A DNA stretch of 64,000 nucleotides. Source: Octopus sinensis. Its lineage: Eukaryota. The position numbers and the translations under genes were made by a program. The notes under the pieces were generated by a model. That model made no database searches, was not told the origin of the DNA, and saw nothing but the letters and a program-made list of their open reading frames with translations. How positions within the stretch are numbered: position 1 is the stretch's first letter; each line of letters begins with the position of its first letter. Of this stretch, positions 1-64,000 are shown piece after piece. The stretch is from the NCBI RefSeq assembly GCF_006345805.1, contig NW_021832536.1, forward strand, positions 49,791 to 113,790. Reading direction: 5' to 3'.

Positions 1-194
1 AGGGGTCAACTGTTCATGAGGTTTGGCTACTTTGTGGCCTTTCAACAACTGAATCTGTTCACAACGAGAGGAAGACGAAATTCCCTGGTGATTGACTCGT
101 TTCATATTTGTGCCTTGCTGATCGGTAGTAATAAGGCAGTGGGCTGGTTGAATCATCAGTGTACCCGACTAAATACTTAGCGGTATTTCTTCCG

Positions 195-900
195 GTGGCG
201 AGCTGGCAGAATCGTTAGCACGCCGGGCGAAATGCGTAGCCGTATTTCGACTGCCGTTACGTTCTGAGTTCAAATTCCGGCGAGGTCGACTTTGCCTTTC
301 ATCCTTTCGGGGTCGATAAATTAAGTACCAGGTACACACTGGGGTCGATGTAATCGACTTAATCCATTTGTCTGTCCTTGTTTGTCCTCTCTGTGTTTAG
401 CCCCTTGTGGGTAGTAAAGAAATAGGTATTTCGTCTGCCGTTACGTTTTGAGTTCAAATTCCGCCGTGGTTGACTTTGCCTTCCATCCTTTCGGGGTCGA
501 TAAATTAAGTACCAGTTACGCACTAGGGTCGATATAATCGACTTAATGTGTGTCTGTCCTTGTTTGTCCCCTCTGTCTTTAGCCCCTTGTGGGTAGTAAA
601 GAAATAGGTATTTCGTCTGCCGTTACTTTCTGAGTTCAAATTCCGCCGAGGTCGACTTTTGCCTTTCATCCTTTCGGGGTTGATTAAATCCGTTTGTCTG
701 TCCTTGTTTGTCCCCTCTGTGTTTAGCCCCTTGTGGGCAATAAAGAAACAGGTATTTCTTCCGGCTATACGTTCTGAATTCAAATTCGGTTGAGGTCGAC
801 TCTGCCTCTTCCCCTTTCGAGGTTGAACCCCCCCCCCCCCCCAAAAGTACCTGTCGGGTACTGGAGTCGATCTAATCGACTAGCCCCAACCCTCAAGAAT
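195..900 (+). mobile_element. SINE family B: one head followed by tandem ~184-bp body units
   Basis: Head GAGCTGGCAGAATCGTTAGCACGCCGGGCG, then GTATTTCG...GTTCAAATTCCGCCGAGGTCGACTTTGCCTTTCATCCTTTCGGGGTCGAT units at 242, 426, 608; core resembles the Meta/Sauria SINE central domain (recalled, unverified). Confidence 0.8.
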
Positions 901-2698
901 TTCAGGCCTTGTCCTTCTTGATGAAATGATTGTTTACTAGTCTTAGTAAAAGCACTCCGTCGGTTACGACGACGAGGGTCCCTGCTGATACGATCAACGG
1001 AACAGCCTGCTCATGAAATTAACATGCAAAGTGACTGAGCAATCAACAGACATGCGTACCCCTAATGTAGTTCTCAGGGAGATTCAGAGTGACACAAAGT
1101 GTGACAAGGCCGGCTCTTTGAAATACAGGTACTACTCATTTTTGCCTGCTGAGTGGACTGGAGCAACGTAAAATAAAGTGTCTTGCTCAAGGACACAACA
1201 CGTCGCCGGGAATCGAACTCACGACCTTACAATCATGAGCCGAATGCCCTAACCACTAAGCCACGCGCCTTCAAGTCTTAGTAGTTGTCGGATTAATTGC
1301 CGAAGTGGTGGTGGTGGTGGTAGTCAGGCGAAGGCGGTAACATCAATGGTCGTAGTGATAACGAATAATACCAGCAGCATGGATAGTAACGGTTGTGGTA
1401 GTCGTGAGGAACAGTAAGAACGTTGTTGTTACTGTCTGTCGGTAGCGATGTGTTCAAGAACTTCTCTGTTTCTTCAGAATCGGACGTTGCTTATTTAGCG
1501 GAACCCAACACTTGAGATGGAGAATGGTTAAATTATAGTGGCAAGAGCAGCAGTAGCAGAAGCACCACCACCACCATCAACAACAAGTGAAAGAGAGAGA
1601 GAGCATTTTTATTCGAATTTTGCTATCGAAGTTAGGAAAAGTTGGTGGAAAAAAAAAGTTAGGCAATTACCAAAAGTTAGAGAATTAAATTTGAAGCACA
1701 ACAACATGATGATGATGATATGATGATGACGATGGGGATGCTGACGAAGACGACGACGATAATGATGATGATGATGACGGTGATAACTTAAGAAGTTGGA
1801 ACAGAAAACTTTTCCACGCGAAGTTTTAAGGGAGACCACGTCGAGATATGTGGAAACTGTTGAAAGAAACTACTAGATTCTGGATTATTTCCTAACAAAA
1901 GAAACTCGATTTTACTTACACACTTACTTCTTCTTCCTCTTCTTCTTCTCACTACTACTACTACTGAAAACTTTGACCTAAATTATTTAAAGTTTAAGGG
2001 ACAATTACACACATTATCATATGTTCTTTCAAATTTATAGTTTTCATATTTTCTCTTTAATTTGAAAATAAGATAAAACTCTTTCGAAAATTTCAATTAA
2101 GAATTTCGTTGCGTACTGCATTCAAAGTACATCTCTTTAAAAGTACAAAAGGGAACTTTGTTTTTATCCACGGACCTACCGAAATACAATGTGATGTGAA
2201 GTCGTATGAACTGGAAAATTACAAGGCTTTCTTATAAATAGTGAAATTAGCTTCCAAAAATTCATCTTGGATTTGATAAACTTTTCTAATTTAAATATCT
2301 ACAAAAAGAAAATCAAATAAAATGGTATAGAATTAATAAATATCGTTTCCCTTCTGTATATATTGGTAAAGAAGGAAGTTGTATTAATTTAAATGATTGT
2401 CAATAAAAGTTATTTTTGTGTGTGTGTGTGTCTGTAAAAAAAAACTGTTATAAACTCAAATACATTTATTACAACACACGACAAAAATAACAGTTGGAAA
2501 AGATAATATCTTTTTTTTTTCATTAATTCCGACCAACTTCAAAAACACCGAAAAAGTACAAAAATAAAAAATAAAAAAGGAAAAGAAGAGAAAAGAACTT
2601 TTAAAACCTCTTCCGGTTTATTTATGAACTTTGAGGATTTCAGTTGCTCCCTTACTACTTTCTTTCTACCCGACTTAGCTTTCAGCTATACGGGTATC

Positions 2699-2734
2699 AT
2701 GCAGTTTGATCTGAAGTCAGATATCGAGATATGA
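2699..2734 (+). promoter_or_regulatory. 11-codon upstream ORF whose TGA overlaps the smo start (ATGA)
   Basis: ATG at 2699 reads MQFDLKSDIEI*, stop at 2732-2734 inside ATGATG; inclusion in the mRNA is assumed. Confidence 0.45.
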
Positions 2735-3201
2735 TGAACGGGTTGATAGTTTTCGAAGTTATCTTGTTATCATGTGTAGTGGTTTCCCTGATGACCCCTA
2801 CTTCTGTCCCACCTGACTGTACGTTTCGCGTCGACGCATGCGAACCTTTGAAAAGCAATGTTTGTTTAGGGGCCCAAGTTGACTTCACTCATACATCAAC
2901 CGTATTTCTGAGAAACGGCGATAACGACAGTTCGACCGTGACACAAGAAGAGATTCAACAGAAGTTACAACTATGGAAGGGACTCCAGAATTTCCACAAG
3001 TGTTGGTCGGTGGTCCAGCATCTCTTGTGTTCGGTCTATGTACCGAAATGCGATCCGAACACGTCTAAAGTTGAATATCCCAGTCGCGAGTGGTGCCAAA
3101 GCGCCGAAAAACAATGTAGAATTGTAGAGACTTTTAACAAGAATCAGGGATGGCCATCCTTCCTACGATGTCAGGCCAATCACTTTAAGGAATCGTGTAA
3201 G
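2731..3201 (+). CDS. smo: Smoothened coding exon 1: signal peptide and cysteine-rich domain (CRD)
   Basis: Hydrophobic N-terminus, then CEPLKSNVCLG...KLQLWKGLQNFHKCWSVVQHLLCSVYVPKC...GWPSFLRC with the 10 Smo CRD cysteines; ends AAG|gtaagt, phase 0. Confidence 0.96.
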
Positions 3202-3599
3202 GTAAGTTTTCTTTTCTTTTCTTTATTCTATATCTTTAAAAAAGTTTTCTAAATATGTCTCACAGATGTAAAACAGATCTATATACCCGTTAGATATATC
3301 TATCTAATCAACTATCTGATATCCATCTAAACGCTCTCTTTACATATATATATCTAGCCGTCTGTCTATCTTTCTATCTGTTCGTCCGTCTCTCAGGCTA
3401 TCAGTCTTTCTATATCTCTTCATCTTTCTGTATGCATGTAAATTATGTCTCATATTAAACCTATTACAGAGAGGGTCTCCACCACAAGGTTACTATCTTC
3501 CTCATTTATGAGACATTTTCTAGGGAAGGAGATGACTACTAAATGAACTTATTGTATACAGTGCTCAGGTGCACTACAAGTATTTACAGTTTACCCTGT

Positions 3600-3900
3600 G
3601 AAGGTGCATGGCTCAGTGGTTAGAGCGCCAGGCTCACAATCATGAGGTAGTGAGTTCTATTCCTGGACTGGACTGGGGCTGTGTTGTGTTCTTGAGCAAG
3701 ACACTTCATTTCATATTGCTTCAGTTCACTCATCTGTAGAAATGAATTGCGACGTGACCGGTGCCAAGCTGTATCGGCCCCTTTGCTTTTCCTTTAGACA
3801 ACATCAGTGGTGTGGAGAGGCAAGGCTGGTATGCATAGGTGACAGCTGGCCTTCCATAAACAACCTTGCCTGGATTTGTGCCTCAGAGTGTAACCTTCAT
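3600..3900 (+). mobile_element. tRNA-headed SINE family F
   Basis: Head TGGCTCAGTGGTTAGAGCG...TTGAGCAAGACACTT; body is the reverse complement of the duplicated 47488-47875 segments. Confidence 0.7.
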
Positions 3901-3959
3901 GCTGCATTTCCATGATCATTTGGGATTGAAGGGCTCTCTACTTAGCAGTTTACCATACT

Positions 3960-4520
3960 CTTTTACTTGTTTCAGTCATTTGACTGCGGCCATGCTGGAG
4001 CACCGCCTTTAGTCGAGGAAATTGACCCCCCAGGACTTATTCTTTCTAAGCCTAATACTTATTCTATCGATCTCTTTTGCCGAACCGCTAAGTTATGGGG
4101 ATGTAAACACACCAGCATTGGTTGTCAAGCGATGTTGGAGGGGACAAACACAGGCACACAAACACACACATATATATACATATATACGACGGGCTTCTTT
4201 CAGTTTCTGTCTACCAAATCCATTCACAAGGCTTTGGTCGGCCCGAGGCTATAGTAGAAGACACTTGCCCAATGTGCCATGCAGTGGGACTGAACCCGAA
4301 ACCATGTGGTTGGTAAGCAAGCTACTTACCACACAGTCACTTCTGCGCCTACATATATACGATGGGCTTCTTTCAGTTTCCGTCTACCAAATCCACTCGC
4401 AAGGCTTTGGTTGGCCCGAGGCTAGAGTAGAAGACACTTGCCCAAGGTGCCACGCAGTGGGACTGAACCCGAAACCATGTGGTTGGTAAGCAAGCTACTT
4501 ACCACACTGCCACTCCTATG
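3960..4520 (-). mobile_element. tRNA-derived SINE family A with duplicated head region
   Basis: Reverse complement of the head GCAGGAGTGGCTGTGTGGTAAGTAGCTTGCTTACCAACCACATGGTTCCGGGTTCAGTCCC (A/B-box-like) and an AAAAGAGT tail; possibly one of the described octopus tRNA SINEs, name not verified. Confidence 0.85.
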
Positions 4521-4951
4521 CCTGTGAACATAAAGGGAACAGCTGTTTAACAATTAAGTGATGTTGTTATTTGTGTCAACCTACTGAAGTAGGACTGGAA
4601 CCTGTTGTCAGCCAGGCAAACTGAAGCAAGTAGATTTTGTATTATCACCTTAGGTGCTTACCACTTAGCCACTCTTCTTCTGTGGTATGTTTGTGTATCG
4701 TCTTTGGTATGACTTTTAAACTGCATCTGGCAGCAGGGTCCTGATTTGGGAGTTCTAGGGCCTTTGAGGAGTGTGGCTGTGTGGCATAGGCTCTGGTGTG
4801 GCCATATGGTAAAAAGCTTACTTCGCAACCACATGGTTCTGGGTTCAGTCCCACTGCATGACATCTTGGCCAAGTGTCTTCTGCTATAGCCTCGGGCTGA
4901 CCAAGGCCTTGTGAGTTGATTTGGTTGACAGAAACTGAAAGAGGCCAGACT

Positions 4952-5003
<52 letters not shown>

Positions 5004-5051
5004 AAAGTTAAATGCGATACAATAAAATTAATTATAATCGCCGGTGTACCA

Positions 5052-5102
<51 letters not shown>

Positions 5103-6074
5103 TGTGATCACCGTGACCGACCAGGCTATCAGATGTTGCTACACATCGCTGGTCACTATGCGCTTCGCATTATTTTAGCCTTCATATGACGCCACCCCGC
5201 TGGCTAAGCGAGCAGGCCAACAGAAGAAAGAGTGAGAGAAAGTTGCAGTGAAAGAGTACAGCAGGGATCACCACCACCCCCTGCCGGAGCATTGTGGAGC
5301 TTTAGGTGTTTTCACTCAATAAACACTCACAACGCCTGGTCCGGGAATCGAAACTGCGATCCTATGACTGCGAGTCCGCTGCCCTAACCACTGGGCCATT
5401 TCGCCTTCACACACACACACACACACATATATACATATATATATATATGTATATATACATATGTATAGGGAGAATTCACAAAAGACGAAGACAGGTGGTG
5501 TAGACAACAAACAGATGTATCAGTTTAATTCTCAGGAAGTGAGAAAGTCTTTAACGTTTCGAGCCTATGCTCTTCCACAGAAAGAAACAAAGAGAGAAAA
5601 TAAAGAATGTGTGTGTGTGTGTACAATGGAAATGGGATGGTAATAATGTTCAATGCTGAAATTGTGTGAGTATATGTATGTGTGTGTATGTACAAGAGAA
5701 CTATGTGAAACCTTACATACACATTTAAAGTGTGGAGGCTCATGGCCTAGTGGTTAGAGCAGCGGACTCGCGGTTGAGGGATCGCGGGTTCGAATCTCAG
5801 ACCGGGTGATGTATGTGTTTATGAGTGAAACACCTAAGGTCCATGCGGCTCTGGCAGATGGTAATGGCAAACTTCTGCTGACTCTTTTGCCACAACTTTC
5901 TCTCACTCTTTCCTTCTGCATCTTGTAGCTCACCTGCGACGGACTGGCGTCCCGTCCAGGTGTAGAACCCAGATGCCAAGGAAACCGGGAAACTGGCCCT
6001 AATGAGCTAGGTGTGGCTCGAGAAGGAACAAACAACATGTAAATTAAAAAAAAATTGGAAAAATAATCCAGAAA

Positions 6075-6255
6075 CCTTGTCCAGTACCGGATCGATCCCA
6101 AAATCTAATCAGTTTGTGCCAGCCACGAGGCCAAACATCCCTGGAAGTTTCATCGAAATCCCTCCAGCGGTTCTTGAGATATCTTGTCCATGGACAAACA
6201 AACAAACAAACACAACTGAAAACAATACCTTGGCCTTTGCTGAAGCAGAGGTAAT
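6075..6255. mobile_element. Probable non-autonomous DNA element remnant
   Basis: GGATCGATCC...AAGTTTCATCGAAATCC...ACAAACAAAC...GAAAACAATACC...GCAGAGGTAAT resembles common small interspersed elements; family not identified. Confidence 0.4.
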
Positions 6256-6257
6256 GA

Positions 6258-6695
6258 AATAAAATAAAGTAAAAAAGTAATAAAATAAAAAAGTAATAAA
6301 ATAAATAAAGTAATAAAAAAGTAATATAAAAAATAAAGTAATAAAAAATAAAAATGAAAAATAAAGTAATAAAAAAGTAATATAAAAAATAAAATAATAA
6401 AAAATAAAAATGAAAAATAAAGTAATAAAAAAGTAATATAAAAAATAAAATAATAAAGTAATAAAAAATAAAAATGAAAAATAAAGTAATAAAAAAAAAA
6501 GTAATAAAAAAATAAAGTAATAAAAAAAAAAATGAAAAATAAGTAATAAAAAGTAATAAAAAATAAAAATAAAGTAATAAAAAATAAAAATGAAAAATAA
6601 AGTAATAAAAAAGTAATATAAAAAATAAAGTAAAAAAGTAATAAAAGTAATAAAATAAAAAAGTATTAAAAAAACTAATAAAGTAAAAAATCATT
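6258..6695. repeat. A-rich degenerate tandem repeat (AAAATAAAGTAAT-like) just upstream of exon 2
   Basis: Nearly C-free A/T/G low-complexity run with recurring AAAAATAAAGTAATAAAA. Confidence 0.9.
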
Positions 6696-6734
6696 TACTT
6701 ATGGAATGTTGTTGTTTTTATATTTTTTCTGCAG

Positions 6735-6947
6735 AATACTGGTTACCAGAAAGTGACCTTCAACAGTACGGGTGTGTGCAGTTGGCCCCTCATAAATACC
6801 AATAACTCTGCCACTTGGTACGGCGACATAGAAGGCTGTGGTCTGCAATGCAAGAACCCGCTCTACACAGACAGGCAACACAACCAGGTCCACGTCTTCA
6901 TTGCTGTTCTGGGGACCCTTTCGTTGTTGTCTTCTTTGTTCACCGTG
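6735..6947 (+). CDS. smo: Smoothened exon 2: linker domain and TM1
   Basis: ttttttctgcag|AAT acceptor; NTGYQKVTFNSTGVCSWPL...WYGDIEGCGLQCKNPLYT...LFTV; GTG|gtgagt donor; 213 nt, phase 0-0. Confidence 0.96.
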
Positions 6948-6958
6948 GTGAGTTTATA

Positions 6959-6990
<32 letters not shown>

Positions 6991-8022
6991 CACTACTACT
7001 ACTACTACTGTGCATGCATAATACAATAATGGTGATGTTCTTAACTGTTATATGGGAATGTAAATATGTTTGCAAATTGTTTTTGTTACATGTTATTCTG
7101 TGTTCTGAATACTCAAGTTATGGATGATTCTTTTATGACTTCATTGCTTTCAGGCTTAGCTTAAGGTATTTTCGCGCCCGACATCACAAAATGCATCTGA
7201 ATAAACATTGCCGGACAGCAAATAGAGACTCGGACATTGCTTAGGAAATAATTTTCATTTTTAACCACTAGGGATTTTGACCTTTAAATTTTGGGGAAAA
7301 AATGCGGATTATACTCGAGGATTTACGGTATTTACAACCAAGTGGATTGGAGCAGTGTTAAATGAAGCAATTTTTACAACACAATGCACTGTAATGCACT
7401 GCCTAGTTCAGGAATTGAAACTGTGATCTTATCATTGTGAGTGCAACACCCTAATCACTTGGTCACACTCCTTCACTTCACATTGTACATCATCATCATT
7501 ATCGTTTAACGTCCGTTCTCCATGCTAGCATGGGTTATACGGTTCGACCGGGGATCTGGGAAGCCAGAAGGCTGCACCAGGCTCCGGTCTTATCTGGCAA
7601 TGTTTCTACAGCTGGATGCCCTTCCTAACGCCAACCACTCCGTGAGTGTAGTGGGTGCTTTTTACGTGCCACCTGCACTGGTGCCAGGCGAGGCTGGCAT
7701 CGGCCACAGTTGGATTGGTGCATTTTACGTGCCACCTGCACGGAAGCCAGTCGAGGCAGCACTGGCTTCGGCCACGATTCGGATGGTGCTTTTTACGTGC
7801 CACCGACACGGAAGCCAGTCGAGGCGGCGCTGGCATCGGCCATGATTCAGATAGTGCTTTTTACGTATCTCCAGTCCAGGGGTCCTGGCATCTGCCGGGT
7901 GCCAGTCATAGGATTGGTTCAATTTCGATTCCGATTTCGATTTATTTCTTGCTTAGATATTTCAACAAGTGTTAATGAAATCCTTGTCTCAAATGGTCAC
8001 TTTACTTGTTTCTTTCATTCAG

Positions 8023-8201
8023 CTAACCTTCCTGATCGACTGGAAGAATGCCAGCCGCTATCCTGCCCTCATCCTGTTTTTCATTAACATCTGCTTTGTG
8101 ATGGGCAGCATTGGATGGTTGGCCCAGTTTGCTGGAAATGCTCGAGAGGATATCGTATGTAATGCTGATAAAACTGTACGGATTGGTGAACCGCAACCAG
8201 G
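8023..8201 (+). CDS. smo: Smoothened exon 3: ICL1, TM2, ECL1
   Basis: tttcattcag|CTA; [36 protein letters not shown]...AREDIVC...RIGEPQP; GG|gtaagt; 179 nt, phase 0-2. Confidence 0.96.
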
Positions 8202-8874
8202 GTAAGTGATAGCTGATATAGGGGGTTTCTGGGTCTATTCATGTGGTTGGGTAACATCAGATTTTTTTCCCCCCCTCATTTTACTTGCTGGGATGATTTT
8301 GAGGAAGGGATGGTTCCCATGATCTTTGGAGTCATCGTCGCCGCCACCACCACCACGACCACCCAATAATAATAACTGCCCTGATGGGATACAGCAAATA
8401 TTCTACACAATATCACAGATTTACTTGTCAGTTGTTTGACCGTAACCAGTTGAGCATGTCCCTCAGTGGCTGACGACATGTACATCTCTGATCACGAGCA
8501 GAAGTAGTGGGGAAGCATCATAGCCATGTGTTGAGAGGGTTTCTTTGGGGTTTGAATAATTCTCCTCTGGAAACATGGGTGTTTTGTTCAACATCCTTAC
8601 ACAACCCTTATTCAGGGACCTTTTGAGCGGGATGGGTTACTCGAGCAGAAGAAAATTTTAACTGGGCTCCACCCGCAAGGTTATGCGCTGTTTATCTTGA
8701 TTTGAGATCACCTTGTCTGCGCACAACATATGGTTGTGATGCATGTGACTGGTGTACCCTTATCAGACAGGTAGTCGTGATGGGTATATTGGGCTTCGTA
8801 TATTTTACCCCAGTGTCACTTTGATGGCATGCACTGCTCTCTCACTCAATAATAATAATAATAATAATTAATTC

Positions 8875-9265
8875 GTTTATTGGCCACAAGGGCTAACAAA
8901 AATCAATTAAAACATAAAGGGACAAAACACAGGACGAAAGTTACAAAGGGTTTTGTCCGTTTGAAAAAAAGGTCCGTGTACAAAAGCAGGATAACAACGA
9001 AATACAAGTAACAATTAAAACTCCCAATAGGGGGAGGTGCTTCGAAAGGTTTCTCGTGGAAAAACCCATAAAAGCCATGGGAGCCTGGTCAAAAGTTGGG
9101 TAGAGAGCCCTTTTCTCCTTTTGTATTTCCTTTTAATTCTCACAGGTGTATCCTCAGAATTGGTCCGTTCATACTGGCCATTCTTCCGACATTCACCCAC
9201 CTTTCAATAAATTTGCTACGAAACAGCTCTTCCCTCTCTACTCTCATCTTCCTTTTCAAGTGGAA
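8875..9265 (-). mobile_element. L1/Tx1-like LINE 3' fragment
   Basis: Minus strand reads FHLKRKMRVEREELFRSKFIERWVNVGRM, then AATAAA and an (ATT/ATTA)n tail; second copy at 43390-43765; clade assignment recalled, unverified. Confidence 0.55.
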
Positions 9266-9681
9266 TGATAATCATCATCATCATCATCGTTTAACGTCCG
9301 CTTTCCATGCTAGCATGGGTTGGACAGTTTTGACTGAGGGCTGGGAAGCCCGAAGGCTGCACCAGGCCAGTCAGATCTGGCGGTGTTTCTACAGCTGGAT
9401 GCCCTTCCTAACGCTAACCACTCCGTGAGTGTAGTGGGTGCTTTTTATGTGTCACCGACACAGGTGCCAGACGAGGCTGGCAAACGGCCACGCTCGGATG
9501 GTGTTTGTTATGTGCCACCGGCATGGAGGCCAGTCGATGCGGTGCTGGCTATGTCCACGTTCGGATGGTTCTCTTATGTGCCACCGGCACTGGTACCACA
9601 AACTACAAATTCCATTGATGTGGATCGATTTTGATTCTGATTTGATTCTTTGATTCTTTGATTTTGATTTTCACTTGCCTC

Positions 9682-9714
<33 letters not shown>

Positions 9715-9743
9715 TCTTGTTTTTGTTATTGTTGTTTTTGCAG

Positions 9744-9963
9744 TTCTGGTGAGAGTGCTTCCTGCAGCATCATATTCCTCCTCATCTACTATTTCACAAT
9801 GGCTGGCGTTGTCTGGTTTGTCATGCTCTCCTACGCCTGGCACACAACATTCAAGGCCCTTGGTACACCCCGTGACATACTCAGTGGTAAAACTGCCTAT
9901 TTCCACATCATTTCGTGGTGTGTCCCTTTGGTGCTCTCCATCACCTGCCTTGCATCTTCAGAA
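9744..9963 (+). CDS. smo: Smoothened exon 4: TM3 and TM4
   Basis: gtttttgcag|T; SCSIIFLLIYYFTMAGVVWFVMLSYAWHTTFKALGT...KTAYFHIISWCVP; GAA|gtaagt; 220 nt, phase 2-0. Confidence 0.96.
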
Positions 9964-10260
9964 GTAAGTTCATCTTTCATTCGAGATTTTCATGTTTCCC
10001 AAGGGAATATTTAACCCTTTTTGGTACCATATTTCTTTTTTTTTTTTGAAAAAAACCCTCTTTATTTCAATTAATTTTTAAATTAATGAAGTATAGGCGT
10101 AGGAGTGGCTGTGTGGTAAGTAGCTTGCTTACCAACAACATGGTTCTGGGTTCAGTTCCACTGTGTGGCACCTTAGACAAGTGTCTTCTACTATAGCCTC
10201 GGGCTGACCAAAGCCATGTGAGTGGATTTGGTAGAGGGAAACTGAAAGAAGCCTGTCACA

Positions 10261-10300
<40 letters not shown>

Positions 10301-10407
10301 CTGCTCGCTTAGCCAGTGGGGTGGCGTCATTCGAAGGGTAAAACAATGCAAACGCATTTTGACCAGCGATGTGTAGCAACATCTGATGGTCTGGTCGGTC
10401 ATGTGAT

Positions 10408-10449
<42 letters not shown>

Positions 10450-10859
10450 CAAAGTGGAGTTGTAAGGTACCGCACGAGTGGAATTATATATGAAAGAAGG
10501 TTTGAAAATGCAATTTTAAAAGATGTTTATTTACTTTACCAGTTTCACTTTTTTAGAAAAAGATTGTCAAAAGTAACATGTAAAAGCTTTGTTGTGTTAG
10601 GTACTGGTTGTCACAAACTATTACAATACATATATACATTCTTTGATAATAAGAACATGTTAAAAACAGTTTACAAGGGAAAATCTTGGGAAAATATAAA
10701 AAAGTTTAACAAGTTCATTAAAATATTGGGCACAAAAGATTACAATATATATATATATATACATTCTCAAGAAAATGTTAAAGATAGTTTCCAGAAGGAA
10801 TTATTAAAAAGTTCAGTGGAATATTGGTATTGTTATCAACCACCTCACCAACAACAACA

Positions 10860-11071
10860 CTGAACACCTTTTTGATCTCCATGTGTCTAACACACGTGGA
10901 CATGCCTACAAAGTCAGAAAACAACACAGCTCCCATGACTTTCGGAAACATTTTTTCACCCTCAGAGTTGCTGAAGCATGGAATAAACTGCCTGCGTCAG
11001 TTGTTGACTGCCATGACACTGCATCCTTTAAGGCCCTCATGCTTTCCGAAATCCGCCGAAACTACACCTGA
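10860..11071 (+). mobile_element. CR1/L2-like LINE ORF2 3' fragment with (ATT)n tail
   Basis: NTRGHAYKVRKQ...FRKHFFTLRVAEAWNKLP, the typical CR1-group C-terminal motif; similar relic at 49620-49730 (RVADLWNKLP). Confidence 0.8.
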
Positions 11072-11115
11072 TTATATATACACTTGAGTTGTGGTGCACC
11101 TGAGCACTGTACACA

Positions 11116-11169
<54 letters not shown>

Positions 11170-11869
11170 GTATCTGTATATATATATATATACACACCCA
11201 GAATATTATAAGTTCAAAAAAGTTTACATTTTAGTTGTAGGGTAGCTTAAACTGACCTGGTGAACCAGCCATTACTGAATCACCTGTGTTCAGTTGTTCC
11301 ATTCCTGGTTAATTATCTGTTAATTATTAGACATAATTATAACTGTATCATAACGACACTAGCAGCAGAGTGCAATTGATCAAAATTACTTAACCTATAC
11401 TTCTTACAGACATTCTGATGTACCCATTCATAAAAGGTATGTTGTTTAACTTGCGTTCACCTTTTGTTTACCTTCTGTTTACCATCCGCTTACCTTCTGT
11501 TCATCTTCCCTTGCTTTTGGTTTTCCTTATCCAGGCTCGACACATCTTCTTCTGCAATGCCTATGTTTTTTTTTTACTTTTGGCTTTGCTCTCTGCTTCT
11601 TTATGGGGTATGGGCTGTTTTAGCACAGCTGTTTTGGCGCAGCTGTTTTGGTGCTGCCCTTTTGGCGCAGCTGAGTTGATGATGACTTATTTGACATCAG
11701 ATGTTTTAATGTTTTTCTCTATTTTTCCTACTCACCTCTCTTTCTCTCGTTATGTGTATTAGGGAGAAGGAAGGTGTTTATGTCAGACTTGTGCAATAAA
11801 TCAAAATGTCTCTTTCTTTTTCTCACTTTCTCTACTTATGTGTATATTTCTGTTTGTATGTATATGAGT

Positions 11870-12180
11870 GTGTTTATGTATGTTGTGTGTGTGTGTGTTT
11901 ATGTGTGCGTGTTTGTGTGTGTGTATGTTTATGTGTGTGTGTGTTTGCGTGCACTTGTGTGTATGTATGTGTGAGTGTGTATTTGTGTGTGTGTTTGTGT
12001 GTGTGTGTATGCTTGTGTGTGTATATGTTTATGTGTGTGTTTGTGTGGACTTGTGTGTATGTTTGGTGTGTATTTGTGTGTGTGTGTATATTTATGTGTG
12101 TGTTTGTGTGTGTGTGTGTATTTGTGTGTGTGTTTGTGTATGTATGTGTGAGTGTGTATTTGTGTGTGTGCATGTGTTTG
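11870..12180. repeat. (TG)-rich degenerate microsatellite
   Basis: Direct reading. Confidence 0.92.
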
Positions 12181-12664
12181 CCTCCAGGGCCCAACTCTAC
12201 TATCACCAAAACAGATTGATTATCCAATCAGCTGTGCCAAGTTGTCAGCATCCAAACAGCCACGCCCTTCATCTCATTCCAATTCCTAATATATATTACC
12301 CTGGTCTTGACACCCAACTCCCCCCTCTACCAGTGCCCACCTTTAGCTCCCACTCTCCTTCTCTAATCTTGTGAACTCACCCACCCACCCACTCACCCTC
12401 TCCAATCCCCAGTCCACTACACTATACACACCACCCTGTACCTTAGGTGTACTGCTCTGACCCCCGTCCCTACCTCCCTTACTCCACCATCTTTCTCTCT
12501 CTCCCTCCGCCTCTTTTTCTCTTTTTCTCTCTCCTTCTCCCCCTCTCTGATGTAGTCATGTTTCTCTTCTAATGAAAGACATTTTTCTGTCCTTCAATGC
12601 TATCCCCCACTCCCTAGTTAAGGGAGCAGGGGATAGCAACTGCAAGTTATTCAGTGACCAAGTG

Positions 12665-13075
12665 GCGTAGAGCTGGCAGAACCGTTAGCACGCCGGGCGA
12701 AATGCGTAGCCGTATTTCATCTGCCGTGACGTTCTGAGTTCAAATTCCGCCAAGGTCGACTTTGCCTTTCATCCTTTCAGGGTCGATAAATTAAGTACCA
12801 GTTACACACTGGGGTCGATATAATCGACTTAATCCGTTTGTCTTTCCTTGTTTGTCTCCTCTGTGTTTAGCCCCTTGTGGGTAGTAAAGAAATAGGTATT
12901 TCGTCTGCCGCTACGTTCTGAGTTCAAATTCTGCCGAGGTCGACTTTGCCTTTCATCCTTTCGGGGTCGATAAAGTAAGTACCAGTTTCCCACTGGGGTC
13001 GATATAATCAACTTAATCCGTTTGTCTGACCTTGTTTGTCCCCTCTGTGTTTAGCCCCTTGTGGGTAGTAAAGAT
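12665..13075 (+). mobile_element. SINE family B with tandem body units
   Basis: Same head and 184-bp units. Confidence 0.8.
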
Positions 13076-13251
13076 ACACTTACTGCTGTTGGTGCCACAA
13101 AAAAAGCACCCACTACACTCTGTAAAGTAGTTGGCATTAGGAAGGGCATCCAGCCATAGAAACCATGCCAAAAAAGACAGCAGAGTTTGCTGCTGTCTTC
13201 TCTCTTGCCAGCTCCTGTCAAACTGTCCAACCCAAGGAAAATGGACATTAA

Positions 13252-13472
13252 CCCTTTCGTTACTGTATTTATTTTCAGACCTCTGTGTTTCTTCCAATTA
13301 TTTTTAATATAACAAAGAATTTAGTAAAATAACATTGTTATAATTAAGCTAGTTTAAGGAACATAAATTGTGACTAAGGTTTGGCGGAAGATTTTTAATT
13401 CAGAACTTTTGAAAACCAGACATTTGTACTAAAGAGCCAGAGCCGGTTTCAGCCGGGTTAGTAATGAAAGGG
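13252..13472. mobile_element. TTAA-flanked MITE, second family, inserted in the TTAA of a family D tail
   Basis: GGACA-TTAA|CCCTTTCGTTAC...GTAATGAAAGGG|TTAA-ATGATGATG; related internal sequence at 16340-16995. Confidence 0.8.
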
Positions 13473-13621
13473 TTAAATGATGATGATGATGAGCGGTGGC
13501 CCGGGCAACGTATTACACCAAGAGGTGTGTAGAATCCTGGCTGATGTGTGTGTGTGTGTGGATCTTGCCAGTTTGAACATAAAACTGTTGGAATATTTGA
13601 GGTGGATTTGGGCTGGTTTAA

Positions 13622-13839
13622 CCCTTTAGTATTTAAACCGGCCATATCCGGCCAAAATAGCTAATCTGTTTTATTTCAAACTGACCAGATCCAGGCTCTC
13701 ACACCTACCCTACAATGTTATTCTACATTAAGTAATTACACCATCAAGATCTTGAAGATATGAGATAATGCATGATTAATTCAAATCAATGGGAATCAAT
13801 AAGCATTATGTTTGATAGAATAATCTGAACACTAAAGGG
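13622..13839. mobile_element. TTAA-flanked MITE (piggyBac-like termini)
   Basis: TTAA|CCCTTTAG...CTAAAGGG|TTAA; second copy at 19604-19996 carries a family D insertion. Confidence 0.8.
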
Positions 13840-14139
13840 TTAAATTCTAAATGGTTAAAACCATACAGCATGTTGAAGCAACCACTGCTTGTACACCTGT
13901 CTCCTGTTTACCTGAATTGCTAATTATAAATATATCCTGCTACGGAACCTGTCTTCAAGAAGTCCTTCTTTCATAATTTTTCTCTGTTACTCTTCCTTAT
14001 TCCATCCCTGAATGCTACCCGTTGTATGACTCTCCCTCCAGGTGTCGGTGTATTTCTTCTTTCTCAAGGTGTTGGCATATTTCTCGTCTTTACCAGTTTT
14101 TCCTCTCCCCTCTGCTTCTCTTTTAATATCTGATTCCAA

Positions 14140-14815
14140 CAGAAACAGAAATCACAATATTACTGGGAAATTGTAGTTGTGATACCTGTGCCGGCGGCAC
14201 GTAAAAAGCACCATCCAAACGTGGCCGATGCCAGCGCTGCCTTGACTGGCTTCTGTGCCAGTGACATGTAAAAAGTACCATCCAAATGTGGCCGATGCCA
14301 GCGCCGCTTTGACTGGCTTCTGCGCCGGTGGCACATAAAAAGCACCATCCGAGTGTGGCTGATGCCAGCGCCGCCTTGACTGGCTTTTGTGCCGGTGGCA
14401 CATGACCTGCTGTGCTTGAGGAGACCTATTGAGTCAAGTACATCAACATCAAAATAAATACTAAATGGAAATTGTAGTTAAGATACCTGTGCCGGTGGCA
14501 CGTAAAAAGCACCATCCAAACGTGCCAGCGCTGCCTAGACTGGCTTCTGTGCCGGTGGCACGTAAAAAGCACCAACCGATCGTAGCCGCTGCCAGCCTCC
14601 CCTGGTACCTGTGCTGGTGGCATGTAAAAAGCACCCACTATACTCACAGAGTGGTTGCCGTTAGGAAGGGCGTCCAGCTGTGGAAACACTGCCATATCAG
14701 ACTGGAGCCTGGTGCAGCCTCCTGGCTTCCCAGACCCTGATCGAACCGTCCAACCCGTGCTAGCACGGAAAGCGGACTTTAAACGATGATGATGATGATG
14801 ATGAAGATGATGATG
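14140..14815 (+). mobile_element. (GAT)n-tailed SINE-like family D with internal GTGCCGGTGGCACGTAAAAAGCACC repeats
   Basis: GTTAGGAAGGGCATCCAGCTG...TCCAACCCATGCTAGCATGGAAAACGGACGTTAAACGATGATGAT end; other copies near 7490-7930, 9275-9660, 20365-21060, 41460-41930 (all -) and 19777-19945, 22300-22450 (+). Confidence 0.8.
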
Positions 14816-15203
14816 ATTACAGAGGTTGGATACTACACTTTTTCCAAAAATGTTCTTGATTCAGTTGCTTGATTTATCAATGGTGTAGCCTAGGATTGAA
14901 ACCACGACTATTTTATAAAGTGAGCTGTATAAAATAAAGAAATATAATTAAAAGATGAACTCCTGGAGAAATTTGAACTCACATCCAGTTGATAACTTGG
15001 TCTGTGTAATTACCATTGTACCACATGTCATCAGCTTAATGTTTTTACTTACAGTCCAGGTCTGGTCCCACTACATGAGGCTTTGATTTTACCATAGAGT
15101 GAGTTGGTTTGAGGTTTGTTAGTAAAATTTAGTTGATACAATTCAGAAACTGTGTGGAATCCTGCCTTAGATCTGTGGATAATGCAGTAGTAATCTGTAT
15201 TAG

Positions 15204-15590
15204 GAGGCGCAATGACCCAGTGGTTAGGGCAGCGGACTCGCGGTCGTAGGATCGCGGTTTCGATTCCCAGACTAGGCGTTGTGAGTGTTTATTGAGCGAA
15301 AACACCTAAAAGCTCCACGAGGCTCCGGCAGGGGATGGTGGTGATCCCTGCTGTACTCTTTCACCACAACTTTCTCTCACTCTTACTTCCTGTTTCTGTT
15401 GTACCTGTATTTCAAAAGGGCCGGCCTTGTCACTCTCTGTGTCACGCTGAATATCCCTGAGAACTACGTTAAGGGTGTACGTGTCTGTGGAGTGCTCAGC
15501 CACTTACACATTAATTTCATGAGCAGGCTGTTCCGGTGATTCAGATCAACCGGAACCCTCATCATCGTAACCGACGGAGTGCTTCCAGTA
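15204..15590 (+). mobile_element. tRNA-derived SINE family C, full length
   Basis: Head GGAGGCGCAATGGCCCAGTGGTTAGGGCAGCGGACTCGCGG...GGTTTCGATTCCC with A and B boxes; tail ...AACCGACGGAGTGCTTCCA. Confidence 0.85.
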
Positions 15591-15844
15591 AATGTGATTT
15601 AGGCTTTAACTGAGAGATGTGAGTTCAAATTTCAACTTGATATTTTCTCTGTTGTTCTGTTCACACTTCATCAGGAAACAATTTAAAACAATGGCAACAG
15701 TTGTTTAATCTATTTATGCAAATAGGTAAATTTTCACACCTATCCAACCCGTAGCAATGTAAACGATTATTGTTAAGAATACCCCTACTCACAATTAATT
15801 AGTAATTATCGACTAATTTGTAAGACATAAACTCTAATTTACAG

Positions 15845-15968
15845 ATCGATGGTGATTATATATCTGGTATATGTTTCGTTGGCTATGTCAACCGTGGAGT
15901 ACGTGCTGGATTTGTTCTTGTACCAATTGCCATAGTCCTTATCTTAGGACTCAATTTTATGGTCAGAA
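15845..15968 (+). CDS. smo: Smoothened exon 5: ECL2 and TM5 (not in the ORF track)
   Basis: ctctaatttacag|ATC; [41 protein letters not shown]; A|gtaagt; 124 nt, phase 0-1. Confidence 0.95.
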
Positions 15969-16169
15969 GTAAGTATTTTCCTCTATTTTTATTCGGTACA
16001 TTCTATACCCGGGTGTCCATGTATCTACTCTACAGCAAGACACCTGTCCCTGTTCCTGTATACCTTTAATTTCTCATCAACTGGCACAAAACCACCCCAC
16101 CTCACTGTTACTCCCTATGCCCAGCTGATGGGGTTTTGCCCTGCGAGTTACTTTGCGATCCTGTTAGTG

Positions 16170-16338
16170 CTGTTGCCATGTAAAAAGCACTGGTGCTGGT
16201 ACCACATAGAAAGGATTGGTGCTGGTACTATGTAAAAAGCACTGGTGCTGGTACCATGTAAAAAGCACTGGTGCTGGTACCATGTAAAAAGCACTGTTGC
16301 TCGTACCATGTAAAAAGCACTGGTGCTGGTACCACACT
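16170..16338. repeat. 26-bp tandem repeat, about 6 copies
   Basis: CATGTAAAAAGCACTGGTGCTGGTAC units, related to the internal repeats of the (GAT)n-tailed SINE family. Confidence 0.85.
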
Positions 16339-17423
16339 TTAACCCTTTCGTTACCAACCCACCTGAAACCACCTCTGACGCTGAGTACAAATGTCCTGTT
16401 TTTATAAGTTCTGAATCAAAATCTTCCACGAAACCTTAGTCACAGTTTATGTTCCTAACACTAGCTTAATGATAACCAAGTTATTTTACTAAATTCTTTG
16501 TTATATTTAAAGTAATTGAAAGAAACACAGAGCATCTCAAAATAAATACGCCCTGGGGTCGATTTGTTCGACTAAAGGCGGTGCTCCGGCATGGCCGCAG
16601 TCAAATGACTGAAACAAATACAAAAATAAAAGAATATATATAGGCGCAGGAGTGGCTGTGTGGTAAGTAGCTTGCTTACACATAGTTCCGGGTTTAGTCC
16701 CACTACGTGGCACCTTGGGCAAGTGTCTTCTATTATAGCCTTGTCTGGCAAATTATTTTATTTGCTAAAAAAAATTTGAAACTTAGGTCTGACCGGATTA
16801 AAATAAGGTAAAAGTTTATGTTTTTCATTTTCTCTATATAGAGAGTCCAAAATTCTTCCACCAAACCTTAGTCACATTTCATGTTCCTAACACTAGCTGA
16901 ATGATAACTAAGTTATTTTACTAAATTCTTTGTTATATTTAAAGTAATTCAAAGAAACAGAGGTCTGAAAATAAATAAAGTAACGAAAGGGTTAATATCC
17001 ATTTTCCATGCTGGCATGGGTTGGACAGTTTGACAGAAGCTGGCAAGAGAGAAGACTGCACCAAACACTGCTGTCTGTTTTGGCATGGTTTCTATGGCTG
17101 GATGCCCTTCCTAATGCCAACCACTTTACAGAGTGTAGTGGGTGCTTTTTATGTGGCACCAACAGCAGTAAGTGTATCTTTACAACCCACAAGGGGCTAA
17201 ACAGAGGGGACAAACAAATAAATACAGTAACGCAAGGGTTAATATACAACAATACATTTAAAATTGAGGGCGAGGGGGGGGGGGTAGGTTGAGCGGGGTG
17301 GGTGTTTAAAATTTTGAAAACCTTTTTTGTTTGCCTATTCGACATGGGACCTAGGAATCCACATAAACGTTTTCAGAAAAATGCATTATTCAAGGTGAAG
17401 TGTGAATCAATAATAAACCCCTG

Positions 17424-17842
17424 GGATCTTTTTGGTTTGAACAGCAGTTTTTTCTAGCAATGTCATATGAAATTGTCACCCATAATTATGACCCTAGTAT
17501 CGATCTATTGCATTTCAATCTGTTTTAGGGTTAGGGTTAGGGGTGGCGGGAAGGGTATCCTTTTTTGTTCAGAAATGTAAATAAACCCAATCTGTTTCTT
17601 AAACGAGGGACATTTTCATACGGCACAGAATGTTTTTTACCTCAGCAGACGTCATTGATTGGTTGAAATTGCAGAAATGGAAGAAAAAAAACAACAAATA
17701 TCTTACAAACTATAGAATATTCTCAATAAAGCCAAGAGAAAAAGATGTTCTATAAACACATTCTACCAGTATACGAAGTTTAAAAGTGTTTAGTTACGTG
17801 GAAATTATTTTTAAAAAACTGCCGTTCAAACCGAAAAGATCC
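17424..17842. mobile_element. ~420-bp MITE with 24-bp TIRs
   Basis: GGATCTTTT(C/T)GGTTTGAAC(G/A)GCAG ... CTGCCGTTCAAACCGAAAAGATCC; opposite-orientation copy at 53035-53451. Confidence 0.85.
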
Positions 17843-18519
17843 CAAATTTGTAATCTAAGTCATAAATTAGGATAGAGGGACAGAAAGGGGAATATAATCG
17901 ATGAAAAGATCAAAATTATCTGCCATCCATGCACATTAAGATTCGAACTCAAAGATTTTATGAAGACATTTAGTCGTCCTGCAAGCACTCTACGCGTTCG
18001 ACCAAATTATCGAGTCACCGATGTAAGGGAGATAATTCTGGTTGGTTTCACTGGTCTTGCCAGTTAGAATTGTTTAGTGAAAGAAAATATCAGGTGTAGC
18101 AGTGGAGGTGGTTTTAGCAGCAGCAGTAACAGTGGAGGGGCAATGGCCCAGTGGTTAGGGCAGCGGACTCGCGGTCGGAGGATCGCGGTTTCGATTCCCA
18201 GACCGGGCGTTGTGTGTGTGTGTTTATTCAGCGAAAACACCTAAAGCTCCATGAGGCTTCCTGTTTCTTGTCCCCAACTTCCTACGCAACCGCTGAGCCT
18301 GGATGCGCATTCATCAATCCGTCGATGCTCTCGGTGTCGGGGGTTGACCTGCTTTTTCTTCTGCGGGTCTTACGAATAGCAAAGGACCACGTTTCGGACT
18401 TCTCCCACAAATGGGACGAAGACCGTTTCGCTCAACAAACAAACAGCAGCTGCAGTAGCTGTAGCAGTTATTGTTTAACCACCAGATCGAAGGTGTCCCA
18501 GTCGTGGCGATCCAGTCTT

Positions 18520-18915
18520 CAGGCGTGGTTGTGTGGTAAGACACTTGCTTCCCAACCACATGGTTCCAAGTTCAGTCCCACTGTGTGGAAGCTTGGGCAA
18601 GTGTCTTCTACTGTAGCCTCGAACCGACCAAAGCGTTGTGAGTGGATTTGGTAGACGGAAACTGAAAGAAGCCTGTCGTATAAATGTATATATTTATATG
18701 TATGTGTGTATGTTTGTGTGTCTGTGTTTGTCCCCCTAGCATTGTTTGACAACCGATGCTGGTGTGTTTACGTCCCCGTCACTTAGCGGTTCGGCAAAAG
18801 AGACCGATAGAATAAGTACTGGGCTTACAAAGAATAAGTCCTGGGGTCGATTTGCTCGACTAAAGGCGGTGCTCCAGCATGGCCGCAGTCAAATGACTGA
18901 AACAAGTAAAAAATA
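18520..18915 (+). mobile_element. SINE family A, full length
   Basis: Head, central (TA)/(TG) tract, tail ending CAGTCAAATGACTGAAACAAGTAAAA. Confidence 0.85.
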
Positions 18916-20035
18916 AAAAAAATTGGTGTGTGTGTGTGTTTGTCCCCCTGCCTTCATTTGACAGCTTATGCTGGTATGCTTATGTCCCTATAACTTAGCA
19001 GTTTGGCAAAAGCGACCGATTGAATAAGTACTAGGCTTACAAAGAATAAGTCCTGGGGTCGATTTGCTTGACTAAAACCCTTCAAGGTGGTGCTCCAGCA
19101 TGGCCACAGTCAAATGACTGAAACAAGTAAAAGAATAAAAGAAACTCCTGACTGGACTGTTTCATGTCTTCTTTAAGATCATACCTGGTGTTAAATATGG
19201 CTTTTTTTTTGTTCAAGTCCGCAGGCTGCGACCATGCTGGGGCATTGGCATTATTTATGGCCATATTGGGGCACCACCACGAAGACTAGCTGACCCCAGT
19301 TAACCCCAGTAATTGTTTTGAAGGCTGGTACTTATTCTGTCAGTCTCTTTTGTCAAACCGCTAAGTTATTTGTGACGTAAAAAAAAAAACTGCCAAGGAG
19401 TGGCTGTGTGGTAAGTAGCCTGCTTACCAACCACATGGTTCCGGGTTCAGTCCCACTGCGTGGCATCTTGGGCAAGTGTCTTCTACTATAGCCTCGGGCC
19501 GACCAAAGCCTTGTGTATGAATTTGGTAGATGGAAGCTGAAAGAATCTAACTGATTCCAACATAAAACAGGTAGAATATTTTGTCCAGAGACGGTCAGTT
19601 TAACCCTTTAGCATTTAAACTGGCCATATCCAGCCAAAAGTATTCTGCCTGTTTTATGTTCAAACTGGCCAGATCTGGTCTCTCACACCAACCCTACAAT
19701 ATCGTTTTAAAAATTAACAGCTATCTCATAGCTACAAGATTAATGAATGATTAGTTCAAAACAATGTGGATGAAAAACTACACTCACGGAGTGGTTGGCG
19801 TTAGGAAGGGCATCCAGCTGTAGAAACATTGCCAGATAAGACTGGAGCCTGGTGCAGCCTTCTGGCTTCCCAGATCCCCGGTCGAACCGTCCAACCCATG
19901 CTAGCATGGAGAACGGACGTTAAACGATGATGATGATGATGATGAATGTGGATAAAAAAGGATTAATTTTGGCAGAATAATGTGAACACTAAAGGGTTAA
20001 GTGATAATGGGTTAAACTGTACTTTTTATTTCTAG

Positions 20036-20128
20036 GTTTATGTACTCTAATCAGCGTGAAGAAGGAGACACCGGACTTTATTGGAGACAAAGCCACTGCC
20101 AAGATCCAGGAGACAATCATTAGAATTG
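20036..20128 (+). CDS. smo: Smoothened exon 6: ICL3 and start of TM6 (not in the ORF track)
   Basis: tttttatttctag|GT; (S)LCTLISVKKETPDFIGDKATAKIQETIIRI(G); G|gtcagt; 93 nt, phase 1-1. Confidence 0.93.
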
Positions 20129-21809
20129 GTCAGTATTAATTATTTATTTTAATTGGCTTTAATTGCTCAGTAATGATTTACCTTTTGTCTTTTACTTCCT
20201 TTAGTCATTGGACTGTGGCCATACTGGGGCACCGCTTTGAAGGATTTAGTTGAACAGATTGGCCCCAGAACTTATTTTATTTTTAAGCCTGGTACTCTCT
20301 CTACTGTTTTTTTTTTTGTGCCAAACTGTGAAGTTATGAGGATGTAAACAAACCAGCACTGGTTCATCATCATCGTTTAACGTCCACCTTCCATGCTAGC
20401 ATGGGTTGGACGATTTTGACTGTGGGCTGGCGAGCCAGACGGCCGCATCAGGCTCCAGTCTTGATCTGGCAGGGATTCTACAGCTGGATGCCCTTCCTAA
20501 CGCCAACCACTCCAAGAGTGCAGCGGGTGCTTTTTTACGTGCCACTGACACGGGGCCAGTCAGGCGGTACTGGCAATGACCTCGCTTGAATCTTTTTACA
20601 CGTGCCACCAACACAGGTGCCAGTAAGGCGATGCTGGTAAAGATCACGCTCGAATGGTGCCCTTTTACGTGCCATGGGGGCCAGTCGGGCGGTACTAGCA
20701 AAGACTTTGCTTGAATCTTTTTACACATGTCACCGGCACAGGTGTCAGTAAGGCGACATTGGCAACGATCACATTCGAATGGTGCCCTTTTACGTGCCAA
20801 GGGTACAGAAGCCAGTTGGCTGCTCTGGCAATGATCACACTGGGATGGTGCTCTTGGCACCCTACTAGCACGGGCACAAGTGCCAGTAAGGCGACACTGG
20901 TAATGATCACGCTCGAATGGTACCCTTTTACATGCCACGGCAGGGGACCAGTCAGGCGGTACTGGCAACAACCTCGCTCAAATCTTTTTACACACACCAC
21001 CAGCACAGGTGCCAGTAAGGCGACATTGGCAACGATCACACTCGGATGGGGAAACCCACAAACATAGACACACACACACATACACACACACAAATGGGCT
21101 TCTATCAGGTTCTGTAGAAGACGCTTGACCAATGTGGAATACAGGGGAACTGAACTCAGAACCATGTGGTTAGGAAATCAACTTCTTACCACACATCGAT
21201 GTTTGCACCTAACTACTCTAGTTAGTATTAAAAATATATACCCTAATTATTCTAATTGGTCAATGTTAATTATACATTCTAATGCTGGTGTGTTTACGTT
21301 CCTGTAACTTAGCGGTTCGGCAAAAAAGACTGATAGAATAAGTACTAGGCTTATCATAATTATGCTAATTATAATTATACTAATTAATCAGTATTTAGTA
21401 ATTAATCTTTATTATTCTAATTAGTCAGTATTAATGTCTTATCCTGACTAATTGATTTTAATTATTCATCTTAATTATTCATTATCTTTCCTGGATTTCT
21501 TTTGTTGTTTTTGTTTTTATATGCTCAATAAATTCATGTTGATTAAACAAGTGTTAATTATTTACTATGTTAATTATTTAAATTTTTGTTGCTATTCAGT
21601 CAACCGTGACTGAATAAAACTATGATTAATGATATTCCAGCTGTGATCATTCTGTCTTTTTTGTGTATTGAGTGCTACATTTCTTAAGAGAGTAGAGTGT
21701 GATTCAAGGGAGAGATTTAACTGCTATTTTTAGCAGTTCAAGTGGTTGATTGACTGGTTAATCAAACCAAACAATTAGTAAATTATTATTTGATTGTTTT
21801 TTTCTTTTA

Positions 21810-22200
21810 TTTGTTTTCAGTCATTTGACTGTGGCCATGCTGGAGCACCACCTTTAGCCGAGCAAATCGACCCCCAGGACTTATTCTTTGGAAGCCTAGT
21901 ACTTATTCTATCAGTCTCTTTTGCTGAACCGCTATGTTATGGTGATGTAAACACACCAGCATCGGTTGTCAAGCAATGTTGAGGGGACACAGACATAGAA
22001 ACATACACACACACGCACTCATATATATACATATATACGATGGGCTTCTTTCGGTTTCCATTTACCAAATTCACTCAGAAGGCTTTGGTCGGCCCGAGGC
22101 TATAAGTAGAAGACACTTGCCCAAGGTTCCACGCAGTGGGAATGAACCCAGAACCATGTGGTTGGTAAACAAGCTACTTACCACACTGCCACTTCTACGC
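21810..22200 (-). mobile_element. SINE family A, full length
   Basis: Reverse complement of the family A consensus. Confidence 0.85.
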
Positions 22201-22522
22201 TTATATATATTGATGTAGAAGGTATATATGTTTATGGAATTTTCACCTACTTGCCAATTAAATGAGTAGGTACTTCAGTTAATTAAACTACTAGATACGG
22301 AGTTATTGGCGTTAGGAAGGGCATCCAGCTGTAGAAACACTGCCAGACCAGACTGGAGCCTGGTGCAGCCTCCATGGCTTACCAGACCCCAGTTGAACCG
22401 TCCAACCCATGCTAGCATGGAAAACGGACGTTAAACGATGATGATGATGCGGATTCATTATGAAAACTTACAGTGATGATGATAATGATGATGATGATGA
22501 TGATTCATTATCAACACATGGG

Positions 22523-22927
22523 CGCAGGAGTGGCTGTGTGGTAAGTAGCTTGCTTACCAACCACATGGTTCCGGGTTCAGTCCCACTGCTTGGCATCTTG
22601 GGCAAGTGTCTTCTGCTATAGTCCCGGGCCGACCAATGCCTTGTGAGTGGATTTGGTAGACGGAAACTGAAAGAAGCCTGTCGTATATATGTATATATAT
22701 ATGTGTTTGTGTGATTGTGTTTGTCCCCCTAGCATTGCTTGACAACCGATGCTGGTGTGTTTACGTCCCCGTCACTTAGCGGTTCGGCAAAAGAGACCGA
22801 TAGAATAAGTACTGGGCTTACAAAGAATAAGTCCCGGGGTCGATTTGCTCGACTAAAGGCGGTGCTCCAGCATGGCTGCAGTCAAATGACTGAAACAAGT
22901 AAAAGAGTAAACAAGAGTAAAGAGTGA
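22523..22927 (+). mobile_element. SINE family A, full length
   Basis: Near-consensus copy with AAAGAGT tail. Confidence 0.9.
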
Positions 22928-23154
22928 TGATGATAATGATGATGATGATGATGATTCATTATCAAGACTTATAGTGTTGTTGTTATTGTTGTTGTTATTG
23001 CTAGTGGTAATAGTAGTAGTCGTGGTGGTGTTGGTGGTGTTATTCATGGATTACTTCCATGTGTCTTGGCTTCACAGAAGCCACATTCATGAAATACATG
23101 TTAAAGCTAATTCTTCGTCTCTGTTTATCTCTCTTCTGGTCTTTTCCGATCCAG

Positions 23155-23263
23155 GAATGTTCTCCGGTCTTGCAGTGCTGTTCGTCTGTGTCACCTTTGC
23201 TGTCCATACGTATATATTTGTCTGGGAGGAAGACTGGCGGAAGAATCTCAAGAATTATGTCAT
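23155..23263 (+). CDS. smo: Smoothened exon 7: TM6 and ECL3
   Basis: ttttccgatccag|GA; (G)MFSGLAVLFVCVTFAVHTYIFVWEEDWRKNLKNYV; AT|gtaatc; 109 nt, phase 1-2. Confidence 0.93.
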
Positions 23264-23439
23264 GTAATCCTCATTTTTTCATTCATATTCTGTTGCAATG
23301 GTACTTTAGTTGTGTGTGTGTGTGTGTGTGCATGCAGGTGTATGTATGTGCATGTGTGTGTGTTTTGAGGGAATCCTGGAAACCCCCCACATGACTGAAG
23401 GTGGACTAACCAATTACAATAAAAAAAACTGAGGCAGCA

Positions 23440-23830
23440 AGCTGGCAGAACCGCTAGCACGCCAGGCAAAATGCTTAGCGGTATTTTGTCTGCTGCTACG
23501 TTCTGAGTTCAAATTCAGCCGAGGTTGACTTTGCCTTTCATCCTTTCGGGGTCGATTAAATAAGTACAAGTTACGCACTGGAGTCGATATAATCGACTTA
23601 ATCCGTTTGTCTGTCCTTGTTTGTCCTCTCTGTGTTAGGCCCCTTGTGGGTAGTAAAGAAATAGGTATTTCATCTGCCGTTACGTTCTGAGTTCAAATTC
23701 CGCCGAGGTCGACTTTGCCTTTCATCCTTTCGGGGTCGATAAATTAAGTACCAGTTGCGTAATGGGTCATCCAATCGACTGGCCCCCTCCCGCCAAAATT
23801 TCGAGCCTTGTGCCTAGAGTAGAAAAGAAT
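23440..23830 (+). mobile_element. SINE family B with tandem body units
   Basis: Same head and units. Confidence 0.8.
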
Positions 23831-23934
23831 AAATAAGAACTGAGTGAACTGTCAGCAGGTGGGGGTAGTTGTCGGTGTTAGTTTGAAGTGTGTTAGTTTA
23901 ACAGCTGGTAGTTGAACAGTGAATACTAAGTATC

Positions 23935-24712
23935 TATTTCTTTACTACCCACAAGATGCTAAACGCAGAGAGGACAAACAAGGACAGACAAATGGATTAA
24001 GTTGATTATATCGACCGCAGTGCGTATCCGGTACCTACTTAATTGATCCCCGAAAGGATGAAAGGCAAAGTTGACCTCGGCGGAATTTGAACTCAGAACG
24101 TAACGGCAGACGAAATACCTTTTTCTTTACTACCCACAAGGGGCCTAACGCAGAGAGGACAGACAAATGGATTAAGTTGATTATATCGACCCCAGTGCGT
24201 AACTGGTACTTACTTAATTGACCTCCGAAAGGATGAAAGGCAAAGTCGACCACGGCGGAATTTGAACCCAGAACGTAACGGCAGACGAAATACCTTTTTC
24301 TTTACTACCCACAAGGGGCTAAACACAGAGAGGACAAACAAGGACAGACAAATGGATTAAGTCGATTATATCGACCCCAGTGCGTAACTGGTACTTACTT
24401 AATTGATCCCCGAAAAGATGAAAGGCAAAGTCGACCTCGGCAGAATTCGAACTCAGAACGTAACGGCAGACGAAATACCTTTTTCTTTACTACCCACTAG
24501 GGGCTAAACGCAGAGAGGACAAACAAGGACAGACAAATGGATTAAGTCGATTATATTGACCCCAGTGCGTAACTGGTCCTTATTTAATCGACCCCGAAAG
24601 GATGAAAGGCAAAGTCGACCTCGGCGGAATTTGAACTCAGAACGTAACGGTAGACGAAATACAGCTACGCATTTCGCCCAGCCTGCTAACATTTCTGCCA
24701 GCTCGCCGCCTT
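23935..24712 (-). mobile_element. SINE family B, 4-5 tandem body units, reverse orientation
   Basis: GAAATAC anchors near 24112, 24289, 24473, 24657; head at the right end. Confidence 0.85.
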
Positions 24713-24849
24713 AATACTAAGTATCGTACCTACGTAAGAGTAGTACTGAGTGCATTCTGTGTTAACATATCTTTCTGCGATAGCTTGATTTTAGATAACC
24801 ATAACCAAGTATTTATTTGTGTAATGCCATTTTACACCAGATGTGTTGG

Positions 24850-25222
24850 AAGCACTCCGTCGGTTATGACGACGAGGGTTCCGGTTGATCCGATCAACGG
24901 AACAGCCTGCTTGTGAAATTAATGTGTAAGTGGCTGAGCACTCCACAGACACGTGTTCCCTGAACGTAGTTCTCGGGGATATTCAGCGTGACACAGAGAG
25001 TGACAAGGCCGGCCCTTTGAAATACAGGTACAACAGAAACAGGAAGTAAGAGTGAGAGAAAGTTGTGATGAAAGAGTACAGCAGGGATCACCACCATCCC
25101 CTGCCGGAGCCTCGTGGAGCTTTTAGGTGTTTTCGCTCAATAAACACTCACAACGCCCGGTCTGGGAATCAAAACCGCGATCCTACGACCGCGAGTCCGC
25201 TGCCCTAACCACTGGGACATTG
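24850..25222 (-). mobile_element. SINE family C, full length
   Basis: Reverse complement of 15204-15590. Confidence 0.85.
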
Positions 25223-26111
25223 TGCCTCCTACCAGATGTGTATACCCATGTCCTAACAGTGTGTGTGTGTTTCTTTGCATTGACCCCTTCGTAGGCAATG
25301 CTGTTGTTTTTGTATGATTCATAAGCAAAATATGTAGTAGCAGTTTGGTGTCCGAAAATGTCCATAATGCCAGCATAGAGAAAGCAGGGTTAATTAGAGT
25401 GATGAATACATATGATGGATTCTCCCATTGAAGATGAAATTGAAATCGATCAAAAAATCAATGGAAATTGTAGTTGTGATACCAGTGCCGGTGGGACGTA
25501 AAAGAACCATCCGAATGTGGCTGTTGCCAGCGCCGCCTCGACTGGCCTACATGCCGGTGGCACGTAAAAAGCACCAACCGATCGTGGCCCGTTGCCAGCC
25601 TCGCATGGCATCTGTGCTGGTGGGACGTAAAAAGCACTCCAGTCTGATCTAGCAGTGTTTCTACAGCTGGATGCCCTTCCTAACGCCAACCACTCTGTGA
25701 GTGTAGTGGGGTCTTTTTACGAGCCACCGGCACGGAAGCCAGTCAAGAAATTACTGGCATCGGCCACGTTCAGATGATGCTTTTTACATGTCGCCGGCAC
25801 AGGTATCAGAACTACAATTTCCATTTGATTTTTTGATGTTGATGTACTTGACTCAATAGGTCTCCTCAAGCACAGCAGGTCACCCTACGATCCAAGGTAA
25901 GCACAGCAGGTCGCCCTACGATCAAAGGTACTTTGGATGTGCTGGTGCTTCTATGTGAAGCCAGTGCAGGAAACAGCCATGAACTCACGTTATTTGTTGG
26001 GTCTTCACATTCACAGCATATCTCCAGAGGTCTTGGTCTTTCGTCATTGCCTCTATGAGGCAGAAACATATAGACATATAGACAGAAACTGAAAGAAGCC
26101 TGTCGTATATA

Positions 26112-26153
<42 letters not shown>

Positions 26154-26272
26154 GTGAGAATTTACAAAAAAAAAACAAAAGACGAAGACAGAGCCTATGC
26201 TCTTCGACAGAAAGGAACACAGAAATAAACAGGGACAGAAAATATATATATGTATATATATATATAGGCACA

Positions 26273-26675
26273 GGAGTGGCTGTGTGGTAAGTAGATTGCT
26301 CACCAACCACATGGTTCCGGGTTCAGTCCCACTGCGTGGCACTTTGGGCAAGTGTCTTCTACTATAGCCTTGGGCCGACCAAAGCCTTGTGAGTGGATTT
26401 GGTAGACGGAAACTGAAAGAAGCCTGTCGTATATATGTATATATATATATATGCGTGTGTGTGTTTGTGTGTCTGTGTTTGTCCCCCTAGCATTGCTTGA
26501 CAACCGATGCTGGTGTGTTTATGTCCCTGTTACTTAGCGGTTCGGCAAAAAGAGACCGATAGAATAAGTACTGGGCTTACAAAAAAGAATAAGTCCCGGG
26601 GTCGAGTTGCTCCATTAAAGGTGGTGCTCCAGCATGGCCGCAGTCAAATGACTGAAACAAGTAAAAGAGTAAAGA
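26273..26675 (+). mobile_element. SINE family A, full length
   Basis: Near-consensus copy. Confidence 0.9.
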
Positions 26676-26825
26676 GTATGTGTGTGTGTCTGTGTTTGTC
26701 CCCCCACCATCGCTTGTCTATATGTAGATATATCATTTTTTGTAAGACACACACACACACATGGTGAGAGTTACACACACACACAGAGTTTTATAGCTAT
26801 TCTTCCATTGATTTTCTTCTGACAG

Positions 26826-27008
26826 GTGTAAAGTGGAAGCAACGGTGACCAACATGACTACATCAGTTTGTGACTCGCTGTTTGAGAACAAACTCAGCCT
26901 CGTCGCTACGGAGATTCACATCTTCTCATTCTTCGGTGCCGGAATAGTCATGAGTTCCTGGTCTTGGAATAAAGCATCTCTTTCTGCCTGGGAACGATTC
27001 CTACGCAA
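26826..27008 (+). CDS. smo: Smoothened exon 8: ECL3, TM7, helix 8
   Basis: ttttcttctgacag|G; (M)CKVEAT...CDSLFENKLSLVATEIHIFSFFGAGIVMSSWSWNKASLSAWERFLR; AA|gtatgg; 183 nt, phase 2-2. Confidence 0.95.
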
Positions 27009-27054
27009 GTATGGCTTGACTTTTATTGCCCTTTTATTCTTTTGTTTTGTCGAT

Positions 27055-27315
27055 CTACCTACCTACCTGTATGTCTGTCTGTTTGTCTACCTACCTACCT
27101 ACCTACCTACCTGTATATATGTCTGTTTGTCTACCTACCTACCTACCTGTATGTTTGTATGTCTACCTACCTACCTACCTGTATGTCTGTCTGTTTGTCT
27201 GTCTGCCTATCTACCTGTATGTCTGTCTGTTTGTCTGTCTACCTACCTACCTGTATGTCTGTCTGTTTGTCTACCTACCTACCTACCTGTATGTCTGTCT
27301 GTTTGTCTGTCTACC
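27055..27315. repeat. Compound (CTAC)n/(TGTC)n microsatellite after exon 8
   Basis: Direct reading. Confidence 0.92.
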
Positions 27316-27779
27316 TATTAAGTTGTCCAGAAAGTTCTGAGCGTTTTTAACTTAAATCTTTTCATGCTTCATTGAACACACCTGAAACGTAACACACTTA
27401 AAACTTTGGCATTGCTTGAAGTGGTTGTGCATCTTGTCCTTTTTCCTGACTAAAACTAGATATGTCTTTCATTCTGGTGACCCTTTATTGATATTTGAAA
27501 TGGATGACCCAAAAACTTCATATTCGTGTTGTAATGTTTTTCTTCGAAATCAAATTCGATGACTGGCATCTGTGCTAGTGGAGCACTAAGAGCACCATTA
27601 GAGCGTGATCGTTGCCAGAGTGGCTAATTGGCGTTCATGCCGGTGGCATGTAAAAAGCACCATTCGAGCATGATCGTTACCAGCGTTGCCTTACTGGCAC
27701 CTGTGCCGGTGTGCAGGTGACATGTAAAAAAAAAACGATTTTTTTGTGGCCATTGCTAGTACCGCCTGACTGGCCCTGG

Positions 27780-30700
27780 TCATTGTAACCTCATGACCTT
27801 GTGTTATTGAAAACTTGTAACCTTGTGACATTGCAACCTCATGACCTTGTGTTATTGAAAACTTGTAACCTTGTGACATTGCAACCTTGTGACTCGTAAC
27901 CTTTTGTAACCTCATGACCTTGTGTTATTGAAAACTTGTAACCTTGTGACATTGCAACCTTGTGGCCTTGTGTCATTGTAACCTTGTGACTCGTAACCTT
28001 TTGTAACCTCATGACCTTGTGTTATTGAAAACTTGTAACCTTGTGACATTGCAACCTTGTGGCCTTGTGTCATTGTAACCTTGTGACTCGTAACCTTTTG
28101 TAACCTCATGACCTTGTGTTATTGAAAACTTGTAACCTTGTGACATTGCAACCTTGTGGCCTTGTGTCATTGGAACCTTGTGACTCGTAACCTTTTGTAA
28201 CCTCATGACCTTGTGTTATTGAAAACTTGTAACCTTGTGACATTGCAACCTTGTGGCCTTGTGTCATTGTAACCTTGTAACTTGTAACATTTTGTAACCT
28301 CATGACCTTGTGTTATTGAAATCTTGTAACCTTGTGACATTGTAACCTTGTGGCCTTGTGTCATTGTAACCTTGTGACTCGTAACCTTTTGTAACCTCAT
28401 GACCTTGTGTTATTGAAATCTCGTAACCTTGTGACATTGCAACCTTGTGGCCTTGTGTCATTGTAACCTTGTGACTCGTAACCTTTTGTAACCTCATGAC
28501 CTTGTGTTATTGAAAACTTGTAACCTTGTGACATTGTAACCTTGTGACATTGCAACCTTGTGGCCTTGTGTCATTGTAACCTTTTGTAACTCATGACCTT
28601 GTGTTATTGAAAATTGTAACCTTGTGACATTGTAACCTTGTGACATTGCAACCTTGTGACTCGTAACCTTTTGTAACCTCATGACCTTGTGTTATTGAAA
28701 ACTTGTAACCTTGTGACATTGCACCTTGTGGCCTTGTGTCATTGTAACTTTTGTAACCTCATGACCTTGTGTTATTGAAAACTTGTAACCTTGTGACATT
28801 GCAACCTTGTGGCTTGTGTCATTGTAACCTTTTGTAACCTCATGACCTTGTGTTATTGAAAACTTGTAACCTTGTGACATTGCAACCTTGTGACTTGTAA
28901 CCTTTTGTAACCTCATGACCTTGTGTTATTGAAAACTTGTAACCTTGTGACATTGCAACCTTGTGGCCTTGTGTCATTGTAACCTTTTGTAACCTCATGA
29001 CCTTGTGTTATTGAAAACTTGTAACCTTGTGACATTGCAACCTTGTGGCCTTGTGTCATTGTAACCTTTTGTAACCTCATGACCTTGTGTTATTGAAAAC
29101 TTGTATGTAACTTGTGACATTGCAACCTTGTGACTTGTAACTTTTGTAACCTCATGACCTTGTGTTATTGAAAACTTGTAACCTTGTGACATTGCAACCT
29201 TGTGTGACTTGTCTTGTAACCTTTTGTAACCTCATGACCTTGTGTTATTGAAAACTTGTAACCTTGTGACATTGCAACCTTGTGGCCTTGTGTCATTGTA
29301 ACCTTGTAACTTGTAACCTTTTGTACCTCATGACCTTTGTTGTGTAATTGAAAACTTGTAACCTTGTGACATTGCAACCTTGTGGCCTTGTGTCATTGTA
29401 ACCTTGTGACTCGTAACCTTTTGTAACCTCATGACCTTGTGTTATTGAAAACTTGTAACCTTGTGACATTGCAACCTTGTGGCCTTGTGTCATTGTAACC
29501 TTGTGACTCGTAACTTTTGTAACCTCATGACCTGTGTTATTGAAAACTTGTAACTTGGACATTGTAACCTTGTGACATTGCAACCTTGTGGCCTTGTGTC
29601 ATTGTAACCTGTGACTTGTAACCTTTTGTAACCTCATGACCTTGTGTTATTGAAAACTTGTAACCTTGTGACATTGCAACCTTGTGACTTGTAACCTTTT
29701 GTAACCTCATGACCTTGTGTTATTGAAAACTTGTAACCTTGTGACATTGTAACCTTGTGACATTGCAACCTTGTGGCCTTGTGTCATTGTAACCTTGTGA
29801 CTTGTAACCTTTTGTAACCTCATGACCTTGTGTTATTGAAAACTTGTAACCTTGTGACATTGCAACCTTGTGACTTGTAACCTTTTGTAACCTCATGACC
29901 TTGTGTTATTGAAAACTTGTAACCTTGTGACATTGTAACCTTGTGACATTGCAACCTTGTGGCTTGTGTCATTGTAACCTTGTGACTTGGTAACCTTTTG
30001 TAACCTCATGACCTTGTGTTATTGAAAATTGTAACCTTGTGACATTGCAACCTTGTGACTGTGAACCTTTTGTAACCTCATGACCTTGTGTTATTGAAAA
30101 CTGTAACCTTGTGACATTGCAACCTTGTGGTCCGCTTGTGGTGTCATTGTAACCTTGTGACTAGTAACCTTTTTAACCTCATGATCTTGTGTTATTGAAA
30201 ACTTGTAACCTTTGTGACATTGCAACCTGTGTGACTTGTAACCTTTTGTAACCTCATGACCTTGTGTTTAATTGAAAACTTGTAACCTTTGACATTGTAA
30301 CCTTGTGACATTGCAACCTTGTGGCCTTGTGTCATCATTGTAACCTTGTGACTTGTAACCTTTTGTAACCTCATGACCTTGTGTATTGAAAACTTGTAAC
30401 CTTGTGGACATTGCAACCTTGTGACTTGTAAACTTTTGTAACCTCATGACCTTCCCTTGTGGTTATTGAAAACTTGTAACCTGTGACATTGCAACCTTGT
30501 GGCCTTGTGTCATTGTACCTTGTGACTCGTAACCTTTTGTAACCTCATGATCTTGTGTTATTGAAAACTTGTAACCTTCTGTGACATGCAACCTTGTGAC
30601 TTGTAACCTTTTGTAACCTCATGACCTTGTGTTATTGAAAACTTGTAACCTTGTGACATTGTAACCTTGTGACATTGCAACCTTGTGGCCTTGTGTCATT

Positions 30701-33700
30701 GTAACCTTTTGTAACCTCATGACCTGGTGTTATTGAAAACTTGTAACCTTGTGACATTGCAACCTTGTGACTTGTAACCTTTTGTAACCTCATGACCTTG
30801 TGTTATTGAAACTTGTAACTTGTGACATTGTAACCTTGTGGCCTTGTGTCATTGTAACCTTGTGACTCGTAACCTTTTGTAACCTCATGATCTTGTGTTA
30901 TTGAAAACTTGTAACCTTGTGACATTGCAACCTTGTGACTTGTAACCTTTTGTAACCTCATGACCTTGTGTATTGAAAACTTGTAACCTTGTGACATTGC
31001 AACCTTGTGGCCTTGTGTCATTGTAACCTTTTGTAACCTCATGACCTTGTGTTATTGAAAACTTGTAACCTTGTGACATTGCAACCTTGTGACTTGTAAC
31101 CTTTGTAACCTCATGACCTGTGTTATTGAAAACTTGTAACCTTGTGACATTGTACCTTGTGACATTGCAACCTTGTGGCCTTGTGTCATTGTAACCTTGT
31201 GACTCGTAACCTTTTGTAACCTCATGACCTTGTGTTATTGAAAACTTGTAACCTTGTGACATTGCAACCTTGTGACTTGTAACCTTTTGTAACCTCATGA
31301 CCTTGTGTTATTGAAAACTTGTAACCTTGTGACATTGCAACCTTGTGACTTGTAACCTTTTGTAACCTCATGACCTTGTGTTATTGAAAACTTGTAACCT
31401 TGTGACATTGCAACCTTGTGACTTGTAACCTTTTGTAACCTCATGACCTTGTGTTATTGAAAACTTGTAACCTTGTGACATTGCAACCTTGTGGCCTTGT
31501 GTCATTGTAACCTTTTGTAACCTCATGACCTTGTGTTATTGAAAACTTGTAACCTTGTGACATTGCAACCTTGTGGCCTTGTGTCATTGTAACCTTTTGT
31601 AACCTCATGACCTTGTGTTATTGAAAACTTGTAACCTTGTGACATTGCAACCTTGTGGCCTTGTGTCATTGTAACCTTTTGTAACCTCATGACCTTGTGT
31701 TATTGAAAACTTGTAACCTTGTGACATTGCAACCTTGTGGCCTTGTGTCATTGTAACCTTTTGTAACCTCATGACCTTGTGTTATTGAAAACTTGTAACC
31801 TTGTGACATTGCAACCTTGTGGCCTTGTGTCATTGTAACCTTGTGACTCGTAACCTTTTGTAACCTCATGATCTTGTGTTATTGAAAACTTGTAACCTTG
31901 TGACATTGCAACCTTGTGACTTGTAACCTTTTGTAACCTCATGACCTTGTGTTATTGAAAACTTGTAACCTTGTGACATTGCAACCTTGTGGCCTTGTGT
32001 CATTGTAACCTTTTTAACCTCATGACCTTGTGTTATTGAAAACTTGTAACCTTGTGACATTGCAACCTTGTGGCCTTGTGTCATTGTAACCTTTGTAACC
32101 TCATGACCTTGTGTTATTGAAAACTTGTAACCTTGTGACATTGCAACCTTGTGGCCTTGTGTCATTGTAACCTTTGTAACCTCATGACCTGTGTTATTGA
32201 AAACTTGTAACCTTGTGACATTGCAACCTTGTGGCCTTGTGTCATTGTAACCTTTTGTAACCTCATGACCTTGTGTTATTGAAAACTTGTAACCTTGTGA
32301 CATTGCAACCTTGTGGCCTTGTGTCATTGTAACCTTTTGTAACCTCATGACCTTGTGTTATTGAAAACTTGTAACCTTGTGACATTGCAACCTTGTGGCC
32401 TTGTGTCATTGTAACCTTTTGTAACCTCATGACCTTGTGTTATTGAAAACTTGTAACCTTGTGACATTGCAACCTTGTGGCCTTGTGTCATTGTAACCTT
32501 TGTAACCTCATGACCTTGTGTTATTGAAAACTTGTAACCTTGTGACATTGCAACCTTGTGGCCTTGTGTCATTGTAACCTTGTGACTCGTAACCTTTTGT
32601 AACCTCATGATCTTGTGTTATTGAAAACTTGTAACCTTGTGACATTGCAACCTTGTGACTTGTAACCTTTTGTAACCTCATGACCTTGTGCTATTGAAAA
32701 CTTGTAACCTTGTGACATTGCAACCTTGTGGCCTTGTGTCATTGTAACCTTTTGTAACCTCATGACCTTGTGTTATTGAAAACTTGTAACCTTGTGACAT
32801 TGCAACCTTGTGGCCTTGTGTCATTGTAACCTTTTGTAACCTCATGACCTTGTGTTATTGAAAACTTGTAACCTTGTGACATTGCAACCTTGTGGCCTTG
32901 TGTCATTGTAACCTTTTGTAACCTCATGACCTTGTGTGTTATTGAAACTTGTAACCTTGTGACATTGCAACCTTGTGGCCTTGTGTCATTGTAACCTTGT
33001 GACTCGTAACCTTTTGTAACCTCATGATCTTGTGTTATTGAAAACTTGTAACTTGTGACATTGCAACCTTGTGACTTGTAACTTTTGTAACCTCATGACC
33101 TTGTGTTATTGAAAACTTGTAACTTGTGACATTGCAACCTTGTGCCTTGTGTCATTGTAACCTTTTGTAACCTCATGACCTTGTGTTATTGAAAACTTGT
33201 AACCTTGTGACATTGCAACCTTGTGGCCTTGTGTCATTGTAACCTTTTGTAACCTCATGACCTTGTGTTATTGAAAACTTGTAACCTTGTGACATTGCAA
33301 CCTTGTGGCCTTGTGTCATTGTAACCTTGTGACTTGTAACCTTTTGTAACCTCATGACCTTGTGTTATTGAAAACTTGTAACCTTGTGACATTGCAACCT
33401 TGTGGCCTTGTGTCATTGTAACCTTGTGACTCGTAACCTTTTGTAACCTCATGACCTTGTGTTATTGAAAACTTGTAACCTTGTGACATTGCAACCTTGT
33501 GGCCTTGTGTCATTGTAACCTTGTGACTCGTAACCTTTTGTAACCTCATGACCTTGTGTTATTGAAAACTTGTAACCTTGGACATTGCAACCTTGTGGCC
33601 TTGTGTCATTGTAACCTTGTGACTCGTAACCTTTTGTAACCTCATGACCTTGTGTTATTGAAAACTTGTAACCTTGTGACATTGCAACCTTGTGGCCTTG

Positions 33701-36700
33701 TGTCATTGTAACCTTGTGACTCGTAACCTTTTGTAACCTCATGACCTTGTGTTATTGAAAACTTGTAACCTTGTGACATTGCAACCTTGTGGCCTTGTGT
33801 CATTGTAACTTGTGACTCGTAACCTTTTGTAACCTCATGACCTTGTGTTATTGAAAACTTGTAACCTTGTGACATTGCAACCTTGTGACTTGTAACCTTT
33901 TGTAACCTCATGACCTTGTGTTATTGAAAACTTGTAACCTTGTGACATTGCAACTTGTGGCCTTGTGTCATTGTAACCTTGTGACTTGTAACCTTTTGTA
34001 ACCTCATGATCTTGTGTTATTGAAAACTTGTAACCTTGTGACATTGCAACCTTGTGGCCTTGTGTCATTGTAACCTTGTGACTCGTAACCTTTTGTACCT
34101 CATGACCTTGTGTTATTGAAAACTTGTAACCTTGTGACATTGCAACCTTGTGGCCTTGTGTCATTGTAACCTTGTGACTTGTAACCTTTTGTAACCTCAT
34201 GACCTTGTGTTATTGAAAACTTGTAACCTTGTGACATTGCAACCTTGTGGCCTTGTGTCATTGTAACCTTGTGACTCGTAACCTTTTGTAACCTCATGAC
34301 CTTGTGTTATTGAAAACTTGTAACCTTGTGACATTGCAACCTTGTGACTTGTAACCTTTTGTAACCTCATGACCTTGTGTTATTGAAAACTTGTAACCTT
34401 GTGACATTGCAACCTTGTGGCCTTGTGTCATTGTAACCTTGTGACTCGTAACCTTTTGTAACCTCATGATCTTGTGTTATTGAAAACTTGTAACCTTGTG
34501 ACATGGCAACCTTGTGGCCTTGTGTCATTGTAACCTTGTGACTCGTAACCTTTTGTAACCTCATGACCTTGTGTTATTGAAAACTTGTAACCTTGTGACA
34601 TTGCAACCTTGTGACTTGTAACCTTTTGTAACCTCATGACCTTGTGTTATTGAAAACTTGTAACCTTGTGACATTGCAACCTTGTGGCCTTGTGTCATTG
34701 TAACCTTGTGACTCGTAACCTTTTGTAACCTCATGATCTTGTGTTATTGAAAACTTGTAACCTTGTGACATTGCAACCTTGTGGCCTTGTGTCATTGTAA
34801 CCTTGTGACTCGTAACCTTTTGTAACCTCATGATCTTGTGTTATTGAAAACTTGTAACCTTGTGACATTGCAACCTTGTGGCCTTGTGTCATTGTAACCT
34901 TGTGACTCGTAACCTTTTGTACCTCATGACCTTGTGTTATTGAAAACTTGTAACCTTGTGACATTGCAACCTTGTGGCCTTGTGTCATTGTAACCTTGTG
35001 ACTCGTAACTTTTGTAACCTCATGACCTTGTGTTATTGAAAACTTGTAACCTTGTGACATTGCAACCTTGTGGCCTTGTGTCATTGTAACCTTGTGACTC
35101 GTAACCTTTTGTAACCTCATGACCTTGTGTTATTGAAAACTTGTAACCTTGTGACATTGCAACCTGTAGCCTTGTGTCATTGTAACCTTTTGTAACCTCA
35201 TGACCTTGTGTTATTGAAAACTTGTAACCTTGTGACATTGCAACCTTGTGGCCTTGTGTCATTGTAACCTTTTGTAACCTCATGACCTTGTGTTATTGAA
35301 AACTTGTAACCTTGTGACATTGCAACCTTGTGGCCTTGTGTCATTGTAACCTTTGTAACCTCATGACCTTGTGTTATTGAAAACTTGTAACCTTGTGACA
35401 TTGCAACCTTGTGGCCTTGTGTCATTGTAACCTTGTGACTCGTAACCTTTTGTAACCTCATGACCTTGTGTTATTGAAAACTTGTAACCTTGTGACATTG
35501 CAACCTTGTAGCCTTGTGTCATTGTAACCTTTTGTAACCTCATGACCTTGTGTCATTGGAACCTTGTAGCCTTGTGTCATTGTAACCTTGTGGCCTTGTG
35601 TCATTGTAACCTTGTGGCCTTGTGTCATTGGAACCTTGTAGCCTTGTGTCATTGGAACCTTGTGGCCTTGTGTCATTGTAACCTTGTGACTCGTAACCTT
35701 TTGTAACCTCATGACCTTGTGTTATTGAAAACTTGTAACCTTGTGACATTGCAACCTTGTAGCCTTGTGTCATTGTAACCTTTTGTAACCTCATGACCTT
35801 GTGTTATTGAAAACTTGTAACCTTGTGACATTGCAACCTTGTGGCCTTGTGTCATTGTAACCTTGTGACTCGTAACCTTTGTAACCTCATGATCTTGTGT
35901 TATTGAAAACTTGTAACCTTGTGACATTGCAACCTTGTGACTTGTAACCTTTTGTAACCTCATGACCTTGTGTTATTGAAAACTTGTAACCTTGTGACAT
36001 TGCAACCTTGTGACTTGTAACCTTTTGTAACCTCATGACCTTGTGTTATTGAAAACTTGTAACCTTGTGACATTGCAACCTTGTGGCCTGTGTCATTGTA
36101 ACCTTGTGACTCGTAACCTTTTGTAACCTCATGACCTTGTGTTATTGAAAACTGTAACCTTGTGACATTGCAACCTTGTGGCCTTGTGTCATTGTAACCT
36201 TGTGACTCGTAACCTTTTGTAACCTCATGACCTTGGTTATTGAAAACTTGTAACCTTGTGACATTGCAACCTTGTAGCCTTGTGTCATTGTAACCTTTTG
36301 TAACCTCATGACCTTGTGTTATTGAAAACTTGTAACCTTGTGACATTGCAACTTGTGGCCTTGTGACTCGTAACCTTTTGTAACCTCATGACCTTGTGTT
36401 ATTGAAAACTTGTAACCTTGTGACATTGCAACCTTGTGGCCTTGTGTCATTGTAACCTTTTGTAACCTCATGACTTGTGTTATTGAAAACTTGTAACTTG
36501 TGACATTGCAACCTTGTGGCCTTGTGTCATTGTAACTTGTGACTCGTAACCTTTTGTAACCTCATGACCTTGTGTTATTGAAAACTTGTAACCTTGTGAC
36601 ATTGCAACCTTGTGGCCTTGTGTCATTGTAACCTTTTGTAACCTCATGACCTTGTGTTATTGAAAACTTGTAACTTGTGACATTGCAACCTTGTGGCCTT

Positions 36701-39700
36701 GTGTCATTGTAACCTTGTGACTCGTAACCTTTTGTAACCTCATGATCTGTGTTATTGAAAACTTGTAACCTTGTGACATTGCAACCTTGTGACTTGTAAC
36801 CTTTTGTAACCTCATGACCTTGTGTTATTGAAAACTTGTAACCTTGTGACATTGCAACCTTGTGACTTGTAACCTTTTGTAACCTCATGACCTTGTGTTA
36901 TTGAAAACTTGTAACCTGTGACATTGCAACCTTGTGGCCTTGTGTCATTGTAACTTGTGACTCGTAACCTTTTGTAACCTCATGATCTTGTGTTATTGAA
37001 AACTTGTAACCTTGTGACATTGCAACCTGTAGCCTTGTGTCATTGTAACCTTTTGTAACCTCATGACCTTGTGTTATTGAAAACTTGTAACCTTGTGACA
37101 TTGCAACCTTGTGGCCTTGTGACTCGTAACCTTTTGTAACCTCATGACCTTGTGTTATTGAAAACTTGTAACCTTGTGACATTGCAACCTTGTGGCCTTG
37201 TGTCATTGTAACCTTTTGTAACCTCATGACCTTGTGTTATTGAAAACTTGTAACCTTGTGACATTGCAACCTTGTGGCCTTGTGTCATTGTAACCTTGTG
37301 ACTCGTAACCTTTTGTAACCTCATGACCTTGTGTTATTGAAAACTTGTAACCTTGTGACATTGCAACCTTGTGGCCTTGTGTCATTGTAACCTTTTGTAA
37401 CCTCATGACCTTGTGTTATTGAAAACTTGTAACCTTGTGACATTGCAACCTTGTGGCCTTGTGTCATTGTAACCTTGTGACTCGTAACCTTTTGTAACCT
37501 CATGATCTTGTGTTATTGAAAACTTGTAACCTTGTGACATTGCAACCTTGTGACTTGTAACCTTTTGTAACCTCATGACCTTGTGTTATTGAAAACTTGT
37601 AACCTTGTGACATTGCAACCTTGTGACTTGTAACCTTTTGTAACCTCATGACCTTGTGTTATTGAAAACTTGTAACCTTGTGACATTGCAACCTTGTGGC
37701 CTTGTGTCATTGTAACCTTGTGACTCGTAACCTTTTGTAACCTCATGATCTTGTGTTATTGAAAACTTGTAACCTTGTGACATTGCAACCTTGTGACTTG
37801 TAACCTTTTGTAACCTCATGACCTTGTGTTATTGAAAACTTGTAACCTTGTGACATTGCAACCTTGTGGCCTTGTGTCATTGTAACCTTTTGTAACCTCA
37901 TGACCTTGTGTTATTGAAAACTTGTAACCTTGTGACATTGCAACCTTGTGGCCTGTGTCATTGTAACCTTGTGACTCGTAACCTTTTGTAACCTCATGAT
38001 CTTGTGTTATTGAAAACTTGTAACCTTGTGACATTGCAACCTTGTGACTTGTAACCTTTTGTAACCTCATGACCTTGTGTTATTGAAAACTTGTAACCTT
38101 GTGACATTGCAACCTTGTGACTTGTAACCTTTTGTAACCTCATGACCTTGTGTTATTGAAAACTTGTAACCTTGTGACATTGCAACCTTGTGGCCTTGTG
38201 TCATTGTAACCTTGTGACTCGTAACCTTTTGTAACCTCATGACCTTGTGTTATTGAAAACTTGTAACCTTGTGACATTGTAACCTTGTGACATTGCAACC
38301 TTGTGGCCTTGTGTCATTGTAACCTTTTGTAACCTCATGACCTTGTGTTATTGAAAACTTGTAACCTTGTGACATTGCAACCTTGTGACTTGTAACCTTT
38401 TGTAACCTCATGACCTTGTGTTATTGAAAACTTGTAACCTTGTGACATTGCAACCTTGTGACTTGTAACCTTTTGTAACCTCATGACCTTGTGTTATTGA
38501 AAACTTGTAACCTTGTGACATTGCAACCTTGTGACTTGTAACCTTTGTAACCTCATGACCTTGTGTTATTGAAAACTTGTAACCTTGTGACATTGCAACC
38601 TTGTGGCCTTGTGTCATTGTAACCTTGTGACTCGTAACCTTTTGTAACCTCATGACCTTGTGTATTGAAAACTTGTAACTTGTGACATTGTAACCTTGTG
38701 ACATTGCAACTTGTGGCCTTGTGTCATTGTAACCTTTTGTAACCTCATGACCTTGTGTTATTGAAAACTTGTAACCTTGTGACATTGCAACCTGTGACTT
38801 GTAACTTTTGTAACCTCATGACCTTGTGTTATTGAAAACTTGTAACCTTGTGACATTGCAACCTTGTGACTTGTAACCTTTTGTAACCTCATGACCTTGT
38901 GTTATTGAAAACTTGTAACCTTGTGACATTGCAACCTTGTGACTTGTAACCTTTTGTAACCTCATGACCTTGTGTTATTGAAAACTTGTAACCTTGTGAC
39001 ATTGCAACCTTGTGGCCTTGTGTCATTGTAACCTTGTAACTTGTAACATTTTGTAACCTCATGACCTTGTGTTATTGAAATCTTGTAACCTTGTGACATT
39101 GCAACCTTGTGGCCTTGTGTCATTGGAACCTTGTGACTCGTAACCTTTTGTAACCTCATGACCTTGTGTTATTGAAAACTTGTAACCTTGTGACATTGCA
39201 ACCTTGTGACTTGTAACCTTTTGTAACCTCATGACCTTGTGTTATTGAAAACTTGTAACCTTGTGACATTGCAACCTTGTGACTTGTAACCTTTGTAACC
39301 TCATGACCTTGTGTTATTGAAAACTTGTAACCTTGTTACATTGCAACCTTGTGACTTGTAACCTTTGTAACCTCATGACCTTGTGTTATTGAAAACTTGT
39401 ACCTTGTGACATTGCAACCTTGTGACTTGTAACCTTTTGTAACCTCATGACCTTGTGTTATTGAAAACTTCTAACCTTGTGACATTGCAACCTTGTGACT
39501 TGTAACCTTTTGTAACCTCATGACCTTGTGTTATTGAAAACTTGTAACCTTGTGACATTGCAACCTTGTGACTTGTAACCTTTTGTAACCTCATGACCTT
39601 GTGTTATTGAAAACTTGTAACCTTGTGACATTGCAACCTTGTGACTTGTAACCTTTTGTAACCCATGACCTTGTGTTATTGAAAACTTCTAACTTGTGAC

Positions 39701-41226
39701 ATTGCAACCTTGTGACTTGTAACCTTTTGTAACCTCATGACCTTGTGTTATTGAAAACTTCTAACCTTGTGACATTGCAACCTTGTGACTTGTAACCTTT
39801 TGTAACCTCATGACCTTGTTTATTGAAAACTTGTAACCTTGTGACATTGCAACCTTGTGACTTGTAACCTTTTGTAACCTCATGACTTGTGTTATTGAAA
39901 ACTTGTAACCTTGTGACATTGCAACCTTGTGGCCTTGTGTCATTGTAACCTTGTGACTTGTAACCTTTTGTAACCTCATGATCTGTGTTATTGAAAACTT
40001 GTAACCTTGTGACATTGCAACCTTGTGACTTGTAACCTTTTGTACCTCATGACCTGTGTTATTGAAAACTTGTAACCTTGTGACATTGCAACCTTGTGAC
40101 TTGTAACCTTTTGTAACCTCATGACCTTGTGTTATTGAAAACTTGTAACCTTGTGACATTGCAACCTTGTGACTTGTAACCTTTTGAACCTCATGACCTT
40201 GTGTTATTGAAAACTTGTAACCTTGTGACATTGCAACCTTGTGACTGTAACCTTTTGTAACCTCATGACCTTGTGTTATTGAAAACTTGTAACCTGTGAC
40301 ATTGCAACCTTGTGGCCTTGTGTCATTGTAACCTTTTGTAACCTCATGACCTTGTGTATTGAAAACTTGTAACCTTTTGACATTGCAACCTTGTGACATT
40401 GCAACCTTGTGACTTGTAACCTTTTGTAACCTCATGACCTTGTGTTATTGAAAACTTGTAACCTTGTGACATTGCAACCTTGTGACTTGTAACCTTTTGT
40501 AACCTCATACCTTGTGTTATTGAAAACTTGTAACCTTGTGACATTGTAACCTTGTGACATTGCAACCTTGTGGCCTGTGTCATTGTAACCTTTTGTAACC
40601 TCATGACCTGTGTGTTATTGAAAACTTGTAACCTTGTGACATTGCAACCTTGTGACTTGGAACCTTTTGTAACCTCATGACCTTGTGTTATTGAAAACTT
40701 GTAACCTTGTGACATTGCAACCTTGTGACTTGTAACCTTTTGTAACCTCATGACCTTGTGTTATTGAAAACTTGTAACCTTGTGACATTGTAACCTTGTG
40801 ACATTGCAACCTTGTGGCCTTGTGTCATTGTAACCTTTTGTAACCTCATGACCTTGTGTTTTTATTGAAAACTTGTAACCTTGTGACATTGCAACCTTGT
40901 GACTTGTAACCTTTTGTAACCTCATGACCTTGTGTTATTGAAAACTTGTAACCTTGTGACATTGCAACCTTGTGACTTGTAACCTTTTGTAACCTCATGA
41001 CCTTGTGTTATTGAAAACTTGTAACCTTGTGACATTGTAACTTGTGACATTGTAACCTTGTGACATTGTAACCTTTGTGGCCTTGTGTCATTGTAACCTT
41101 TTGTAACCTCATGACATTGTGTTATTGAAAAATTGTAACCTTGTGACATTGCAACCTGTGGCCTTGTGTCATTGTAACCTTTTGTAACCTCATGACCTTG
41201 TGTTATTGAAAACTTATGACCTTGTG
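27780..41226. repeat. ~13.4-kb tandem satellite in smo intron 8; monomers of 73, 82 and 97 bp plus variants
   Basis: Shared 61-bp core TTGTAACCTCATGACCTTGTGTTATTGAAAACTTGTAACCTTGTGACATTGCAACCTTGTG plus optional modules; periods measured between TCATGA anchors. Confidence 0.98.
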
Positions 41227-41266
41227 TCAGTATGAGAGGTCACTAAACATGTTGTTTCTATTGTAG

Positions 41267-41403
41267 AGTATTCCGTAAACCATCCAGTCGTACGGTGAAG
41301 CTGAAACGGCACAAAATGATTGCTAAAGCATTTGCTAAGAGGAAGGAAATAAACAGTGGTCGCTTTTCCATCAGTTTCTACAGCACCCATGATGACCCCT
41401 TAG
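41267..41403 (+). CDS. smo: Smoothened exon 9: proximal cytoplasmic tail (not in the ORF track)
   Basis: ttgtttctattgtag|A; (K)VFRKPSSRTVKLKRHKMIAKAFAKRKEINSGRFSISFYSTHDDPL(G), matching the Smo KMIAKAF...S..HDDP motif; G|gtaagg; 137 nt, phase 2-1. Confidence 0.95.
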
Positions 41404-42032
41404 GTAAGGTGTGTCACTCAGTCAGTGTGTATGCGTGTATATGTAGGTGTGTGTGTGTGTTCATCATCGTTTAACGTCCGTTCTCCATGCTAGCATGGGT
41501 TGGACGGTTCGACCGGGGATCTGGGAAGCCAGAAGGCTGCGCCAGGCCCAGTCTTATCTGGCAGTGTTTCTACAGCTGGATGCCCTTCCTAACGCCAACC
41601 ACTCCGTAAGTGTAGTGGGTGCTTTTTACGTGCCACCTACACAGGTGCCAGGCGAGGCTGGCAACGGCCATGGTCGGATTGGTGTATTTTACGTGCCACC
41701 GGCACGGAAGCCAGTCGAGGCGGTGCTGGCATCGGCCACGAGTCGGATAGTGCTTTTTACGTACCACCAGACCAGGGATCCTGGCTGGTTCAATTCGATT
41801 TCGCTTGCCCCAACATGTCTTTGCAAGCAAAGGGGGTTGGCATGGGTGCCTGTCGTCGGATGAGGTTCTATATCGACTTTGCTTGCCTCAACAGGTCTTT
41901 GTGTCCAAGGGAGGAAAGGCATTCATAAGTGGATATATGCTTATTTACAAGTCCAAATGTGCCATGCACATATTGGAACTGGTAATAACATCACATTTCT
42001 ACACTTCACTGCTTAGTGTTCCCCCTCCATAA

Positions 42033-42336
42033 TCTTTATATATAAAATTGAAGTTGTGTGTGTGAGACTCTGTCTCCTCCGGTTTAGATTCCTAACTACT
42101 CCCACATTTTGCGGTGCAGTTTAACCAAAAGCGGGTATCTTATAGTCATTCATATCGAGCACTTCTGGGTATTAGTGCGCGTCTACGATGAGTTTACAAT
42201 TAAAAAAAAAATTTACCATCATTTTTCCGCATTTTTAATGATTTTTGCTCGGGTTATATAAGGGAAATAACTCTCTAAAAATGCTTATATAGTTATTTCC
42301 CTTACAAACTCGAGCAACGCCAGGTGATACTGCTAG
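42033..42336 (+). mobile_element. Non-autonomous Helitron
   Basis: A|TC start (ATCTTTATATATAAAA), subterminal hairpin TAAGGGAAATAACT/AGTTATTTCCCTTA, GC-rich CTCGAGCAACGCCAGG, ends CTAG|T. Confidence 0.75.
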
Positions 42337-42342
42337 TCTTTA

Positions 42343-42514
42343 TATATAATTATAATGATAAGGGTTTTTTGCAACAAGTTGCTTAAACCACAAGCCTGTG
42401 GAGACTTATTTTTGTAGTAAAAGAAATAGTAGCCCTTTGACTGCTATTTCTAATATTTTCGATATGTGCTTTAAGCAACTTGTTGCAAAAAACCCTTATT
42501 ATTATAATTATATA
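42343..42514. mobile_element. Small foldback/MITE with ~45-bp inverted termini
   Basis: TATAATTATAATGATAAGGGTTTTTTGCAACAAGTTGCTTAAA mirrored at 42470-42514. Confidence 0.75.
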
Positions 42515-42605
42515 AATTTTTACTGAATATGGTCCTTTTCCATACCAAAAATACTACTAGGTGAAATTTATTGATTTTATTAAATTAATTATATTTCACC
42601 CTTTA

Positions 42606-42659
<54 letters not shown>

Positions 42660-42885
42660 GGTGCTGAAAAGATTCTTGGCTTTGGGTAAAAGCCAACTCA
42701 GGAAGATCTGTTAATTATGGTTTTATTCAATATATTCCCTTCTCAGATTCACAAACTTGTTGCAGCAGTCCTTCAGTTTCTCAAAGCCCAGTGAAAGAAC
42801 TCAGAAGGTTGGGTGATACCCTTAAGGCCAGGAACTTTTCAGCACCACTTATATAGACATACATAGATACACACACACACACATG

Positions 42886-42927
<42 letters not shown>

Positions 42928-43062
42928 ACACACACACACACACACACTCATACATACATGCACGTAGTGTACCCTTATCAGACAGGTAGTCATGATGGGT
43001 ATATTGGGCTTTGTATATTTTACCCCTGTGTCACTTTGATGGCATGCACTGCTCTCTCACTC

Positions 43063-43109
<47 letters not shown>

Positions 43110-43888
43110 TAATAGTAATAATAATAATAATAATAATCATCTTTTCTACTATAGGCACTAGGCCTGAAATTTGGGAGGGACTAAGTCAATCACATTGACC
43201 CCAGTACTCAACTGGTACTTATTTCATCGACCCCAAAAGGATGAAAAGCAAAGTTGACCATGACGGGATTTGATCTCAGAATGTAAAGATGGACGAAATA
43301 CAGCTAAGCATTTTGCCCGGCATGCTAACGATTCTACCAGCTCACCACCACCACCACCACCACTAACAACAACAACAAATTAATTAATTAATTCTCGTTT
43401 ATTGGCCACAAGGGCTAACAAAAATCAAATAAAACATTTAAGGACAAAATACAGGACGAAAGTTACAAAAAGGGTTTTGTCCGTTAGAAAAGTCCGTGTA
43501 AAAATTCCAGAGATAACAACGAAAATATAACAAGTAAAAACTCCCAATAGGGGGAGGCGCTTCGAAAGGTTACTCGTGGAAAAACCCATAAAAGCCATGG
43601 GAGCCTGGTCAAAAGTGGGGTAGTGAGCCCCTTTCTCCTTTTATATTTACCTTTTTTGTCACAGGTGTATCCTCAGAATTGGTCCCTTCACACTGGCCAT
43701 TCTTCCGACATTCACCCACCTTTCAATGAATTTGCTAGGAGACAGCACTTTCCCTCTCTACTCTGGTCAAAAGGGGGATAGAGAGCCCTTTTCTCTTTTT
43801 ATATAATAATCACTCATTTTTGATATTTCGTGAAAAGAAATAAATGCTAGGATTCTTGTCAACGTTTTCGTTTTTCCATGTTTTTCAG

Positions 43889-44026
43889 GGATGAAGTTTG
43901 ATTTAAATAGTGTCAGCTCCGGAGATGTTTCTTCTGAGTTTGCTGCCAACATGCCAAAATTGGTTCGAAGACGTGGAGGTATGTTTCAGCCCATGGCCGG
44001 AACCCTGAGGAGATATTCGGACTCTG
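43889..44026 (+). CDS. smo: Smoothened exon 10: C-tail with PKI-like motif; alternative in-frame donor after 43978
   Basis: gtttttcag|GG; (G)MKFDLNSVSSGDVSSEFAANMPKLVRRRGGMFQPMAGTLRRYSDS; two phase-1 donors, GAG|gtatgt (43979) and CTG|gtgtgt (44027). The 3' end is the uncertain part. Confidence 0.85.
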
Positions 44027-45070
44027 GTGTGTATTTTGGTCGACATTATTATTTCAAGCAAAAAAAAAAAAAAAAAAATTTGGCTTATTTTTGTTGTCTT
44101 TTAACCCCGAGTCAGCCTAACCCAGCAGATCTATGATCAAAGGTGTTCCAGATTTGACCATCCTATCTTTTATTCAGACATTGTCTATCTAGGGCTAGAT
44201 TAACAAATGTATTCTCTCTCTTGTGTAACTTCTGATCAGCTCTAATCTAACAAATCTGTTCAAAGATGTTCCAGCTGTGGCCATCCCATCTTTTATTTAG
44301 ACATAAATTAAAAGAGAGGACAAACAAGGACAGACAAACGGATTAAGTCAATTATATCGACCCCAATGCGTAACTGGTACTTAATTTATCGACCCTGAAA
44401 GGATGAAAGGCAAAATTGACCTCGGCGGAATTTGAACTCAGAACGTAACGGCAGACGAAATATGGCTAGGCATTTCGCCCGGCGTGCTAACGTTTCTGCC
44501 AGCTCACCGTCTTTTGGGAGTGTTGTACCATGTTTGCTCATGACTGCACAAGCACTTAAAACACTTAGTGGATGCATGGTGCATGCCATCAGATGATATT
44601 TACTTATGAGCGACAGTTATAATTTCTATGATACCATACTGATACCACTATGCCCACAATATCCTGTTAACAATAAATGGCCTACAACACCCCTATCTAC
44701 AACTCCTAACCTACATTTCTTAATCTAACTCTCCCCTGTTTACAATACCCAAGACTTCCAAGATTAAGTTTTCAAAGTGGAACAAAATTGCTTTTTGGGT
44801 CCTAGGTGTTCTTTCAAAATTCAAGGGAGAGCAAGGTATTTTTTTTAAGGAAAGAGCTCATCAGGAATTCTCAGATCCTTTCTTAACTGGCTAAATAAAC
44901 GGGCTGAATTATATGCCTTAGCAACACACTTTCTAAAAACCCTGTTTACAATACCCAACATATGTTACCCTATCAACAATCCCATATCAACAATACTCTG
45001 TCTACAGTTCTCTATTTTCTACTGTCCCCTATTTATCACAAGCCCTTTCCCTTTGGCTCTCCCTTTGGCT

Positions 45071-46450
45071 CTCCATTAAATTTTAACTGACAATAACAGA
45101 GTTAGTTTAATAACAATTTTTAATTATATTTAAATTTTTATTCTCCATTAAATTTTTACTGACAATAACAAAGTTAGTTTAATAACAATTTTTAATTATA
45201 TTTTAATTTTTATTCTCCATTAAATTTTAACTGACAATAACAGAGTTAGTTTAATAACATAATTTTTAATTATAATTTAATTGTTATTCTCCATTAAATT
45301 TTAACTGATAATAACAAAGTTAGTTTAATAAAATAATTTTTAATTATATTTTAATTTTTATTCTCCATTAAATTTTTACTGACAATAACAGAGTTAGTTT
45401 AATAACAATTTTTAATTATATTTTAATTTTTATTCTCCATTAAATTTTTACTGACAATAACAGAGTTAGTTTAATAACATAACTTTTAATTATATTTTAA
45501 TTTTTATTCTCCATTAAATTTTAATTGACAATAACAAAGTTAGTTTAATAGCATAATTTTTAATTATATTTTAATTTTTATTCTCCATTAAATTTTAACT
45601 GACAATAACAGAGTTAGTTTAATAACAATTTTTAATTATATTTTAATTTTTATTCTCCATTAAATTTTAACTGACAATAACAGAGTTAGTTTAATAACAA
45701 TTTTTAATTATATTTTAATTTTTCTTTTCCATTAAATTTTTACTGACAATAACAGAGTTAGTTTAATAACATAATTTTTAATTATATTTTAATTTTTATT
45801 TTCCATTAAATTTTAACTGACAATAACAGAGTTAGTTTAATAACATAACTTTTAATTATATTTTAATTTTTATTCTCCATTAAATTTTAACTGATAATAA
45901 CAGAGTTAGTTTAATAACATAATTTTTAATTATATTTTTACTGACAATAACAGAGTTAGTTTAATAACGTAATTTTTAATTATATTTTAATTTTTATTCT
46001 CCATTAAATTTTTACTGACAATAACAGAGTTAGTTTAATAACATAATTTTTAATTATATTTTTACTGACAATAACAGAGTTAGTTTAATAACATAAATTT
46101 TAATTATATTTTAATTGTTATTCTCCATTAAATTTTAACTGATAATAACAGAGTTAGTTTAATAACATAATTTTTAATTATATTTTTACTGACAATAACA
46201 GAGTTAGTTTAATAACGTAATTTTTAATTATATTTTAATTTTTATTCTCCATTAAATTTTTACTGACAATAACAAAGTTAGTTTAATAACAATTTTTAAT
46301 TATATTTTAATTGTTATTCTCCATTAAATTTTAACTGTTAATAACATAACTTTTAATTATATTTTAATTTTTATTCTCCATTAAATTTTTACTGACAATA
46401 ACAGAGTTAGTTTAATAACACAATTTTTAATTATATTTTAATTTTTATTC
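45071..46450. repeat. AT-rich minisatellite, 72-74 bp, about 20 copies, intron 10
   Basis: CTCCATTAAATTTTAACTGACAATAACAGAGTTAGTTTAATAAC... recurs at 45071, 45143, 45215 and onward; some copies have an internal deletion. Confidence 0.95.
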
Positions 46451-46472
46451 TGCCCGTCTCTCCTCATTATAG

Positions 46473-47056
46473 ATGTCGCATCAGTGACGTCACGGATATT
46501 TTCCATGGAAAACAGTGATGGGGAGAAAATAGATGATGGGAACGATCAAAAACTGAAGAAGAAAAAGAAGAAGAAGAAACGTTTTTCTAACAACCGTGTC
46601 AAACCTCAGTTGACCCCTTTGGTTTTAGCCATGCAGAAAGGGGCACAGGAGTTCCTTCGGAGCAGTAAAAGACACAAGCGTCGTGGTAGTGATACGTCTG
46701 GTATCAGTCGGGCTTCGGCTCAGAGCATCCATTTCTCTCTCGACCGAAACAGCAGCGCTGATGCTCTGTCTATTTCTTCGATGAAACCAAATTCGGAATT
46801 GAACATTCATAAAATCCACAAGACAGAAACAAAATCTAAAAGAGTGACAAACTTTGCTATTTTCACAGCGAATTCTTTATTGCCGGGATCTGTACAAGAC
46901 AACGATGGCCCACAAGGGACGAATTTAGCCATGGGAGACATGACCGCCGGTCATTCATCCTGTACGCAGTGTGGTGCCCAAAGTGTTTTCCCACCTGAAA
47001 TTGCCATTTTTAACATAGAAGACGAAACTTCATCAACCACTTCTTCTTCTTGCTGA
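46473..47056 (+). CDS. smo: Smoothened exon 11: distal C-tail to stop
   Basis: ctctcctcattatag|AT, phase 1; (D)VASVTSRIFSM...KL(K8)RF...KRRGSDTS...SSSC then TGA; closes the reading frame. Confidence 0.88.
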
Positions 47057-47059
47057 TTC

Positions 47060-47392
47060 CTGCCAAAACTCCAATTTCACCAAAGACATTTCTATCAGTT
47101 CCCAGATAACATTGCATCTTTTGAGACGTCCTACAAACAGAGGGTACTTGAGTTTCATTTCTCAAGTCCCTCGTAAGGACTGGAGGTTAATGTCTCTTAT
47201 TTTTTTGTTTTGTCTCCAGTTCTGACCCTGCCTAAACTCCAATTTCACCAAAGACATTTCTATCAGTTCACAGATAACGTTGCATCTTTTGGGACATCCT
47301 ACAAACAGAGGGTACTTGATTTTCATTTCTCAAGTCCCTCGTAAGGACTGGAGGTTGACGTCTCTTATTTTTTTTTTGTCTCCAGTTCTGAC
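47060..47392 (+). repeat. 168-bp direct tandem duplication immediately after the smo stop codon
   Basis: CTGCCAAAACTCCAATTTCACCAAAGACATTTC...GTCTCCAGTTCTGAC starts at 47060 and again at 47228. Confidence 0.92.
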
Positions 47393-47487
47393 TTGCCATT
47401 TACCCTTTTGTTACCATTTTTCTATTGAAATACTCTGCCTTTGTTTCAAATAGATTTGAAAATAATGAAGAAATAACTAAAATCTGA

Positions 47488-48012
47488 GACCCCCTTCGGT
47501 CACGACACAGACCATGTGATTGCACCTAGAAAGTTCCCCTCCCAGGCACAAGTCTGAGCAAGGCTGTTTATGGAAGACCAGCAGTCGCCCATGCATACCG
47601 GCCTCCCCTCTCCACGCCACCTGTGTTATCCAAGGGAAAGGCAAAGGGGCCGATACAGCTTGGCACCTGTGACATTTTATTATTATTGAAACCCCCTTCG
47701 GTCATAAACCACCATGGATTTTCACCTAGAAAGTTCCCCTCCCAGGCACAAGTCTGGGCAAGGTTGTTTTTATGGAAGACCAGCAGTCGCCCATGCATAC
47801 CAGCCTCCCCTCTCCACGCCACCAATGTTACCCAAGGGAAAGGCAAAGGGGTCGATACAGCTTGGCACCTGTGACGTCGCAACTCATTTCTACAGCTGAG
47901 TGAACTGGAGCAATATAAAATAAAGTGTCTTGCTCAAGAACACAACACACAGCTCGGTCCGGGATTCGAACTCACAACCTCACGATCGTAAGCTCGACGC
48001 TCTAACCACTGA
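47488..48012 (-). mobile_element. SINE family F with tandemly duplicated body
   Basis: Two ~190-bp copies (about 47488 and 47690) followed by the reverse tRNA-like head. Confidence 0.75.
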
Positions 48013-48139
48013 AATGACATTTTCATTATTAACCCTTTAGCAGTTACATTATTTTCTGTCAAATGTAATGCTTATTTATTCACCTTGTTTTGAATTAATT
48101 CATATTTTACCTCATAGCTTCAAGAACTTGATGTAATAC

Positions 48140-48548
48140 TCTTTTACTCTTTTACTCGTTTCAGTCATTTGACTGCGGCCATGCTGGAGCACCGCCTTTA
48201 GTCGAGCAAATCAACCCCGGGACTTATTCTTTGTAAGCCCAGTACTTATTCTATCGGACTCTTTTGCCGAACCGCTAAGTGACGGGGACGTAAACACACC
48301 AGCATCGGTTGTCAAGCAATGCTAGGGGGGACAAATACAGACGCACAAACACACACACGCATATATATATGTATATATATACATATATACGACAGGCTTC
48401 TTTCAGTTTCCGTCTACCAAATCCACTCACAAGGCATTGGTCGGCCCGGGGCTATAGCAGAAGACACTTGCCCAAGATGCCACGCAGTGGGACTGAACCC
48501 GGAACCACGTGGTTGGTTAGCAAGCTACTTACCGCACAGCCACTCCTG
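48140..48548 (-). mobile_element. SINE family A, full length
   Basis: Near-consensus reverse copy. Confidence 0.9.
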
Positions 48549-48699
48549 TGACTATAGCAAATTTTTAGAAGGACATTACTGGATAAATGCGAGAAGCCTC
48601 ATCTGGTTGGTTTGAGCATAAAACAGATCAAATATTTGAGCTGGATATTGTCAGTTTAAATGCAAAAGGATTAAAGCTAGAGTTTGGAACATAAATGAA

Positions 48700-49108
48700 C
48701 AGAGTGGCTGTGTGGTAAGTAGCTTGCTTACCAACCACATGGTTATGGGTTCAGTTCCACTGCGCGGCACCTTGGGCAAGTGTCTTCTACTATAGCCTCG
48801 GGCCGACCAAAGCCTTGTGAGTGGTTTTGGTAGACGGAAACTGAAAGAAGCCTGTCGTATATATGTATATATATATATATGTATGTATGTGTGTGTGTGT
48901 GTGTGTGTGTGTTTGTCCCCCTAGCATTGCTTGACAACCGATGCTGGTGAGTTTGTGTCCCCGTCACTTAGCGATTCGGCAAAGGGGTCCGATAGAATAA
49001 GTACTGGGCTTACAAAGAATGAGTCCCGGGGTCGATTTGCTCGATTAAAAAGGCAGTGCTCCAGCATGGCTGCAGTCAAATGACTGAAACAAGTAAAAGA
49101 GTAAAAGA
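48700..49108 (+). mobile_element. SINE family A, full length
   Basis: Near-consensus copy, head-to-head with 48140-48548. Confidence 0.9.
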
Positions 49109-49898
49109 GAATGAGGTTTTGATGGAAGATTTTAATTACAACAATTAAAAAAGAGCAAGTTTGTGCCATAGTACCAAGGGCAATCTGAGGCAGGTTGGTA
49201 CCAAAAGGGTTAAAATGAACAAAAGAGATTATATTTTTGCATTGGTTCAATACATATTTGAGCCTCAAACCCTGGCGTCAAGCCTTGGCTCAGAAAACTC
49301 ATTTGAGTCCCATTTTAATTTAACATACTGATTCAATGACACGGCCATTTAGAAGATATGTAAACTTTTATTGCAGACTAGTATTGAACCTGTGACTCAT
49401 TGTTTTGAAAACTGAAACTTCACATTAACATTATTTTTGGGCTTCTGTCTCCATTTTTATTTCTTTGTATTCTCAGGAACTTGTAGCAATGGACTTCAGC
49501 TGTCTATTTAAAGTGCTGTCTCTTCCCATGTGTGTGTGTGTGTGTGTATACATGCATACATACATGTGTGCATATATATATATTTATACACACACACATA
49601 CTTGTGGCTGTGTGGTAAGTAGCTTGCGGGTTGCGGATCTGTGGAATAAGCTGCCGGACGAGATGGTGAAGATGCCGACGACCGCTCAGTTCGAAGTCTC
49701 CCTTGACCTCAAGTGGCCTGAACTCTTTACATAAACACCACCCTGTACATAATTCCATGTCCCCCTACATGGCTTTGCTTTTTGCTTTTTGAGCCAAAAA
49801 ATTAACTTTTTTGGTTGGATCAGTGCCTTAGAGAGGAACTTTCTAGGTGCAATCCCATGCCCATTCATGACCAAAGGGGGTCTTTATATGTATGTTTC

Positions 49899-49941
<43 letters not shown>

Positions 49942-50599
49942 CACACATGTTTGTGTCTCCTTGTTTAGGCCTTGTTTGATTGTTGTAAACGAGTGTCACT
50001 GTCATACAAGCAGTGTTAGTTATTTTCCAATATTCTTTGAAAGCTTATTTGCTCACGGGGGGGGGGGTTAGCTTGTTTGGAAACAAAGTGAGGGTTGGCA
50101 ACAGGAAGGGTATCTGGCCATAGAAAATTGGCCTCAATAAACTCCGTCCGAGCCATGCAAGCACTGTAAAGTGGATGTTAAAATAACGATGATGATGGTG
50201 GTGGTGGTGGTGGTGGTGGTGGTGGTGATGTGCTACCTGTCTTGGCAAGGTAGACACTATCTACTTAGCCTAAAAATGAGAAAGTTAATTATTAAATATA
50301 AAATAAAAAAAAGTATTAATGGTTTCTTATTCATTATAAAAATTGTTAATTTAAGGCATAAAATTTTGATATAAAAATCCAGTAAATGGAAACTATTTTG
50401 ATATTAAACGGAATAATTGCCTCTTTCGGTCCTTGTCATTACAGAGTGTGCAGAATATGTATTTGCGCGCGCGTGTGTGTGTGTGTGTGTGTGTGTATTT
50501 GTGTGTGTGTGTGTGTGTTTGTATTACATGACTTGTGTGTTTGCTTCAGCTGATCGACTTAAATTTTGTAATTGAGTATATAAAAGTATTAATGAATAT

Positions 50600-50644
<45 letters not shown>

Positions 50645-50646
<2 letters not shown>

Positions 50647-51125
50647 GATGGGCTACAGCACATATTCTGCTCAATACCACAGATATGTTTGCCAGTTGTT
50701 TGACTTTAACCAGTTGAGCATGTCCCTTAGTGGCTGACGATATGTGCATCTCTGATCACGAGCAGAAGTAGTGGGGGAGCATCATAGCCATGTGTTGAGA
50801 GGGATTGTTTGGGGTTTGAATAATTCACCTCTGGAAACATGGGTGTTTCGTTCAACATCCTTAAACAACCCTTATTCAGGGACCTTTTGAACGGGATGGG
50901 CTACTCAACCTGAAGAAAATTCTAACGGGCTGCCACCTGCAAGGTCATGTGCTGTTTATGTTGATATGAGATCACCATGTCGCGCACATATGGTTGTGAT
51001 GCATGTGCCTGGTGTACCCTTATCAGACGGGTAGTCATGATGGGTATATTGGGCTTCGTATATTTTACCCCAGTGTCACTTTGATGGCATGAACTGCTCT
51101 CTCACTCAATGATAATAATAATAAT
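50645..51125 (+). mobile_element. (AAT)n-tailed retroposon family E
   Basis: ~480 bp shared with 8380-8870, plus a 3' fragment at 42968-43135; ends CTCTCTCACTCAATAATAAT. Confidence 0.75.
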
Positions 51126-51472
51126 AATCCTTTCTACTATAAGTACAGGACCTGAAATTTGTGGTGGTGGGGACTAGTCAATTACATCGACCCCAGTATT
51201 TTACTGGTACTTAATTTTTTTTGAGCCTGAAAGGATGAAAGGTGAAGTCGACCTTGGTGGAGTTTGAACTCAGAATGTAGTGGCAGATGAAATACTGCTA
51301 AGCAATTCATCCGGTGTGCTAATATTACTACTTGGCCAAAAGTTTGGAACATAGGTCTAAAAATTAGAATTATTATATTAAATACTGAAAGGTGTACAGT
51401 AATGCCTCGACTATCACAGGTGTTATGTTCCAAAACTCTCCACGATGGGTAAAACTCCGCAGAGTTGAACCA

Positions 51473-52392
51473 GTACTCTTTTACTTGTTTTAGTCATTTG
51501 ACTGCGGCCATGCTGGAGCACCGCCTTTAGTCGAGCAAATCGACCCCCTGGACTTACTCTTTGTAAGCCCAGTACTTATTCTATCGGTCTCTTTTGCCGA
51601 ACCGCTAAGTGACGGTGACGTAAACACACCAGCATCGGTTGTCAAGCGATGTTGGGGAGACAAACACAGACACACAAATATACACACGCATATTATATAT
51701 ATAATATATATATATATATACATATATACGACAGGCTTCTTTCAGTTTCCGTCTACCAAATCCACTCACAAGGCATTGGTCGGCCCGGGGCTATAGCAGA
51801 AGACACTTGCCCAAGATGCCGCGCAGTGGGACTGAACCCGGAACAATGTAGTTGGTTAGCAAGCTACTTACCACACAGCCACTCCTGCGCTATATGGCAA
51901 GGAATTACTGCATTTTATTTGCAACATTTTATTTGGCCAAAAGTTTGGAACAGGTTTGAGAATTAGAAATTTTATTGTAACTGCACAAATACATACATTG
52001 TTTATATTTGAATTGAATTGTACTTACTCTTTTACTCTTTAACTTGTTTCAGACATTTGACTGCGGCCATGCTGGAGCACCGCCTTTAGTCGAGCAAATC
52101 AACCCCGGGACTTATTCTTTGTAAGCCCAGTACTTATTCTATCGGTCCCTTTTGCCGAACCGCTAAGTGACGGGGACGTAAACACACCAGCATCGGTTGT
52201 CAAGCAATGCTAGGGAGACAAACACACACACACATATATATACATATATACGAAAGGCTTCTTTCAGTTTCCGTCAACCAAATCCACTCCTGAAGACTTT
52301 GGTCGGCCCGAGGCTATAGTAGAAGACACTTGCCCAAGGTGCCATGCAGTGGGACTGAAAGCGGAACCATGTGGTTGGTAAGCAAGCTACTT
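51473..52392 (-). mobile_element. Two family A SINEs in tandem (about 51473-51890 and 52025-52392)
   Basis: Two reverse near-consensus copies. Confidence 0.85.
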
Positions 52393-53034
52393 ACCACACA
52401 GCCACTCCTGCGACTGATCATAATTTTAATTCAAGAAAAAAATGTTTCAAATTTTTGGCCACGACTGTACAGTTATCAGGTACATTACAAAAAAAAAAAA
52501 AAAAAAAAAGACGTTTAGGAAGCCGTTACATAGAATCGAACCCCGTACCTCTCAAATTACAGATAAGCGCTCTGTACCGTTAAGCTAAGCGATCCATGAT
52601 GTCTACGTAAACCATGTGATCGAAGATAGAAAAGTAGGCGAGACACAATGTGGACGTATAAGCCTTTAATATACTTAATTCGTATGATATGGTTGCATAC
52701 TGGAATAGTGTTCCACTTACCAGCGATTCATATATTTCAATGTGGAGATTTTAAAGGGAGACAACTTATGTTCTGTTTTGGATTTGGTTTGCAAGATTCT
52801 TTATGTGAGTTCGTGTGTTGAAGCATATTCTGTTGTGTCTGGGGAGAGTAATTCTCTTTTTGTGCCTTATTATTTAACACACTCACCGGTAAAATTTCCA
52901 CGTGTTTCCTATTTTTATTGTCCTAAAATTTTCGTTGCGTCATGCAACCTTTTCAATAGTCAAGATGCAACGAAAATTTTAGGACAATAAAAATAAGAAA
53001 TAAGTGGAAATTTTACCGGTGAGTGTGTTACATT

Positions 53035-53451
53035 GGATCTTTTCGGTTTGAACGGCAGTTTTTTAAAATAATTTCCACGTAACTAAACACTTTTAAACTT
53101 CGTATACTGGTAGGATGTGTTCATAAAACATCTTTTTCTCTTGGCCTTATTGAGAAAATTCTATAGTTTGTAAGATATTTGTGTTTTTTTCTTCAATTTC
53201 TGCAATTTCACCCAATCAATGACGTCTATTGAGATGAAAACATTCTGTGCCGTATGAATATGTCCCTCGTTTAAGAAACAGATTGGGTTTATTTACATTT
53301 CTGAAGAAAAAAAAAGATACCCTTTCCCCCATCCCTAACCCTAACCCTAAAACAGATTGAAATGCAATAGATCGATACTAAGGTCATAATTATGGGTGAC
53401 AATTTCATATGACACTGCTAGAAAAAACTGCCGTTCAAACCGAAAAGATCC
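53035..53451. mobile_element. ~420-bp MITE with 24-bp TIRs and an 8-bp TSD (GTTACATT)
   Basis: Perfect TIRs; GTTACATT at 53027-53034 and 53452-53459; an 8-bp TSD is typical of hAT elements. Confidence 0.85.
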
Positions 53452-53761
53452 GTTACATTATAAAGCACAAAAAGAAAATGACTCTCCCCAGACACAACTT
53501 ATGTTAGTGTTCCCCTTGAATTGTTATAGCATGATGGAAGCCTTTACCAGTTGATGTAAACCCTAACTATGATATAAACTTCAATTGAAGTTACTTCACT
53601 TATATTAAACATTTGGAAAGGCATCAGAGCCACAGGGCATTCAGCAAAAGAGACCGATAGAATAAGTACTAGGCTTACAATAAGTCCTGGGATCGATTTG
53701 CTCGATTAAAAGCATGGTGACAGTCAAATGACTGAAACAAGTAAAAGAGTAAAAGATCCAT

Positions 53762-54450
53762 GAAGAAATTGGTATGTATTGGAAGGGCCCCTGAAAAAAT
53801 TGGTTATGTATTGCAAAGGTCCCTGAAAAAATTGGTTATGTATTGCAAGGGTGTCTGAAAAAATTGGTTATGTATTGCAAGGGTCCCTGAAAAAATTGGT
53901 TATGTTTGCAAGGGTCCCTGAAAAATTGGTTATGTAATGCAAGGGTCCCTGAAAAAATTGGTTATGTATTGCAAGGGTCCCTGAAAAAATTGGTTATGTA
54001 TTGCAAGGGTCCCTGAAAAAATTGGTTATGTATTGCAAGGGTCCCTGAAAAAATTGGTTATGTATTGCAAGGGTGTCTGAAAAAATTGGTTATGTATTGC
54101 AAGGGTCCCTGAAAAAATTGGTTATGTATTGCAAGGGTGTCTGAAAAAATTGGTTATGTATTGCAAGGGTCCCTGAAAAAATTGGTTATGCATTGCAAGG
54201 GTCCCTGAAAAAATTGGTATGTATTGGAAGGGTCCCTGAAAAAATTGGTTATGTATTGGAAGGGCCCTTGAAAAAATTGGTTATGTATTGGAAGGGCCCT
54301 TGAAAAAATTGGTTATGTATTGCAAGGGTCCCTGAAAAAATTGGTTATGTATTGGAAGGGCCCTTGAAAAAATTGGTATGTATTGGAAAGGCCCTTGAAA
54401 AAATTGGTCAAGTATTGGAAGGGCCCCTGAAAAAATTGGTATGTATTGCA
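53762..54450. repeat. 32-bp minisatellite, about 21 copies
   Basis: Tandem GAAAAAATTGGTTATGTATTGCAAGGGTCCCT (e.g. 53951, 53983). Confidence 0.95.
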
Positions 54451-54783
54451 AAAAACTGCTAGGTTTCTTTCTCTGACATTTTATATAGTTCAACCTACAC
54501 AAATTAATGTCTGGAAAACAAAAAAGGGATTTTGAAAGAAGTTTCTATAAAACTAAGTTCTAAATATTAAATGGCTGTGTGGTAAGTAGCTTGCTTACCA
54601 ACTACATGGTTCCGAGTTCAGTCCTGCTGCGTGGCACCTTCGGCAAGTGTCTTCTACTATAGCCTCGAGCTGACCAAAGCCTTGTGAGTCGATTAAAATA
54701 ATAATAATAAAATAAAATAATAAATTACGGAGATGTACTTGCATAGCAAGTGACTTGATCTGAGATCGTGTGCTGGAACGAAA

Positions 54784-55017
54784 ACAATTGCAGCGTGGAA
54801 GGTGTTTGTAAGCCATTTAAGAAACACACAGAAGCCGTTCGATTCACTTCAACATTTAAGTTTAATTTGTCTGCAGCACGGATTTTTGTCAGTGAACAGG
54901 TCGCGGTCTTATAGCGACGAAAACATTTTGACAAATTAAACTTAAATGTTGAAGTGAATCGAACGGCTTTTGTGTGTTTCTTAAATGGCTTACAAACACC
55001 TTCCACGCTGCAATTGT
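54784..55017. other. Near-perfect inverted repeat, 88-bp arms, 58-nt loop
   Basis: 54784-54871 is the reverse complement of 54930-55017 with about 1 mismatch. Confidence 0.9.
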
Positions 55018-55743
55018 AAAATAATAAAATAATGATTAAAAGGGTCCATAGGTAAAAAATGGTCGAGAACCCCTGCTTTAGATGTATGTGTTGGTATGTA
55101 TTGTAGGACACAACTAAGTTTCTTTCTCTGATATTTGACACAGTTCAACCTACACAAGTTAATGTGTGAAAAGCAAAATAGGAATTTTGAAAGAAGTTTC
55201 TATAAAACTAGTTTTTAAACAAGGAATGACTCTGGGGGCTCACCGGAATAAAATATTAACCAAAGGGGTTAAGGGAAAGAATGCCGTGTCTAACATAAGC
55301 ACGAAGCTTGAAATTTCGATGAGATGAAAGAAAGAGAGAGAGAGAGAGAGGTGATTTATAGAAGTCATAATGTATTTCGTTGGTATCTTATTTTATCGAT
55401 TAACTCTGAAAGAAAGGCACAGTGAACCATTACGGGACTCGTACTTAAAACAAAGAAGCCACGTAAATAAATTCAGCACCATGTTTTCTCCCGTGATCCA
55501 CTGATTCTGCCAGCCACCATTTTTGTATCGCAGAGGAATACATTATAATAGACGTGGTTGATAACTGCAATGAGAGATACCAAGGGGAAATAACTCAGAA
55601 ACTTTTTTTTCTTTTACAATTAATATTCCAGAGTACTCTCCCTTATAGTAAAGCTATTAATATTTGTTTCAGGTTCTTCGAAACGTTTCCAAGTGGGAAT
55701 GGTCATGGATAGGATGAAGGGGACAGGGAGAATTTAAATCCTA

Positions 55744-55778
<35 letters not shown>

Positions 55779-55897
55779 AATATATATTTTGAAAGAAGTA
55801 TCTATAAAACTAAGTTCTAAATCCCCTTCATCCGATCTATGACCATATATATATCTATATACATATGTATATATACGTATATATATATGTGTGTATA

Positions 55898-56067
55898 TCT
55901 CTTTTACTTGTTTCAGTCATTTGACTGCGGGACTTATTCTTTGTAAGCCCAGTACTTATTCTGTCGGTCTCTTTTGCCGAACCGCTAAGTGACGGGGACG
56001 TAAACACACCAGCATCGGTCGTCAAGCAATGTTAAGGGGACAAACACAGACACACAAACACATACAA

Positions 56068-56098
<31 letters not shown>

Positions 56099-56278
56099 AA
56101 TATATACATATATACGACAGGCTTCTTTTAGTTTCCGTCTACCAAATCTACTCACAAGGCATTGGTCGGCCCGGGGCTATAGCAGAATACACTTGCCCAA
56201 GATGCCACGCAGTGGGACTGAACCCGGAACCATGAGGTTGGTTAGCAAGCTACTTACCACACAGCCACTCCTGCGCCT
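55898..56278 (-). mobile_element. SINE family A
   Basis: Reverse copy with internal deletion. Confidence 0.85.
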
Positions 56279-56286
56279 ATATATAT

Positions 56287-56350
<64 letters not shown>

Positions 56351-56377
56351 ATATGATATATATATATATATATATAT

Positions 56378-56692
56378 CACGTGATCACGTGACCGACCAG
56401 AACATCAGATGTTTGCTACACATCGCTGGTCACAATGCGTTCGCATTGTTTTAGAGCCTTCGAATGACGCCACCCCCCTGGCTAAGCGAGCGACCAACAG
56501 AAGAAAGAGTGAGAGAAAGTTGTGGTGAAAGAGTACAGCAGGGATCACCACCACCCTCTGCTGCCGAAGCCTCGTGGAGCTTTAGGTGTTTTCGCTCAAT
56601 AAGCACTCACAACGCCCGTCTGGGAACCGAAACCACGATCCTACAACCGCGAGTCCGCTGCGCTAACCACTGGCCATTGCGCCTCCACATGT

Positions 56693-56723
<31 letters not shown>

Positions 56724-56958
56724 GTGGAGGCGCATGGCCCAGTGGTTAGGGCAACGGACTCGCGGTTTCGATTCCCAACACCTAAAACTCCACGAGGCTC
56801 TGGCAGGGGTGGTGGCGATCCCTGCTGTACTCTATCGCCACAACTTTCACTCTTTCTTCTGCGGGGTGGCGTCATTTGATGGCTAAAAAACAATGCGAAG
56901 CGCATAGTGACCAGCGATGTGTAGCAACTTCTGATAGCCTGGTCGGTCACGGTGATAT
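56378..56958. mobile_element. Head-to-head pair of family C-type SINEs (- 56378-56690, + 56722-56958)
   Basis: GCGCCTCCACAT-(TA)n-ATGTGGAGGCGC at the centre; both arms end in the same CCGACCAG...CACATCGCTGGTCAC tail. Confidence 0.85.
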
Positions 56959-57004
56959 ATATATATATATATAATATTATATATATATATATATATATAT
57001 ACCT

Positions 57005-59015
57005 GGTAGATAACAGCAAATACACACAACTCTTCACACAGCATTACTATAATTATACTAAGCTAGGGCACAGACATATAACGAAATTAATAAAAGAAGC
57101 TAGCGTCATCGCCGCTAAACTAAATTAGATAAAAAAATAGAAACCCTCCCCCAAAAAGAGGCCTTTATTACTATTAAAGATCACAAGAAACTTCCTTTCC
57201 AACCCTAAATGTGGCTTATCAACCCAGCCAAGTCCAACTAGGGATTATTAGCAAAGAAATTTTAGATAAAATAAATACGAAAATTAAGACCGATACTAGG
57301 CTAGTGCAATGGTCCAATAGTATAGAAGTCGTAGACTGGTTTAAAGCTATTAAGAATAAGAAAGCGAGGTTTACACAATTCGATATTGTTGATTTTATGC
57401 CTCTATCTCTAAAGAACTGCTAGATAAGCCCTAATCTTCGCTAGTGACTTCATAGAAATTAGTACCAATGATAAGGATATAATCTTCCATGCTAGAAAGA
57501 CATTACTTTTCAGTGAGAATGCAAAGTGGTAAAAACACCGACACGGAGGGCGCTTTCGATGTGAGCATGGGTTCATATGATGGGGCAGGCATCTGTGATC
57601 TAATTGGACTCTTTCTCCTAGATACCTTCGGTAAGACATTCCTAACGTACATTTCGCCATCTACAAGATGATGCCCTCGCCTTAACAGCTAATACAAATG
57701 GACCAGCACAAGATCGTTTTAGGAAGGATATTATCCAGTTAATGAACACTTCGGACTTAGTATAACTATAGACACTAACCTGACGGTTGTCATTTCTTAG
57801 ACGTTTCCTTAGATCTTAATAATAATATTTATAAGCCTTATAGGAAGCCCAATGATAGACTAAGTTATATTAATGTAGGTTCATGCCATCCCCCTATAGT
57901 ATTCAAAAATTTAGTTAAAAATATTAGTAAGAGGATTTCTAGCCCTCATCTAATGAGGACATCTTCAATAGCGTTGCCCCAGTTTATAATAAAGCTTTAA
58001 AAGATAGTGGTTTTAGCGAAAATATAAATATACACCATCACCCATCACCAACAGTAAGGAAAAGGAATAATAGAAATAGGAAGGTCATCTGGTTTACGCG
58101 CCCTTACTCACCCGAGGTGGCCTTCAATATAGGTAAATATTTCCTTCCTAGCACTGATAGATAGACATTTTCCAGTTAACCATGCTTATAGGAAACTCTT
58201 CAATAGACCAAATTTAAAAATTAGTTTTAGTTCAACTACCAATTTTAAAAACATAATCAATCATAACATACAAAAAACACAAGAAGAAAACAGCTGTTCA
58301 TGCAGGAATAAAGAATTGTGCCCGCTAAATGGAGCTTGCATGTCCAAGACCATCATATATGAAGCTACCGTAAACTCTATAACCACTAAAGACACCGTTT
58401 GCGACGAAAAATACGTGGCCTGACAGAGGGTAATTTCAAGGCCAGGTTCAATAACCACACTTTGAGCTTTAGGCACTGGAACAAAGAAAAGCGACACAAT
58501 TATCCAATCATATTTGGTCTTTAAGAGATAAAGGTGTCGATTATAACATACAATGGAAGATTTTGGCCAGATGTAAGCCCTACACTAACGGCAGCGGAAG
58601 GTGCGGTTTATGCGACATGGAGAGATGGCTTATCTGGAAAAGCAGCTTAGACCCCTACCACATGTCTAAATACAAAGACAGAGCTTTTCGGATCATGCCC
58701 ACATGTGACTAAATTTCTGTTACGTTTTTGGTCCCCTAAAGAAAACAGATAGAACATGCTTTCTGTGTTATTCCCAAGAAGATTTTATATATTTTTATAT
58801 ATTTTTATGTATTTTATATAATTTTTATGACGAAAAATGCGAGCGATGTATAAGTACGCAGGCAAAGCAGAGTTATAACAGAGTAATTTCCCTTCATTTT
58901 TAACGGTATTTTTTCATAACGTTTTCAAATAGCCAGATAACCGAAGAGATGGTGTTGTGGATTTCCACTTCGGCATCTGAAACTCAGAGTTTTATCTTGA
59001 CTACCGAGTATGTAA
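57005..59015 (+). pseudogene. Decayed Penelope-like element (RT plus GIY-YIG endonuclease), Naiad-like
   Basis: Frameshifted frames give NPKC.LINPAKS, QFDIVDF, FDVSMGSYDGA.ICDL.G, (Y)RDD-like, FLDV, WF..PYS, CSCRNKELCPLNGAC, IIYEATV, LTEGNFKARFNNH, RCGLC. Confidence 0.85.
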
Positions 59016-59019
59016 CATA

Positions 59020-59069
59020 TTGTATATATATATATATATATATAGATATATTATATATATATATATATT

Positions 59070-59103
<34 letters not shown>

Positions 59104-59160
59104 TATAATATATATATATTATATATATATTACACACACACACACACCACACACACACAC

Positions 59161-59205
<45 letters not shown>

Positions 59206-59350
59206 ATATATATATATATTACACTATAATATAGATATATATCACACACATATATATATAGATATATATCACACATATATATATAGATATATATCACCCA
59301 ATATATATAGATATATATCGCACACATATTTATACACTCACACACATATA
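59020..59350. repeat. (TA)/(CA) microsatellite block
   Basis: Direct reading. Confidence 0.9.
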
Positions 59351-59699
59351 TATGTCATATCTTTTACTTGTTTCAGTTATTAGGCTGTGGCCATGCTGGG
59401 ACACTGCCTTTTAGAGTTCTTAGTCGAATAAATCGATCCCAGTACTTATTATTTTAAGCCTAGTACTTATTCTATCGGTTCCCTTATGCCGAACCGCTAT
59501 ATTACGGGAACCTAAACACACCAGCACCGGTTGTCAATCGGTTGTAGGGGACAAACACATGCACATAGATATAACACACACACACACACACAACAGGTGT
59601 CTTTCAGTTTCCGTTAACCGAATCGACTCATAAGATTTCGATCGACTGTAGACCATAGTAGGAGACACTTACCCACAGTGACACACAGTCAGACTGAAA

Positions 59700-60463
59700 C
59701 GACTGCTCAACCACTCAAATGTGGAAGTCATATATCTCGACTTTGCAAAGGCCTTTGATAAAGTCGATTATGGAATGCTGTCACAAACTGCGTGATCTTG
59801 GCATAGTTGGAAAATTGGGAGAGTGGTTTCATGACTTTCTGAAGGATAGAAGTTAGGTGGTAGTAGCCAATGGGGCCACTTCCACTAACACGCAAATAGT
59901 GAGCGGTGTTCCGCAGGGCACTGTTTTGGGACCACTACTGTTCATAATGGCCCTCTCAGACATGCCCTCAGCCACGCAGAGAGCCCCGATCACAAATTAT
60001 GCAGATGATACAAAAGTTTCACAGGCAATACAGAACCTTGAAGACACTAAGCACCTGCAATGTGAGCTGGACAAAATATACAAGTGGGCTGAAAAGAATA
60101 GCATGCAGTTCAATGCTGAAAAGTTTCAAGATCTATGCTATCACCACGCAAAACTAAATGCAATACCCAATCAATACACTGGACCTGGAGGGACTGCAAT
60201 CCCAGAGGCACAATCAGTGCGAGACCTGGGTATTTACATGAGTGATGATGCAACCTTTCATGTGTTTGTTGCTAAATTGGCAATGAAATGTAGGCGGCTG
60301 ACCGGATGGATTCTTAGAACCTTCAGAACAAGAGACCAGGAAACCATGATGGTCCTCTGGAGGACACTTGTCCCAAGCCACTTTGACTATTGCTCTCAGC
60401 TATGGTTACCATCCAGTGTCAAGTTAATCACAGAACTTGAGGCGATCCAACGAAGCTACACAG
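59700..60463 (+). pseudogene. CR1-group LINE reverse transcriptase fragment
   Basis: YLDFAKAFDKVD (upstream, disrupted), SGVPQGTVLGPLLF, YADDTK, DLGIYMS, HFDYCSQLW motifs. Confidence 0.9.
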
Positions 60464-60554
60464 AGACTATCTTCTTCGTGTAGCTTCGTTGGATCCCCTC
60501 AAGTTCTGTGATTAACTTGACACTGGATGGTGACCATAGCTGAGAGCAATAGTC
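60385..60554. other. Foldback inversion, 77-bp arms, 16-nt loop, terminating the LINE fragment
   Basis: 60478-60554 is the reverse complement of 60385-60461 with about 2 mismatches. Confidence 0.92.
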
Positions 60555-60844
60555 GTTGGACAGTTTTGTTAAAATAGAACCGAAATAACAATTTTATCAA
60601 AACTAGTTAAAGGATACACCTTTAAAAATGGGTTTGTTTCATTGGTCCTTTCAAATAACGGTCTAAAGCATGCTATAAACAAAATAAACAAATTCAATAT
60701 AAATTATAAAAATCGAGGAAAAACCTTAAATCGAAGAGCGGATTCAAAATACATATTGTCATTAATTATATGGAAAACATAATTCGATTAATACAATTAA
60801 TACATTAAAAATTAATACATAAAATTAAAAAAATTAAAAATTGA

Positions 60845-60946
60845 AAATGTGTATGTATGTATGTATGTATGTATGTATGTATGTATGTATGCATGTATGT
60901 ATATATATATGTATGTATGTATATATATATATGTATGTATGTATGA

Positions 60947-60979
<33 letters not shown>

Positions 60980-61128
60980 TGCATGTATGCATGTATGTAT
61001 ATATATATGTATGTATGTATGTATATATTATATATATGTGTATGTATGTATGAATATATGTAGTATGTATGCACGTATGTATATGTATGTATGTATGTAT
61101 GAATATATGTAGTATGTATGCACGTATG

Positions 61129-61160
<32 letters not shown>

Positions 61161-61605
61161 TGTATGCATGTATGCATGTAAGTATATATATGTATGTATA
61201 TATGTATGTATGAATATATGTAGTATGTATGCACGTATGTATATGTATGTGTGTATGTATGTATACGAATTTGTGTACATATGTATGTACGTATGTATGT
61301 ATGTATGTATGTATGCATGCATGTATGTATATATATGTATGTATATATGTATGTATGTATGAATATATGTATGCATGCATGTATGCATGTATGTATGTAT
61401 ACGTATGTGTGTATGTATGTATACGAATGTGTGTGTATAAATGTATGTATGTACGTATGTACGTATGTATGTATGTATACATGCATGTATGTATATATAT
61501 GTATGTATGCATGCATGCATGCATGTATGTATGTATGTATGTATGTATGTATGTATGTATGTATGTATGTATACGTATGTGTGTATGTATATATGTATAT
61601 ATACA
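60845..61605. repeat. (ATGT)n compound microsatellite
   Basis: Direct reading. Confidence 0.93.
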
Positions 61606-62054
61606 TCCCTCCCCCCCCACACACATAATTACAAGAGTAATAAAACCCCGGGATTCTATAACGTCATTACTCTGAGTTTCGCGTTACCTCCTTTCGATAC
61701 ACACTCATATAATATACATACATACACAAACAAATATTTTAGAAAAATATCTTCTCATGTATTTTCATGTTGCAGATCACGAGAGAGCTAATTAATTTCG
61801 TACAAAATTAAGAGCCTAATGAAATTTTACAAGACATAACCCCCCCCCCCCGAAATATTACTTACAAATAAAAATAGGTTATTGATCCTTACGTTAGCGA
61901 TTGATCATTACGTTAGCGAACTGGCAGAATCGTTAGCATGCCACATAAAAAATATTTTGGCAGCATTTATTTCAGTTTATATTCCAAGTTCAAATGATGG
62001 CGAGGCTTTGTTCTTGTAGCAGAAAGGTGTTATTTGATTGAATGTTTCGATGGC

Positions 62055-62380
62055 GTGCTGGCAGAAACGTTAGCACGCCGGCCGAAATACTTAGCGGTAT
62101 TTCGTCTGCCGTTACGTTCTGAGTTCAAATTACGCCGAGGTCGACTTTGCCTTTCATCCTTTCGGGGTCGATGAATTAAGTACCAGTTTTGCACTGGGGT
62201 CGATGTAATGGACTTAATTCCTTTGTCTGTCCTTGTTTGTCCCCTCTGTGTTTAGCCCCTTGTGGGTAGTAAAGAAATAGGTATTTCGTCTGCTGTTATG
62301 TTCTGAGTTCAAATTCCGCCGAGGTCGACTTTGCCTTTCATCCTTTCGGGGTCGATAAATTAAGTACCAGTTACGCACTG
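62055..62380 (+). mobile_element. SINE family B with two body units
   Basis: Same head and units. Confidence 0.8.
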
Positions 62381-62584
62381 CCTGGTGTGATTGACATAGA
62401 GACTGAACCCTCCTGAATATACCCTTCATTTCTAACCAACAAACCAACGATTATATTCACTTACAAACTGACCCGTACACACACACCACACACACACACA
62501 CACACACCACAAGTGCAGATACGAAGGTATATGTATGAGCACGTATGTAAACACATACATATACGTATGTATATATATATATAT

Positions 62585-62630
<46 letters not shown>

Positions 62631-63094
62631 GAACGTTTGTAGCGCGGGTGGTGGCGGGGTATCGTAAAAATCTATGTCAGTAATTAGTTGAGATAAAAGA
62701 GTTTGAATTACAAGAAAGTAATTAACGAATTGTTTCTTTTATCTCTTATATTTATTTATCACGTTCGTTTTTAACGAAAATCTATGGAAGAGAAGAATTG
62801 GCAGAAATGAAATCCCCGGAATAGAAAAAATTGAACATAATGGTAATCTATGGAATAGAGGAGGTGACATAAAAGAAATCTATGAAGTAAAGTAAAGAAA
62901 GAAAGAAATCTTATGGAATGCAATCATTGACAGAAACGATGGAATTGAATAGTTTTAATTGTATGCCTATAAGTATATCATACATTTCAAATTATATCTC
63001 AAAGCAAAAACAATGAAAATGCTCACTATTACGGAAACAGCTGTTAAGACTTGAAATTTGGAATAATGCCTTTTCTTCTTGCATAATCTACACA

Positions 63095-63132
63095 GACATA
63101 CAAATACATACACGCACGCACACACACACACA

Positions 63133-63172
<40 letters not shown>

Positions 63173-63678
63173 ACATATTAATGCATACACGCACGTTCGC
63201 ACACACACACGCATTCACTCACTCTCTCTCTCACACACACAAACACATACACGCATGCACGCACATAGACACACACTCACACACATACAAATACATACAC
63301 GCACGCACGCACACACACACTTAGACACACACTCACACACATACGAATACATACACGCACGCACGCACGCTCACATACACTCACACACATACAAATACAT
63401 ACACGCACCCTCACACACACTCTCACGCATACAAATACATACACGCACGCTCGCATACACACACTCAAACACATACGAATACATACACGCACGCACATAC
63501 GCTTCACATGCACTCACACACATACAAATTCATACACGCACGCACGCACGCTCACACACACTCACACACATACAAATACATACACGCACGCACACACACA
63601 TTCACATACACACACACGCATTCATTCACTCACACACACACACATAAAAATACATACACGCATGCACCCACGCATTCA

Positions 63679-63712
<34 letters not shown>
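63095..63712. repeat. (CA)-rich degenerate microsatellite
   Basis: Direct reading. Confidence 0.92.
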
Positions 63713-64000
63713 TATATAGACATTGCACACATATACATGTATACAAAAACGAACTAAGGGAAATAACTCAAAATGGCTCTTAGCCTGAATCTGGAGAACA
63801 AATAGACGAATAACAGTATCGTTTATCTTTTACATGCATCAGTCATTGGACTGCGGCCATACTGGGGCATTGCTCTAGAAGGTTTTTTTTGTTGAACGAA
63901 TTGACTTCAGTACTTATTTGTACTTAGTCTGGTACTTATTCTATCGGTCACTTATGCCGCACTGCTAGGTTATGAGGATGTAACCACTATATGTTTATCA

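What the first reader, a model, noticed from the sequence alone, without database searches (positions are those of the whole stretch)
43889..44026. Competing in-frame donor in smo exon 10 could switch off PKA inhibition
Seen: two donors 48 nt apart, both phase 1 and compatible with exon 11. The proximal one, GAG|gtatgt (43979), fits the consensus better than the distal CTG|gtgtgt (44027). The long form reads F-x9-RRGGM...RRYSDSD; the short form reads RRRG-D-VAS. Known: vertebrate Smo inhibits PKA-C through a PKI-like motif (W...RRGAI) at this position. Inferred: the short isoform would put Asp at the pseudosubstrate P-site and delete the RRYS PKA site, so one splice choice could uncouple Smo from PKA. 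The distal donor gives 138 nt, close to the ~135 nt I recall for the human exon, so it is probably ancestral.
Basis: partly seen in the sequence, partly recalled or inferred. Interest (0 to 1): 0.7.

Follow-up and report, generated by a model that had tools for sequence, protein, structure and literature searches.

The report
Cryptic in-frame donor in Smoothened exon
A mollusc Smoothened exon that encodes the receptor's protein-kinase-A decoy motif contains a second, frame-preserving GT site, but this site looks like a by-product of the Gly-Gly-Met-Phe codons and nothing here shows it is spliced.

Summary
Exon 10 (43889-44026, + strand) of an 11-exon, 816-aa Smoothened gene has two phase-1 GT sites 48 nt apart: GAG|gtatgt at 43979 and CTG|gtgtgt at 44027. 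Both join exon 11 (46473) in frame.

The exon encodes a PKI-like pseudosubstrate motif (F-x9-RRGGM) and, ten residues on, RRYSDSD. Both are conserved across about 100 Smoothened orthologues.

The distal donor is ancestral. The exon is 138 nt and phase 1-1 in five mollusc loci, and 135 nt and phase 1-1 in a vertebrate.

The internal GT comes from the codons GGA GGT ATG T. It is about as strong as the real donor (U1 duplex -6.9 vs -6.6 kcal/mol). It ranks second of 154 exonic GTs in this gene, and three of these score at or above the real exon-10 donor.

The only close relative available keeps the GT, with a chance probability of about 0.12. Four of five other molluscs lack it. Every orthologue and gene model recovered carries the long form.

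No transcript data could be reached, so use of the site is untested. The most likely reading is an incidental cryptic site in a constitutive exon. A regulated switch that uncouples Smoothened from PKA remains possible, at roughly 10%.

The parts
2731..47056 (+). Smoothened gene, 11 coding exons: 2731-3201, 6735-6947, 8023-8201, 9744-9963, 15845-15968, 20036-20128, 23155-23263, 26826-27008, 41267-41403, 43889-44026, 46473-47056. Product 816 aa.
   Evidence: tblastn of Pecten and Sinanodonta Smoothened against the window. Splice junctions chosen. The CDS of 2451 nt is open. Pfam Fz (1.3e-13) and Frizzled (1.5e-88).
43889..44026 (+). Exon 10, 138 nt, phase 1-1. It encodes (G)MKFDLNSVSSGDVSSEFAANMPKLVRRRGGMFQPMAGTLRRYSDS(D).
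   Evidence: An exon of the same length and phase is present in L001, L002 (Elysia), L004 and L007; it is 141 nt in L005 and 135 nt in the vertebrate L008.
43939..43983 (+). Coding sequence of the PKI-like pseudosubstrate motif F-AANMPKLVR-RRGGM: P-13 Phe, P-3 and P-2 Arg, P0 Gly, P+1 Met.
   Evidence: Alignment of 103 orthologues: P-3 R in 103/103, P-2 R in 99/103, P0 A or G in 103/103, P+1 L/I/V/M in 103/103, P-13 W or F in 100/103. Motif definition in 10.1101/2021.07.05.451193.
43976..43984 (+). Internal GT site GAG|GTATGT (cut after 43978). It is formed by the codons GGA GGT ATG T (Gly-Gly-Met-Phe).
   Evidence: It is identical in L001 at 544-552. It is absent from L002, L003, L004 and L007, and has a weaker context in L005.
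44008..44026 (+). Coding sequence of RRYSDS(D), a PKA-consensus RRxS site followed by an acidic/Ser run. The short form would delete it.
   Evidence: the two Arg columns are R in 51/69 and 49/69, and the Ser column is S in 57/67.
44024..44032 (+). Distal, ancestral donor CTG|GTGTGT (cut after 44026).
   Evidence: The position is conserved after ...YSDS G| in all mollusc loci examined, and the phase is conserved in a vertebrate.
46458..46474 (+). Acceptor of exon 11 (ctctcctcattatag|AT). It is shared by both possible junctions.

Best explanation
Exon 10 is a constitutive Smoothened exon whose boundaries date back to the bilaterian ancestor. It encodes a PKA pseudosubstrate (PKI-like) motif, RRGGM with an aromatic residue at P-13. 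By homology with vertebrate SMO, this motif would occupy the PKA-C active site. Ten residues further on it encodes an RRxS phospho-acceptor cluster of the kind phosphorylated in Drosophila Smo. The internal GT at 43979 is an incidental consequence of encoding Gly-Gly-Met-Phe with the two commonest Gly codons (GGA GGT ATG T). It is a cryptic or decoy donor that is unused, or used only at noise level. The 138-nt long form is the functional product. Shown here: the sequence, the reading frames, the gene model, conservation of the motif and conservation of the exon boundaries. Inferred: PKA binding by the mollusc motif, and non-use of the internal GT.
For: The exon's length and phase are conserved: 138 nt and phase 1-1 in the window, L001, Elysia L002, L004 and L007, 141 nt in L005, and 135 nt and phase 1-1 in a vertebrate. 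The 16 residues the short form would delete are 16/16 identical in L001, although 24 of 39 degenerate codons in the exon differ. RRYSDSD is conserved in bivalves, gastropods and a bryozoan. All recovered gene models or transcripts that cross the exon 10/11 junction are long, none of the aligned orthologue sequences (105 rows from 103 proteins) shows a 16-residue gap, and the members of the 90% clusters read (including proteins from several RefSeq-annotated molluscs) include no shorter form at this exon. P0 is Ala or Gly in 103/103 and never Asp, so the short product would break an invariant feature. The GT needs only GGA plus GGT, with p of about 0.12 from this gene's codon usage. Comparably strong exonic GTs occur elsewhere in the CDS, at 9749 and 6772. 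Four of five other molluscs encoding GG[MV] lack the GT. In L001 the true donor (CAG|GTAAGA, -11.0 kcal/mol) far outcompetes the same internal site (-6.9).
Against: In the window the true donor is mediocre (CTG|GTGTGT; PWM 7.70, -6.6 kcal/mol) and the internal site is equal or slightly better (8.85, -6.9), so real competition is physically plausible. The 9-mer GAGGTATGT is identical in the only close relative while the flanking synonymous sites have changed. GTATG-type donors are used in this gene (exon 8, CAA|GTATGG). No transcript data were available, so non-use is an inference.
Confidence: 0.72

Rival explanations
1. Regulated alternative 5' splice site. Choosing 43979 instead of 44027 yields a Smoothened whose pseudosubstrate reads RRG-D-V and which lacks the RRYS site. 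This isoform could neither inhibit PKA-C nor be phosphorylated at that cluster, so it would act as a signalling-dead or dominant-negative receptor.
For: The site is in frame and as strong as the real donor. It is conserved in L001. The real donor has weakened in the window's lineage compared with L001 and the other molluscs. Asp at P0 is unprecedented among 103 orthologues, and even A635S at P0 abolishes signalling in mouse SMO, so the isoform would plausibly lose the function.
Against: There is no transcript evidence at all. The conservation rests on two synonymous sites in one relative (p about 0.12). The site is absent from most other molluscs. In L001 the true donor is much stronger, so a shared regulated event is unlikely. 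The deleted residues are under strong purifying selection. One in-frame decoy of this strength is about what chance predicts for this gene.
Confidence: 0.09
2. Splicing noise. The internal GT is used in a small, unregulated fraction of transcripts. The resulting in-frame short protein is tolerated because it is rare.
For: The two donors are of similar strength and lie 48 nt apart. The in-frame product escapes NMD, so low-level products would persist (inference).
Against: As for the regulated case, there are no data on use. When two donors are of comparable strength, the downstream, intron-proximal one is usually preferred (general knowledge of 5' splice-site competition, not tested here).
Confidence: 0.19

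Closest known systems
Vertebrate SMO PKI motif (mouse SMO 615-638; Happ et al., bioRxiv 10.1101/2021.07.05.451193; Walker et al., PLoS Biol 2024, PMC11322411)
   Same: It lies at the same position in the proximal C-tail and in the homologous exon (135 vs 138 nt, phase 1-1). It has an aromatic residue at P-13, Arg at P-3 and P-2, Gly at P-1, a small non-phosphorylatable P0 and a hydrophobic P+1.
   Different: P-13 is Phe rather than Trp, P0 is Gly rather than Ala, and P+1 is Met rather than Ile. An RRYSDSD site follows that vertebrates lack. PKA-C binding has not been tested for any mollusc Smo.
PKIalpha and PKA-RI inhibitor sites (pseudosubstrates RRNAI and RRGAI; RI-beta has Gly at P0, from my own knowledge)
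   Same: It has the R-R-x-(A/G)-hydrophobic core and an upstream aromatic anchor.
   Different: It sits in the tail of a class F GPCR. The affinity of the vertebrate SMO motif is modest (KD about 0.8-0.9 uM) and needs avidity from GRK2 phosphorylation.
Drosophila Smo PKA/CK1 phosphorylation clusters (S667/S687/S740; from my own knowledge of the literature)
   Same: An RRxS/RKxS site followed by Asp/Ser residues lies just downstream of the RR(G/M)A(L/I) motif. Arthropod-like orthologues read RRNSxDSEISxS at the aligned columns.
   Different: The mollusc has RRYS-DS-D-VAS-VTS, so the +3 spacing of CK1 sites is only partly kept. No phosphorylation data exist.
Exonic decoy (cryptic) 5' splice sites and alternative 5' splice-site exons
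   Same: A GT with a good consensus lies inside a coding exon, 48 nt upstream of the authentic donor and in frame.
   Different: There is no evidence of use, so it cannot be filed as an alternative 5' splice-site event.

Membership tests
Smoothened (class F GPCR) | N-terminal Fz cysteine-rich domain plus Frizzled/Smoothened 7TM region | tested here: met
   Pfam PF01392 (1.3e-13) and PF01534 (1.5e-88) on the 816-aa model.
Smoothened (class F GPCR) | Orthology to Smoothened rather than to Frizzled receptors | tested here: met
   The C-tail query recovers only Smo-type tails. The best named hits are 'smoothened homolog' proteins of Pecten, Aplysia and Physella.
SMO PKI (PKA pseudosubstrate) motif | Arg at P-3 and P-2, non-phosphorylatable P0, hydrophobic P+1, aromatic P-13 | tested here: met
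   F-AANMPKLVR-RRGGM. Column statistics over 103 orthologues. Criteria taken.
SMO PKI (PKA pseudosubstrate) motif | [quoted passage not shown] | not testable with these tools
   This needs peptide binding or kinase assays.
Functional alternative 5' splice site | A consensus GT that preserves the reading frame with the downstream exon | tested here: met
Functional alternative 5' splice site | Splice junction observed in transcripts | not testable with these tools
   No cephalopod transcript or protein spanning the exon is in the searchable collections. All orthologous models are long.
Functional alternative 5' splice site | Conservation of the alternative site beyond what coding constraint explains | tested here: inconclusive
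   It is kept in L001 (2 of 2 free synonymous sites, p about 0.12). It is absent from 4 of 5 other molluscs.
Drosophila-type PKA/CK1 phospho-cluster | RRxS followed by Ser/Thr at +3 spacing | tested here: inconclusive
   RRYS is present and widely conserved. The downstream serines fall at +2, +6 and +9, so the spacing is only partly CK1-like.

The most novel reading that the evidence does not exclude
In this lineage the ancestral exon-10 donor has decayed from GTAAG to GTGTGT. The pre-existing in-frame GT inside the Gly-Gly-Met codons may now compete with it. The product would be a natural Smoothened isoform with Asp at the pseudosubstrate P-site and without the RRYS site. That would be a splice-encoded on/off switch for SMO-PKA coupling, and a ready-made natural experiment on whether the PKI mechanism operates outside vertebrates.
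Probability: 0.09. Interest if true: 0.6.

Novelty: new member of a known kind. Interest (0 to 1): 0.25.

Why it matters
What is solidly present is a mollusc orthologue of the SMO PKI motif. It lies in a homologous exon of conserved length and phase, next to a fly-type RRxS site. This supports the view that the ancestral bilaterian Smoothened tail carried both a PKA decoy and a PKA target. If the internal donor were really used, it would be the first natural isoform that selectively disables the decoy, and it would make the role of SMO-PKA pseudosubstrate inhibition in a non-vertebrate directly testable. As things stand it is only a cheap hypothesis to check against RNA-seq data.

Tried and rejected
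(1) I looked for transcript or protein evidence of either isoform in cephalopods. The word-indexed search with the long C-tail gave only 3 hits, none spanning exon 10 in a close relative. The window's own last-exon ORF is not on record. The exhaustive HMMER search returned no hit above 78% identity.

(2) I looked for more cephalopod DNA with degenerate back-translated patterns in JGI metagenomes (two scans) and GTDB genomes. All returned nothing.

(3) Local RNA accessibility of the two donors gave opposite answers in the window and in L001, so I judged it uninformative.

(4) A literature search for Smoothened alternative splicing at the C-tail and for cephalopod Smoothened found nothing relevant to this site.

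(5) I first thought the vertebrate ...QDISVTPV might align with the mollusc ...SDVASVTS, which would make the short form 'vertebrate-like'. The conserved intron position rules this out.

(6) The Ruditapes RefSeq isoforms X1 and X2 differ at the N-terminus, not at this exon.

(7) MaxEntScan and SpliceAI were not available. The PWM is an approximate human-derived matrix written from memory, so I use only its ranks together with the U1 duplex energy.

Full report
**Observation.** The exon starts at 43889 after tttttcag and ends at 44026 before GTGTGT. An internal GAG|GTATGT has its G at 43979, 48 nt upstream of the distal donor. The next exon starts at 46473 after ttatag. Both junctions are phase 1.
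- Long form: ...SSEFAANMPKLVRRRGGMFQPMAGTLRRYSDSDVASVTS.
- Short form: ...KLVRRRGDVASVTS. It is 16 residues shorter and the junction codon becomes GAT (Asp).

**Gene context.** I aligned bivalve Smoothened proteins to the window and picked frame-consistent GT-AG junctions. This gave an 11-exon, 2451-nt CDS on the + strand (2731-47056) encoding 816 aa. The product has a Pfam Fz domain and a Frizzled/Smoothened 7TM region.

The nearest named proteins are 'smoothened homolog' of Pecten, Sinanodonta, Aplysia, Physella and Littorina, at no more than 71% identity in this region. No named cephalopod protein is in the collections. The window is clearly molluscan and fits a class missing from the named set, but I could not confirm 'cephalopod' by name.

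**What the exon encodes.** An exhaustive HMMER search with the proximal C-tail returned 178 relatives. I realigned 103 of them over exon 10.
- The vertebrate sequences read SSAWAQHVTKMVARRGAIL opposite the window's SSEFAANMPKLVRRRGGMF.
- The criteria for the mouse SMO PKI motif are a non-phosphorylatable P0 (A635), Arg at P-2 and P-3, a hydrophobic P+1 and an aromatic P-13. The WRR and A635S mutants are inactive.
- The mollusc motif meets every sequence criterion.
- Across the 103 orthologues, P-3 is R in 103, P-2 is R in 99, P0 is A (72) or G (31) and never S, T or D, P+1 is always L/I/V/M, and P-13 is W (76) or F (24).
- Ten residues downstream, RR[YN]S-DS-[DE] is conserved in most invertebrate orthologues (the two Arg columns are R in 51/69 and 49/69, and Ser in 57/67). 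From my own knowledge, this corresponds in position to the first PKA/CK1 cluster of Drosophila Smo.

**Which donor is ancestral.** The distal one.
- The exon is 138 nt and phase 1-1 in the window, in the closest relative L001, in Elysia marginata (L002) and in two unnamed molluscs (L004, L007).
- It is 141 nt in a further mollusc (L005/L006).
- In all the mollusc loci the donor follows ...[YH]SDS G|.

**Is the internal GT special?** It is made by the codons GGA GGT ATG T.
- Codon chance: GGA and GGT are this gene's two commonest Gly codons (0.31 and 0.38), so the 9-mer has a chance of about 0.12 given the peptide.
- Strength by PWM: on an approximate PWM it scores 8.85 against 7.70 for the true exon-10 donor.
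- Strength by U1 pairing: the duplex energies are equal, -6.9 vs -6.6 kcal/mol.
- Decoy census: among 154 exonic GTs in the CDS it ranks second, and three score at or above the true exon-10 donor. The other two (9749 and 6772) are out of frame. One in-frame decoy of this strength is about what chance predicts.
- Close relative: in L001 the 9-mer is identical. L001 has 44 of 46 identical residues in the exon but differs at 24 of 39 degenerate codons. Only two synonymous sites are free, so the chance of keeping both is about (13/37)^2 = 0.12.
- L001's true donor is CAG|GTAAGA (-11.0 kcal/mol), which should dominate there.
- Other molluscs: the P-1 and P0 Gly codons are GGG GGA (Elysia), GGG GGC or GGG GGA (L003), GGA GGA (L004) and GGA GGA (L007). 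Only L005/L006 has GGT GGT, giving the weaker GTG|GTATGA.
- The site is therefore not conserved outside the window's immediate group.

**Is the short form ever seen?** Not in anything I could reach.
- No gene model or transcript that crosses the exon 10/11 junction has a gap there. This covers Pecten, Argopecten, Sinanodonta, Potamilus, Batillaria, Littorina, Aplysia, Elysia, Bugula, a Logan transcript and many arthropod-like sequences.
- The members of the 90% clusters I read, which include proteins from several RefSeq-annotated molluscs, contain no form that is shorter at this exon.
- The 16 residues at stake are 16/16 identical between the window and L001.
- This does not test the window's species directly, because no transcript-derived sequence from it or a close relative is in the collections. 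Pattern scans of metagenome and genome collections found no further relatives.

**Mechanism and verdict.** The best-supported reading is a constitutive exon encoding a PKA-C pseudosubstrate plus an adjacent RRxS phospho-site. Its internal GT is a coding by-product that acts as a silent or near-silent decoy (confidence about 0.72).

The main point against this reading is that the true donor in this lineage is only mediocre (GTGTGT) and no stronger than the decoy. Some use is therefore plausible: noise-level use about 0.19, a regulated switch about 0.09. If the site is used, the predicted consequence is reasonable. Either register of RRRG-D-V puts Asp at P0 or at P+1, and the RRYS site is lost. 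That consequence is inferred from vertebrate data and from the invariance of P0 and P+1.

**Novelty.** The motif is a new member of a known kind: it is an orthologue of the SMO PKI motif. The competing donor is an unverified hypothesis, and splice-junction counts would settle it.

Noticed in passing
L003:2800-3451: In an unnamed mollusc contig (ENA ERZ26168041, 3.29x coverage) the exon-10 orthologue sits in two tandem arrays. One has a 73-nt period (x2.6) and covers the acceptor and first codons. The other has a 111-nt period (x3.9), is in frame, and covers the PKI-motif half plus the donor. This could be a real duplication or an assembly artefact.
   Followed up: partly
window:44008-44026 with 43939-43983: The mollusc Smo tail carries a vertebrate-type PKA pseudosubstrate (RRGGM) and, ten residues later, a fly-type RRxS site in the same exon. 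Most invertebrate orthologues have both, whereas the vertebrates have only the first.
   Followed up: partly
window:9746-9754 and 6769-6777: Two other exonic GTs score as strongly as real donors on the rough PWM: CTG|GTGAGA at 9749 (9.33) and CGG|GTGTGT at 6772 (8.11). Both are out of frame with the true donor of their exon.
   Followed up: no
window:23264 and 20129: Two real donors of the gene model are weak: CAT|GTAATC (exon 7; PWM 3.76, U1 duplex -1.5 kcal/mol) and TTG|GTCAGT (exon 6). The exon 7/8 junction rests on alignment to Pecten Smo and should be checked against transcripts.
   Followed up: no
window:59857-60480: A reverse-transcriptase (RVT_1) fragment lies on the + strand downstream of smo. 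It is probably a decayed retroelement.
   Followed up: partly
window:172-879(-), 24075-24711(+), 44420-44593(+), 62033-62450(-): A dispersed or tandem repeat family gives recurring pseudo-ORFs such as ...RQSRPRRNLNSERNGRRNT... in introns and flanks.
   Followed up: no
window:44060-44079: An A20 run lies in intron 10, about 35 nt downstream of the distal donor.
   Followed up: no
L008:5960-5968: The vertebrate exon also has a phase-1 GT, one codon upstream, in the P-1 Gly codon (CGA G|GT GCC). Its downstream context is poor. This shows how readily RRG(G/A) coding creates in-frame GTs.
   Followed up: no
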